Shown here: piece after piece, positions 1 through 42,248 of the stretch
How the letters are laid out: every line of letters starts with the position of its first letter
How positions within the stretch are numbered: position 1 is the stretch's first letter
Origin: a virus
IMG/VR virus record: IMGVR_UViG_3300014546_000001
Reading direction: 5' to 3' (one strand)
Length of the DNA: 42,248 bases
Notes under the pieces: model-generated
The model's input: only the letters and a program-made list of their open reading frames with translations
Database searches by the model: none
What the model was told of the DNA's origin: nothing
Translations under genes and position numbers: made by a program

Positions 1-135
1 GGAATTACGAGCCTGCCGGATAACCTGACCGTCGGCGGGTGGCTTGACCTAAGCAACACGGGAATTACGAGCCTGCCGGATAACCTGACCGTCGGCGGGT
101 GGCTTGACCTAAGCAGCACGGGAATTACAAGTAAA
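1..135. repeat. 60-bp tandem repeat units (2 full and 1 degenerate); same family as 41621..42248
   Basis: Direct repeats of ggaattacgagcctgccggataacctgaccgtcggcgggtggcttgacctaagcaRcacg. Confidence 0.9.
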
Positions 136-621
136 GAAAGGGAAAAGGTTAAAAAACCGCAAAATATGGTTGAGTTCCAGTTGTCGGTGCAGGCAAAATT
201 AAGTTGGCAAAACGGGCGTTACCGTATTTTTGACGGTATCTTTTGTGAAGTATTGCGCAAACTCAAGAATGCCTACAAGGTAAAAATCGGACTTGCAACA
301 AAATACGTCGTAACTGACGGAGTGAACTATGCGCACGGCGACACAATAAAAGAGGCGCGCGCAGATTTGATGTATAAAATCAGCGACCGCGACACTTCAC
401 AATATGAAGATTTAAGTCTTGATTCTGTGGTTACGAAAGAAGATGCAATCAAAATGTATCGGGCAATTACCGGTGCTTGTGAGGCTGGAACGAAACACTT
501 TGTCGGCGGATTAAGAGAATTAAAGCCGCGTTACACAATCGCAGAAATCATAGAGCTGACCGAGGGGCAATTCGGCGCAACAGACTTTAAGAACTTTTTT
601 AAAGGGGATAGCGATGAGTAA
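1..621 (+). CDS. C-terminal part of leucine-rich-repeat (20-aa unit) protein; continues in frame from 41558..42248 across the circular junction
   Basis: Positions 1-120 hold two 60-bp repeat units in frame 1, the same frame as ORF 166..621. nt 1-55 are identical to 42194-42248. No stop codon lies between the repeats and 621. Confidence 0.6.
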   Translation, partial: GITSLPDNLTVGGWLDLSNTGITSLPDNLTVGGWLDLSSTGITSKEREKVKKPQNMVEFQLSVQAKLSWQNGRYRIFDGIFCEVLRKLKNAYKVKIGLATKYVVTDGVNYAHGDTIKEARADLMYKISDRDTSQYEDLSLDSVVTKEDAIKMYRAITGACEAGTKHFVGGLRELKPRYTIAEIIELTEGQFGATDFKNFFKGDSDE

Positions 622-751
622 CTTTACCTGCCCGACCTGCGGGCTTACCAACATAGATTGCGGCAAAGCCGGCTACAAGACTGCCCGCGAGATTGAGCTA
701 GAGAAAGAGCTTGAGATTGCTGAAAGAGTGTGTCCCTTATGTTACTTTTAA
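614..751 (+). CDS. small zinc-ribbon protein (45 aa, CxxC..CxxC)
   Basis: ATG overlaps the upstream stop. Two CxxC pairs (CPTC...CPLC). Not in the ORF track because it is under 60 aa. Confidence 0.35.
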   Translation: MSNFTCPTCGLTNIDCGKAGYKTAREIELEKELEIAERVCPLCYF

Positions 752-841
752 AGTGAATATTGAAAAAAATATCGGGTGTACACCGCCCGGGGCTTATCTT
801 TTAACCTGTATTAAAGACGCCCTTGGCGAAAGTGAGGAAAT

Positions 842-1339
842 ATGAAACTTGTTGAAATAAAAGAAGTCCGTGTCGGTCAAATTTGGAAAGATGAGGACGA
901 CGATTTGTGGCTTGAATGGAACGACAGATATGCCCCGCCAATACGCGATACAAAATATTATAGATGCGATAAAGAAACTTTTAAGTATTTGGTCGAACAA
1001 GGGCATAAACTTGTCGGCTTCTTAGGTATAACGCACGAAGTCAAGGATTTTAAATTATCCGAGATTATTCCCGCATTCAAAAACCAAAAAGTTCAAAGAG
1101 ATGATATTGTTAAGATTTTGGCTGACAATTCCGCACCGTGGCTTGTTGATACGACTTATAACTCGCATAAATATAAAGCTTATATTTCTCTTCTAAGCCC
1201 GTACGACAAAGATTTTACCGAAGATGAAATTGAAAAAATCGGAACGCTCGGCGTCAATTACGAGTTTGTCCACGATATGTTAAAAAACGCGGACAAATTT
1301 AACACGTCCGGCGGAAATGTTAAGGAGAATAACAGATGA
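842..1339 (+). CDS. hypothetical protein
   Basis: ORF with GGAAA RBS-like sequence upstream; tightly packed with neighbouring genes. Confidence 0.5.
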   Translation: MKLVEIKEVRVGQIWKDEDDDLWLEWNDRYAPPIRDTKYYRCDKETFKYLVEQGHKLVGFLGITHEVKDFKLSEIIPAFKNQKVQRDDIVKILADNSAPWLVDTTYNSHKYKAYISLLSPYDKDFTEDEIEKIGTLGVNYEFVHDMLKNADKFNTSGGNVKENNR

Positions 1340-1545
1340 TACTTACTTGGAAATGCCCGAAGTGCAAAGAAGATAACGAAAGCGAATTTAAAAATATTAG
1401 GCAATGTCAGTGTGGTAAATGTGGGTTTATTTCTGTTTTTAGAGAAAGCGACTTTGCTTTTTTATCTTATGTGAAGAGCTTTGAAGAAAAACAAATATAT
1501 GAAGAGGCAATCCGGAAAGTAGATATTGTAAAAAAAATAATCTAG
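1336..1545 (+). CDS. small zinc-ribbon protein
   Basis: CPKC...CQCGKC motifs; AGGAG RBS; ATGA overlap with the upstream gene. Confidence 0.45.
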   Translation: MILTWKCPKCKEDNESEFKNIRQCQCGKCGFISVFRESDFAFLSYVKSFEEKQIYEEAIRKVDIVKKII

Positions 1546-1557
1546 GGGAATAGTTTA

Positions 1558-2643
1558 ATGCGGTATATAGACCTTTTTTCGGGCATAGGCGGGTTTGCAC
1601 TGGGTTTGAAACATGCCGGGATAGAATTTGAAGAACATTGGTTTTCCGAAATAGACAAGAACGCGATAAACATTTACAAAAAACATTTTCCAAATGCAAA
1701 GGAGCTTGGCGATGTGCGAGCAATTAGAGATTTTTCCGGGATTAAAGCCGACATTATCACTTTCGGATTCCCGTGCCAGGATTTGTCGGTTGCTGGCAAA
1801 AGACGAGGTTTGGCCGGCGCTAGAAGCGGTCTTTTCTTTGAGGCGGTGCGGATTATCCGGGAGCTTAAGCCTCAATATTTTATCTTTGAAAACGTCAAAG
1901 GGTTGCTTACAAATAACCGAGGAGCTGACTTTGTCCGATGTCTGCGGGAAATTGCCGACATTGGGCTATATGAGTGCGAGTGGCAGCTTGTTAATACAAG
2001 CTGGGTATTACCCCAAAATCGCGAGCGGGTTTACTTTGTCGGACGTCTTGGAGGACAATCCGGAGCAAAAATATTTCCTCTCTTCAGCGGCGGTGAAACG
2101 GCTGATGGGTTACAAGGACAATACATCAAAACCATTACCAGCGAGGGATACACAAAAAACCGGCAGGCATCGTATATTATTGAAAGTCAACCGTTTCAAA
2201 AAGTCCGGCAAATAAACCGGACCGAAAAGAACCACCAGCAGGACAGAGTTTCTTCTCCAGAGGGAATATCTCCCGCGTTAAACACGGTCGGCGGGGGTAA
2301 TCTTGAGCCTAAAATAGTTTGCCCTGTATTGACGCCGGACCGGATTGTCAAACGCCAGAACGGGCGGCGGATGAAAGAAAACGACGAGCCGTCGTTTACG
2401 CTGACGGCGCAGGATAAGCACGGCATATATGACGGGAAGTCGGTTAGAAAGCTCACGCCGCTTGAATGCGAACGTTTGCAGGGGTTTCCCGACGGGTGGA
2501 CCGAATACGGCGCAGACGGCAGAAAGATGTCCGACAGCGCCAGATATAAAGCGCTGGGCAACGCGGTTACGGTTAATTTTCCAAGAATGATAGGGGAGAA
2601 GATAAAACCCGTTGACAAAATCAAAAAATATAGTAACAATTAA
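1558..2643 (+). CDS. dcm: DNA (cytosine-5)-methyltransferase
   Basis: C5-MTase motifs are present: motif I FSGIGG, motif IV GFPCQDLS (PCQ), motif VI ENV, RERVYFVG, and motif X GNAVTV. Confidence 0.9.
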   Translation: MRYIDLFSGIGGFALGLKHAGIEFEEHWFSEIDKNAINIYKKHFPNAKELGDVRAIRDFSGIKADIITFGFPCQDLSVAGKRRGLAGARSGLFFEAVRIIRELKPQYFIFENVKGLLTNNRGADFVRCLREIADIGLYECEWQLVNTSWVLPQNRERVYFVGRLGGQSGAKIFPLFSGGETADGLQGQYIKTITSEGYTKNRQASYIIESQPFQKVRQINRTEKNHQQDRVSSPEGISPALNTVGGGNLEPKIVCPVLTPDRIVKRQNGRRMKENDEPSFTLTAQDKHGIYDGKSVRKLTPLECERLQGFPDGWTEYGADGRKMSDSARYKALGNAVTVNFPRMIGEKIKPVDKIKKYSNN

Positions 2644-2670
2644 CAGGGGATTAAAAAAAAGAGGTTAAAA

Positions 2671-2877
2671 ATGAAAGAAGAGCCGGAAATTTTACAGATA
2701 CGGAAACTGCTAAGAGTTAGCCGCGCGCAGTTCGGGCGGTTTATCAACAGGAGCGAGCCGAGCATAAGACGATACGAGGCTGGATGTTTCGTGCCGCTGG
2801 AAGTTATGATTAACGCCCGGAAATGGCGCAAGCTGTATAATGAGATATACGGGAAAGAGGAAGAGGAGAAAGAATAG
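2671..2877 (+). CDS. small HTH DNA-binding protein (XRE-like)
   Basis: LRVSRAQFGRFINRSEPSIRRYEAG looks like a helix-turn-helix. It lies between the two methyltransferases. Confidence 0.45.
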   Translation: MKEEPEILQIRKLLRVSRAQFGRFINRSEPSIRRYEAGCFVPLEVMINARKWRKLYNEIYGKEEEEKE

Positions 2878-2879
2878 CC

Positions 2880-3338
2880 ATGTATAAGCTTATTTGTTAT
2901 TTAACGGCAATATATCAATATTCAAAGACAATTCATTATGAAGTTAAGGGTGAGGCTTTTTATGGTAAGCACTTATTCAACGACCGAATCGCCGAAAATA
3001 TGAACGATTATGTTGATTTAATAAAAGAGGTTGTTTATTTGGGACACGCGAAAGATACTCCGGCAGCAGGGGCGATACTTGAGGGCGTGTTGCCTTTATT
3101 GCCTGCAACAGAAGAAAACGACCAGCAAAACTATATCAACCTTTATAAATTAATACTTAATGCGCTGGACGAAATAGAGCAGTTAAATCAAAAGAAGCTG
3201 TCTGTCGGGGATAAAAATCTGATTGGTGGGATAGCACAAGACCTGCAACAGAATTTGGGCTTGTTATGGCGGCAAATAACGCCGTATGCGTATGAAACAA
3301 TGCAAGAGCGGGTATTTATGCCGGAGGCAGAGATATAG
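2880..3338 (+). CDS. Dps/ferritin-like protein
   Basis: HYEVKGEAFYGKHLFNDRIAE resembles the Dps signature (HWNVKGxxFxxLHExF...AER). Assignment from memory of the family. Confidence 0.4.
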   Translation: MYKLICYLTAIYQYSKTIHYEVKGEAFYGKHLFNDRIAENMNDYVDLIKEVVYLGHAKDTPAAGAILEGVLPLLPATEENDQQNYINLYKLILNALDEIEQLNQKKLSVGDKNLIGGIAQDLQQNLGLLWRQITPYAYETMQERVFMPEAEI

Positions 3339-3363
3339 CACTATACGGGGAGAAAATAGGCTT

Positions 3364-3825
3364 ATGACACAAATTTTATACAAATGCACAATAACGAACG
3401 ACCAGCACCCGGAAAATGCCGGGCAGTTGAACGCCTTAAAAATGCAATATGCCGAGGAGCTGGCAAAGATAACCGGGCGTGAAGAAGAGGAGTTTTATTG
3501 CTTTAAAAATCCGGTAAACGTAACAGCCACTGACCAGAACGGGACAATCATAGGTTTTATAGCCGTAGGAATGGTGGAGCAGGAAAAGCGGGTTTACGCT
3601 TGCCACGTTTACGTTATGCCGCAAGTCCGAAATCAAGGCGTATATAGAACAATGCTTGCACGGCTGGTTAAGTTTGCCGAAGATATAAAATATAAAAGCA
3701 TTACGGCAGGCGTTTTCAAAAACAATAAAATATCACAAAAGGCACACCGGGCGTTAGGGTTTGTGCCTTTTGCTAATTTATACGAGTTAAAAGTCGGGGA
3801 TGCCGATTTGCACGGCTTGAAATAG
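3364..3825 (+). CDS. GNAT family N-acetyltransferase (start moved to the ATG with an RBS; ORF track starts at 3286)
   Basis: The motif A-like region QVRNQGVYRTMLARLVKFA matches acetyl-CoA binding. A GGGGAGAAAA RBS precedes the ATG at 3364. Confidence 0.55.
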   Translation: MTQILYKCTITNDQHPENAGQLNALKMQYAEELAKITGREEEEFYCFKNPVNVTATDQNGTIIGFIAVGMVEQEKRVYACHVYVMPQVRNQGVYRTMLARLVKFAEDIKYKSITAGVFKNNKISQKAHRALGFVPFANLYELKVGDADLHGLK

Positions 3826-3861
3826 TCGTTCATGTCTAAAATTTAGATAGTGGGAGGTTAA

Positions 3862-4146
3862 ATGTTTAAAAGTATACACTGGTGGTTTAAAAAGACTTTT
3901 CCAAAAGCAAGTTTTACCTCTCAAATTGTCAAATTAAAAGCGGAAATAGCCGAATTTGAAGAGGCAGAGGGTGATTACGCAGGAAGACCCACCCGGCTTA
4001 ATTATCTAAAATACCAGGAAGAGCTTGCCGATGTTGTGATTTGTGCCATTAACTTGGCGAGTTTTCCCGAAATGCAAGAGCTTATAAAAGAAAAAATGAA
4101 GATTAACCGCGCCCGGAGCTTTAACGGGGACGAGCATATAAAATAA
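3862..4146 (+). CDS. MazG-like nucleotide pyrophosphohydrolase
   Basis: An EExxE...EELADV pattern typical of the all-alpha NTP-PPase fold; GGGAGG RBS. Confidence 0.4.
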   Translation: MFKSIHWWFKKTFPKASFTSQIVKLKAEIAEFEEAEGDYAGRPTRLNYLKYQEELADVVICAINLASFPEMQELIKEKMKINRARSFNGDEHIK

Positions 4147-4162
4147 TTTTGTCGGGGGTTTT

Positions 4163-5341
4163 ATGAATCAATACGGAGCGCCATATATGGGCAGCAAGTC
4201 AAAAATTGCCGAGGATATACTTGCAATATTACCACGCGGGAAAAGGTTTGTTGATTTATTCGGCGGTGGATTTGCAATGACGCATTGTGCGATGTTATCC
4301 GGAAAATATGAAGAGTTTTATTATAATGAATTAAACCCGCTTGTGGTGGATATGATTAAAAAAGCCATAGCCGGAGAATACAAAAACGAGTGCAGGTGGA
4401 TTGACCGGGAAACGTTTTTAAACCTTAAAGATACAGACGGTTATATAAAATATTGCTGGAGCTTTGGGAATAAGGGGGAAGCCTATCTTTATGCGAAAGA
4501 AATTGAGCCTTGGAAAAAAGCTTTACACTATGCCCGAGTTTTAGGCGATTGCAGCCTATTAAAAGAATTTGGCATTGATTCAACCGGCAGCAGTCAGGAT
4601 ATAAAAGCCAACAAAGATGAATACAAAGAAAAATATATAAAATGGTATTTGAAAAATATATGCCTATCAGACGCCGATTTTAACCGCCTTAAAAACGATT
4701 TGGATAAAAAGATAAAAGACCAGAAAGAAGAACTGCGGCAATATTTGTGCAACGCGTTGAAAGAATCGGGCTTAACGGCGACGGAAGTTGACCGGCGGTT
4801 AAACACGCATATGTCCAAGCATTACTTCGGGCGTTCGCAGTGGGCTTTTCCTACGCGTGAAGAATATAATAAAATGCGCGCTTTTATGCCGCTTAAGCCT
4901 TATGACGAGGTTTACGGTTATCAAGAGTTGCTGCAAAGTCTGCAAAGGCTGCAAAGTCTGGAAATTCTGGAAATTCTGCAAAGTATGGAAAGTCTGCAAA
5001 GGCTGCAAAGGCTGCAAAGTCTGCAAAGTCTGCAAAGGCTGGAAATCAACTGCGGGAGCTATGAAGATTATCAATATAAAGACGGGGATGTTGTCTATTG
5101 CGACCCTCCTTACGAAAATACTGCCAAATATTCAGAAGACGGATTTAATCATAAAAAGTTTTACGATTGGGTTGCCAGTCGCCCGTATCAGGTTTATTTT
5201 TCAAGTTATGAAATAAGCGATACCCGTTTTTATAAGGTATGGAGCAAAGAAAAGACCCAACTTCTACACGGGCAAGGGACTGGAGCGAAAGTTCAAGAAA
5301 CGGTATATTGCAATCAGCCCGACAAAGTTATGTTGTTTTAA
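4163..5341 (+). CDS. N6-adenine DNA methyltransferase (Dam-like, D12 class) with internal tri-peptide repeat insertion
   Basis: The N-terminal PYMGSKSKI...DLFGGGFA is a SAM-binding motif; DPPY is the catalytic motif. A 39-aa LQS/LQR repeat lies between them. Confidence 0.8.
   Translation: MNQYGAPYMGSKSKIAEDILAILPRGKRFVDLFGGGFAMTHCAMLSGKYEEFYYNELNPLVVDMIKKAIAGEYKNECRWIDRETFLNLKDTDGYIKYCWSFGNKGEAYLYAKEIEPWKKALHYARVLGDCSLLKEFGIDSTGSSQDIKANKDEYKEKYIKWYLKNICLSDADFNRLKNDLDKKIKDQKEELRQYLCNALKESGLTATEVDRRLNTHMSKHYFGRSQWAFPTREEYNKMRAFMPLKPYDEVYGYQELLQSLQRLQSLEILEILQSMESLQRLQRLQSLQSLQRLEINCGSYEDYQYKDGDVVYCDPPYENTAKYSEDGFNHKKFYDWVASRPYQVYFSSYEISDTRFYKVWSKEKTQLLHGQGTGAKVQETVYCNQPDKVMLF
4931..5047 (+). 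repeat. 13 tandem in-frame 9-bp repeats (ctgcaaagK / ctggaaatt) inside the Dam-like MTase
   Basis: Direct visual repeat; it encodes (LQS/LQR/LEI)x13. Confidence 0.9.
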
Positions 5342-5355
5342 GGAGTTAAGGGAAA

Positions 5356-5808
5356 ATGGCAAAAGGACACGAAAATTTAATACCACTTAACAAACGGTCA
5401 AAGGAAGCTCAAAGGAAAATCCAGTCAATGGGCGGAAAAGCTTGCCGGGAGAAAAACATAAAGAAGAAAAGCTTAAAAGAGTTAACGTTGTTATTGCTAG
5501 AAAACCCCGTTGTATCAGAAGAGGCAAAGGCGCAAATAAAGCTGCTTTTCCCAAACGTTGATACGGAAGACCTGACTAACGGTATGGCGATGACGGCAAA
5601 TATTCTGTTATCTGCTATAACCTCAAAAGACTTAAAAGAAAAAGTAAAGGCGGCTGAATACCTGCGCGACACTGCCGGGCAAAAGCCGGAAACAAGCGTA
5701 ACCGGCAGCGTAACCGTTGAAAAAGTCTTTGTTTCGGAAAAAGAGCAGGAGGAAACATTAAAGCACATAAAAGAAGTCATTACTGGGAAAAATAAAAACG
5801 AGGGCTAA
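5356..5808 (+). CDS. terminase small subunit (putative)
   Basis: Sits immediately upstream of the large terminase, which overlaps its stop. Basic N-terminus and appropriate size. Confidence 0.45.
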   Translation: MAKGHENLIPLNKRSKEAQRKIQSMGGKACREKNIKKKSLKELTLLLLENPVVSEEAKAQIKLLFPNVDTEDLTNGMAMTANILLSAITSKDLKEKVKAAEYLRDTAGQKPETSVTGSVTVEKVFVSEKEQEETLKHIKEVITGKNKNEG

Positions 5809-5810
5809 AA

Positions 5811-7286
5811 ATGGAGCTGCAGCCGGAATATATCGGGCAAATGCTTTTAAAGCTTGGGTTTGAAGCTTTTTTCAGGTATTTGTTCCGAGTTATTGAGGGG
5901 CGACCGTTTATACTGGAGCCTATACACCCGGATTTATTTAACGTTTTTGAAGATATTTATAACCTCAAAAGGCTACGGCAGACAATAAACATTTTTCCGC
6001 GTTCATCAAAAACAACATTGTGTAAATATTTTATTGTCTATAGCTGGTGTAAAAATCCAAAATGCAACTTTATTTATACTTCTTATTCGCAGAGCTTGTT
6101 AAATGATATTGCCCGGGATATTCAAAACATAATGGAACACCCGGCATTTAAGGCGATGTTTCCGGTAAAATCCAGTATGGAAAGCGAAACACTAGACCCG
6201 ATTGACGAGTTCTGGCGGCAATACTGGAATAAATCGGAAGACAACAAAAATATTTACTCTTCAAAAAAAATTGTAACCTACGCGGGTGGGATTTGTATTT
6301 TTGTGAGCGCGGGCGGGCAAATTCTGGGATTCGGAGCCGGTATTCGCGGAGCTGATGACTTTTCCGGCTGTTTAATCCTTGACGACTTTGACAAGCCCGC
6401 AGATATAGCCAGCGAAGTGTTACGAACGAAAACAAAGCGATACTATTCAGAAACGTTACTATCCCGCTTGAACGATTATAACGTGCCTATTCTTAACGTT
6501 CAACAACGGCTGCACGTTGACGATATATCGGGGTTTTTAAAAGACAAATACGGATTTGATGTTTTAAAAAAGCCTCTTTTGAATATACGCGGCGAGTGCC
6601 AAGCGCCCAGCCAGTATGATGAAAAGCGCCTAAAAGAGCTACAATTTGACAAGTCGGCTTTTTCTGCACAATACCAGCAAGAGCCGACACTTGAAGAGGG
6701 CAACCTTATAAAGCGCGACTGGTGGCAGTATTATAAGCCGGAAGAAACACCGGTTGAAGGCGTTTTGATTATAACAGCCGATACGGCATATAAAAAATCA
6801 AAGACGGCAGACTTTTCCTGTTTGCAATGTTGGGAGCTTAAAACGGGCAGGCTTTTAATGCGTGATATGATTGTGGATAAGTGGGAGTTTCCCGAGCTTT
6901 TGGAAAATGCTAAAATGTTTTGGGATAAGTGGACACGCTCCGAAATGATTATCCGGGCAAAGTATTTTTTTATTGAGGATAAGGCAAGCGGGATTAGCCT
7001 TGTGCAGACGCTTGAAGATTTGGGCATTAACACCGTTGCTTGGAAACCGAAAGATTTTGACTTTCCCGATGATAAAGTCGGCAGGACAAAAGAATTTTCG
7101 TGGGCAGTATTTTCCGGGCTTGTCTTTTTGCCAGAAAATAATAAAATGAGTGAGTATTTAGTAGAAGAGGCCGCGGCGTTTAAAGAGGATATGTCTCATT
7201 ATCACGATGACGCGTGCGATGCCGCCAATATGTCTTTCTCAATTTGGCGTTATTATGGCGGAATGAGAGATACAGAGCAACAATAA
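5811..7286 (+). CDS. terL: terminase large subunit
   Basis: 491 aa. ATPase P-loop-like FPRSSKTT and a C-terminal nuclease acidic motif (DDACDAANM). It is followed by the portal gene. Confidence 0.85.
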   Translation: MELQPEYIGQMLLKLGFEAFFRYLFRVIEGRPFILEPIHPDLFNVFEDIYNLKRLRQTINIFPRSSKTTLCKYFIVYSWCKNPKCNFIYTSYSQSLLNDIARDIQNIMEHPAFKAMFPVKSSMESETLDPIDEFWRQYWNKSEDNKNIYSSKKIVTYAGGICIFVSAGGQILGFGAGIRGADDFSGCLILDDFDKPADIASEVLRTKTKRYYSETLLSRLNDYNVPILNVQQRLHVDDISGFLKDKYGFDVLKKPLLNIRGECQAPSQYDEKRLKELQFDKSAFSAQYQQEPTLEEGNLIKRDWWQYYKPEETPVEGVLIITADTAYKKSKTADFSCLQCWELKTGRLLMRDMIVDKWEFPELLENAKMFWDKWTRSEMIIRAKYFFIEDKASGISLVQTLEDLGINTVAWKPKDFDFPDDKVGRTKEFSWAVFSGLVFLPENNKMSEYLVEEAAAFKEDMSHYHDDACDAANMSFSIWRYYGGMRDTEQQ

Positions 7287-7302
7287 AGGGAGTTTTTGAA
7301 AT

Positions 7303-8745
7303 ATGACACGGCGCAACAAGGGAAAAACAAGACTTAAAACCGGCAATGCTTTATTGCACGGGGCGGGCGCAAGCACTTGGCAAGACCGGGGAAGTATACA
7401 GCAGGGCGCTATATTCACGAAAAACCCCTATTATAACAACGATTATTATCGGCGCTGGCAAGATTTAGTGCGCTGGTATTATACCGACTGGGCAGCAAAA
7501 AAAATTGTGGATATTCCGGTGCAAGACGCATTTCGTGTAGAGCCGGAAATAAAAGGCTTGTCGGAGGAAGACAAAGAGCAGCTTATAAAATACCAAGAGG
7601 CGATGGGCGGCAGAGATAAGCTTTATAAAGCGGCCATTCAATCACGCTTGCTTGGCGGCTCAATCGTTATGCTCGGTATTAAAGACGAAGAAGACAACCC
7701 GGAAAAGCCGATTGATTTTGACAAGCTGGACAAGGGCGACCTTGCGTTTATGAATGTTGTTAGCGTGGAAAAAATAAGCCAAGTTCAATATGAAACAGAC
7801 CCTTTTAGTCCGATGTATGATACGCCGCGATATTATATGATTAACGGGCAAAAAGTTGATGTTAGCCGCTTGCTGGTGTTTGACGGAAGACCGTTGTTTA
7901 ATAGCGCCTCAATGAACATTTTACAGAATTTTAGATTTAACCCTGCCGGGTTTGGCGAAAGCGTATTGATTCCGGTTTATGACGCGCTTGTCCGGTTTGC
8001 CGGGACGCAAGAGGGGGCGTATCATCTTGTTAATATGGCAAGCGTCCTTTTGGTTAAATGTGACAAGCTTATGGATTTGCAGGCTTCAAATATGGGCGAG
8101 CGCGGTATGCGTATGCTTGAAAAAATGACAGAGCAGATAAGCATATACCGGGCGGGGATACTGTCCGGCAAAGATGTTGATGTTGCACAGCATAGCGCTA
8201 CTTTTGGCAGTGTGCCGGAATTATTGCAGACGTTTGCGCAGGTGCTTGCTGCCGGTTCGGATATACCGGCAACCCGATTCTTAGGGCAAGCCCCGGGCGG
8301 ATTGAATGCTACCGGAGAAAGCGACCTTGAAAACTACTATAACAACGTTGCGAGTTGGCAGAATACCGTATTAAAAGCAAACGAAATAAAAATGTATAAT
8401 ATTTTGGGCGTTTCCTGTTTTGGGCGCGAAAAATGGCAATCAATCAAGCCCGAGTTTGATATAGAATATAAGCCGCTATGGAATTTAAGCGAAACAGAGC
8501 AAGCAACGGTTGACAACACCCGGGCGCAGACAATCAGCTTGCTGGAGCAATCCGGCTATTTAAGCCGCGAGGCTGCACTTGAAGAGTTAAAAGCCCGTAA
8601 AATCTTCATCAATGATATTAAGCCCGAGGATATGCCGGATATGTCGCAGCTTGGCTATATGGCAGGCGCTGGGGATGAACAGCCCCGGACGCCTGAACAA
8701 AATAACGAGTTGTTTGGCAAAATTGCCGAAGTGGGGAATAAATAG
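7303..8745 (+). CDS. portal protein
   Basis: 480 aa, located between terL and the MuF-like gene. Ends with TAG. Confidence 0.65.
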   Translation: MTRRNKGKTRLKTGNALLHGAGASTWQDRGSIQQGAIFTKNPYYNNDYYRRWQDLVRWYYTDWAAKKIVDIPVQDAFRVEPEIKGLSEEDKEQLIKYQEAMGGRDKLYKAAIQSRLLGGSIVMLGIKDEEDNPEKPIDFDKLDKGDLAFMNVVSVEKISQVQYETDPFSPMYDTPRYYMINGQKVDVSRLLVFDGRPLFNSASMNILQNFRFNPAGFGESVLIPVYDALVRFAGTQEGAYHLVNMASVLLVKCDKLMDLQASNMGERGMRMLEKMTEQISIYRAGILSGKDVDVAQHSATFGSVPELLQTFAQVLAAGSDIPATRFLGQAPGGLNATGESDLENYYNNVASWQNTVLKANEIKMYNILGVSCFGREKWQSIKPEFDIEYKPLWNLSETEQATVDNTRAQTISLLEQSGYLSREAALEELKARKIFINDIKPEDMPDMSQLGYMAGAGDEQPRTPEQNNELFGKIAEVGNK

Positions 8746-8748
8746 CCG

Positions 8749-10455
8749 ATGTCAACGATAGTCTTAAATAAAGCTCCGAGCAAGACTCGCGGGAAGATTG
8801 TAGGCAAGGGGATAAAACCACCGAAAGCGATAGAGTGGGAAGCCCGCCGGGCAATTAACCGCGCCCTGCAGGAATTTGACGCTGAAATGGAGTATTTTAA
8901 AAACCACGTTGAAGACTACGCCCCGGCGCAGGCAAGCCGGATTTTATCGGAAATGCAGAACAAGTGGGCAAAAAAGATTGAACCGATAGCTGACAGGATA
9001 AGCGAAAACTGGCTTAATGCGATAAACGAGCGGCAGAAAAAGAAATCAATGGAAGTCTTGCGAAAAGCGCTTGGCGTGGATATATCGGCTATATTTGAAG
9101 ACCCGTTAATACAGCAGGGGCTTGAAAATATGCGTTTTGAGGCGGCGTATTTGATTAAGACGATACCGTATGACAATATCGGCAAAGTTGCCGAGCGAGT
9201 TTATCAATACTACCGGGGCGAGCCTATGCCGGAGGGGCGGACACTCACACAGCAGCTTGCCGAAGAGTTTAAAATAAAATACGAGAGGGCAAAAACTATT
9301 GCCCGCGACCAGACAAACAAGATGAACGGGAATTTAACGCAAATTAGGCAGACCAGCTACGGGATTGAAGAGTATATTTGGCGGACGGCACGCGACCAGC
9401 GGGTTGTTGGCAACCCTGCCGGGTTTTATCCGAAAGGCAACAGAGTTCACGGCAACCATTGGGAAAGAGAGGGGCGCTTATACCGGTGGGACGAGCCGCC
9501 GGAGGACGGGCATCCGGGAAACGCTATAAATTGTTTACTCGGTGAAACTAACGTTATGTTCCCTCACGGTGCAAAAAAGCTCTTTAGACGGCACTATAAG
9601 GGTTTTATTTACATTATTACCACGAAGTCCGGGGCTTTGTTGAAAGCCACACCGAATCATCCAATACTTACTAGCAGAGGCTGGCTTGCGGTTAATGCAC
9701 TCAAGCAAGGCGATAACCTCGTCAAGGCAACAATCAATAGCGGCAGTATCACAAAAGACAACAACGGCAAGCTTGTATCCGAGTTTGGAGAGTTGTGGGA
9801 TTCTTTTAACAAGTCGGAAATTTGCTGTTCCAGTAGTAAATTTGACTTCCACGGCGATGGTATTGAAGAGAATGTCTATATTAAAGACGTCAATAGCCTT
9901 TTGCCGAAATACCGTAAAACCTTTAGCCTCAAGAGCGCTTGCAAGTTCTTTTTCTCCTCTTCCAATATGATATTCAGACGGGCATTTTTCACGAGAAATA
10001 GCAGCTTTTCTTTGTGTTGCGTCCGTTCTTTTCGTCCCTCTTATGGCATCGTGGGCGGCTTGAACAAGACGTTTTCTTTCTTCGGCAGAGGTTTGTTCCA
10101 TCCTTTTATACATTGCGGCAGATTGATTGCGGATAAATTGTCCGTTTTCCGCAAGGATTCTTTTGATGACACCGCGCGAAACGCCGAGTCTCTTGGAAAT
10201 GGACTAGGCACTCTCGCCGTTGATATAGCAAGGGATTATCTTTTCAGGGGCGATATTGATAATGTTATGCGCACGTTTTTTCATTTTGAATACACTCCAG
10301 TGGTTAAAATTGAAAAACAATATTTTGACGGCTTTGTATATAACGCCGAAACACCGGCAGGATACTATATAGCCAACGGCATTGTCAATCATAATTGCCG
10401 GTGCTTTGCCGAGCCGGTTATTGACTTGGACAAATTAAAAGTCCAGTATTATTAA
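8749..10455 (+). CDS. head morphogenesis protein (Mu F / SPP1 gp7-like) interrupted by an in-frame intein
   Basis: The N-extein ends ...YRWDEPPEDGHPGNAIN and the C-extein begins CRCFAEPV, which restores the conserved HP.NCRC motif of the Mu F family. The intein has typical splicing blocks. Confidence 0.8.
   Translation: MSTIVLNKAPSKTRGKIVGKGIKPPKAIEWEARRAINRALQEFDAEMEYFKNHVEDYAPAQASRILSEMQNKWAKKIEPIADRISENWLNAINERQKKKSMEVLRKALGVDISAIFEDPLIQQGLENMRFEAAYLIKTIPYDNIGKVAERVYQYYRGEPMPEGRTLTQQLAEEFKIKYERAKTIARDQTNKMNGNLTQIRQTSYGIEEYIWRTARDQRVVGNPAGFYPKGNRVHGNHWEREGRLYRWDEPPEDGHPGNAINCLLGETNVMFPHGAKKLFRRHYKGFIYIITTKSGALLKATPNHPILTSRGWLAVNALKQGDNLVKATINSGSITKDNNGKLVSEFGELWDSFNKSEICCSSSKFDFHGDGIEENVYIKDVNSLLPKYRKTFSLKSACKFFFSSSNMIFRRAFFTRNSSFSLCCVRSFRPSYGIVGGLNKTFSFFGRGLFHPFIHCGRLIADKLSVFRKDSFDDTARNAESLGNGLGTLAVDIARDYLFRGDIDNVMRTFFHFEYTPVVKIEKQYFDGFVYNAETPAGYYIANGIVNHNCRCFAEPVIDLDKLKVQYY
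9532..10395 (+). other. intein (288 aa) in the MuF-like protein
   Basis: Starts Cys1 (CLLGETNV). Block B TxxH is present (ATPNHPIL). The C-terminal blocks are present (GFVYNAETPAGYYIANGIVNHN), with +1 Cys. The central ~150 codons are low-complexity and F/S/R-rich, typical of the antisense of another gene. Confidence 0.75.
9535..10284 (-). pseudogene. homing-endonuclease-like gene on the strand opposite the intein (NUMOD1-like HTH, NUMOD3-like repeats, DUF559/Vsr-like PD-(D/E)xK), interrupted by an in-frame TAG at 10204-10206
   Basis: The - strand reads MKKRAHNIINIAPEKIIPCYINGESA*SISKRLGVSRGVIKRILAENG...SAEERKRLVQAAHDAIRGTKRTDATQRKAAISREK...GEKELASALEAKGFTVFRQKAIDVFNIDILFNTIAVEVK. The 3' extent is uncertain because the frame stays open over the Hint N-domain antisense. 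Confidence 0.5.
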
Positions 10456-10467
10456 AAGAATGGGGCG

Positions 10468-10815
10468 GTGGAGAAAGGAAAAATGAAAAAGAGTGTTGAC
10501 GAACAGTTAATCGCCCTTGGCGAGAAAATAGCTAAAAATTACCGCCTTATTGTTGCGGTTGCCGCTTTTCTTTATGGTTGTTTTATTTTTGTAAACACGC
10601 AGGCACAGCACAGCCAAGCCATTTTAGCGATACAAAACCAGCACAGCCACGATATAGCCGAATTAAGGGCAAGTCATACAAAGCTGCAGGAGCGGGTAAC
10701 ATTAAACGAAAAAAACTTCAATATGACATCTGTAAAACTGGACACGACATTAAATAGAATATCAACCGACTTGCAATTTATTAAGCAAAAATTGATTGAA
10801 AAGGGGATGAAATGA
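10468..10815 (+). CDS. membrane protein (1 TM) with coiled-coil
   Basis: A hydrophobic segment (IVAVAAFLYGCFIFV) is followed by a Q/H-rich helix. Confidence 0.4.
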   Translation: MEKGKMKKSVDEQLIALGEKIAKNYRLIVAVAAFLYGCFIFVNTQAQHSQAILAIQNQHSHDIAELRASHTKLQERVTLNEKNFNMTSVKLDTTLNRISTDLQFIKQKLIEKGMK

Positions 10816-10946
10816 AAAAGATGGCGAAGTATAAATACAGAATAATTTTATTTGCCGTTTTAGTTTTGGCAATAGTTGCCCTTGTCGCCCCGGATAAAGC
10901 GGAAGAAGTCGCAAGGGCTTTTATGTTAATTATTGTCGGAATCTGA
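10812..10946 (+). CDS. small membrane protein (44 aa)
   Basis: ATGA overlap with the upstream gene. Sequence is MKKMAKYKYRIILFAVLVLAIVALVAP..., a single TM segment. Under 60 aa, so missing from the ORF track. Confidence 0.35.
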   Translation: MKKMAKYKYRIILFAVLVLAIVALVAPDKAEEVARAFMLIIVGI

Positions 10947-11088
10947 AAAATAAATTGTGGATAAATCAAAAAAAAGGGGGATTGGTGATGTTATCTTATT
11001 TGATTGCTTTTATTTTTGGATTGTGGACTGGCAAGTTCCTATCCAAAAGAACGCGCGATAAAAACGGGCGATTTGCCAAAATACCGGA

Positions 11089-11694
11089 GTGGCGCAAATG
11101 GCTTTGATTTATTTTCTTCTTGGCGGTTTTCTCCGGCGCTGGTATGGCGGGCTTTTCCCGGACGATAAATATAAAGTGCTGGGAAATCGGGCGTTGCAGA
11201 CCGGCGTAATGATTGGCGTTATGCTAGGCATATTTGTTGATGATTGGCAGAGTTGGCGCGATTGGCTTGTTTCCGGCGTGGTTGCCTTATGGCTGCAGTT
11301 CCAGTTTTGGAGCCGCGGCCACGGCGCAGTATATGACTTGTCGCGTGGCGGCTACCCGGACGAAAAAACTATAAAACGTTATAATGAGCGCTGGTATCAT
11401 ATACCTTGCGACTGGCTGGCAGAAAAGCGCTTTTTTAGCTTTTACGGGTGGGGATATGACTTTACTTATATGCTTTTGCGCTACACTTGCCCGATGTTGC
11501 CGATGATTTTATTTGACTGGAAATATACTTTAATCGGGTTAAGCGTTGCGCCGGTGTATGCTTTCTGTTGGCAATGGAGCGAGTCCGACGTTTGGTGTTT
11601 TAAATTAAAAGGCTTAAGCACCGCTACAAACTTGGCAGAGGTTATTTGCGGGGGTGTTTTTTATGCCGGATGTTATCTTTTGGGGGCGCTATGA
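11089..11694 (+). CDS. membrane protein, multi-TM, W-rich
   Basis: Several hydrophobic segments. Confidence 0.45.
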   Translation: MAQMALIYFLLGGFLRRWYGGLFPDDKYKVLGNRALQTGVMIGVMLGIFVDDWQSWRDWLVSGVVALWLQFQFWSRGHGAVYDLSRGGYPDEKTIKRYNERWYHIPCDWLAEKRFFSFYGWGYDFTYMLLRYTCPMLPMILFDWKYTLIGLSVAPVYAFCWQWSESDVWCFKLKGLSTATNLAEVICGGVFYAGCYLLGAL

Positions 11695-12005
11695 CAAAAC
11701 TTTTATCATATTTAGCGGCTTTTCTTTTGCTGGTTGTTTATATTTTATCAACCTTGTATATTGAGAGAGGTAACAAAATAACCGTGCTGGAAACGCAAAA
11801 AAACGCGCTTAACGGCAATATAAATTATTTGGAGGCAGAAATTGAGAAACGAAATGAAAAGGCGCTGGACACCGATAAGCGAGTGCGCGAGCTTGAGGAG
11901 GCGGCAGCGCGAGGAAAAAATAAGGCGGGTTTTGATTGGAATAGCAACATTGCTGCTGACCCTGTTATTATTAAGCTAAAGGAGCAAGGGAAAAATGACC
12001 GATGA
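11691..12005 (+). CDS. i-spanin-like protein (N-terminal TM plus coiled-coil); start moved to the ATG overlapping the upstream stop
   Basis: MTKLLSYLAAFLLLVVYILSTLYI is a TM segment, followed by a charged helical region. Confidence 0.4.
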   Translation: MTKLLSYLAAFLLLVVYILSTLYIERGNKITVLETQKNALNGNINYLEAEIEKRNEKALDTDKRVRELEEAAARGKNKAGFDWNSNIAADPVIIKLKEQGKNDR

Positions 12006-12201
12006 AATAGAACGCCTTAAAAAAATGCAGGACTTCAACCGGCGGCAGGAAGAAACAGAGCCGGATCCGGTGCATTGGGAGCCGGTGTCAAATATAGACA
12101 AGGAAGAGCAAAAACGGCAGGAAATTATAAAAGCGGTGGAAGACCACCATAAAATGTATGTTGATTTGTGGTTGTCGCATTTAAAGGGGCGCGGGCGATG
12201 A
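11995..12201 (+). CDS. hypothetical small protein
   Basis: ORF tightly coupled with its neighbours. Confidence 0.3.
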   Translation: MTDEIERLKKMQDFNRRQEETEPDPVHWEPVSNIDKEEQKRQEIIKAVEDHHKMYVDLWLSHLKGRGR

Positions 12202-12362
12202 AAGAGATTTTTATCATTGCAACCGCGCTTTTTTTGGCTTCCTGCACACAAACAGAATATGTGTATAAGGAAGTGCCGCGCGAGCCTATAACCTGCATAG
12301 AGCGAATAAAAACGCCGTTAGATATGGCAAAATGCCTTGCAGAGTATAAGGCTAAATATTGA
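12198..12362 (+). CDS. o-spanin-like lipoprotein (start at MKEIF)
   Basis: Signal peptide plus lipobox (ALFLASC); ATGA overlap with the upstream gene. Confidence 0.45.
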   Translation: MKEIFIIATALFLASCTQTEYVYKEVPREPITCIERIKTPLDMAKCLAEYKAKY

Positions 12363-12435
12363 GATAAGCAAAAAACTTGCGCATTTAATACGGATTTTGT
12401 GAAAAATCGCAAAATGTTGATGAAAAAGGGGCAAA

Positions 12436-12954
12436 ATGATGATTATAGCCTACACGGACGCAACGATAGACGCAAAAGGGGTTGCCGGTATAGGTATTGT
12501 CATCATCAACGGGAGCAAGAGAAAAGAATACGCCCTTTTTACGAAGTGCCGGACGATTAACGCCGCGGAGATATTCGCGATACACTTGGCAAGTATTTTA
12601 ACGCACGGGCAGGCGCTTGTTTATACCGATTCGCAAACAGCATTATCCTACATTAAGGGCGAGATAAAGGACAAGCCCCGGACGCGGGAGCAATACCTTA
12701 ACCACCTTGAATGTAAATACTGGGCGTATCAGGTAAAGAGAAATAAGGGCATTCGGGTTGAAAAGGTTAAAGCCCACACGAACAGGCGCAACCAGCACGC
12801 CGGAAACAACAAGCTTGCCGATACGCTGGCGATGCTTGGACAATTAAAATATTACGAAAACGCACGTGCTGTTGTCAAAAAAGAAAAACGAAAGTATGAT
12901 AAAACCACAAATTCAATTTTGCAGAAAAAAAGGAGCTCAAACTGCAGATTTTAG
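12436..12954 (+). CDS. rnhA: ribonuclease H
   Basis: Type-1 RNase H pattern: YTDAT...G..GIG, E in the AAEIFAI segment, YTDSQ, and KVKAHTN...N..AD.LA. Confidence 0.75.
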   Translation: MMIIAYTDATIDAKGVAGIGIVIINGSKRKEYALFTKCRTINAAEIFAIHLASILTHGQALVYTDSQTALSYIKGEIKDKPRTREQYLNHLECKYWAYQVKRNKGIRVEKVKAHTNRRNQHAGNNKLADTLAMLGQLKYYENARAVVKKEKRKYDKTTNSILQKKRSSNCRF

Positions 12955-13138
12955 TTTATCCTCTGACGGGTGCGGACTGGTTTGTGCAACGGCCGGTGTC
13001 GTGCATATAAAAAAGATTGTAACCGTTGGCACGGCTACAACCTCAAACATCTATCAGGCTTTATATAAAAATCAAGCAGCTATTGATAACGGGCAGATAT
13101 TTATCCACTCTTCCGGCGTAACAGTCTTTGCTGAATAT

Positions 13139-13564
13139 TTATAATAAATCCTTAAAGAAAAGGGCTTTTTCTTCGTTTCTACGGCGGACAAGCCCTTTTA
13201 GGACTTTTCCCCCGGCTGTAACCCAGTCCCAGTTGTTATATGCAGTTTGCCAGTCTTTTGCCTCAATAGCCGCTTTACATTTTGACTTGTCAAATGCCGG
13301 GTTTCCTATGTTATAGATAAGGCTGCAAAGGGATGCTTTTTGGTCGTCTGTAAAGTCGCCTTTGGGGAGCTTTATTTGCGTTTTGCAATACCACTCTAAA
13401 AGCTGGCAAGCCCTGTCTTCTGTTATCGGTTTGTCGGTTAATTTTACCCGTGCGCCCGATTCGTAGTAGGTGGTGCCGTAGCCGACAGTCGGACAACCTG
13501 CCGGACACAGATACGGTTCGGATTTAAAGCCTTCATATTTTTTTATCAAATCGTAAATTTTCAT
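13139..13564 (-). CDS. lysozyme / endolysin (GH24, T4-lysozyme-like); start moved to the ATG with RBS
   Basis: MKIYDLIKKYEGFKSEPYLCPAGCPTVGYGTTY matches the GH24 catalytic E...Y.D..G.PTIGYG pattern. An AGAGGGAGAAA RBS precedes the ATG. Confidence 0.8.
   Translation of the reverse strand: MKIYDLIKKYEGFKSEPYLCPAGCPTVGYGTTYYESGARVKLTDKPITEDRACQLLEWYCKTQIKLPKGDFTDDQKASLCSLIYNIGNPAFDKSKCKAAIEAKDWQTAYNNWDWVTAGGKVLKGLVRRRNEEKALFFKDLL
13157..13201. terminator. bidirectional hairpin between convergent RNase H (+) and lysozyme (-) genes
   Basis: aaaagggct ... agccctttt form a 9-bp stem with a ~24-nt loop, flanked by A/T runs on both sides. Confidence 0.4.
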
Positions 13565-13742
13565 TTTGTTTCTCCCTCTTTTTTCAACAAAACTTTCATA
13601 ATGATTATATCCGGTTGGCGCTTTTGAGTAAAGCACCGCTTAAATATGGTTTTCGCCTCAAACTTAGAGTTGGCTTTAACAATCTTTGTTTTGAGTTCTT
13701 CTTCACCTTTTATCCAATAAAAAACCTCATAATATTTTGAAA

Positions 13743-14084
13743 TCATCTTTTCCCCCGCTTTTTTGGTTTTAATCTATACTTTTCAATTTGTTCTGCCTCG
13801 GATAAAGGCAAGCCCAAAATTTTAACCCGATAATATATCGTATTATAAACAAGATTTTTTTCTATGCAGTATTGCCTTAGCGATAAACCGTCCGTTTCCC
13901 ACTCCCGGCGCATCCTCTTGCGGTTGGCAGAGGCGCAAGCTTCGTCTACGGATATATCTTCGTCAATTATCCGCTGGCGCAAGGTGTGATAATTAAAACC
14001 GTTTTCATTGCACCAGTCAACGAGGCTTTGCCCGTCTGACCGCTTATACATCGGGCTTTTCCATTTACCCCCTTTGTGTGGCAT
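13743..14084 (-). CDS. DNA-binding protein with tandem HTH motifs (start at MPHKGG; AGGAG RBS)
   Basis: Two HTH-like segments: LVDWCNENGFNYHTLRQRI and LRQYCIEKNLVYNTIYYRV. Confidence 0.4.
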   Translation of the reverse strand: MPHKGGKWKSPMYKRSDGQSLVDWCNENGFNYHTLRQRIIDEDISVDEACASANRKRMRREWETDGLSLRQYCIEKNLVYNTIYYRVKILGLPLSEAEQIEKYRLKPKKRGKR

Positions 14085-14334
14085 TTTTCTTGCTCCTGGC
14101 GATTTTTTCATAGTCGGCAGCGGTGCTTCCTTTCTTAACAATCATCCCGCAGTGGGAGCAACGCCACTTTCCGAAAAATGCGTTATCAACTCCGCAGACA
14201 AGCCAAACAAAAAGCCACACCCCGCAAGTGATAAGAGATAAAAACAAGTGAAGAATATGCGAAGTGCCTTTCTTTTGGATTAAAACTTGTTTTTCGCAAT
14301 ACGGGCAATATCCCGTTCCGTTTATTATAGCCAT
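14065..14334 (-). CDS. membrane protein with zinc ribbon
   Basis: CPYC...CSHC pairs flank a TM segment. Confidence 0.4.
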   Translation of the reverse strand: MAIINGTGYCPYCEKQVLIQKKGTSHILHLFLSLITCGVWLFVWLVCGVDNAFFGKWRCSHCGMIVKKGSTAADYEKIARSKKNATQRG

Positions 14335-14340
14335 TTTTAT

Positions 14341-14637
14341 TTACTCCTTTAAATAGTTGTTTTCGTTCAATATGTTTTCCGCCAGTTGTTCGGCGGCGTA
14401 TTCTATGTCCATCTCAAATATGCTTTCAACGCTAAACACGCCGGTTCTGACTTCCGGTATACATTCAGAATAATATTGTTTTGCTGCCATTATACACGCG
14501 CCCGTTTCTATAACTGTTTTGGGCGGGCGGTATCCGTCAACATTGAAAGGGCTAAAAGAAGTAGCTTTATTGTCTGCTTTGCATATTCCCACAAAGCGCA
14601 AGTGGTCGATGCCTTTTATAACGATAAATTTTTCCAA
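14341..14637 (-). CDS. hypothetical protein
   Basis: ORF in the - strand block. Confidence 0.35.
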   Translation of the reverse strand: MEKFIVIKGIDHLRFVGICKADNKATSFSPFNVDGYRPPKTVIETGACIMAAKQYYSECIPEVRTGVFSVESIFEMDIEYAAEQLAENILNENNYLKE

Positions 14638-14912
14638 TCTTTTATCTCCTTATAAATAGAGGTTAATTCCTCAAAGGCTTTTTGCTGGTTCGTTTTCCCG
14701 GTTATAGAAGAAAAGTCATCGGTAACATAAAGCCAGTGCATAGCGTTGTTTACGGATTGAGCGCACTTTATAATAAGGTGTTGCAATTCCCGGTTGTTAT
14801 GCTGCAACATCTCACATAAATTGATTGTTGACAACAAAACATCAGAACTTCTTTTTCCGTCATTGCAAGTATTTAAGTCGTCTTGCGATTTAACAATGTT
14901 TTTTTTAGGCAT
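14616..14912 (-). CDS. hypothetical protein
   Basis: ORF in the - strand block. Confidence 0.35.
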   Translation of the reverse strand: MPKKNIVKSQDDLNTCNDGKRSSDVLLSTINLCEMLQHNNRELQHLIIKCAQSVNNAMHWLYVTDDFSSITGKTNQQKAFEELTSIYKEIKDWKNLSL

Positions 14913-15756
14913 TTAAATCGTTCCTCCTATTCAAATACCAGTTAGAATACCGCATATATACCCGTTCCGGATATGCCGCGAAAATATGTTTGTCTTTTGT
15001 TTCTTCAAAAGCCTTGATTTTGTGGGATATATTATATAAATGGCTTGCCCATATATCCTGCGCCGCCTCAAATGTTTCTTGTTCAATATTGCAAACGGCG
15101 ATAACATCTTCATAGCCCGGTTTATTTGATTGAATAATAAAAACAAACTCTATCGAATATTCGCCATATTTTTCCCGGACAGCCTCGCAATAATGCACGG
15201 CTTGGAGCGGGTATTGCAGTTTTTCCGGCCATTTAATAACGCTATCAATATCGGAGCTTGTTTTATAATCAATTAAAACGATTCCCTGATTTGTGCGCTT
15301 TATAGCGTCAATTTTGGCTTTGCAATCAACATCATTTTCCTGATTATGCCAAATAATAGGAAGTTCGGCAGTTGCCCCTGTTACAATCTTTTTGACTTCT
15401 GGGTGGGAACGGAGATTCGCGAGCATAGCCGTTGCGTGATTCCACTCGTCCTGATTGATAACAATTTTACCTGGGTTTTCGGCATTTATTGCCTCATATT
15501 TTTTGTTGCGCCGGGATTGTCCGAAATCGGCGATAACATAGCGGTTTTGTGCCTCTTTTGGTTCAAGCAAAAGACAATGCGTTAAGCCGCCGAAAACAAG
15601 CGCGTCTGTTTCTGCGTCCGGTTGCTTTTCCGGATTAAACGGGCTTGTCCGCCAAAATTCATACGGGCTTTTGTCGTATGTTTTTATTTGGCTTGCCGAT
15701 ATTGCCGGATAGGCGAAATAGTCATCATCGGATTTAATCTCAATATCTTTTAACAT
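14905..15756 (-). CDS. PD-(D/E)xK nuclease (RecB/Cas4-like, phage exonuclease)
   Basis: GGLTHCLLLEP ... VLIDYKTSSD motifs (D..E/ D.K) are typical of the PDDEXK_1 family. GGAG RBS. Confidence 0.5.
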   Translation of the reverse strand: MLKDIEIKSDDDYFAYPAISASQIKTYDKSPYEFWRTSPFNPEKQPDAETDALVFGGLTHCLLLEPKEAQNRYVIADFGQSRRNKKYEAINAENPGKIVINQDEWNHATAMLANLRSHPEVKKIVTGATAELPIIWHNQENDVDCKAKIDAIKRTNQGIVLIDYKTSSDIDSVIKWPEKLQYPLQAVHYCEAVREKYGEYSIEFVFIIQSNKPGYEDVIAVCNIEQETFEAAQDIWASHLYNISHKIKAFEETKDKHIFAAYPERVYMRYSNWYLNRRNDLNA

Positions 15757-15769
15757 TTTAGCTCCTTAA

Positions 15770-15943
15770 TTAAATGTTGCGGCAGTTGATTGAAAATAAG
15801 CAGTGCTGTTCTTGCAGGTTTTCACGCTCTTGACGGCACAATTCCGCGTCAATGCCGAAAAGGATAAGCCAACCAAACATTATGCCGGTAAACCCGCAAA
15901 CAAATCCGTTAATAAAAGCTTTGTTGATTTTGTAAATTTTTTT
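15770..15943 (-). CDS. small TM protein (holin-like?); start at MKKIYK with AAGGAG RBS rather than the ORF-track TTG at 16039
   Basis: FINGFVCGFTGIMFGWLILFGI is a TM segment. Confidence 0.35.
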   Translation of the reverse strand, partial: KKIYKINKAFINGFVCGFTGIMFGWLILFGIDAELCRQERENLQEQHCLFSINCRNI

Positions 15944-16080
15944 CATCTGTATCACTCCTTTTAAAATCGTTGTCGTGTTGATATAGTCATATATAACAGC
16001 TTTTTTGATAATGTAAAGAACTTTTTTATAATTTTTCAAAAAAAATTAATTATGTGCAAAAAAGGTTTATTTGCGCGGTG

Positions 16081-16110
16081 TTGACTAAGGTTTATTTTTG
16101 CGTTTATCAT
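16081..16110 (+). promoter_or_regulatory. sigma70-like promoter TTGACT-N18-TATCAT for the head operon, flanked by the direct repeat aaggtttattt (16063-16073 and 16087-16097)
   Basis: Read directly from the sequence; an AAAGGAG RBS and ATG at 16142 follow. Confidence 0.4.
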
Positions 16111-16141
16111 AAAGGCACAAACAAAAAAAGGAGTTTTGTTA

Positions 16142-17314
16142 ATGTTTGTTAAATCGGAACGTGTAAAAATCGGCAATAATTGGCGGATTGACGATGACGG
16201 GTTTATGCTGGTGCGTGCCAGGGTATTAAAAGAGGGTATTTTCCCGTATCGGACAAGTGAAATTGAGGGCTTAAAAGAAGAACAGCCGGTTATAGACGTA
16301 TATATTCCCGCGGCAGAATTTACCCCCGCTGCATTAAAAACAGGCGAGGGCGACCCGGTTATCGTGGATGAACACGAGTGGCGCACGGCAGACAATACGC
16401 TTAAAGACGGGTTGACCAAAGGCACGGTTGCAGGGAATTTGTCCGTTGACAGTAAAGGCGGTGTTGTCTGCGAATTTAAAATTTATGACGCCGACACCAT
16501 TAACAAGATAAAAAGCGGCGAGCTGGTGGAAGTGTCCGCCGGGTATGAAGCCGATTTTGTGAAAGAAGACGGCAGCTTTGCCGGTATGCCCTACGGGTAT
16601 AAGCAACAAAACATCGTATTCAATCATATGCTGCTTTGCCATAAAGGCGAGGGGCGTTGTGGTGCTGATGTTAGAGTTTTTAACAAAAAAACAGGAGTAG
16701 AAAAAATGACTGTAAAAATCCGTTATAAAGTTGGAAATACCGACAAAGAAGTTGAGTTTTCCAACGAAGATGACGCAAAAAAAGCCGAGGATATGGCTAA
16801 AGACTTGTCCGGGGCTAAAGGTGCTGAAATTGACAATGCACTTGAGGAAATCAAGGAAAAGAAAGAACAGATTGAAACCCTGAACGCCGAGCTTGAAGAT
16901 GCAAAGCGCAAAGTTGAGGAATACAAGCAGAAACTTGACGAGGCTTTGAGTCCAGAGGCGCAAGAGGCACTTGCCGAGGATATTCTGGAACAGCGCGAGG
17001 CAGAAGACGCGGTTATTGAAACCGAAGTGGAAGACGAGGAAAAAGAAGAAGTCCGTAATGCTTGCAAGGCAATGAATAGGGCTGAAAGACTTGTCCACTT
17101 GGCAAGCCACGTTATGAACAAAAAAGGCGTTGATATTAAAGACTGGAGCGATGACCAGAAAATTGGCGCGTTTATGGCGATTGCCGCCGAGGCAAAAGCT
17201 AAAATCGGCAACAAAAAGAAACTTGTAGCCGGTGCCGGGGTTGTTTCTGCAAAAACCGGTAACAGCGGACTGGACGCGAAGTCCCGTATGCTGATGTTTC
17301 GTAACAAAAAATAG
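16142..17314 (+). CDS. prohead protease / scaffold fusion (DUF2213-like N-domain, E/K-rich coiled-coil C-domain)
   Basis: The coiled-coil region is EEIKEKKEQIETLNAELEDAKRKVEEYKQKLDEAL. It lies upstream of the capsid genes. The ORF track starts at the TTG at 16136. Confidence 0.55.
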   Translation: MFVKSERVKIGNNWRIDDDGFMLVRARVLKEGIFPYRTSEIEGLKEEQPVIDVYIPAAEFTPAALKTGEGDPVIVDEHEWRTADNTLKDGLTKGTVAGNLSVDSKGGVVCEFKIYDADTINKIKSGELVEVSAGYEADFVKEDGSFAGMPYGYKQQNIVFNHMLLCHKGEGRCGADVRVFNKKTGVEKMTVKIRYKVGNTDKEVEFSNEDDAKKAEDMAKDLSGAKGAEIDNALEEIKEKKEQIETLNAELEDAKRKVEEYKQKLDEALSPEAQEALAEDILEQREAEDAVIETEVEDEEKEEVRNACKAMNRAERLVHLASHVMNKKGVDIKDWSDDQKIGAFMAIAAEAKAKIGNKKKLVAGAGVVSAKTGNSGLDAKSRMLMFRNKK

Positions 17315-17328
17315 AGGAGTAAAAAAAG

Positions 17329-18300
17329 ATGAGTAACAATAGAGGCATTTACGGCGGCGTGCCGTTTGGCGCTATTCAAACCAACTTTTACGACCAGCAG
17401 GAAACCTCTGCAGACGGGCGGTTAGCTTATGCAAGCGATATTGACCTCTGCGATGCCATCTCTGTTGGCGAAGAGGGCGGTGTTGGCGTTGGCTATGGCG
17501 TAAAAATCGTCGCTTTGTCCGGTGCGGCAAAACGCCCGGGAATTAACGACCAGCAGATTATTCTGCCGGATAGTTCTTCAACCGCTGCTGATTTTGGCGG
17601 TATGGTTATCCGCACAATGGCTGGCAATACCGGCGCTGACGGCGAAAACTATATGCGCGAAAAATCAATGGCAACCGTCCTGCGTAAAGAAAGAGTCGGC
17701 GGGCGTATTTATGTTCGTATGGCTGACGCTTTTACGGCTGGAGCTTCCGCTTATTGGCGTATTGCCGAACGCGTGCCGAATAGCAATGTTAAAGTAGGAC
17801 GTTTGTGCGGCGCGGCAATCTCCGGGCAGGGAACAACCCCGGCGGTAGCTGCAACCGGAACTGTAACCTTTACCAAAAACCCGTCTGACGGCGACACGCT
17901 TAAAATCGGTAATACGACCTATACATTTAAGACTTCACCGGCAGCTGCAAATGATGTTGCCATTAAAGAGACTGTACATGAAACAGCCCAGAAATTGGCG
18001 GATGTTATCAACGGCGATTCCGGCGAGGCTTACGCGGGGACGACTTCCTCGTCTTTGGACGTTTCCGCAGAAGTTGAGGCTGGCGTAATGACTTTGACAG
18101 CCCGCACGGCTGGAACTGCCGGCAATAGCTTGGCTTTGGTGCAGACCGGCGATTTTGCAAATGTATCCGGTGCGACCTTGTCCGGCGGCGTTAATTCGTC
18201 AACTTCGTCTGTAACCGACACCGTGCAGCTGACGAATGTTAAGTTTAGAAGTTCCGGCGCTGCTGGCGACTTGGCTTTGGTTGAATTTGTAACCGACTAG
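17329..18300 (+). CDS. head protein (decoration/auxiliary capsid protein?)
   Basis: Between scaffold and major capsid; G/T/S-rich C-terminal half. Confidence 0.4.
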   Translation: MSNNRGIYGGVPFGAIQTNFYDQQETSADGRLAYASDIDLCDAISVGEEGGVGVGYGVKIVALSGAAKRPGINDQQIILPDSSSTAADFGGMVIRTMAGNTGADGENYMREKSMATVLRKERVGGRIYVRMADAFTAGASAYWRIAERVPNSNVKVGRLCGAAISGQGTTPAVAATGTVTFTKNPSDGDTLKIGNTTYTFKTSPAAANDVAIKETVHETAQKLADVINGDSGEAYAGTTSSSLDVSAEVEAGVMTLTARTAGTAGNSLALVQTGDFANVSGATLSGGVNSSTSSVTDTVQLTNVKFRSSGAAGDLALVEFVTD

Positions 18301-18317
18301 AATAAGGAGTATAGAAA

Positions 18318-19301
18318 ATGAGTATCACTTATGGTGGACAAAAGGCAGTAACCGCACAGGAAGTTGCTTTTTCAATCTATACAGCCGTTGATTCCGCATT
18401 TTTTGACGTTGAATACCCGGAGCAGGACTGGTATAAAGTCCTTAAAGACGACCAGATTATCTCCAATATCAACGCAGGCGCACAGAACTACGGGTTTATT
18501 ACCCGCGACCGTCAAGGCTCTGCAGCGTTTATCGGACAGGCTGAAAATAACAATATCCCGATGGTTTCGCAGTCTATCGGCGCGGTAACCGTGCCGCTGG
18601 CAGCCTCTGCCGTTGGGGCAAAAATCAACAACGAAGACGCCAGACAATGGCAGTTTGGCTTTAATGGCAATCTGGCGCAAGAACTTGGCGAAATTATGCG
18701 TGTTGCTTGCGACAACCTGATTGAAACGTCAACGATGTTCGGCGATTCTTCTGTTGGTTTCCAAGGGTTCATCAATTATCCGGGCGTTGTCATCTCTAAC
18801 GCTATGCCGTCCGAATCGGATCCGGCATCCACGAAATGGAAGGACAAGACGGCGCAGGAAATGATTAAAGACGTGCAGTCGCCTATCCGCGCGGTATATC
18901 TCCGCACCAGAACGGTTATGCTGCCGAATGTTGTCTTTTTGCCGCCTGAACAGTTCTCTATGCTGAACGACACGCCGTTCACGTTGGGGACTGGCGGGGC
19001 AACAGCCGCATTTAGCTCTGCGCTGGATTACCTGAAACGCAATAATCTGTATACACAGTTGCGCGGGCAGGAACTGGAAATCGTGCCGATTCGTTATCTG
19101 CAGGGAGCAGGTGTTGACGGTGCTAACCGTATGGTTGTTCAAGACCGTAGCGCGAAAAATCAGGCTATGCCGTTCCCGCTGCCCTATCAGGTGCAAGCGC
19201 CGGTTCCGGTTCCGCTTGGTGCCGAGTTCTATTCTGAACAGAAACACGGCTCGTATGCTATGCGCCAACCTGCAGCGACTATGTATGTTGACGGCATTTA
19301 A
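18318..19301 (+). CDS. major capsid protein (putative)
   Basis: 327 aa; position after the scaffold; strong RBS (AAGGAG). Confidence 0.5.
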   Translation: MSITYGGQKAVTAQEVAFSIYTAVDSAFFDVEYPEQDWYKVLKDDQIISNINAGAQNYGFITRDRQGSAAFIGQAENNNIPMVSQSIGAVTVPLAASAVGAKINNEDARQWQFGFNGNLAQELGEIMRVACDNLIETSTMFGDSSVGFQGFINYPGVVISNAMPSESDPASTKWKDKTAQEMIKDVQSPIRAVYLRTRTVMLPNVVFLPPEQFSMLNDTPFTLGTGGATAAFSSALDYLKRNNLYTQLRGQELEIVPIRYLQGAGVDGANRMVVQDRSAKNQAMPFPLPYQVQAPVPVPLGAEFYSEQKHGSYAMRQPAATMYVDGI

Positions 19302-19333
19302 TCATAACTTTTGAAAATGGGGGGTAAATAAAA

Positions 19334-19897
19334 ATGGCTTTTCAAAAAGGAAATAAATTAGGCAAGGCGGCAAAAAAAGCCGCCGAGCCTAAAAAAGAGG
19401 TTAAGGCGGCAGCAGAAGACAAAGCGGAAGAGGTAAAAGACTCTGATGTTTTGGCGGCAGTCAATCAGGAAAAACTGGCAGCAGCGCAAGGCGTTAAAAA
19501 AGAGGCGCAACCGGTAGAAAAGGAATATATACCGGCTAGTAAGTCATATTACACGGTTTGGAATATGTCCGTAAACCCGCTTTTGTTGCGAATCGGCAAG
19601 CACGAAATTGAGATAATCTCACGGGAGTGCAAAAAGGTTGACGCAGATATTTTTGAAGAACTGTTAAAACTTCAATATATCCGCAATCTGCTTGACAAGG
19701 GGCTTTTACGGGCAACCAAACAAGTGGATAAGGACGAGCCGTTAAGTAAAGATATATCGGTGCAGAAAGCCCCGGAATATCTGACGGAAAACGTAAGCCG
19801 GACAGACGGATTTATGACCATTGCCGCGGAAGTCAAAAAAGACGCAGGCGGCAAGGCTTTTAAACCGGCTGGAAGTATTGATATTAACTTAGGGTAA
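19334..19897 (+). CDS. hypothetical structural protein with K/A/E-rich N-terminus
   Basis: ORF with RBS in the structural module. Confidence 0.4.
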   Translation: MAFQKGNKLGKAAKKAAEPKKEVKAAAEDKAEEVKDSDVLAAVNQEKLAAAQGVKKEAQPVEKEYIPASKSYYTVWNMSVNPLLLRIGKHEIEIISRECKKVDADIFEELLKLQYIRNLLDKGLLRATKQVDKDEPLSKDISVQKAPEYLTENVSRTDGFMTIAAEVKKDAGGKAFKPAGSIDINLG

Positions 19898-19903
19898 AAC
19901 AAA

Positions 19904-20323
19904 ATGGCGTTCGTTTATGTAGATTTTATAAAAGCTTATCCCGAATTTGCCGTTGTGGAGCAATCCGCCGTAAATTATCGGGGCAGCTTTGCCGATAGGT
20001 TTGTAAGCAATACGACTTTTGGCGAGTTTAGAACGGACGCCGTTTTCTTGTTTACCGCGCATTGTTTGGCGATTGAGTTCAATATCTCGTCCGGTTTGGC
20101 AAATGCCGGTAAAAACTCCAGTATGTTAAATACCGGAGTGGCGAGCTCAATTAGCGCAAGCAATGCGAGCTTATCGCAATCGTTTGTCAACAACTCTTTG
20201 ATAACAAGCGACAATCCGCTTTTTGCCGATTTGGGCAGAACGGTTTACGGCTTGCGATTCCTTGAGCTGTTGCAGATGTGCGCGCTTTATGGCTACGTTG
20301 TTTTAAGCCCTGACACATTTTGA
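19904..20323 (+). CDS. head-tail connector-like protein
   Basis: Size, position, and an N-terminal V.DF...YPEF motif. Confidence 0.35.
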   Translation: MAFVYVDFIKAYPEFAVVEQSAVNYRGSFADRFVSNTTFGEFRTDAVFLFTAHCLAIEFNISSGLANAGKNSSMLNTGVASSISASNASLSQSFVNNSLITSDNPLFADLGRTVYGLRFLELLQMCALYGYVVLSPDTF

Positions 20324-20335
20324 GGATTTGGAAAA

Positions 20336-20854
20336 ATGCAGGCGACCGCGACTTTTCAACAGAAAAATAAAGGTTTTGCCGAAAAGCTTTTGAAGAAAGC
20401 AAAAAAAATGCAAGACCTTGAGGCGGCTTGCGGTTTTCCGAATACAGTCAATTTGAAATATGACAACGGCGCAAGTGTTATTGATGTGGCAATATGGAAT
20501 CAATACGGGACTTATAACAGCCCGGCGCGTGATTTTATGACACCAGCAATCAATAATATAAAGGCGCAGTGGGGCAAAATGGCAAAAGCGGCAATGCCCG
20601 CCATAAACGCCGGAAAACTTGACGCAGAAGTTGTTTTTAATCAGGGCGGGAATATGGCGCAAGGCGAGATAAGAAAGTCAATCGTTGACTTGAAAGACCC
20701 GCCAAACGCGCCATTTACTGTTTCCGGCGGGTGGATGCACAACAAGAAAAGCGGAAAGCTTTTTTACGCCAAGGGCAAAGGTTCGGACAATCCGCTGGTT
20801 GATACCGGTAAAATGCTTGGGGCTGTAACTTATACGGTAAGAGAAAGGAGTTAA
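20336..20854 (+). CDS. hypothetical structural (neck) protein
   Basis: Position in the structural module. Confidence 0.4.
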   Translation: MQATATFQQKNKGFAEKLLKKAKKMQDLEAACGFPNTVNLKYDNGASVIDVAIWNQYGTYNSPARDFMTPAINNIKAQWGKMAKAAMPAINAGKLDAEVVFNQGGNMAQGEIRKSIVDLKDPPNAPFTVSGGWMHNKKSGKLFYAKGKGSDNPLVDTGKMLGAVTYTVRERS

Positions 20855-20857
20855 AAG

Positions 20858-21055
20858 ATGAGAGATTTTACAAGAAGTTTGAGAGTCGGAAATAGAAAAT
20901 GGTATATTGAGGCAGGGGGAGATGGAAAGCCCTATTCAACAATTCTTGAATCCGTTGATGCCGATAATGAACAAGAAGCAAAAAGAAAAGCGATTGAAAA
21001 ACTTAAAAGTGATAAACATTGGAACGGCGAAATTAGAAAAATTAAACCAATGTAG
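20858..21055 (+). CDS. small hypothetical protein
   Basis: AGGAG RBS. Confidence 0.4.
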   Translation: MRDFTRSLRVGNRKWYIEAGGDGKPYSTILESVDADNEQEAKRKAIEKLKSDKHWNGEIRKIKPM

Positions 21056-21066
21056 GAGTTAAAGCG

Positions 21067-21486
21067 TTGTCTGTTTTGCCTATGGATTTTAGCTATACTT
21101 TACAGGCGTTCGGGCGCAATCATAGCGTAAGCGCCTATGAAAAGCGCGGCGAATTAAAAGGCGGGCGCTGGATTAAGACGATAGAGAATCGCCGGGCAGT
21201 TGCTAACTGTATTTTGCTTAATATTGAAGAAAAAAAGCTTGAATTGATAGCCGAGGGAAATTTGGTTGACGAGGCGTATTGCGTGATGTTTCAGGATATG
21301 CAGGATACGTTTTACATCTCCGACCAGCAAAACGCGGATATTCAACCGTTGCAGACTTTTCTTGAAATTGACGACAAGGAATTTATTGTTATGAAAAACC
21401 CGGCGACACACAAAAACGCAAATTTTAAGAGCTACTATGCGATTCGGTATAAGGATATAAATAACGATGTCAATGCAGGGGCTTAA
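21067..21486 (+). CDS. hypothetical tail-completion-like protein (TTG start)
   Basis: Position in the structural module. Confidence 0.35.
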   Translation: MSVLPMDFSYTLQAFGRNHSVSAYEKRGELKGGRWIKTIENRRAVANCILLNIEEKKLELIAEGNLVDEAYCVMFQDMQDTFYISDQQNADIQPLQTFLEIDDKEFIVMKNPATHKNANFKSYYAIRYKDINNDVNAGA

Positions 21487-22081
21487 CATAGACGAACAGT
21501 TAGAACGGGCGCGGCAGCTTTTCCGTAGCTTGGCGGAGGTTGCCACCGGCTTGCCGTGCGTTATAGCGCCGTATGACGGACCAACTCCGGCGAATCAATA
21601 TTGTTCTGTTTGGGTGAAAGAATTAAGCCCGGAGCAAAACGATATACAGTATACCGGATTTGATGAAGAGGGCGATTTTTACATTGACCAGAAAAACGAA
21701 ACATATTTGAAAGTTGAGTTTAAGGCGTTCGGACAAGGGGCGCTTGCGGCGCTTGAGAAAGTCATCAGCGAGCTAAAAAGCCCCGAAAGAGGGTATGGTG
21801 CGACCGATGACGAAGACCCGCTGGAAAGGATAAAAAACGCGCCTTTGTGGCAGTATCTTGGATATGGCGGACACGATAACATTCAGGATATATCAACGGT
21901 TGTTTTGGGCAAGGTTTTGCCGCAGGCAGTCGTTAATGTTTATTTTTATGCAAACTTGAGCACGGTTAAAGTCATAGAGGGTTTTGACATGGTTGACTTA
22001 AACGTTAGTGTTCGTGATAATAAAGAAGATATTTTTACGGTAAAAATAGGAGGACAACAAAATGTCAATAACACCGATTGA
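21467..22081 (+). CDS. hypothetical structural protein
   Basis: Overlaps its neighbours in operon fashion. Confidence 0.4.
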   Translation: MSMQGLNIDEQLERARQLFRSLAEVATGLPCVIAPYDGPTPANQYCSVWVKELSPEQNDIQYTGFDEEGDFYIDQKNETYLKVEFKAFGQGALAALEKVISELKSPERGYGATDDEDPLERIKNAPLWQYLGYGGHDNIQDISTVVLGKVLPQAVVNVYFYANLSTVKVIEGFDMVDLNVSVRDNKEDIFTVKIGGQQNVNNTD

Positions 22082-23891
22082 ACTTGACGTTCAAATTAGT
22101 TTAAGCAGAGCGCAGTCATTGACCCCTACGGATATGACGTTGCAATGCTTTAATACGCCGAACGTTGATTTTTTGCACGGGGAGCGCGTCCGGTTTTTCA
22201 GCGACAGCGATTCCTTTAATAAAATTACAACAAGCGGCAGCTCTGTATACTGGGCGGGCAATGCCTTTTTCGGCTTGACTTCCCACCCGGCGCAGATTGC
22301 CGTAGGGCGCATTTTCACGGAAGATCAGCCGGCGTATTTAATGAGCGCGTCTGTTGATTACGCGGCATTAGCTTCTGTTTCTAACGGTGCTTTTAGCGTA
22401 GCGATTGACGGCGTGCGGCAGGAATTATCGCCGACCAACTTTTCCAGCGTAACAAATTTACAAACTTTGATTGCAGCATTAACGCCGTCTGCAAGTGCGA
22501 ACTTTATTGTTGAAGAGTATAACGGCAATTTGATTTTGAAGAGCAAGACGAACGGCGCAAACTCTTCTATCGGCTACGCCGCAGCTCCGACTGCAACGGA
22601 AATTGAAACACCGGCAGTTTTGACCGGCGGCACGGTAACACCGGCAAGCCTGACAAGCATATCAGACGGAGCTTTTAAAATCTCTGTTAACGGCGATGAA
22701 AAAGATATTACCGGGCTTGATTTTCAATCTGCTGACGATATTAGCGGCATTGTAACAGTTTTGACCGGAAAGATTGACGGCGTAACGGTTACGGCAAACG
22801 AAGAAAGCTTGATTTTGACGACAACCGAAACAGGAAGTGCGGCAACGTTGGCTTTTGCAAGTGCCGGTTCTGCCGGAACTGATGTTTCCGCTTTGCTTGG
22901 CTTGACTTCCGGGGCTGGCGCTAATGTTGTAAATGGCACAACGACGCCGGTTGTTGATATATCCGAAATGTTGGGATTGACGCAGGAAAGCGGGGCAAGC
23001 TTGCAAGCGTCCGGTTATGTTGCGGGTTCAATCACCGAAGAGCTGGCAGCAAACCGCGCTTATATCCAAAATATCGGCTCAAATGCCTATGCTTGGAGCT
23101 TGGATGCTGAATACAGAGACACGCAGGACGCACAGGATTTTGCCTCTTGGGTTAATGGCTTGGGCGTTGAGGGCGTAACCTGTATTGTAACGAATAATCC
23201 GAATGTTTTAAATGCTTCGGATACTTCAAACATCGCCTATATCTGTAATTCTATGAATTATCAGGGTGTGGCGACGTTCTATCACGACAATGCGCAGGTT
23301 TACCCGGATGTTGCATACTTGGCAACGTTGCAATCGGTAAACTATGCAACCGCAAATAGCGTTTTGGATATGAAGTTTAAAAACTTAGGTTCTATCCCGG
23401 CGGTTAATCTGCCCGACCTGAATACGAACTTGTCAACTTTGGACAATAAGCGGTGTAACACTATCACTTATTGGGGAACAAGGGACGCTTTGTGCGTAAG
23501 AAACGGCGACCAGTCGTCAAGCTTGTGGCGTTCTGATTTGTGGGTGAACGTCTGCAACTTCATTGCCGAATTGAAAATCAATGTTGCAAATGTATTTTTA
23601 CGCAACAAAAAAATTCCGTATACGGTTGCAGGGCAGACCTTATTGACTTCCGCAACCACGCAGACGTGCGATGCCTATGTAACAAATGGGAGCTTTGCCG
23701 ACCGCGAGTATGCGGACAGCACGGCTGAAAACGGCGTATCTTTGGCAAAAGCCTATACAATCACGCCGCAGCCGATTTCAAGTTCAACACCGGCACAACG
23801 CAGAGCGGGAATTGGAACGCCGTTTGCTATTGTGTTGAATGACAGCGGAAGTATGCGGAGTATTGCAATCTCTATTGAAGTTGTTGATTAA
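22062..23891 (+). CDS. tail sheath protein
   Basis: 609 aa; directly upstream of the tube gene; AGGAGG RBS. Confidence 0.6.
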   Translation: MSITPIELDVQISLSRAQSLTPTDMTLQCFNTPNVDFLHGERVRFFSDSDSFNKITTSGSSVYWAGNAFFGLTSHPAQIAVGRIFTEDQPAYLMSASVDYAALASVSNGAFSVAIDGVRQELSPTNFSSVTNLQTLIAALTPSASANFIVEEYNGNLILKSKTNGANSSIGYAAAPTATEIETPAVLTGGTVTPASLTSISDGAFKISVNGDEKDITGLDFQSADDISGIVTVLTGKIDGVTVTANEESLILTTTETGSAATLAFASAGSAGTDVSALLGLTSGAGANVVNGTTTPVVDISEMLGLTQESGASLQASGYVAGSITEELAANRAYIQNIGSNAYAWSLDAEYRDTQDAQDFASWVNGLGVEGVTCIVTNNPNVLNASDTSNIAYICNSMNYQGVATFYHDNAQVYPDVAYLATLQSVNYATANSVLDMKFKNLGSIPAVNLPDLNTNLSTLDNKRCNTITYWGTRDALCVRNGDQSSSLWRSDLWVNVCNFIAELKINVANVFLRNKKIPYTVAGQTLLTSATTQTCDAYVTNGSFADREYADSTAENGVSLAKAYTITPQPISSSTPAQRRAGIGTPFAIVLNDSGSMRSIAISIEVVD

Positions 23892-23905
23892 GAGGAGTTA
23901 AGACA

Positions 23906-24322
23906 ATGGCAGTAAGAAAAATTTACAATCAGGGGCAGCTTAGTTGTTCTTTTAACGGAACACATCTGCAAGGCTTAATGTCCGGTGCCTCTGTAACAAT
24001 TCACACAATAGGCGGTGAAGTTGAGCTGACCGAAGGCACTGACGGCGGAGCGGCGAACATTGCCACTTTGCAGGGCGGGCGAATCACGGTAACGTTTCGC
24101 GAGACTTCCGACAGCGTGGACTTCCTAAATACGCAGGTATCGCTGCAGCAGGTAAGTTCAACGCCGGGCGTGTTTATTCTGTATTCGGGCGTAAAACGCT
24201 TATATACGATTGCAAATGCGCTTGTGTCGGTTCCGGCAGACTTATCCACCGGCGACAAACAAATGGGCGGGGTAGCCTTTGACTTTGTCGGCACCGGAAT
24301 GGTTGTTGCACCGGGCGAGTAA
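23906..24322 (+). CDS. tail tube protein
   Basis: 138 aa; it follows the sheath and is followed by a terminator and the chaperone pair. Confidence 0.55.
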   Translation: MAVRKIYNQGQLSCSFNGTHLQGLMSGASVTIHTIGGEVELTEGTDGGAANIATLQGGRITVTFRETSDSVDFLNTQVSLQQVSSTPGVFILYSGVKRLYTIANALVSVPADLSTGDKQMGGVAFDFVGTGMVVAPGE

Positions 24323-24335
24323 AACAGGAAGAGAA

Positions 24336-24370
24336 AAAGCCCCGGATAAAAACGGGGCTTTACTTAAATT
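24336..24370 (+). terminator. rho-independent terminator after the tube gene
   Basis: aaagccccg-gataaaaa-cggggcttt form a 9-bp GC stem, followed by tttactt. Confidence 0.6.
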
Positions 24371-24390
24371 AACAAACGAAAGGTTGTAAA

Positions 24391-24912
24391 ATGGATAACT
24401 TGGGGGAATTTACAAGCTTTTCCGTAAATGGAAAGACCTACAACATAAAAAACTTCAGTGTGTTTGAGGCATTGAGTTTTCATATTGAATTTATGGCTAC
24501 AATGGGCGGTTTTATCGGTTCTGCAATAGCTTTGTTTAACAACAAAGGGGAAGAGCCTAAAAAGGGGAAAAACGCGCCACAAGGCAAAAAAACGGGCAAT
24601 GACGAGATAGCCGAGCTTTTTGCAAAAATCAAACCGGAAGAAACAGAACGGTTGATGAAGAAAGTTCTAAGCCGGGTTATCACGCCGGAGCAGATTTGCC
24701 TGGAAAATCAGGCGGCGGCTAACGACTGGTTCGGCAGACCGGAAAACGCTGGGGACTTATGGCTTGTATGCTTAAACGGGCTGGTGTCTTTGGTGGGGGA
24801 ATATTTACCGAGTGGGCTAAATATAGCGCTACTCGGGTTCAAGAAAGTTCTGGCAGGGCTATCAGCATTGAGCCCGGACAACGCGTCTATGCCTTTATCG
24901 GGGAGCCGGTAA
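24391..24912 (+). CDS. tail assembly chaperone (G-like)
   Basis: Lies between tube and tape measure; overlaps the next ORF in the -1 frame. Confidence 0.45.
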   Translation: MDNLGEFTSFSVNGKTYNIKNFSVFEALSFHIEFMATMGGFIGSAIALFNNKGEEPKKGKNAPQGKKTGNDEIAELFAKIKPEETERLMKKVLSRVITPEQICLENQAAANDWFGRPENAGDLWLVCLNGLVSLVGEYLPSGLNIALLGFKKVLAGLSALSPDNASMPLSGSR

Positions 24913-25040
24913 GGCGTGGGCTTGTAGACTTTGCCGGGTTGTATAACGGCAAGGTTTCAATTAAAATGTTTTTTGAGGCGAAACGGATGGCAGACTGGCT
25001 TAACTACATAGAGGCAGCGAGCTATCACAAAGAGGACTGA
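24759..25040 (+). CDS. frameshift-extension ORF (GT-like) of the tail assembly chaperone
   Basis: Open in the -1 frame relative to 24391..24912; it ends 4 nt before the tape measure start. Confidence 0.3.
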   Translation: MACMLKRAGVFGGGIFTEWAKYSATRVQESSGRAISIEPGQRVYAFIGEPVRRGLVDFAGLYNGKVSIKMFFEAKRMADWLNYIEAASYHKED

Positions 25041-25043
25041 CAA

Positions 25044-26771
25044 ATGGCAGTTGTTGACGAGTTAGTTACATTATTATCGTTTAAGACGAGCCCCGGAACT
25101 GAAAAGGCTATAAAGTCCATCAAAGACGGGATATCTACGTTAAAAAGCGAGATTACGAAGTGGGCGGCAGCAGCAACGGCAGCCGGAGCAGCCACATCTG
25201 CTTTTTTGCTTAGTGCAAGCGATAAGGCGATAGAACTGCAAAAGCTATCGCAATCAACCAACTTGTCAACAGACAGCCTGCAGCAATGGCAATATGCGGC
25301 GGAGGCTGTCGGCGCGTCATCGGCCGCCGTAACCTCCGACCTTGAAAGCTTGTTAAAAACGATGAGTTCCCCGATTCCGGGCGAGCTTAATATGGAACTT
25401 ATGATGTTAGGCGTAAGCGTCCATAATGCAAGCGGGCAGCTTAGGGGTGCTGATGAAGTATTAAAGGATGTTGGCGACAAATTAAATAAAATGAGTTCTG
25501 CCCGTGCTGTCCAGTGGGCGGAGCGTGTCGGCATATCAAACGACACTTTGATGTTGCTTAAACAGGGGCGGCAGGGTTTAAGCGAGCTTTTTGAAGAGGC
25601 GCAGCTTGTTGGGGCGATTATACCGGAAGACGCAATTAACCGGGGCGCGGAATTATCAAAATCAATCAAAACGCTTAAAACGGTTTTTCAAGCGTTAGGA
25701 AACAGCATTGCTTTGAGCTTTGCGCCGAACTTAAAAAAAGTTGTGGATAACTTCAAACAATTTTTAATCAACAATGCGGATTTTGTCCGTCAGGGCTTAG
25801 GTGTAACGATTGACGGGGTGAGCCGGGGTTTCGGGCGCTTTTGGGATATTCTCGTTAAAATTAAAGACGGGTTTGTTGCTTTGCTACAACCTATGCAGCC
25901 GTTCTTAAAAAATATGGATGCGGTTAAGATTGTTGCCGGACTGGTTACCGGGGCGCTGGCGGGTTTTCTGGCGTTAATGGCTCCGGCAATCATACAGTTT
26001 GCCGCAGTGGGCGCGGCTATTGCCGGTGTTTCTCTTGTCATTGAAGATTTTATTACTTGGCTACAGGGCGGTGAAAGCGTCATCGGGGATATTGTAAACG
26101 CTTTTTCAAATTGGATGGACAAATTCCCTGAATTAAAAGAAGACTTAAAATCGGTCGGGCAGGTTTTTGCCGATGTGTTTAACGCCATACCGGGCTTAAT
26201 AGACAAGTGCATTGATAAAATTGAAGATATGTTCCCGGTTATAAACAAGATTTTGAGCGGCTTAGGCAAGGTTATTGATTTTGTATATGAGGGAGCAAAA
26301 ACAGCGGGCGAAACTTTGACGGAGGGTGCGTTAAAAGTCTTTGGCGGCTATGAGGGGCAGGGAGCACGTGAAAACGCGCGCAGGGGCGAAAAAATCCTGC
26401 CGCAATTAACGCAAGCACAAACGGAAAAGCAGGACACAAGCTTAAAAGACGGCATTATTCAGCTTTTGGGTTTTGGCGGGGAAAAATCGGGAAGCGGCGA
26501 AAATATTATACAATTACCGAAAGCCGAAGATATAGACCGTATGTTTGCCGAGTATGACAAGGCACGCGCGATTCCGTCAATAGATTTGACAATTCCACCG
26601 CAGGCACAGCCGCAGGCTGGCGCGGGGAAAGGCATTGTAAATAACAACCAGACCATAACGATTATGACCGGAGCAGACGCGCGCAGCGTTATTCAGGCAA
26701 TGCAAACGGAAATGCCGGACGCTAACGTTGTTTCTTCCGGGACGTATGGCAGCTTTATCGGGGGTTATTAA
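25044..26771 (+). CDS. tail tape measure protein
   Basis: 575 aa, helical, with a central hydrophobic block (VAGLVTGALAGFLALMAPAIIQFAAVGAAIAGV); position. Confidence 0.75.
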   Translation: MAVVDELVTLLSFKTSPGTEKAIKSIKDGISTLKSEITKWAAAATAAGAATSAFLLSASDKAIELQKLSQSTNLSTDSLQQWQYAAEAVGASSAAVTSDLESLLKTMSSPIPGELNMELMMLGVSVHNASGQLRGADEVLKDVGDKLNKMSSARAVQWAERVGISNDTLMLLKQGRQGLSELFEEAQLVGAIIPEDAINRGAELSKSIKTLKTVFQALGNSIALSFAPNLKKVVDNFKQFLINNADFVRQGLGVTIDGVSRGFGRFWDILVKIKDGFVALLQPMQPFLKNMDAVKIVAGLVTGALAGFLALMAPAIIQFAAVGAAIAGVSLVIEDFITWLQGGESVIGDIVNAFSNWMDKFPELKEDLKSVGQVFADVFNAIPGLIDKCIDKIEDMFPVINKILSGLGKVIDFVYEGAKTAGETLTEGALKVFGGYEGQGARENARRGEKILPQLTQAQTEKQDTSLKDGIIQLLGFGGEKSGSGENIIQLPKAEDIDRMFAEYDKARAIPSIDLTIPPQAQPQAGAGKGIVNNNQTITIMTGADARSVIQAMQTEMPDANVVSSGTYGSFIGGY

Positions 26772-26774
26772 AAG

Positions 26775-27362
26775 ATGAGTTTATTAAATGCAAACGCGAT
26801 TTTAAACATTTTCGGAAGTAACGCCCTTATATCAAGCGAAACTTTGGGCGATGTTTCCGCCGATGTGAAAATCAGCGAAGTTCATCAATACGAGGCGGAC
26901 GTAACAACAACCACGCTTGAAAACGGAACGCAAGTATCCGACCACGTCATCACGCATCCTATACAGGCAACGTTAAACTTTGAGATGACAAACAGCGGCT
27001 ACGGGGCTTTGTTTGGGAATCGGGCACAAGATGTTTTTGAAACGCTGGCGGCGATTGTGGAAAATCGGGAGCTCGTTACCTTAACGACCGAACACGCCAT
27101 TTATGACAATATGATAATTAAAAGCTTTAATCCCTTGCACCGCGCGCCGTATAAAGGAGCTTTGCAGATTGCCGTAACCTTGCAGCAAATAAACTTTGTT
27201 TCGGTTGATTTGGTAACCTTGCAGAGCAACGGGACAACAGCCGGGGGTTTAAATACGTCTTTAGCGGGAATGGTATACAGCGGGCGCGCAACCGCGACTT
27301 ATGTCCCGGAAGTCAACAGTTCGGTTTTAAGCGACTTCAAAAACAGTTTATTCGGGGGTTGA
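26775..27362 (+). CDS. distal tail / baseplate protein
   Basis: Position after the tape measure. Confidence 0.4.
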   Translation: MSLLNANAILNIFGSNALISSETLGDVSADVKISEVHQYEADVTTTTLENGTQVSDHVITHPIQATLNFEMTNSGYGALFGNRAQDVFETLAAIVENRELVTLTTEHAIYDNMIIKSFNPLHRAPYKGALQIAVTLQQINFVSVDLVTLQSNGTTAGGLNTSLAGMVYSGRATATYVPEVNSSVLSDFKNSLFGG

Positions 27363-27363
27363 T

Positions 27364-27732
27364 ATGCCATACTTATTACCTTTTGACAACACGCCGAGCG
27401 CAAGAAAAACAATCATATTAAACGAGATGTCGCTTGTTTTTGAAGTGAATTATTTTCCGAACATTCAATGCTGGCTTATGGATATATACCAACCGGCAGA
27501 AAGCGACACGGAAACAAACACGCCGGTTGTAACCGGGATAAACTTGCGCACCGGTGTTGATAATTTGATTAAGGGAAAATGCGAGCTTTTAAACGGGTGG
27601 GCAATCAATGTCGCCAGCCTGACGGGAAAAGAAAACAACACGCCTGACAGTTTGGGGAATGATTGTTTTATTGTGGTTTATATTCCGGGCGAAACGGTGC
27701 CGGTTTCTTTTGAGGATAAAAAACTTGATTAA
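27364..27732 (+). CDS. baseplate-associated protein
   Basis: Position. Confidence 0.4.
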   Translation: MPYLLPFDNTPSARKTIILNEMSLVFEVNYFPNIQCWLMDIYQPAESDTETNTPVVTGINLRTGVDNLIKGKCELLNGWAINVASLTGKENNTPDSLGNDCFIVVYIPGETVPVSFEDKKLD

Positions 27733-27757
27733 CTTTAAGCGAAATTTGGAGTTGTTA

Positions 27758-28597
27758 GTGGGACCGTTGAAAGATTATCAAGGGGACGGCAACAGCCAAC
27801 AGGCAATACGGATATTGTCTGACGGTTCAACTTCAACTTTGCGCATTAAAGCCAATATCACAAAAAGTATGATAAGTATTCCGAATGCAAGCCAGATTAC
27901 GGTTTACGGGCTATCAAAAGAAACAAGAAAAAAGATAATGCAGAGTCAAGCCAGTATCCGGCTTTATGCCTGGTATGACGGGCAACAGAAAGAGCTTGTT
28001 TTTCGGGGCGGGATTTTGAATTGTGTTGTTAACCGTGAAGACACGGACATACCGATAACGTTAATATCTTTGGACGGACAGGGCGGATTTATGCGGGCGC
28101 CTGTTTCTTTATCATACACAAACGGGATACAGTTAAAAGACGTTGTCAAGGATATTGCCGGAAAAATACCGGGCGTAACGATTGACGATAGCCGGATTGA
28201 TGTTTCCGGGCAAGTGGGCTTTTCCGGTATGGCATACGCCGGAGGGGCAAAAGAATTTTTAGACCGGCTGGGCGGACAATACGGCTTTAGCTGGAGCATT
28301 AACAACGGCGTATTTGAGGCAGTAAGCGACAAGCGCGGTTTTAATGTAGAAACTTTGCTGGGCGCGGGGGTTTTGATAAAAGCCTCCCCCATTCTATCCG
28401 GACCCGCGCAACAGCAAATAGGGACTGACATTCAGGCGCTATACGTCCCGGGTGTCAGCCCCGCTCAATTTGTGCGCTTGCAAAGTTCAATCAATACAGA
28501 ATTGAACGGACGCTATAAAGTCCATACAATGAACTTGAATTTAGACACAAAATCGGACAGCTGGACAATGAGCATTCAGAGTTACAAACAGGGGTAA
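27758..28597 (+). CDS. baseplate hub-like protein (GTG start after GGAG; ORF track starts 27659 inside the previous gene)
   Basis: Position; GGAG then 6 nt then GTG. Confidence 0.4.
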   Translation: MGPLKDYQGDGNSQQAIRILSDGSTSTLRIKANITKSMISIPNASQITVYGLSKETRKKIMQSQASIRLYAWYDGQQKELVFRGGILNCVVNREDTDIPITLISLDGQGGFMRAPVSLSYTNGIQLKDVVKDIAGKIPGVTIDDSRIDVSGQVGFSGMAYAGGAKEFLDRLGGQYGFSWSINNGVFEAVSDKRGFNVETLLGAGVLIKASPILSGPAQQQIGTDIQALYVPGVSPAQFVRLQSSINTELNGRYKVHTMNLNLDTKSDSWTMSIQSYKQG

Positions 28598-28601
28598 AAT
28601 T

Positions 28602-29342
28602 ATGGATTACAGCATAATAAAAGACAAGGCGGAAGATTTTAAGGTGTCGCTGCAGCGGTTGTTGCCGACAATGATAAACACGGCAATACCGGGAATAATT
28701 GACCAGTTGACTGTTGGCGATGATGGTGTGCCGCGCGTTTCAGCATATACGGCAATCCGGTTGAAATTTATAAACCCAGACACGCAGGAAGTTCAATATA
28801 TAGACAGTCCGAAGATAACAAACATACCTTTGTCGGTAAACCAGTGCGAGGGGTTGGGTTTATCAATCACAATGCCGGTTATGCACGGGCAGCTTTGCAC
28901 ATTGATATTTTCGCAGCGGAGCTTGGACAATTTTGCCACGACCGGGCAGATAAGCAATCCGACCAGCGGGGAAGACGCGGCATTGTGCACAGTTCGTTGT
29001 TTTGATTATACTGACGCGATGTGTTTTCCTGGCGTAATGACTCCGGCAAATAACATACAAAACTATTCACAAACGGCTGTTGAAGTGAGAAACGGGGACG
29101 GGAGCGTTAAGTTGTCCGTATATCCGGAAAGCTTGAGTTTAAAACAGGGCGAGGCAACAATTCAGATGTCCGGTAACAATATCGCGATGAACGCCGGGAC
29201 GATAACGATAAACGGACACACGTTCACAAGCTCATCAGTTGCGCTCAATTCGCCGACAACGATAAACGGAACGGACTTTGATAGCCATTTACACACTGGC
29301 GGCACAACGCCAACCGGAAACACTGGCGCAGTGGTTAAATAA
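28602..29342 (+). CDS. baseplate spike/needle-like protein
   Basis: Position; last + gene before the large intergenic region. Confidence 0.4.
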   Translation: MDYSIIKDKAEDFKVSLQRLLPTMINTAIPGIIDQLTVGDDGVPRVSAYTAIRLKFINPDTQEVQYIDSPKITNIPLSVNQCEGLGLSITMPVMHGQLCTLIFSQRSLDNFATTGQISNPTSGEDAALCTVRCFDYTDAMCFPGVMTPANNIQNYSQTAVEVRNGDGSVKLSVYPESLSLKQGEATIQMSGNNIAMNAGTITINGHTFTSSSVALNSPTTINGTDFDSHLHTGGTTPTGNTGAVVK

Positions 29343-29702
29343 ATACTTTTTTTGTGATTTTTTCACATTTTCCTTGCAAAAAGTGTGTATTTTCCCGCAT
29401 TTTTGGTAAATAAAAGTGTGAAACTTTATCTTTTTTCATCTTTTGAGAAACATACTACACATATATATTTTTTTAATGCTCTATGGTGAATTCTTGAGTA
29501 AAAGTCATAAAGTATCCTAGGGAGTGTAAAAAAACAAACTCCCTTTATACTTTACAACTTTAGCTCGATTCTATGCTCTACGGAGCCAGCCTCTCGTTTT
29601 TAGTCAGTTTATCGTTTCCGCTCAACCGAATAAAACAGAGATAAACATCAGTTATATCCAGCACCCCAACCGCCGGAAAAGCAAATGCGCCGTATCCTAG
29701 TT

Positions 29703-29738
29703 GTCCACCTCGGGGAATCGCTTATGTGGACTTTTTTA
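29703..29738 (+). terminator. hairpin gtccac-N17-gtggac followed by TTTTTT
   Basis: Read directly; it lies in the 737-nt non-coding region downstream of the tail genes. Confidence 0.4.
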
Positions 29739-29797
29739 AGACAGTAAGCCGTTTTTTCGCCGTAAAACCTGCCCGAGACGAAAAACGAAAATAAAAC

Positions 29798-29825
29798 TTG
29801 ACATATTAGGAAAAAGTGATAGTAT
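29798..29825 (+). promoter_or_regulatory. near-consensus promoter TTGACA-N16-(TG)aTAGTAT pointing antisense to the helicase gene
   Basis: Read directly. Flanked by the inverted repeat gagacgaaaaacga / tctcgttttcgtc. Confidence 0.35.
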
Positions 29826-30079
29826 TATCTCGTTTTCGTCAATATGATTATTATCATATTAAAATTTAAAGTCAATAACTTTTCGGAGTTGTTGGCTTTC
29901 TTTTTTTGCTTATATTCATAACAGCGATTTTTTTACCATACAGTGCATACTTTTAAAATTATGATAGATTTATCGTAAAAACGTAAAATCACGCGCCAGC
30001 GATAAAAAAGCAGGCTTATTCCGTATCGTTTTCTTTTTGCCAACTTTCAATCAAATTTAAACAAGCTTCGTATAATGTT

Positions 30080-31354
30080 TTAAAATTGTCCATCGTTACC
30101 TCCTTTGTCAACAAATAGGCTTTCGGATTTTTTAAATAGAACTTCAAATTCTCCTGTTCTCCCGCGTCTGTTCTTTGCTACGATTATTTTGGCTTTACCT
30201 TTGACGCGCTCCATTTCTTCAAGCCATTTGTTGTATTTTTTCTCTTCCGTTTCTTCCGGCTTTTGTAACATTAACAGGTTTTCCGCTGTATAAACGAACA
30301 TTACAAGGTTAGAATCCTGCTCAATACTGCCGGAGCCGCGCAAGTCCGACAATATCGGCGATTTAACGTCACGCCCGGCGTTGGAACGGTTTAACTGACT
30401 TAACAACAGAATCGGAATATTTAATTCTTGCGCGATTATTTTAACTTTACGCGATAAGTAGGTTAAAAGCGCCAGTTGGTCTTTAAACCGCTTTTCGGAG
30501 CGTAAAATATGCAGGTGGTCAATAATTATCAAACTTAAATCTTTTTTTCCGGCGCATATTGCCGATATTTTTTCAACAGTGATATCCGCGTCGTCTATAA
30601 ATTCAAGCGGCAACTCATTTTCAAGACTTTTAGACTTTTCAACAACCGCGTAAAATTCTTCTTGAGTGATTTTTGAAAAATCCGATATACGCAGGGAAGA
30701 ACATACAAGCCTCTTGTGCATTTCTACCTTTGTCATTTCAAGGGAAAAATATAAAACATTGCCGCCTGCTTGCGCTATTTGCGTTGCAATATTCAGCGCC
30801 AGTGTGGTCTTTCCGCCGCCGGAATAACCGCCCAGCGTGATAAGTTCGCCCTTTTCAAAACCGCCGATAAGCCGGTCAAGGCTTGGAAACCCGGTTTTAA
30901 CTACCCGCGGGTTGTCTTTGCCCTGATATTCAAGTTCGGCGTCGGCTAAAAATCTATCTGAGGCGTTTTCTTCGGATTTTGGGAATAATTCAAAATGCTC
31001 AATCTCAAAAGCTTTTGTTACGTCTTCGGTTGTGTATAGCTTTTGACCGGCTATTTTTGCAAGCTCCCGTTCTTTCCAGTCTTCTACCAACTTTAAGGCG
31101 TAACAGTCAAACATTATCGGTTTTGAAAACTTTGTGTCCCGATTAAGCTCAAGCAGTAACTGAAAATTTACTTTTCCTTTTAAGACGTCGCGCAGGCTTA
31201 ACAAATCAAAATTTCCCAGCTCTACCATTGCAGAAAAAATTTCTCTTGCTGTTGCGTCCGGCAAAAATTCAGCCTTAAAATTTCCTTTAAGTCTTGTAAA
31301 ATTTTCAGGGAAAGCGACAAGCTCACTTAAAAACGTGTATTCAGCCTCATTCAT
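30080..31354 (-). CDS. dnaB: replicative DNA helicase (DnaB family)
   Basis: Walker A GGYSGGGKTT, LSQLNRS and DLRGSGSIEQDSN motifs. Confidence 0.9.
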   Translation of the reverse strand: MNEAEYTFLSELVAFPENFTRLKGNFKAEFLPDATAREIFSAMVELGNFDLLSLRDVLKGKVNFQLLLELNRDTKFSKPIMFDCYALKLVEDWKERELAKIAGQKLYTTEDVTKAFEIEHFELFPKSEENASDRFLADAELEYQGKDNPRVVKTGFPSLDRLIGGFEKGELITLGGYSGGGKTTLALNIATQIAQAGGNVLYFSLEMTKVEMHKRLVCSSLRISDFSKITQEEFYAVVEKSKSLENELPLEFIDDADITVEKISAICAGKKDLSLIIIDHLHILRSEKRFKDQLALLTYLSRKVKIIAQELNIPILLLSQLNRSNAGRDVKSPILSDLRGSGSIEQDSNLVMFVYTAENLLMLQKPEETEEKKYNKWLEEMERVKGKAKIIVAKNRRGRTGEFEVLFKKSESLFVDKGGNDGQF

Positions 31355-31358
31355 TTTT

Positions 31359-32003
31359 TTACTTCCAGTCCGATGTTGCCCATTTTATCTCTTCCTCTTT
31401 ATCGGCGTATCCGCCCTCAACAGCTTTTTGCCATTTTGATTTTTGCAGGAAAAAGTCAAAATCGGCTCGCCACTTTCCCGAATCTCCACGCAAAAAAGAG
31501 CTTTCGTCAAGTGCTTTTTCCATCTGGTTGATAAATTCATCAAAACCACCAGCGTCTTTTATCCGTTGTTTAAGTTTGTTTTTTCTTTCATCGGTCAAGA
31601 TTTTTATTTGAGATAAACCGTATTTTTCTAAAACAGAATTGATTTTTTCAATGTCAAATTCACGAAAAACAATTTTATTGTTTTTTAAATATAATTCTTG
31701 TTTATGTTCTTGTTCTTCGTTTACGTTTATGTTTATGTTTAGGATATCGTTCGGTATCCGGTCGGTATTATTTTTTTCTTTCCAGTAGTTTCTTGATATT
31801 TCACCGTTTTTTTTGCAACGCACATTAAAATCTTCAAATTCTTTGTCAATTTGTGATTTTATAAAACGCCATACGCCGCAATCAACGTCAATATTCGGAT
31901 ATTGTAAAATTGCCTGAAAAATAGCAGCTTGTTTTTCAACGGGCAAGTCTGATAAAAGCTCCCACCATTCAGGATAGATACGCGGAGAAAATTGTTTTTT
32001 CAT
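31359..32003 (-). CDS. replication-associated protein (initiator/helicase-loader candidate)
   Basis: Upstream of dnaB and coupled to it on the same strand. Confidence 0.4.
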   Translation of the reverse strand: MKKQFSPRIYPEWWELLSDLPVEKQAAIFQAILQYPNIDVDCGVWRFIKSQIDKEFEDFNVRCKKNGEISRNYWKEKNNTDRIPNDILNININVNEEQEHKQELYLKNNKIVFREFDIEKINSVLEKYGLSQIKILTDERKNKLKQRIKDAGGFDEFINQMEKALDESSFLRGDSGKWRADFDFFLQKSKWQKAVEGGYADKEEEIKWATSDWK

Positions 32004-32085
32004 CTCTTTCGGCTTTCAAAAAGGTGGGGTTATAGCGTGTAACCATTTTTGCCGAAAGAGTTATAATATTTTGATACTATAACCC
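32004..32085. promoter_or_regulatory. two interleaved 10-bp inverted repeats in the divergent control region
   Basis: ctctttcggc (32004-13) pairs with gccgaaagag (32051-60). ggggttatag (32026-35) pairs with ctataacccc (32076-85). TTATAAT lies at 32061-67. Confidence 0.45.
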
Positions 32086-32210
32086 CATTGTTAAAATTTA
32101 TCTTTCGGCATCTTTAACTTTATAACAAAAAAAGTTAAAGTAAATTTAAAATTGAGTTATAAACAAGGGCGGATTTTTCCTGTTGATAACTTTTCTTAAA
32201 TTCCTGCATA

Positions 32211-32239
32211 TTTACAAAAGCGCTTTTGCTTGTTAATCT
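32211..32239 (+). promoter_or_regulatory. promoter TTTACA-N17-TAATCT for the baseplate/fibre operon
   Basis: Read directly; AAGAGGG RBS and ATG at 32259 downstream. Confidence 0.35.
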
Positions 32240-32258
32240 ACAATCAAGAGGGCAAAAG

Positions 32259-32621
32259 ATGAGTGTTGATATTTTGATAGACCCGGCAACAAACGATATA
32301 GCGCACCGCAACGGTTTAATCCGTTATGCCGTAAGTGGAAACGAAACGGCGCAGCGGGTTATTACGCGTATTCGCCGCTTAAAGGGCGAGTGGTTTATTG
32401 ATACGACCGCCGGTATGCCGTATATTCAGGATATTTTAGGCAAGCGGGATATTAACTACTTCAAACTTTTGCTTAGAAAAGAGATTTTAAATACTGACGG
32501 CGTGCAGAGTATTAACAACTTCCGCTTGTCTTTTAACTCAAAAACTGGGCATATATCCGTATATGTTGAAATTAAGGTTGACGGGAAGTATATCCCGATT
32601 GTGCAGGAGTTCACGCTATGA
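32259..32621 (+). CDS. baseplate protein (XkdS/DUF2634- or gp25/W-like); ATG start with RBS
   Basis: Small protein immediately upstream of a baseplate-J-like gene. Confidence 0.45.
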   Translation: MSVDILIDPATNDIAHRNGLIRYAVSGNETAQRVITRIRRLKGEWFIDTTAGMPYIQDILGKRDINYFKLLLRKEILNTDGVQSINNFRLSFNSKTGHISVYVEIKVDGKYIPIVQEFTL

Positions 32622-33838
32622 GTGCAAACGTTTACGGTATGACTTCAACGGGCTTTAAGCCTAAAAGGCTCCGCGATTTGCTTGACGAAACAATGGCGGA
32701 TATTCGGGCAATCACGGACGAAGACGGGCAAGCCGTATTTATTAACGAAACGGACGACAGCATAATCGGGCAGTTTAACGCGATTGTTTGCGAGCAGCTT
32801 GCCGATTGCTGGCAACAAGCATACGCCGCCAGCACGCAGTTTGACCCGCTTAACGCTTTCGGCGTGGCTTTGCGCTCGCTTGTCCAATTAAACGGCATTG
32901 TTCCGGCTTATGGTTCAGCAACACAAATAAACGTTACTTTGACCGGGACTTCCGGCACGGTTGTGCCTGCCGGTTCGCAAATATCTGACGTTAACGCAAA
33001 CACGATTTTCAGCTTGAATAGTGATGTTGTTATCGGCAGTGCCGGAACGGGGACAGGAGTCGCTACTTGTAACACGCTCGGCGAAATTAACCCGGCAAAC
33101 AACACGATTATTCAGATTTTAACCCCGGTTTATGGCTGGCACAATGTAACAAATACCAGCGTGGCGGTGCTTGGCGATGACCCGGAAACGGACAACCAAC
33201 TGCACATCAAACAGCAGCGCGAAACGTCAAATACTTCATATTCGCAAGTTGATGCGCTATATGCCGGAATAACAAACCTTGCCGGGGTTGATTATGTGCG
33301 TATATACCAGAACTGGACGCTTGAAACGGACGATAAAGGAATTCCGGCAAAAACGATTGCCGCTGTTGTTGACGGAGGCGATACAGAGGCAATTGCAAAT
33401 GTTATGTGGCTTAAAGCTCCGATGTTGTCAAACTATGCCGGGAATTTGGAGCACCCCGTAACAATGTTTGACCGATTCGGGCTTGCCTATCAAATAACAT
33501 TTTACCGTCCGGAAAAAGTCCCGGTGTATATTGATTTGGATATAACCATAACAGACGCAAGCATTTATCCGGCGGATGCCTACGACCAAATAAAGCAAAA
33601 TATTATTGATTATGCAGCATACGGGCTTAATTCTTCAAGCGGGTTTCCGCCGGGCTCTCCGGTTATTTACAGCCGCCTTTATACGCCTATCAATGAAGTC
33701 CCGGGCTTCAAGATAAATCATCTTTATATCGGAACGAGTGCAAGCCCGACCGGGACAAGCGACCTTGAAATGGACTGGCTGCAGGTTGCAGAGTTTACCG
33801 CAGACAATATCAATATTGAACAATCGGTGGGAGCTTAA
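32618..33838 (+). CDS. baseplate J-like protein
   Basis: 406 aa; position between the W-like and DUF2313-like genes; ATGA overlaps. Confidence 0.55.
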   Translation: MSANVYGMTSTGFKPKRLRDLLDETMADIRAITDEDGQAVFINETDDSIIGQFNAIVCEQLADCWQQAYAASTQFDPLNAFGVALRSLVQLNGIVPAYGSATQINVTLTGTSGTVVPAGSQISDVNANTIFSLNSDVVIGSAGTGTGVATCNTLGEINPANNTIIQILTPVYGWHNVTNTSVAVLGDDPETDNQLHIKQQRETSNTSYSQVDALYAGITNLAGVDYVRIYQNWTLETDDKGIPAKTIAAVVDGGDTEAIANVMWLKAPMLSNYAGNLEHPVTMFDRFGLAYQITFYRPEKVPVYIDLDITITDASIYPADAYDQIKQNIIDYAAYGLNSSSGFPPGSPVIYSRLYTPINEVPGFKINHLYIGTSASPTGTSDLEMDWLQVAEFTADNINIEQSVGA

Positions 33839-33843
33839 AAGCA

Positions 33844-34566
33844 ATGGCGGAAGCGCTAAGCAAATTAAAAATTGATTATAGCGAAGTCCGCAAGGATGTT
33901 GTTGCCGCCGGGCTTGACCGGATTTTGGCACAATACAAACATTCATATTTGTTCAAACAGCTTTTGTCTGTATGGCTTAAACAATGCCAACAGCTATATG
34001 ACGCGATTATTGATTTGCAGGAATACCGGACAATCTATTCGGCAACCGGGGACACGCTGGACGGCTTGGGGCGGATAGTCGGCTCAAACCGGCAGAATTT
34101 CAATTATTCGGACACATATTATTTTACACCGGACAAACCGGGCGTAGGCTGCGACAACGGCTATGCTTGGTGTAAAAATGCGCCGCAAGCCGGCATATCT
34201 TTGCAAAACGATGATTTATACCGCAATTCAATTTGGCGTAAAGCCATATCAAATTTTGTTAAGTTTGGCAGCGTCCCGGAAATTCAAGACGTTGTTTCCG
34301 CCTATATGGACGAGCCCGTTGGATTTGAAACAACAAACCCGTTTACGGGGACGCTTGTTGTTTCTGCAGATATCGGCTTGACTAATTTGGAGATTTTAAC
34401 TTATACTCAAAACACAGAACAGGTTGAACACCAGTTCCGTATACCGTATCCGACAACAACAGATTTTGAGGGCGTTGTCTTTTATGTTCCGCAAAATGCC
34501 TTTGCACCAGACCGCGAGGGAGTCGGGGCAGACAACGGGCGCGCCGCCGTAAGAGGGAGAGTTTAA
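33844..34566 (+). CDS. tail protein (DUF2313 / Mu gp48 / P2 gpI-like)
   Basis: Position directly before the tail fibre. Confidence 0.45.
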   Translation: MAEALSKLKIDYSEVRKDVVAAGLDRILAQYKHSYLFKQLLSVWLKQCQQLYDAIIDLQEYRTIYSATGDTLDGLGRIVGSNRQNFNYSDTYYFTPDKPGVGCDNGYAWCKNAPQAGISLQNDDLYRNSIWRKAISNFVKFGSVPEIQDVVSAYMDEPVGFETTNPFTGTLVVSADIGLTNLEILTYTQNTEQVEHQFRIPYPTTTDFEGVVFYVPQNAFAPDREGVGADNGRAAVRGRV

Positions 34567-34569
34567 ACG

Positions 34570-36186
34570 ATGGTAGATACAAGAACAGTTACATTGCCGG
34601 CAATTTGGGCTGATGACGCTATAACCGAGATTCCTACGCCGCCGATTGCAAATACAACCTACCGCAACACGGATTTAGGCTCAACCGAACTGTTGCAGGG
34701 CTGGCCTTATCAAAAAATCGTTGACTCTGCCGACTTCAACCAGACGTTGTGGCTTATATCAAACCTCGTCAAAAGTTGCGAGCAATATGGCATTATGCCT
34801 TGGTGCGCGTCAACGACATACAAACAAAACGGAATTTGCCTTGCCTCAAACGGAATTTTCTACTGGGCGAAACAAGATAACACCGGCGTAAACCCGGTAA
34901 ATGATTCCGGTATGACAAACTGGGGCGTATTCTTAGACCCGGGCGATAACTTCCTTACAGAAACGGTTTTGACGAGCCAAATAAACCTATGCGAAAAGCT
35001 GGCAAACAAGACGCAGACGTTGTCGTCTTCCTCTACCTCTACGCAATACCCGTCGGCTAAAGCGGTTTATGATAATATTAACAATCTGCAAACATCACTA
35101 CAATCGGCGATTAGCGCAATACAGGCGAACTACGTTACCACGAACACCGCGCAGACGATAACGGGGACAAAAGTTTTTAATGGAGCTGCGCCGATAAAGT
35201 TAGGAAAAGCGGGCGGAACATATACAGAGGTTCAATTTACTTCTGACGGTTTATCTAAGCTTGGCGGTTTGCGAAATATTAGAGAGGGAAACTCTGATAA
35301 TATGCAGATGTATGTTGCGTCTAAAGACGGATCTTCTATTCTTGGCTCAATCCAGTTAAATAGAGATAATAATAACGGTATATTGGCAACTGCCCCGCAC
35401 CCTGCCGCGTCTACCAATTATAATAATCCTGCAATTATGACAGCAGGACGAGCAGCTGACCCGGCGCAAAACTTTAATCTTCTGCACCGCTCTGGAGACG
35501 AAACGTTTAGCGGAGTCAAAACCGTACAATCAAATAATCCGCGTTTTGGTTTTAAACATACTGAGATTGACGTAACAACGAATCCGTCTGCTGAAAAATC
35601 AGCAAAAATTTTTGTTTCTGATAAAAATAATAAATGGATTTCAGAAATAGGGTTTTATCAAAAGACAGATGGGCAGATTTTATCACAAATAACCGTAAAT
35701 AATAATACTAATAATAATACTTCTGGAACGGCCTCATTACAAATAGTTTGTAAAAAAGATGGGAGTAAATTCGCAACTTGTCCTACACCTCCGAACCCCG
35801 CAGATTCCTCTGCCAAAATTGCAACGACGTCTTGGGTGAACAGTCGTATAACGTCTATTATGAATAGTAATAGCGAGGTTACGTTTACACCTTTAACTTC
35901 TGGCCCAATAGGAACAGGCAATATACAATTAAGCCAGCCGTTTACAAAATTCTCTGAGATTGTTTTTTTGGGTGCTGATGATCGCGAAACCTATGTCATC
36001 CCTACAATATTTAACACAAAGATGTTGGATTATTGTTTGGATAAGCTTAATAAACCTGTTTTTTTGCCTTGTGGCAGCACTTCTTATTATATAATAAAAC
36101 CGTATTCGGGTGGAAGCTCAACAACACTGTTCGTTCAAGATAGAGAAAACGCAAGAGTGTCTGCTATCTATGGCATAACATATTAA
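34570..36186 (+). CDS. tail fibre protein: constant region (aa 1-430) plus tip cassette 1 (aa 431-538)
   Basis: The conserved site ATAACGTCTATTATG lies at 35848-35862 and encodes ...RITSIM at the constant/variable junction. Confidence 0.75.
   Translation: MVDTRTVTLPAIWADDAITEIPTPPIANTTYRNTDLGSTELLQGWPYQKIVDSADFNQTLWLISNLVKSCEQYGIMPWCASTTYKQNGICLASNGIFYWAKQDNTGVNPVNDSGMTNWGVFLDPGDNFLTETVLTSQINLCEKLANKTQTLSSSSTSTQYPSAKAVYDNINNLQTSLQSAISAIQANYVTTNTAQTITGTKVFNGAAPIKLGKAGGTYTEVQFTSDGLSKLGGLRNIREGNSDNMQMYVASKDGSSILGSIQLNRDNNNGILATAPHPAASTNYNNPAIMTAGRAADPAQNFNLLHRSGDETFSGVKTVQSNNPRFGFKHTEIDVTTNPSAEKSAKIFVSDKNNKWISEIGFYQKTDGQILSQITVNNNTNNNTSGTASLQIVCKKDGSKFATCPTPPNPADSSAKIATTSWVNSRITSIMNSNSEVTFTPLTSGPIGTGNIQLSQPFTKFSEIVFLGADDRETYVIPTIFNTKMLDYCLDKLNKPVFLPCGSTSYYIIKPYSGGSSTTLFVQDRENARVSAIYGITY
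35848..35862 (+). repeat. cassette junction site E (ATAACGTCTATTATG), inside the tail fibre gene
   Basis: Identical 15-mer; 23 nt identical to site A. Confidence 0.85.
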
Positions 36187-36503
36187 GCGTTTTTGAATGT
36201 ATAAAACATACTTAACCAAACATTACGGCAAGCGTCAGAAAAGTATATTGAATCTCCTTGTGACAAAGGGATAAAAACACTTGCGGACTGGTCAATATAA
36301 GCGGAACCACCTTGTGAGGCTGCTCCTGCCGCTATCTCTTGTCCGTTTACATAACACCTCACACCTTTTACAACCCCGCCCCATTTTGCATTTATCATTA
36401 AAACGCCTTTGCGCGGGGCTGTAAATGGTGATGATTGTAAAGGAAACGTTACCGATTGCCCCGCTGTATAGTCTAACTCAAAAAAAGCCGGGTTACTATT
36501 CAT
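36183..36503 (-). CDS. alternative tail-fibre tip cassette 2 (106 aa)
   Basis: Begins at site A; convergent with the fibre gene, and the stops share TTAA at 36183-36186. Confidence 0.55.
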   Translation of the reverse strand: MNSNPAFFELDYTAGQSVTFPLQSSPFTAPRKGVLMINAKWGGVVKGVRCYVNGQEIAAGAASQGGSAYIDQSASVFIPLSQGDSIYFSDACRNVWLSMFYTFKNA

Positions 36504-36515
36504 AATAGACGTTAT
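36501..36515 (-). repeat. cassette junction site A (inverted relative to E)
   Basis: The reverse complement is ATAACGTCTATTATGAATAGTAA; it is the start codon of ORF 36183..36503. Confidence 0.85.
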
Positions 36516-36528
36516 CAGACGCTAGGAT

Positions 36529-36918
36529 TTATGCCGTACGTTTCCAAATATTCACGGTTAAAGCCGTCCTTGTAACAGTGCCGACAATACCGGAAGCGGC
36601 TGAATCAGTTGTTAAGCCAACACCTTTACCGGGGTTATTAGTTGATCCGTTTTGTGCGGTACCTACATCAACATTGTATAAATTATCGAAGAATGAAGAT
36701 TGCCCTAAACTTCCGTTATTCATAGCCAAACCTCGGTTATATTCTCCGTTCGTAAATCCCATTGTTTTTCCGTTTCCTTTGACTGGGACACTTGTGTTAA
36801 CGGAAGTAATCAGCGACGAGCCTACTTTTTCCCACGTAGAGCCGTCAATAATAGCAGCAAGGGGGCAAGTGCTTTGCGTTCCAAAATAGAGGCTGCCGAC
36901 CGGATAAACTGTCCCCAT
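36529..36918 (-). CDS. alternative tail-fibre tip cassette 3 (129 aa, tail-collar-like)
   Basis: Begins at site B. The sequence VYPVGSLYFGT...P...IIDGSTWEKV resembles the phage tail-collar motif. Confidence 0.55.
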   Translation of the reverse strand: MGTVYPVGSLYFGTQSTCPLAAIIDGSTWEKVGSSLITSVNTSVPVKGNGKTMGFTNGEYNRGLAMNNGSLGQSSFFDNLYNVDVGTAQNGSTNNPGKGVGLTTDSAASGIVGTVTRTALTVNIWKRTA

Positions 36919-36930
36919 AATAGACGTTAT
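36916..36930 (-). repeat. cassette junction site B
   Basis: Reverse complement gcATAACGTCTATTATGggg. It contains the VRR-NUC stop TAA and the start codon of ORF 36529..36918. Confidence 0.85.
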
Positions 36931-37337
36931 GCGCCCGCTTTTAATTTCTCAACAAAATTGATAGCATCACCAAGCCCGCGCCAAATTGTATACTCAAAGC
37001 CTAGTGCCAGGACTTTCTGTTCAAATTCCCGTTGCGTGTCCGATTGCCTGCCGGTTGCGGTTTTTATCTCTACAAAATAGGTTTTTCCGGCGTGCAGGAT
37101 AATTAAATCGGAAACACCGGAACGAACGCCCTCGGCTTTTAATTTTGCCGCGACAACCGGATTCCGCCACCCGCCATTAGGAACGGCAAAAAAAGTAAAA
37201 TCTTTGTGCGCGTTTTCAACAAGCTTTAAATATTGTGCAATGGTGCACTGTATTTTGTGTTCTTCATCGTGTGGCTTTTGGCGCACGTTAAGCCCGCTTT
37301 TTTTTAGTTCCAGCGCCCAAGGGTTATTTTTTGGCAT
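36927..37337 (-). CDS. VRR-NUC domain nuclease
   Basis: The PD-(D/E)xK core is SDLIILHAGKTYFVEIKT. The C-terminal stop is embedded in cassette site B. Confidence 0.6.
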   Translation of the reverse strand: MPKNNPWALELKKSGLNVRQKPHDEEHKIQCTIAQYLKLVENAHKDFTFFAVPNGGWRNPVVAAKLKAEGVRSGVSDLIILHAGKTYFVEIKTATGRQSDTQREFEQKVLALGFEYTIWRGLGDAINFVEKLKAGA

Positions 37338-37485
37338 AATCTATCCTTTTATAAAATAAAACCCCTCTATCGTAAAATAAAGGGGGCTTTGTGTAGGTAT
37401 GGTTTGTTAAGATAATAATATGGTGATATATACTTTTTGGATGAACTATATGGAAAAAAATAATTATACCGCCTCTTATGTTAGC

Positions 37486-37743
37486 TTATTTTTCCGGTTT
37501 GTCAACATCAAATAAAGAAAACTGAACTTTCTCTGCCTTTTTTATCTTTTCTTCATCACGGACGGTTGCTCCGATAATGAAGTCTTTAACTGTTATAAGC
37601 GTGCATAAAATCTGCTCCATAACTTCAATCTGATAATCGGCGTCCTTTTGGCTGATTTTCTTTATTTCCACCCAACGCGGGTATAGCTTGCGCCTATACT
37701 CAAGCTCCCGCCGGATTGCCGCTATTTGCTCATTTATTGTCAT
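37486..37743 (-). CDS. hypothetical protein
   Basis: ATGA-coupled to the downstream gene. Confidence 0.4.
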   Translation of the reverse strand: MTINEQIAAIRRELEYRRKLYPRWVEIKKISQKDADYQIEVMEQILCTLITVKDFIIGATVRDEEKIKKAEKVQFSLFDVDKPEK

Positions 37744-38660
37744 TTTTTAGCCTCGTCTTTGTTGTTTTCCGGTTGCAGTGTCTGATTAAATAACGGCTCT
37801 GGTTCTTCAAAATTAACTCCGGGTTTGCCGCTTTCGTCATCGTCAAGCTGAATATTGCCGTAATCAATCGGCATATTTTCAAGCCCGGCGGTTAAGTCTT
37901 GATTGTCAACATATTCAATTTTTCCGTCTTTTTCTGCCGATTCGTCTTTTATAAAGCCGGTTTGCATTTCAAGCGACATTATACCCCACTTGCCTAAAAG
38001 CTGACGCAACATCGTTTTAAATGCCATTTGGTCAAAATTTTTACTCCAAAAGCTCTCTTTTTTATCGGCTTTTAAATCGTATTTATAGCTCTGCGAATAG
38101 GTTTTGGCGTGTTCTTCCATTTTGGACTTGCTCCAGTATAGTGTTTTTTTAAACCCGTTTAAAAGCTCAAAATATGCCATATATCCGATGACTTCCCGCT
38201 TTTCCCGCTCTTCTTCATCAGCAATAAAGGAAAACAAAAACTTTCCGGTGTATTTGTCGCGTCCCAAAAATTCGCCTTGCCGCACTTCCATAACGTCTAA
38301 ATCCGCATATTGCCCGGAACGCAAGGCGAGCTGGATATATCCTTTATATCCAAGTTGAAAAGTTGCCACAACCCGGAGTAAATTGCCTTTCTTGTCTTTT
38401 TCCTTAAACGGGACAATGTAGTAATACCCAAGCTGCGGACTCGGTGCAAGGTTTAAGCTTTCCCCGGTTAATCCTGCTGCAAATATTGTTGAATGTTCGC
38501 AAGCCGCAAGCTGCGGGTTTGTTGACACTGCCGAAACAATGTGCGTAATAAATGATTGCCCGCGCTCTCCGCCTATAACATCGGCTACTTTTTGCTTTAC
38601 CGCTGTTGTTGCCATAAATGAAGAAAAGTTGCCGCTTTTTGCTGGTTTTTGTAAACTCAT
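37740..38660 (-). CDS. single-strand annealing protein (RecT/Red-beta-like, putative)
   Basis: 306 aa with an acidic C-terminal tail (DDDESGKPGVNFEEPEP), in a recombination context. Family assignment is tentative. Confidence 0.35.
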   Translation of the reverse strand: MSLQKPAKSGNFSSFMATTAVKQKVADVIGGERGQSFITHIVSAVSTNPQLAACEHSTIFAAGLTGESLNLAPSPQLGYYYIVPFKEKDKKGNLLRVVATFQLGYKGYIQLALRSGQYADLDVMEVRQGEFLGRDKYTGKFLFSFIADEEEREKREVIGYMAYFELLNGFKKTLYWSKSKMEEHAKTYSQSYKYDLKADKKESFWSKNFDQMAFKTMLRQLLGKWGIMSLEMQTGFIKDESAEKDGKIEYVDNQDLTAGLENMPIDYGNIQLDDDESGKPGVNFEEPEPLFNQTLQPENNKDEAKK

Positions 38661-38771
38661 TTTTTTACACTCCTTTAAAAAATGTTAGCGTTGAAACATA
38701 GTTAAATATATCCAGATTTTAAATAATGTAAAGATGTTTTTTTATTTTTTTAACAATGGCGTTATTGGACA

Positions 38772-38806
38772 ATAAAAAACAAGGCAGCCACCTGACAGCC
38801 GCCTTG
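38772..38806 (-). terminator. hairpin caaggc-N15-gccttg followed by TTTTTT on the - strand, downstream of 38871..39398
   Basis: Read directly. Confidence 0.4.
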
Positions 38807-38870
38807 CCCTTGTATAAACACTAACTATTTAAAAGAATGTGAAGTGACTAACAATTTCAACAATGATTGT

Positions 38871-39398
38871 TTACATCGCCTCAAGTTCTTTGTCAATCTC
38901 ATTTATGCGTTGTGCATAACTTTTCATTTTTTCAATCTGTTCGGCGTATTCCTCAACCGTAGCCCTGCCGGTAGCAATCTTAACGCCGATATAGTCCATT
39001 GAGCGAAGTTTGCCGTTTAATGCACTCTTTTCGTTTTCAAGGTTGTTTTTTTTCTTGTCAGCGTCATATTTTGCCTTTTCTTCATCCGTCATACTCTCGT
39101 AGTGGATTTTCTCAATATCGGCAACTTTTCGCACCGTGTAGCGGTTTTTCCAGCAGTCAATCGTATATTCGCCGCCGTTTTTATTGCACTCAATCGCACA
39201 AGCCGTATAAAGTGCATAACGTTCTTCTGTTTTATATTCATCGCTGCCGTTAAAGTGGTCTTCAAAAGAAACATCGTATTCCGTATAAGGCTTATTAAGC
39301 TTCATAACGGCAACTTTACCGTTGACAATATCAAAATCCGCCCACTCCGTATGTTTCGGATATTCCGGCGCTGCCGTTTTAATAACTTCATCAGTCAT
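38871..39398 (-). CDS. hypothetical protein with C-terminal coiled-coil
   Basis: AGGAG RBS. Confidence 0.45.
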   Translation of the reverse strand: MTDEVIKTAAPEYPKHTEWADFDIVNGKVAVMKLNKPYTEYDVSFEDHFNGSDEYKTEERYALYTACAIECNKNGGEYTIDCWKNRYTVRKVADIEKIHYESMTDEEKAKYDADKKKNNLENEKSALNGKLRSMDYIGVKIATGRATVEEYAEQIEKMKSYAQRINEIDKELEAM

Positions 39399-39472
39399 AA
39401 GTTTAAACTCCTATTTTTGGTTGCAACCGCTTTTATATTACCCGGTTTTCGGTTGTAGTCAATACGAATCGT

Positions 39473-39487
39473 ATAACGTCTATTATG
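39473..39487 (+). repeat. cassette junction site D
   Basis: tcgtATAACGTCTATTATGaatac; it is the start codon of ORF 39485..39835. Confidence 0.85.
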
Positions 39488-39835
39488 AATACAAGCACGT
39501 CTTTTGGCGTTCCTAATTATTCAACGGCGTCATCTGAAATTAAAATGAGTAACTATAATTCAACAAGTTCATATTGGACAGCCCCTTATAATTGTTTTGC
39601 AACATTTTATATAAAAAGCACTGGCGGTGCTGGTGATTCATTGTGGGCTATTTATGCACAAGCAAGTGGCTCTTCTGCTTGGAATAGAGCTGCGGGAGGC
39701 GGGAGCGGCACTTATTCAGCATTTGAGGGTGCTCAATTATTTTTTAAAGCGAACGATAAAATATATATGACTTTAAATCAATCCGCTTCTTTTAATAAAG
39801 TCTATATGACTTATTATCGTTTGACTTCTGCTTAA
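39485..39835 (+). CDS. alternative tail-fibre tip cassette 5 (116 aa)
   Basis: Begins at site D. Shares a WTAP(Y/S)N motif with cassette 4. The upstream frame is open for only 26 codons and has no ATG. Confidence 0.5.
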   Translation: MNTSTSFGVPNYSTASSEIKMSNYNSTSSYWTAPYNCFATFYIKSTGGAGDSLWAIYAQASGSSAWNRAAGGGSGTYSAFEGAQLFFKANDKIYMTLNQSASFNKVYMTYYRLTSA

Positions 39836-40125
39836 ATCTCTGGGGCAAACCACCCGGTTGTATTTTGATTATTTACTCCTGCTTTAAATTTGAAGTTATC
39901 CCCGGACGAAACAACAAAGAAAAACGGCAGTGCCAGTTGCAGATAGGCGCCGCCGGAAACAGTTTGGTCAAAAGCCGTTCCGTTTATATTTAAATCAATC
40001 AACTGATTGTCTAGACACACTACCCAACAGAAAAGATAACCGTTACTCGGAGCCGTCCAGTTTGCTAGTTGAGTATAAGTTAAATGCGTGGTTTTGTCAT
40101 AATTAGGACGTCCCCGAGTATTCAT
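39832..40125 (-). CDS. alternative tail-fibre tip cassette 4 (97 aa)
   Basis: Begins at site C; convergent with cassette 5, and the stops share TTAA at 39832-39835. Confidence 0.5.
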   Translation of the reverse strand: MNTRGRPNYDKTTHLTYTQLANWTAPSNGYLFCWVVCLDNQLIDLNINGTAFDQTVSGGAYLQLALPFFFVVSSGDNFKFKAGVNNQNTTGWFAPEI

Positions 40126-40137
40126 AATAGACGTTAT
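40123..40137 (-). repeat. cassette junction site C
   Basis: Reverse complement tcgtATAACGTCTATTATGaatac, identical to D over 24 nt; it is the start codon of ORF 39832..40125. Confidence 0.85.
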
Positions 40138-40229
40138 ACGACTCTCTGTGTATAAGTTTGAATTATATTGAAAAATACAAATTGAGCAAATAAATTTAAG
40201 ATAAAATTAACTATTCGCGAGGGGTAACA

Positions 40230-40721
40230 ATGGAAACAAAGTTCTGTAAAAAGTGCGGAAAAGAAAAGCCTGTATCCGAATTTATACCGAACGGACGATA
40301 TAGGTGCGGTTATCAAACGTATTGCCGAAAATGCACCAATGAATACCAGAAAATGCGCCGGCTTGGCAAGAGCGAGAAGAAAGTTTGCCGGATGTGTGGG
40401 CGCGAGTTGCCGATTAGTGCTTTCCCGAAAGATAAAGGATATAAAAGCGGACGCAGCAATCAATGTCGGGATTGCCAAAACAAGCAGCACCGCGAGGCGC
40501 TGGAAAGGCAAAAAGAGAATGGCTTTTGTTTGAGTGAAAAGGAAAGAAAAGAAAGGCAGGCAATAGCGGATTTTGAACAAAAGCTCGGCGGGTTTAAGGT
40601 GTCAATCTTAAATTATGCCAAAAACGGAGAATATAAATATACAGTCGCCAGCACAAAAGGCGACTTCTTTCAAACAAATTCAAAAGAAGAGTTTATCAAT
40701 TTCCTAAAAGAAAGGGCGTGA
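40230..40721 (+). CDS. zinc-ribbon protein (four CxxC pairs), possible regulator
   Basis: CKKCGK...CRKC...CRMCGR...CRDC. Confidence 0.45.
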   Translation: METKFCKKCGKEKPVSEFIPNGRYRCGYQTYCRKCTNEYQKMRRLGKSEKKVCRMCGRELPISAFPKDKGYKSGRSNQCRDCQNKQHREALERQKENGFCLSEKERKERQAIADFEQKLGGFKVSILNYAKNGEYKYTVASTKGDFFQTNSKEEFINFLKERA

Positions 40722-40724
40722 AAG

Positions 40725-41282
40725 ATGATTTACAAAAGTTCGGCTTATTATCCTTTTTTTCAAAAGATTTGCCAAGAGTTCGGCTGTGCCGTATCGGATT
40801 TGGAGAGTTCACGGCGCGGGCGACCGTATGTTCAGGCTAAAAGTGTTGCGATTCGGCTTTTAAGGCTTGCCGGGTTAAGCTATCCGCAAGTTGGGGCGAT
40901 ATTAGATAAAAACCACTCAACCGTTAGGCACGCAGATAGAAAATGCCAGAGTATACCGGAATTAAACGAAATGGCGCTGCAGTTTTATCTGCAGTTCCGG
41001 CAGATAGAGAGTCGCGCCGATGATGACCTTATTAAAAAAGAGATATTTAGAAACGAGCTTGACCGGGAGAGAATCGTAGAACTGTATAATAAAGGATTGC
41101 CTGTTGATAAAATTGCGGCAGAGCTTGAGGCAACCGTTGTTTATGTAGAAAATCATCTTAAATTTATAAGAAGTGTTTATCAAGTTAAAAAAGTCCCGGA
41201 TTATAAGACACATACGACCCGAGAAATATTTTTTCAAAAAAATCAAAAAAAAGTGTTGACAATATCAAAAAGTGTGATATAA
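40725..41282 (+). CDS. DnaA domain IV-like HTH protein
   Basis: RPYVQAKSVAIRLLRLAGLSYPQVGAILDKNHSTVRHADRK resembles the DnaA C-terminal DNA-binding domain (...R.IAMYL.R.....SL..IG..FG.RDHTTVLHA). Confidence 0.5.
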   Translation: MIYKSSAYYPFFQKICQEFGCAVSDLESSRRGRPYVQAKSVAIRLLRLAGLSYPQVGAILDKNHSTVRHADRKCQSIPELNEMALQFYLQFRQIESRADDDLIKKEIFRNELDRERIVELYNKGLPVDKIAAELEATVVYVENHLKFIRSVYQVKKVPDYKTHTTREIFFQKNQKKVLTISKSVI

Positions 41283-41330
41283 ATGACCGTGTAAACAGGT
41301 AAACACCAATTTAAAGGGAGAAAAAAAATA

Positions 41331-41561
41331 ATGTTTGAAGAAATAACAACAATTTCGGAATGCGAGGAGAAAATCGCAGAGCAAAAACGGCAAATTCGGC
41401 TTAATGAAATCGCCAACGATAGCTATTATTTAAGTAATCAGCGCAAGGAAGATGAGCAGGAATTAAATGCGCTTGAACGTCGTTTGCGCGAGCTCAAAGA
41501 ACAAGAAGACGAGCCGTCTTTACTGGACTTATGCAAGGAATTAAAGGAGATGGCACAATGA
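41331..41561 (+). CDS. small acidic coiled-coil protein
   Basis: GGGAG RBS; ATGA overlap with the next gene. Confidence 0.4.
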   Translation: MFEEITTISECEEKIAEQKRQIRLNEIANDSYYLSNQRKEDEQELNALERRLRELKEQEDEPSLLDLCKELKEMAQ

Positions 41562-42248
41562 AACTTAAAGAATATTTGATAAAAGCCGGAATAAATTTTG
41601 AAGAGAAAGATGGAGCAATTACCGTCGGAGGTTCGCTTTACCTACGCAACACGGGGATAACGAGCCTGCCGGATAACCTGACCGTCGGCGGGTGGCTTGA
41701 CCTAAGCAAAACGGGGATTACGAGCCTGCCGGATAACCTGACCGTCGGCGGGTGGCTTGACCTAAGCAGCACGGGAATTACGAGCCTGCCGGATAACCTG
41801 ACCGTCGGCGGGTGGCTTGGCCTAAGCAACACGGGAATTACGAGCCTGCCGGATAACCTGACCGTCGGCGGGTGGCTTTACCTAAGCAACACGGGAATTA
41901 CGAGCCTGCCGGATAACCTGACCGTCGGCGGGTGGCTTGACCTAAGCAACACGGGAATTACGAGCCTGCCGGATAACCTGACCGTCGGAGGGGGGCTTTA
42001 CCTAAGCAACACGGGGATAACGAGCCTGCCGGATAACCTGACCGTCGGAGGTTCGCTTTACCTAAGCAACACGGGAATTACGAGCCTGCCGGATAACCTG
42101 ACCGTCGGCGGGGGGCTTGACCTAAGCAACACGGGGATAACGAGCCTGCCGGATAACCTGACCGTCGGCGGGTGGCTTTACCTAAGCAGCACGGGAATTA
42201 CGAGCCTGCCGGATAACCTGACCGTCGGCGGGTGGCTTGACCTAAGCA
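41558..42248 (+). CDS. N-terminal part of leucine-rich-repeat protein (runs off the window end; continues at 1..621)
   Basis: MKLKEYLIKAGINFEEKDGAITVGGSLYLRNTGITSLPDNLTVGGWLDLSKTGITSLP.... 20-aa units with an LxLxxTxIxxLPxxLxxxxx spacing. Confidence 0.65.
   Translation, partial: MKLKEYLIKAGINFEEKDGAITVGGSLYLRNTGITSLPDNLTVGGWLDLSKTGITSLPDNLTVGGWLDLSSTGITSLPDNLTVGGWLGLSNTGITSLPDNLTVGGWLYLSNTGITSLPDNLTVGGWLDLSNTGITSLPDNLTVGGGLYLSNTGITSLPDNLTVGGSLYLSNTGITSLPDNLTVGGGLDLSNTGITSLPDNLTVGGWLYLSSTGITSLPDNLTVGGWLDLS
41621..42248. repeat. about 10.5 tandem copies of a 60-bp repeat (20-aa LRR-like unit)
   Basis: Direct repeats with substitutions confined to a few codon positions: D/Y/G, N/S/K, W/G/S, and gga att versus ggg ata. 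Confidence 0.95.

Follow-up and report, generated by a model that had tools for sequence, protein, structure and literature searches.

The stretch of DNA analyzed here (the window: 42,248 nucleotides of the viral record IMGVR_UViG_3300014546_000001) very probably contains a mobile intein whose splicing and homing functions are divided between the two DNA strands. A first-pass annotation had placed an endonuclease opposite to the Hint frame of this intein; family scans, substitution patterns, structure prediction, and fold search now agree on that assignment. It had also remarked that such an arrangement was unfamiliar. Indeed, searches of the freely accessible full-text literature turned up no account of an endonuclease encoded antisense to an intein (subscription-only literature was outside the scope of this search). 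The features of the locus are collected in Table 1.

Table 1. Coordinates of the head gene, its intein, and the antisense endonuclease gene in the window.
Feature	Position	Strand	Remarks
Mu-F/SPP1 gp7-like head morphogenesis gene	8749..10455	+	568-aa precursor including the intein; stop 10453-10455
N-extein, 261 aa	8749..9531	+	ends ...HPGNAIN
Class-1 intein, 288 codons	9532..10395	+	residues 262-549; N-terminal nucleophile Cys1 9532-9534; terminal His-Asn 10390-10395
Hint N-terminal subdomain (blocks A, B, N4)	9532..9738	+	TPNHPILT at 9649-9672 (TPNH at 9649-9660)
Read-through linker of the intein polypeptide	9739..10278	+	residues 331-510; stop-free antisense translation of the endonuclease gene
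Hint C-terminal subdomain	10279..10395	+	block F FVYNAET; block G NGIVNHN, ending at 10395
C-extein, 19 aa	10396..10452	+	first residue is Cys+1 (10396-10398) of the CRC motif
Shine-Dalgarno-like GGAG	10295..10298	-	lies 10 nt before the ATG of the endonuclease gene
Homing-endonuclease gene, 249 codons + TAA	9535..10284	-	ATG 10284-10282, coding 10284 to 9538, TAA 9535-9537; exact antisense codon register; one nonsense codon
Helix-turn-helix DNA-binding domain (predicted)	10147..10248	-	residues 13-46; AlphaFold helices 13-21, 26-33, 37-46
Nonsense codon TAG, codon 27	10204..10206	-	within the helix-turn-helix; reads CTA (Leu) on the + strand
Vsr/DUF559-like PD-(D/E)xK nuclease core (predicted)	9691..9963	-	residues 108-198
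Family-invariant nuclease residues		-	E111 9952-9954; Q128 9901-9903; D137 9874-9876; E146 9847-9849
Island constrained in both frames	9847..9858		- I-A-V-E (catalytic Glu), + F-H-G-D
Island constrained in both frames	9649..9672		+ block B T-P-N-H-P-I-L-T, - S-K-Y-W-M-I-R-C

A head morphogenesis gene interrupted by an intein

Judged from its sequence, the product of the gene directly downstream of the portal gene (7303-8745) is a Mu-F/SPP1-gp7-like head protein split at N/CRC by a class-1 intein (the slash marks the insertion point). The intein boundaries proposed earlier were all found: CLLGETNV, TPNH, and NGIVNHN followed by Cys. The proposed insertion between N and C of the conserved Mu-F motif was likewise upheld, as the junction reads HPGNAIN/CRC and removal of the 288 intein residues lifted the Phage_Mu_F (PF04233) score from 29.3 bits, below the cut-off of 29.6, to 42.8 bits. 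The NCBIfam model phageSPP1_gp7 gave 33.8 bits on the head protein, under its cut-off of 39.65.

The Hint domain was recognized directly. Pfam Intein_splicing (PF14890) scored 40.7 bits, and 42.7 bits on the intein alone (cut-off 35.8), and NCBIfam intein_Nterm (TIGR01445) scored 24.8 against a cut-off of 24.5. The T, N, and H of block B are invariant in 22 loci. The host ORF is single and continuous (568 codons), likewise in 27/27 related loci. The first-pass annotation had suggested looking for intein-free alleles among relatives, and one (P0256) reads ...HPGQAIQ/CRC...; the intein-less junction sequence is ...GCTATAAAT/TGCCGGTGC..., and the same insertion site was also seen with mini-intein and deletion alleles. 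From these sequence features, we conclude that the intein in the window is intact, and its splicing is predicted.

An antisense gene in codon register with the intein

The - frame had been described as open together with the + frame for about 580 nt. It is in fact open over the entire intein, from 10392 to 9538, except for one internal stop. The start of the endonuclease gene stood as first placed, at 10284, and its end did not: instead of finishing near 9780, the gene runs to the TAA at 9535-9537, and its last ~65 codons (9538-9738) overlap the Hint N-terminal subdomain. A longer ORF from the ATG at 10392, which is the antisense of the block G His, was rejected: omega(-) is 0.76 in that region, and the Shine-Dalgarno site precedes 10284. 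In the relatives of 77% identity, this site is AGGAG. In most family loci the start region reads ...GGAGGttataaacATG, the antisense of block F H-V-Y-N-L-(E/Q); that is, the Shine-Dalgarno site and the ATG of most members are the antisense of a Hint motif. Intact homologues of 249 and 248 aa have been called on other contigs (P0001, 98%, and P0002, 77%).

Codon usage, which had been named earlier as a check on the - strand, proved telling. The stop-complement codons TTA, CTA, and TCA are absent from the ~250-codon - ORF (counted from one codon upstream of the ATG, at 10287), whereas they account for 3.5% of the codons of other genes in the window (P ~1.8e-4). They are also absent in 20/20 other distinct loci spanning GC contents of 37-68%, with individual P values from 0.14 to 1.7e-11.

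A scan of 9300-10800 for promoters and terminators yielded sites no commoner than in shuffled sequence. A TTGACA promoter-like site coincides with the antisense of block G; we record it as a lead only.

Opposite patterns of selection in the two frames

The long - frame raised a question: is it a gene, or is it held open by the codon bias of a + frame whose own translation is the true endonuclease or linker domain? Chance can keep a register-0 antisense frame open; an unrelated gene in the window (16136-17311) carries such a run of 325 codons. Substitution patterns speak against this reading. In the intein's centre (9817-10287), comparison with the relative L001 gave omega(-) 0.12 (dS 1.25) and omega(+) 1.12, and comparison with L005 gave omega(+) 0.84, whereas the exteins displayed the reverse (omega(+) 0.12, omega(-) 1.15 vs. 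L001); within the clade this contrast represents one divergent lineage (L001, L005), and NG86 gives only approximate values where frames overlap. Substitutions in the N-extein relative to L001 were concentrated at + codon position 3. The Hint C-terminal subdomain (10279-10395) had an omega(+) of 0.18 vs. an omega(-) of 0.76, and in the Hint N-terminal subdomain (9532-9738) omega was ~0.3 in both frames with dS lowered to ~0.25.

Other evidence points the same way. Conserved - residues use varying synonymous codons (E111, for example, is GAA in 11 cases and GAG in 11), and the + residues opposite them are without conservation. In the AlphaFold model of the + intein, the linker has pLDDT values mostly of 28-54, with residues 383-510 below 50, despite an alignment of 57 sequences; the Hint halves reach block means of 65-89 (N) and ~83-85 (C). 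The - product, in contrast, folds confidently into a Vsr-like structure (see below), and its Shine-Dalgarno site and ATG are conserved. We thus consider it extremely improbable that the - frame encodes nothing; on these sequence comparisons, the centre of the intein is evolving as a - strand gene.

Does the + frame of this region have any function of its own? Two short islands are constrained in both frames. In the first, the four codons at 9847..9858 are frozen over 22 loci (xTC in 21/22, GCC in 19/22, GTG in 20/22, GAA in 21/22), although GAA accounts for only 62% of the other Glu codons of the same genes (17 of the 22 loci). The + motif FHGD is conserved beyond the needs of the - protein, and it is kept in a mini-intein that has no opposite-strand endonuclease. 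In the second, the + synonymous sites of block B favor the codons that yield K-Y-W on the - strand: Leu CTT in 17/22, Ile ATA in 18/22, and Pro CCA in 17/22. Of the best 152 family representatives, 119 contain the antisense image of block B, [WRG][MV][IV][WRG], and most of the remainder of these are one position off.

The frozen codons, the retention of FHGD in the mini-intein, and the double constraint on block B and the - SKYWxIR could be taken to mean that the entire + middle is a working domain, either a partner of the endonuclease or a structural hairpin of Hint, with both strands fully functional. Beyond the two islands, however, the + frame shows no residue conservation, an omega(+) of ~1, and pLDDT values below 50, making this extension unlikely. 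The earlier suggestion that the + middle is simply the antisense of another gene fits the omega(+) of ~1.1 and the low pLDDT, but the stretch is not pure filler, as the conserved FHGD attests.

Domains and fold of the antisense product

The - product is modeled with a mean pLDDT of 83.5, although only 16 sequences were available for its alignment. Structure prediction and fold search both identified the alpha-beta-beta-beta-alpha-beta core fold of the Vsr type. The family profile matched PDB entries 3hrl and 3r3p and the helix-turn-helix of gamma-delta resolvase. At E <= 0.01, MTES_1575 matched 14/46 relatives and DUF559 4/46; Pfam HTH_7 matched 23/46 family members. The Vsr/DUF559-like core proposed in the first-pass annotation was hence recovered by the family profile, the AlphaFold model, and the fold search. 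Family scans, of the kind it had proposed for both translations, divided: they placed the Hint domain above cut-off and the window's own - protein only below it. No Pfam or NCBIfam family exceeded its threshold on this protein (best match: UPF0102, E = 0.023), and scans against Pfam, NCBIfam, and PHROGs gave helix-turn-helix and UPF0102 matches only, all sub-threshold. Because of this, the nuclease assignment rests on the family profile and the predicted structure.

The proposed NUMOD1-like helix-turn-helix and NUMOD3-like repeats could not be sustained; no tool reproduced either. The NUMOD families gave no match, and resolvase-type helix-turn-helix families matched the N-terminus instead. At the lysine position of PD-(D/E)xK, the window copy has K148 (9841-9843), a position that varies across the family: while the window has K following E146-x, other members carry H or different residues. 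Taken together, sequence and model support a product composed of a helix-turn-helix, a helical linker, and a Vsr/DUF559/I-Bth0305I-like nuclease, its activity being predicted.

A nonsense codon in the window's copy

The sole internal stop of the - frame is the TAG at 10204-10206. A 98%-identical relative (L002) has TTG (Leu) at this codon; L034-L037, which come from four other samples, share the TAG allele. The first-pass annotation had taken this TAG to be a genuine stop, as the portal gene ends in TAG (8743-8745), and the TTG of the near-identical relative adds to that case. Might the codon instead be read through or recoded (e.g., as Gln, or by a suppressor), leaving a full-length endonuclease? 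The remainder of the ORF is without lesion, and the allele circulates in several samples. Yet TAG terminates the portal gene, a search of the window found no tRNA gene (thus no suppressor tRNA is encoded there), the relative's ordinary Leu codon is one substitution away, and the window's genes can be read without any other in-frame TAG. Recoding is therefore very improbable. The comparison with the relative suggests that the window's endonuclease is probably recently dead, inactivated by a TTG to TAG change at codon 27. The lesion is harmless to the intein, because the + strand reads CTA (Leu). With its endonuclease ORF broken, the element in the window may no longer be mobile.

The arrangement is widespread

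A blastn search of the gene against GenBank phages returned no match; relatives were found at the protein level only. A single-sequence protein search gave only 3 homologues, and we thus used an exhaustive profile search to define the family, which comprises 2,687 cluster representatives. In 27/27 IMG/VR loci with a relative (25-77% identity), the register-0 antisense frame runs without a stop for 460-1187 aa. Neither of the other two antisense frames is open in these loci, with the exception of L031, in which one is open for 219 codons. In a related mini-intein that lacks the endonuclease, the register-0 antisense frame contains 4 stops. In 115 GenBank phage records, the endonuclease gene lies under an annotated head or MuF protein; in both of the two records opened (Aaphi23, antisense to ORF42, and Gordonia Angelicage, antisense to gp15), it is on the opposite strand and unannotated. 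Cultured phages with an intact copy include these two, Edwardsiella MSW-3, Gordonia Vivi2, and Salmonella Jersey-like phages.

The first-pass annotation had left a choice between an unusual dual-coding arrangement and a decaying insertion. According to the latter, a free-standing endonuclease gene was recently inserted backwards into a mini-intein as a one-off event, and the open + frame is transient luck. The nonsense codon in the window copy and the in-frame endonuclease deletions that exist among relatives would suit this scenario. It is contradicted for the family: all 27 viral loci, L003, and both GenBank phages opened show the identical layout and register, down to 25% endonuclease identity; the layout occurs in no fewer than two host genes, those for MuF and a DNA polymerase; block F contains the start signals; and two motifs are under constraint in both frames. 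Such an accident is thus most improbable as the origin of the layout, and these sequence data favor a maintained dual-strand arrangement. The decay itself is real for the window copy, given its TAG.

Discussion

How might the maintained arrangement operate? On the + strand, the Hint domain (9532-9738 and 10279-10395) would excise itself after translation, ligating ...AIN to CRC.... The ~180 residues between its halves would be translated only because they are in frame and would be nearly free to evolve, save for the ban on stop codons and the FHGD motif. The - strand, codon opposite codon to the intein, would supply a free-standing homing endonuclease with its own ribosome-binding site and ATG. 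On co-infection, this enzyme could cut head-gene alleles devoid of the intein close to the N/CRC codons, and repair of the cut allele would copy the intein and the endonuclease gene jointly. The overlap is cheap, because in register-0 antisense the avoidance of TTA, CTA, and TCA is all that is asked of the endonuclease gene. The layout may also make expression of the endonuclease independent of the late structural operon, which is strongly expressed, and it may guard the endonuclease gene against frameshift decay, because a frameshift would wreck the head protein as well. In these terms, the window element would represent an intact intein with a recently dead endonuclease gene.

We lean toward the broader view that these loci form a large unannotated class of inteins: one with an independent, antisense, codon-registered endonuclease gene (~2,700 clusters, at least 115 GenBank records, MuF and at least one polymerase gene), with the ribosome-binding site and start in the antisense of block F, and with the catalytic hairpin and C-terminus dual-coded with intein motifs. 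Whether prokaryotes and phages have long antisense overlapping genes is disputed. If our view is correct, no other long antisense overlapping gene pair known in bacteriophages would be as widespread or as well supported, and inteins would have a new way of carrying a mobility function. The family offers clean evolutionary evidence for antisense overlap in the reciprocal dN/dS between frames, joined by stop-complement avoidance across GC 37-68%, start signals inside a partner motif, and two dual-constrained motifs. Only the head protein is annotated over the locus in the GenBank records examined, and the endonuclease gene has apparently been missed in many phage genomes.

The described endonuclease layouts of inteins are an in-frame domain or a same-strand ORF between split halves; a registered antisense gene constitutes a third. 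Group I introns in nuclear rDNA can have endonuclease genes on the antisense strand. There, as in the window, an endonuclease gene opposed to the host gene lies inside a self-splicing element. The group I intron is untranslated, however, and is under no dual-coding constraint, whereas each endonuclease codon in the window must be sense in the host frame.

Canonical large inteins, such as PI-SceI and TliVMA, contain an in-frame LAGLIDADG or HNH endonuclease domain (PMC8966425). They share with the window element a Hint domain interrupted at the usual place, between blocks B/N4 and F, by a stretch coding for an endonuclease, insertion in a conserved host motif, and a homing cycle with endonuclease decay, mini-inteins, and empty sites. 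They differ in that the window's endonuclease is a separate protein from the complementary strand with its own Shine-Dalgarno site and ATG, and what is inserted in frame is a read-through peptide largely free of constraint.

The I-Bth0305I/EDxHD endonucleases resemble the window family only marginally in sequence (profile E = 0.021). Their conserved catalytic set is E, D, H, D (E25, D51, H69, and D97 in Vsr), while the residues conserved in the window family are E...Q...D...E-x-(K/H), in which E111, D137, and E146 are invariant; this is not a clear EDxHD set. I-Bth0305I is also characterized by NUMOD-type N-terminal repeats, and the window protein has a resolvase-type helix-turn-helix with no NUMOD detected. 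EDxHD members are described in passages of Taylor et al. 2011 (PMC3239194) and PMC2677866 as intron-encoded, free-standing, or situated between split-intein halves, and the passages of these papers located by term include no arrangement antisense to Hint.

Fractured genes, as portrayed in the relevant passages of Dassa et al. 2009 (PMC2677866), consist of a host gene divided between two ORFs whose products are spliced in trans. These genes and the window share a separately translated endonuclease gene at the intein's endonuclease insertion point; in the window, by contrast, the host ORF is continuous and predicted to splice in cis, and it overlaps the whole of an antisense endonuclease gene. 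The hidden HNH insertions of the ShiLan type lie out of frame in phage methylase genes, according to the pertinent portions of Arsenault et al. 2025 (PMC11855218). Like the gene in the window, these are phage endonuclease genes under a stop-free host frame that annotation missed. As presented there, they occupy a different frame of the same strand, are of the HNH type, and have no detectable splicing domain; the window gene is antisense, in register, Vsr-like, and within a complete Hint domain.

The head gene and its intein

The + ORF 8749-10455, which encodes 568 aa according to the ORF list of the window, is directly preceded by a portal gene of the Phage_portal_3 type. The window also encodes a major capsid protein, a cement protein, a DUF3383 protein (likely the tail sheath) and a DnaB helicase; together with the portal, these genes mark it as a tailed-phage genome. 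Where the large terminase would be expected, between a D12 methyltransferase gene and the portal gene, lies a 491-aa ORF (5811-7283) without a Pfam match at E <= 1e-3.

Residues 262-549 (9532-10395) of the head protein bear every sequence hallmark of a class-1 intein, and Pfam Intein_splicing scored 40.7 bits on the protein (curated cut-off, 35.8). In-silico removal of these 288 residues raised the Phage_Mu_F score from 29.3 bits, just below the cut-off, to 42.8 bits; the spliced extein junction reads ...HPGNAIN/CRC... (slash, junction). These results bear out the first-pass annotation, which had placed an intein at N/CRC of a Mu-F-like protein. A more distant homologue, P0256, has no insertion, and its site reads ...HPGQAIQ/CRC....

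Features of the intein, the antisense endonuclease gene and the modelled homologue P0001
Feature	Position	Strand	Remark
Intein Cys1	start of intein 9532-10395	+	reads CLLGETNV
Intein TPNH	9649-9660	+	sequence
Intein C-terminus	end of 9532-10395	+	NGIVNHN, then Cys
Endonuclease start	ATG 10284-10282	-	10 nt downstream of GGAG; likely start
Endonuclease stop	TAA 9535-9537	-	complement of the intein's second codon
P0001 HTH	residues 13-46		three helices; AlphaFold model
P0001 linker	residues 54-100		helical; AlphaFold model
P0001 core	residues 108-198		alpha-beta-beta-beta-alpha-beta; AlphaFold model
P0001 beta-hairpin	C-terminal		AlphaFold model

The antisense endonuclease gene

The - frame that shares its triplets with the + frame (register-0 antisense) is open from 10392 to 9538 except for one TAG at 10204-10206, and the gene measures 249 codons from its likely start. 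An alternative ATG (10390-10392), 36 codons upstream and antisense to the intein's penultimate His codon (block G H-N), was considered; the omega(-) of 0.76 there argues against its use. A sigma-70-like - strand site (10359-10388; TTGACA, 18 nt, TATCCT, 10/12 matches) precedes the likely start by about 75 nt, and its TTGACA is antisense to the block G I-V-N codons. Such sites were no more frequent in the region than in shuffled sequence, and this one is a lead only.

A protein search with the - product returned three homologues: P0001 (intact, 249 aa, 98% identical, with Leu where the window has its stop), P0002 (intact, 248 aa, 77%) and P0003 (280 aa, 31%). The loci of the 77% and 98% relatives, L001 and L002, align to the window without gaps. 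The other strand of L001 is a complete Mu-F intein ORF, as is that of L003, the locus of the 31% relative (CFSGDTFV...TPNHPILT...NGIISSN/CRC).

Which of the two frames is under selection? We compared the window with L001 (79% DNA identity over the intein), estimating omega by the Nei-Gojobori method. In the N-extein, substitutions were concentrated at + position 3 (10/9/29 at positions 1/2/3), with omega(+) 0.12 and omega(-) 1.15. Over 10012-10287 the counts were 40/7/17, an excess at + position 1, which is - position 3. For the centre (9817-10287), omega(+) was 1.12 (0.84 vs. L005) and omega(-) 0.12 with a dS of 1.25; in Hint C, the values were 0.18 and 0.76. From this contrast between frames, the central part of the intein evolves as protein-coding sequence of the - strand; the + reading there is, by these counts, constrained mainly to remain open. 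In Hint N (9532-9726), omega was ~0.3 in both frames and dS was depressed to ~0.25 in both, which as a substitution pattern is that expected of a truly dual-coded stretch.

Structures of the two products

With only 16 sequences as input, AlphaFold modelled P0001 at a mean pLDDT of 83.5. The top Foldseek match of the - product model was 3r3p, and a 46-member family profile matched 3hrl (E = 8e-4) and 3r3p (E = 0.02) by sequence. Pfam matches among the members were to HTH_7 (23/46), MTES_1575 (14/46) and DUF559 (4/46); E111, Q128, D137 and E146 are invariant in the family. As judged from substitutions and the model, the - strand gene is under purifying selection and has a Vsr-like fold. In the model of the full + protein (57-sequence alignment), pLDDT was 80-93 for the Mu-F domain, 65-89 (block means) for the N half of Hint and 83-85 for its C half, and only about 28-54 for residues 331-510, the exact antisense of the endonuclease gene.

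Interlocking of the two genes

Most loci have ...TTGGAGGTTATAAACATG at the endonuclease start, the reverse complement of block F codons H-V-Y-N-L-(E/Q): the ATG comes from the His codon, and GGAGG from the Leu codon and its neighbours. Block F in the window's clade is FVYNAET, with no His; there the endonuclease uses another His-antisense ATG as its start, 24 codons further on, and is without the first of two HTH units present in relatives.

In a codon-column analysis of 22 loci, most of the endonuclease had conserved - residues with freely varying codons opposite unconserved + residues; the catalytic-helix E111, for example, is encoded by GAA in 11 loci and GAG in 11. The codons of - I-A-V-E (9847-9858) are frozen (xTC 21/22, GCC 19/22, GTG 20/22, GAA 21/22), other Glu codons of the same genes being GAA only 62% of the time (17 of the 22 loci). 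The + reading, F-H-G-D, is thus itself conserved, a motif in an otherwise unconstrained intein linker. Because an endonuclease-free mini-intein (L038) retains WFHGD, this motif seems to belong to the intein. In block B, + synonymous sites are biased (Leu CTT 17/22, Ile ATA 18/22, Pro CCA 17/22) toward codons that yield - K-Y-W.

Distribution of the antisense layout

A scan of IMG/VR with an alignment of the three homologues yielded 27 loci whose encoded relatives are 25-77% identical. In all 27, the register-0 antisense frame stays open across the match (460-1187 codons); the remaining two antisense frames are closed in all loci but L031, where one stays open for 219 codons. A complete intein (C...TPNHPILT...[HSKQ]N/C) is present in each of the 19 distinct antisense ORFs extending over the entire element; the L029 locus ends inside the intein. 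The host site is mostly N/CRC of Mu-F-like proteins; one ORF is a portal-MuF fusion. Another (L031 3475-7035, IMGVR_UViG_3300050118_000007) is a 1187-aa DNA polymerase-like gene with the junctions NVVR/C...VVSN/T, and its antisense endonuclease relative is 25% identical. Since this copy sits outside a MuF gene, the element has moved between host genes.

The codons TTA, CTA and TCA number zero in the endonuclease region of 20 distinct loci (GC 37-68%). By the codon usage of each locus, such an absence has a probability of between 0.14 and 1.7e-11; the summed log10 is -84 with loci taken as independent, which overstates the case. For the window alone, P is about 1.8e-4. As a negative control, four stops interrupt the register-0 antisense frame in the near-identical head gene of L038 (P0172), whose 162-aa mini-intein, inserted at the same site, has no endonuclease. 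The antisense register is shown to be conserved, stop-complement codons avoided and start signals embedded. Outside the intein, the longest register-0 antisense open run in the window (325 codons) lies in a DUF2213 gene (16136-17311) whose product is probably a scaffold protein or a protease.

At E <= 1e-3, the exhaustive profile search recovered 2,687 cluster representatives (1,577 at E <= 1e-10); the best 150 are all stand-alone proteins of 183-394 aa. Among these 150 plus P0001 and P0003, 119/152 carry, close to the C-terminus, [WRG][MV][IV][WRG], exactly what block B P-N-H-P gives when read antisense, with the W/R/G variation expected from synonymous Pro codons; most of the others depart from it at one position. 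A tblastn search of GenBank phages gave 115 records, including Salmonella (62), Pseudomonas (15), Klebsiella (8) and Gordonia (8) phages, Aaphi23 and Edwardsiella MSW-3. Among the records listed, the annotation over each match is that of a head, MuF-like, structural or hypothetical protein. Two records were opened; both annotate the gene on the opposite strand and leave the - ORF unannotated.

The first-pass proposal that the opposite strand of the intein codes for an endonuclease is thus upheld by the intact homologues P0001 and P0002, the omega contrast, the fold, the family scans and the 27/27 loci.

Comparison with known systems

The closest lineage to the nuclease is I-Bth0305I/EDxHD (PMC3239194), though perhaps not with strict membership, since the catalytic His is not conserved in the window's family. 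The NUMOD-like domains that the first-pass annotation had proposed were not found in profile or family scans, HTH_7 being the domain matched. Whereas canonical inteins carry an in-frame endonuclease domain, the window intein has a separate antisense gene. It also differs from fractured genes, in which a free-standing endonuclease ORF lies between split-intein halves (PMC2677866), and from the recently described "hidden" HNH insertions, which are on the same strand, out of frame and without splicing domains (PMC11855218). In the literature open to full-text searching, no account of an intein with an endonuclease gene in antisense was found. The locus belongs to a widespread and apparently undescribed variant of the intein and homing-endonuclease element.

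Mechanistically, the - protein would be made from the opposite strand, cut intein-less alleles and drive homing, and the precursor would splice despite its 180-residue insert. The antisense orientation may serve to make endonuclease expression independent of the late operon. The element could plausibly have arisen when an intein captured a free-standing Vsr-like endonuclease, a course that would resemble the "collaborative homing" put forward for introns (mentioned in PMC2988022).

State of the window copy and the proposed homing cycle

The window's TAG differs by one substitution from the TTG of L002. It reads CTA (Leu) on the + strand and is therefore harmless to the intein; four contigs from other samples (L034-L037) carry the same allele, so it is not a sequencing error. 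The portal gene ends with TAG and the window has no tRNA genes, in agreement with the earlier reading of this codon as a genuine stop. The next in-frame Met (10113) lacks an SD. The endonuclease of this copy is probably inactive, its gene having probably been inactivated recently. Of the two alternatives first offered, dual coding and decay, the dual-strand layout holds in 27/27 loci, and decay also applies to the window copy.

Related head genes display the stages expected of an intein life cycle: an intact endonuclease (L001, L002, L005), a nonsense allele (the window), in-frame deletion with both frames open (P0175/L039), a different mini-intein (P0172, P0174) and an empty site (P0256). The 200-aa intein of P0175 (L039 1501-2961) lacks about 88 codons, having lost the rest of the HTH, the linker and the E111 helix; in the + protein alignment, a comparable central deletion is seen in P0173. 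Substitutions and in-frame deletions were the only lesions seen, which fits the inference that the host frame forbids decay by frameshift.

P0172 (L038) and P0174 have nearly the same exteins as the window and a different 162-aa mini-intein at the identical N/CRC; two intein types thus compete for one site in close phages. L035, from a close relative of the window's phage, has an extra free-standing NUMOD4/HNH_3 endonuclease gene (6757-7299) upstream of its RNase H gene; L034 and L036 do not, which makes it a second homing element of the phage group, and a polymorphic one.

Follow-up and report, generated by a model that had tools for sequence, protein, structure and literature searches.

How a phage could exchange the tip of its tail fibre by DNA inversion when no enzyme for the reaction can be recognized in its genome is the question raised by this locus. 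To our knowledge, each of the textbook tail-fibre inversion switches (Mu, P1, p15B) is accompanied by a dedicated invertase. The window (the whole stretch of DNA analyzed, 42,248 nt) is a complete circular genome of 42 kb from a human-gut phage, with a 55-nt terminal overlap. An earlier note on this sequence had described in it a shufflon-like system for tip switching, either host-dependent or independent of any recombinase.

Crossover sites and tip cassettes

The 15-mer ATAACGTCTATTATG is present in the window in five exact copies (35848+, 36501-, 36916-, 39473+ and 40123-), at the positions and on the strands given in the earlier note, and no extra copies with up to two mismatches were found in the window. 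Chance expectation is 0.11, and five or more copies were seen in none of 100 shuffles. Shufflons have three or more copies of one crossover site, in both orientations, and the five copies here agree with this. Orientations had been described as alternating; their order is actually +,-,-,+,-, sites 2 and 3 being direct repeats. Identity extends further between pairs of copies, as had been noticed: sites 1 and 4 share 23 identical nt (35844-35866 = 39469-39491), sites 1 and 5 have 25 nt in common at 100%, and sites 4 and 5 have 27 nt at 96%, including a 24-nt exact run. Site 1 (35844..35866, + strand), the expressed junction, reads TCGTATAA-CGTCTA-TTATGAATA. Site 4 (39469..39491, +) and site 5 (40119..40141, -) read the same and have non-coding left flanks. 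Site 2 (36497..36519, -) reads TCTGATAA-CGTCTA-TTATGAATA, and site 3 (36912..36934, -) reads GCGCATAA-CGTCTA-TTATGGGGA.

The tail-fibre gene sits after the baseplate genes Sheath_initiator, Baseplate_J and Phage_Wedge1. Its constant part, aa 1-430 (34570..35859, +), ends in ...TSWVNSRITSI, and WVNSRITSI is unchanged in 8 relatives. The ATG codons of the five sites are all in frame with ITSI and each opens a distinct ORF of 97-129 aa, in agreement with the earlier note. The ATG of site 1 is codon 431 of the 538-aa fibre ORF and starts its last 108 aa, i.e. cassette A (35860..36186, +), which is the one fused to the fibre in the window. Silent cassette B (106 aa; 36183..36503, -) is convergent with A, and their stop codons overlap in a common TTAA at 36183-36186. 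Silent cassettes D (116 aa; 39485..39835, +) and C (97 aa; 39832..40125, -) are arranged in the same way around a TTAA at 39832-39835, and carry the previously noticed WTAP(S/Y)N motif as WTAPYN and WTAPSN, respectively. Silent cassette E (129 aa; 36529..36918, -) is a candidate for a T4 gp10/gp11-like head domain, with N-terminus GTVYPVGSLYFG and a weak Pfam match to Gp10_C (E = 6.5e-4). Most other genes have a Shine-Dalgarno (SD) sequence; none was found upstream of the silent cassettes, B and D among them.

Cassettes E and D are separated by a passenger block on the minus strand (36927..39398) that includes VRR-NUC (36927-37337), orf85 (37486-37743), RecT (37740-38660) and orf175 (38871-39398). 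Pfam and PHROG matches to VRR-NUC and RecT bear out the recombination block proposed earlier. The last codons and TAA stop of the VRR-NUC gene sit within the left arm of site 3.

Inversion isomers in related genomes

Inversion was assessed by comparison of contigs between samples and from assembly breaks. Contigs from other human-gut samples, 99.2-99.8% identical to the window, differed from it only by clean inversions ending at the sites. Either cassettes D and C had turned over together, or the 2.57-kb VRR-NUC/RecT block had. In contigs L103 and L105 (99.8% identical), window positions 39466-40144 were inverted with breakpoints within the sites, which placed cassette D on the opposite strand. 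In L106 and L107 (99.2-99.4% identical), positions 36916-39487 were inverted and the passenger block was flipped as a unit; this block was also inverted in L083, L087, L088, L141, L143 and L147. Among contigs that encode an identical RecT protein, some had the block pointing the same way as the fibre gene and others the opposite way. In the collection, 45 blocks were listed for the exact baseplate J protein and 52 for RecT. Half of the ten contigs with identical baseplate J ended inside the shufflon, and in three of these five the contig stopped 19-54 nt after site 1 begins.

The fibre was fused to the A family in L103, L105, L106 and L107, to an E-type cassette in L083 and to a B-type cassette in L104, the latter two types being silent in the window. 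The constant 5' part thus accepts different 3' cassettes in frame, as expected for a shufflon. Of about 20 cassette families, seven occurred both in fused form and, in a different genome, as silent copies. The window lineage and three other phage backbones together had at least 20 tip families, and repertoires varied between relatives, pointing to horizontal turnover. These results indicate that inversions in this phage lineage are real and recent. With isomers found between different samples among near-identical genomes, and flank/cassette pairs reassorted in relatives, the tip-switching interpretation of the earlier note was upheld.

Search for a recombinase

All ORFs of at least 75 aa, antisense ones included, were searched for recombinase families. 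No serine, tyrosine or DDE recombinase was found in the complete genome using Pfam, PHROGs and NCBIfam, in line with the earlier note, and no dedicated recombinase gene of the rci, min or rin type, as would belong to a shufflon, was found in or near the locus. No match to PF00239 with a C-terminal HTH, the hallmark of serine invertases, was obtained. A faint HTH_7 match corresponded to a DnaA-domain-IV-like protein with no PF00239 alongside. A 26-bp serine-invertase site, consisting of two 12-bp half-sites and a 2-bp crossover, does not fit the arm/6-bp spacer/arm layout of the sites. Among ORFs without known function, none was long enough for a standard tyrosine recombinase. As none is encoded in the complete phage genome, the host most likely provides the enzyme in trans.

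Site architecture and likeness to dif

The sites consist of arms (T)GTCG(C/T)ATAA and TTATGAATA flanking an asymmetric 6-bp spacer, a conserved layout of 8-10 bp, 6 variable bp and 9 bp. An inner dyad symmetry, CATAA-N6-TTATG, is present as in Xer/dif arms. A search of related phages for the site, as had been suggested, recovered the arms in four unrelated backbones (the window genome read complete and the three others in part, so that those three may encode a recombinase elsewhere). TCGCATAA and TTATGAATA were preserved even in phages whose fibre is just 32% identical, and TGTCGC was retained even in non-coding left flanks. The spacer differed between lineages. Four classes were found, each identical between the partner sites of one locus, as are the central regions of Xer/dif sites: CGTCTA at the five sites of the window, CTTCTG at both sites of the L085 pair and at the fibre site of L127, CTGATA in L097, L098, L113, L114 and L120, and TCGACA in L122. 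This is the layout of sites used by Xer-type tyrosine recombinases.

The XerD arm of dif, TTATGTnAAnT, is strongly conserved. The right arm of the phage site agrees with it at TTATG and one or two more positions only; its outer part, TTATGAATAGT, is off the consensus, which counts against Xer, and TTATGAA is absent from the dif sites predicted by a 2011 survey. The left arm is of the kind expected on the XerC side: alphaproteobacterial dif sites have GTCG(C/T)ATAA as left arm (PMC3025954), and the phage arm is identical to the dif arms of M. loti, Granulibacter and Gluconobacter. Its TCGCATAACGT matches the dif site of H. parasuis (PMC3025954 supplement), TGTTCGCATAACGTATATTATGTTAAAT, which agrees with the phage site at 20 of 28 positions.

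A 19-mer scan of the genome collection gave two single-copy matches that look like chance. In microviruses of about 5 kb, one site lies between genes and combines these arms with canonical dif spacers, as in TTGTCGCATAA-TGTATA-TTATGAAT. Microviruses as a group are known to lack integrases, and no integrase was annotated in nearly the full gene table of one such genome. Use of host XerC/D by such microviruses has been reported (PMC3091885). In Acinetobacter plasmids, XerC/D sites in opposite orientation give rise to reversible inversions, which require identical 6-bp spacers and tolerate arm differences (PMC9947245).

Which enzyme inverts the locus

We favour, with fair confidence, the view that the locus is an inversion shufflon run in trans by a Xer-type tyrosine recombinase of the host, XerC/XerD-like recombinases of chromosome dimer resolution being the leading candidates. 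To change its target, this phage would probably rely on an enzyme of its host. That the catalyst is a tyrosine recombinase, that it is encoded by the host and that it is Xer are each inferred from the features above. The multiple-inversion system would switch the distal tip of a myovirus tail fibre: recombination of site 1 (+) with any (-) site would invert the DNA in between, so that the constant part would be followed in frame by another cassette. The four further site copies each stand ahead of a promoterless, SD-less cassette of about 100 aa, and cassette D would come within reach once the D/C segment flips. The VRR-NUC/RecT block, of about 2.5 kb, is a passive rider flipping along between two sites. 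Both arms would be bound by protein, and the 6-bp overlap would have to match between partner sites.

Two further points count against Xer. The direct repeats 2 and 3 would let an unconstrained recombinase delete cassette E, which is retained in many genomes. Also, where Xer acts on sites other than dif, it normally depends on FtsK or accessory factors, and no such helper was recognized for this shufflon.

Another tyrosine (or other) recombinase acting in trans, distinct from chromosomal XerC/D, is an unlikely candidate. It could be a dedicated host invertase or could come from a co-resident prophage or plasmid, in the manner of Mpi-type global invertases. This would be compatible with a phage genome devoid of recombinases and with the non-canonical right arm, and a trans-acting invertase has already been proposed for a bifidophage locus (PMC6109161). 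It would leave unaccounted for the identity of the left arm to XerC arms of real dif sites and the same arms with canonical dif spacers in microviruses.

Somewhat less probable is an unrecognized recombinase or essential activator encoded by the phage itself. One candidate is a 163-aa zinc-ribbon protein (40230..40721, +), whose gene adjoins the last site in the window family and also, at 35% identity, in the unrelated L084/L085 backbone; it might tentatively be considered an accessory factor. However, its PHROG matches are to a Zn ribbon only, its homologues are few and lineage-restricted, no PDB relative was found, and L081 and L097 lack it at this place. VRR-NUC, whose gene overlaps site 3, matches a PHROG Holliday-junction resolvase family, but the VRR-NUC/RecT block does not belong to the shufflon in the three other backbones. 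Several ORFs of 150-200 aa have no annotation; they are too short for a standard tyrosine recombinase and match no recombinase family. Moreover, 5-kb microviruses bear the same site, and the single gene table inspected listed none of these genes.

Homology-driven exchange at the 15-25 bp repeats, carried out without a site-specific enzyme by RecT and the PD-(D/E)XK exonuclease encoded elsewhere in the genome (14905-15756), is very unlikely. Both proteins are present, and breakpoints would fall in the only shared sequence under any mechanism. Such exchange would not explain the dyad-symmetric CATAA/TTATG arms, their constancy over four backbones with a 6-bp centre co-changing in partner sites, or the retention of TGTCGC in non-coding flanks. 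In addition, identity ends sharply after 15-25 bp, whereas homology-driven systems prefer longer repeats, and RecT is not between the sites in L081, L084/L085 or L097, none being called in the parts of L097 read. Because the arms are conserved while the spacer changes, the recombinase-independent option of the earlier note is not favoured; its host-dependent option is, given the dif/Xer-like layout and the co-varying spacer. That the rearrangements are rare evolutionary accidents or inter-phage module exchange would fit evidence drawn entirely from between samples and repertoires differing between relatives, but is hardly credible given 99.8% identical genomes that differ only by precise inversions, a block in both orientations with an identical RecT protein, contigs breaking at site 1 in several samples, and a switch-like design of in-frame, SD-less cassettes with overlapping TTAA stops.

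Implications

Extending the host-Xer proposal beyond this lineage is more tentative. Several unrelated tailed gut-phage backbones may drive a programmed host-range switch with host XerC/D, or with a single Xer, an idea to which we give slightly less than even chances. Fibre cassette junctions would then be dif mimics with private spacers; if so, no phage invertase gene would be needed and the switch would be insulated from chromosomal dif. Such a switch would represent the first shufflon driven by Xer as well as the first use of dif-like sites to switch a coding sequence, and the exploitation of Xer, so far for integration and plasmid-module shuffling, would come to include protein-coding phase variation. 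It would show phages outsourcing programmed receptor-binding variation to a universal host enzyme, in systems that recombinase-anchored searches for invertible loci would overlook. The signature (T)GTCGCATAA-N6-TTATGAATA ahead of promoterless cassettes could be used to survey gut viromes. As the lineage occurs in dozens of human-gut datasets and at least 20 tip families were found, the switch probably plays a part in how gut phages and their hosts interact over time.

Comparison with known systems

We know of no Xer-exploiting element that builds alternative reading frames of a structural gene or a phage host-range switch. IMEX such as CTXphi, the microvirus proviruses of Bacteroidales (PMC3091885) and the pdif modules of Acinetobacter (PMC9947245) resemble the present locus in lacking a recombinase of their own and in having dif-like arms with a 6-bp spacer. 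They differ in serving integration, dimer resolution or the shuffling of resistance modules; compared with these host-XerC/D elements, the site described here has a non-canonical XerD-side arm, and its Xer dependence is a proposal.

In the R64 shufflon (Rci, sfx), multiple inversions between asymmetric sites in both orientations likewise switch C-termini, those of the adhesin PilV, but a dedicated tyrosine recombinase gene, rci, lies beside the locus, the site is another one, and the product belongs to a conjugative pilus instead of a phage fibre. Gin, Cin and Min (Mu, P1, p15B) exchange by inversion the variable C-terminal part of a tail fibre, as here, and Min also has multiple cassettes and many isomers. 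These systems rely on an adjacent serine invertase and a Fis-dependent enhancer, and their gix/cix-type sites span 26 bp and have a 2-bp crossover, whereas the present locus has an arm/6-bp spacer/arm site and no serine recombinase. In the Rin shufflon of Bifidobacterium prophages (Mavrich et al. 2018, PMC6109161), the locus ends with a gene for an Xer-like tyrosine invertase, which has no counterpart in the whole genome here, and the 11-bp rix repeat, TTCCCTAACCC, bears no relation to the present site. The same study noted one further phage inversion locus that lacks a recombinase and called trans-acting invertases unreported for phages (PMC6109161). Rin and the present locus have in common a proposed tyrosine-recombinase chemistry, their occurrence in the human gut, a receptor-binding protein with a constant N-terminal part, and several short C-terminal cassettes, each behind a short asymmetric crossover repeat.

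Results

The 15-mer ATAACGTCTATTATG was located by exact-match search at 35848 (+), 36501 (-), 36916 (-), 39473 (+) and 40123 (-), hereafter sites 1 to 5, and no sixth copy was found in the window with two mismatches allowed. Its chance expectation is 0.11, and five copies were reached in none of 100 shuffles. Identity extends beyond the 15-mer to 23 nt between sites 1 and 4, 25 nt between sites 1 and 5, and a 24-nt exact run between sites 4 and 5. At site 1 the ATG of the 15-mer opens tip A, which forms the C-terminal 108 of the fibre's 538 aa; at the other sites it opens the silent cassettes B (106 aa), E (129 aa), D (116 aa) and C (97 aa). The earlier note had claimed an identical 15-mer present five times, longer flanking identity in site pairs, and an ATG in each copy serving as first codon of a 97-129 aa ORF, all of which is borne out by these data. 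Cassette A is convergent with B, and D with C; in each pair the two stop codons share a palindromic TTAA (36183-36186 and 39832-39835). Shine-Dalgarno motifs of the AGGAG-, GGAG- or GGGG-type are found upstream of most window genes. When the four silent cassettes were inspected for such motifs, nothing but the site itself was seen upstream, so that independent translation of cassettes B, E, D and C is not expected. When the shufflon locus was scanned for promoters and terminators, the outcome did not exceed that for shuffled sequence.

Direct evidence for the role of the cassettes as fibre tips comes from relatives, in which the same cassette families are seen as the expressed fibre C-terminus; other tips in relatives contain Gp53-like_C, tail-collar or F5/8 type C domains. 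One cassette type is just 26 aa long (MNNKLQVVSSLPSSPNADTFYFIPE; viral contigs L080 11334-12641, L081 10770-12089, L144 5668-6951 and L155 9461-10744) and has separate genes after it, one of 427-439 aa (weakly matching an F5/8 type C domain) and two more of 98 aa and 130 aa. Certain 'cassettes' are thus 2.3-kb multi-gene units, resembling Sv+U of phage Mu.

Sister genomes, carrying the exact baseplate J protein and coming from other human-gut metagenomes, were aligned with the window. Contigs L103 (JGI 3300014709) and L105 (ERZ1742892), 99.8% identical to the window, had 39466-40144 (the D/C pair) inverted, and their alignments overlapped by a 27-nt repeat at both inversion ends. In L106 and L107, window 36916-39487 (the block from VRR-NUC to orf175) was inverted, at 99.2-99.4% identity. 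Among contigs with an identical RecT, this block was opposite to the fibre in L139, L140, L142 and L145, and co-oriented with it in L141, L143 and L147. L097 and L114/L120 are likewise inversion isomers, one having NTFLPAG... attached to the fibre and the other NSLYPVG.... More distant IMG/VR relatives displayed all kinds of re-pairing of cassettes with the five constant 'left flanks': an E-type cassette is fused to the fibre in L083 and a B type in L104, and the L089 fibre ends in a cassette found silent in L087. Clustering yielded about 20 cassette families, seven of them both fused in one genome and silent in another. Five of the ten sister contigs ended within the shufflon, three of these between 19 and 54 nt beyond the beginning of site 1, the behaviour expected of an assembler at a polymorphic junction. 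In ERZ1742911, at 135x coverage, the contig is likewise broken at site 1. The evidence for isomers consists of between-sample genome comparisons together with assembly breaks. Tail-fibre tip switching of the shufflon kind, as proposed in the earlier note, is supported by these inversion isomers and fibre/cassette re-pairings, and the locus is almost certainly a shufflon.

Alignment of 33 distinct site instances gave the consensus gtCgc-ATAACGTCTATTATG-aatA. In full, the phage site reads CAGTCGCATAA-CGTCTA-TTATGAATAGT, with arms TGTCGCATAA (left) and TTATGAATA (right); its core, CATAA-N6-TTATG, is dyad-symmetric. Immediately 5' of the 15-mer, TCG(C/T) is conserved in coding flanks, in which it encodes Ser-Arg, and also in non-coding flanks (sites 4 and 5; L081, L084, L085, L113 and L122), where TGTCGC is the rule. 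In other backbones sharing the fibre module alone, the arms are the same and the central six bases differ, agreeing within each set of partner sites: CTTCTG in the pair of L085 and at the fibre junction of L127, CTGATA in L097, L098, L113, L114 and L120 (where the fibre is just 32% identical and reads RITDIM), and TCGACA in L122. Constant arms with a spacer that needs only to match its partner are the signature of a tyrosine recombinase site, and the sites are very probably of this type. The asymmetric spacer would set the polarity of each site, so that inversely oriented copies would invert the DNA between them. The left arm of site 3 contains the VRR-NUC stop codon, which thus precedes the spacer, and recombination therefore never alters this gene. 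In L106 (16445-16867) and L143 (5323-5745) the VRR-NUC ORF is 140 aa, not 136 aa, and the adjacent site has one mismatch, suggesting an effect on the stop codon that the site arm contains.

The first 55 nt of the window are identical to the last 55 nt, which marks the window as a complete circular assembly with a length of 42,193 bp. By its annotation it is a myovirus genome, encoding terminase, portal, a MuF-like protein with intein and capsid; sheath, tape measure, baseplate hub, W, J and wedge proteins and fibre; and DnaB, RecT, VRR-NUC, a PD-(D/E)XK exonuclease, RNase H, two DNA methyltransferases and lysozyme. The absence of a recognisable recombinase, claimed in the earlier note, persisted in profile searches: no ORF of at least 75 aa (including antisense ORFs of at least 190 aa) had a Pfam match to serine, tyrosine or DDE recombinases, and ORFs run against PHROGs or NCBIfam gave no recombinase match either. 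Unannotated ORFs >200 aa were only a membrane protein and the tape measure.

Several other features were observed. The MuF-like head protein (8749-10455, +) contains an intein at aa 275-549 (Pfam Intein_splicing, E = 2.6e-10); within that region, on the other strand, a 192-aa ORF (9535-10113, -) with the look of a genuine protein and a weak UPF0102/PD-(D/E)XK-like match may encode a homing endonuclease. HTH185 (40725-41282), considered as the HTH of an invertase, was rejected: it is DnaA-domain-IV-like, adjoins a 60-bp array and is a predicted replication protein. The array, just downstream of it (10.5 tandem copies, 93% match), covers 41621-42248 and continues into 1-131 across the circular junction; its copy number varies in relatives, and it is probably an iteron-type replication origin. 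Certain 4-bp palindromes are strongly avoided in the whole window (GATC 6, GTAC 6, CATG 5, TCGA 5, GGCC 11), others being abundant by contrast (GCGC 203, CCGG 323, AGCT 169); the methyltransferases are a C5 enzyme (1558-2643) and a D12 N6-adenine enzyme (4163-5341). DnaB helicase and a DUF6291 protein (30080-32003, -) lie between the baseplate hub/spike and baseplate W/J genes. The DUF6291 gene is swapped for unrelated genes of 222-228 aa in L087 and L083, and DnaB is also missing in L087/L088; this slot is therefore a replacement hot spot. A polytopic membrane protein with the motif GFLRRWYGG is common to otherwise unrelated backbones with the same fibre module (window 11089-11694, +; L084 17396-18016; L090 2527-3141; L097 14253-14876); its gene is directly downstream of the shufflon in those other phages and 24 kb away in the window.

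Published dif sites read GGTGCGCATAA-TGTATA-TTATGTTAAAT in E. coli, TGTTCGCATAA-CGTATA-TTATGTTAAAT in H. parasuis, AAGTCGCATAA-GATAGA-TTATGGAACTT in M. loti and GTCGTATAA-GATATA-TTATGGAA in Granulibacter (PMC3025954). By this comparison both variants of the phage left arm, C and T, are identical to real XerC-side arms; the H. parasuis dif matches the phage site at 20 of 28 positions, and the phage site can be described as dif-like in both layout and sequence. A scan for the arm pattern with any spacer also returned single non-fibre sites in viral contigs (L117 7629-7651, L129 4616-4638, L121 886-908 and L131 1832-1854), and BLAST seeded with one of them retrieved about a dozen microviruses of ~5 kb (single sites in GenBank PQ006780, PQ006435, PQ006258, PQ006875 and OM869522). 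Six microviruses read in detail had one site each, five of them intergenic, with no CDS annotated over the site (spacers TACATA, TATATA, TGTATA, TATATC and TGCATA), and the sixth (PQ006780.1) within an annotated hypothetical-protein CDS. Four of the six kept the full left arm TGTCGCATAA, as in TTGTCGCATAA-TGTATA-TTATGAATTAAA and TTGTCGCATAA-TATATC-TTATGAATACA. The pattern in viral contigs and microviruses is (T)TGTCGCATAA-N6-TTATGAAT, with canonical dif spacers. The gene table of one microvirus genome, read almost to its end, lists no integrase. Such single sites could serve as attP, or for dimer resolution, with the same host enzyme. One contig, IMGVR 3300045988_156081, carries both a single site and a fibre shufflon.

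No GenBank phage matched in megablast of 32000-42248 or tblastn of the fibre, and identity of the portal protein to coliphage portals is only 28%; these searches therefore yielded neither a cultured relative nor a host. When 185,579 species genomes were scanned for host dif or prophage copies of ATAACGTCTATTATGAATA, a search blind to a host dif with another spacer, two single-copy matches and no prophage copy were obtained; both matches, in MAGs labelled Sulfurimonas sp. and Sphingobacteriales bacterium, look like chance. A plasmid database searched with a dif-like single site gave chance-level matches only. Haemophilus, prompted by the Pasteurellaceae dif match, was rejected as host, the genome having no USS or DUS, and Bacteroidales are unlikely because strong Shine-Dalgarno motifs precede most genes. 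For Alphaproteobacteria as hosts there is no more than a hint, from the matching dif left arm and from an E-type domain of 40% identity found in the prophage of an alphaproteobacterial MAG.

Discussion

Integrase-less gut microviruses have been proposed to integrate via host XerC/D at dif-like sites (PMC3091885), and reversible inversions occur in Acinetobacter plasmids between XerC/D sites of opposite orientation whose 6-bp spacers are identical, despite arm differences (PMC9947245). Given these precedents, the dif-like sites and the lack of a recombinase in a complete genome, a host Xer-type enzyme is the best candidate. The recombinase is probably supplied in trans; its identity with the host chromosomal Xer is advanced more tentatively, at or just short of an even balance. 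Speculatively, an Xer reaction halted at the Holliday junction could be finished by the adjacent VRR-NUC nuclease. Against Xer, the phage right arm departs from the canonical XerD arm beyond TTATG, and TTATGAA occurs in none of the dif sites predicted in a 2011 survey; sites 2 and 3 are direct repeats, which should permit deletion of E; and no Xer activator was identified for the phage locus. A non-Xer recombinase acting in trans fits all data except the dif-like arms.

That a hidden phage-encoded enzyme drives inversion is unlikely. The zinc-ribbon protein adjoins site 5 and recurs in L084 and L085, but it is missing at that position in L081 and L097, has few homologues and no structural relative in the PDB; its PHROG matches are confined to Zn ribbons, leaving a recombinase role unsupported. 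The conserved symmetric arms, like the co-variation of spacers between partner sites, are left unexplained by RecT-driven exchange at short homology. VRR-NUC and RecT are passengers of the shufflon; in other backbones they do not lie between sites.

Full-text literature searches found no description of such a recombinase-less tail-fibre shufflon; the nearest statement concerns a bifidophage inversion locus without recombinase, a trans-acting invertase being called unreported in phages (PMC6109161). In function the system is shufflon-like, as in Min (p15B), Rin (bifidophages) and R64, whereas the dedicated adjacent recombinase of those systems was not found at the phage locus, and its site layout does not fit that of serine invertase systems. 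With IMEX and pdif elements it shares dif-like sites and the lack of a recombinase of its own. What is new is that dif-like sites here serve another purpose, the in-frame switching of a structural gene.
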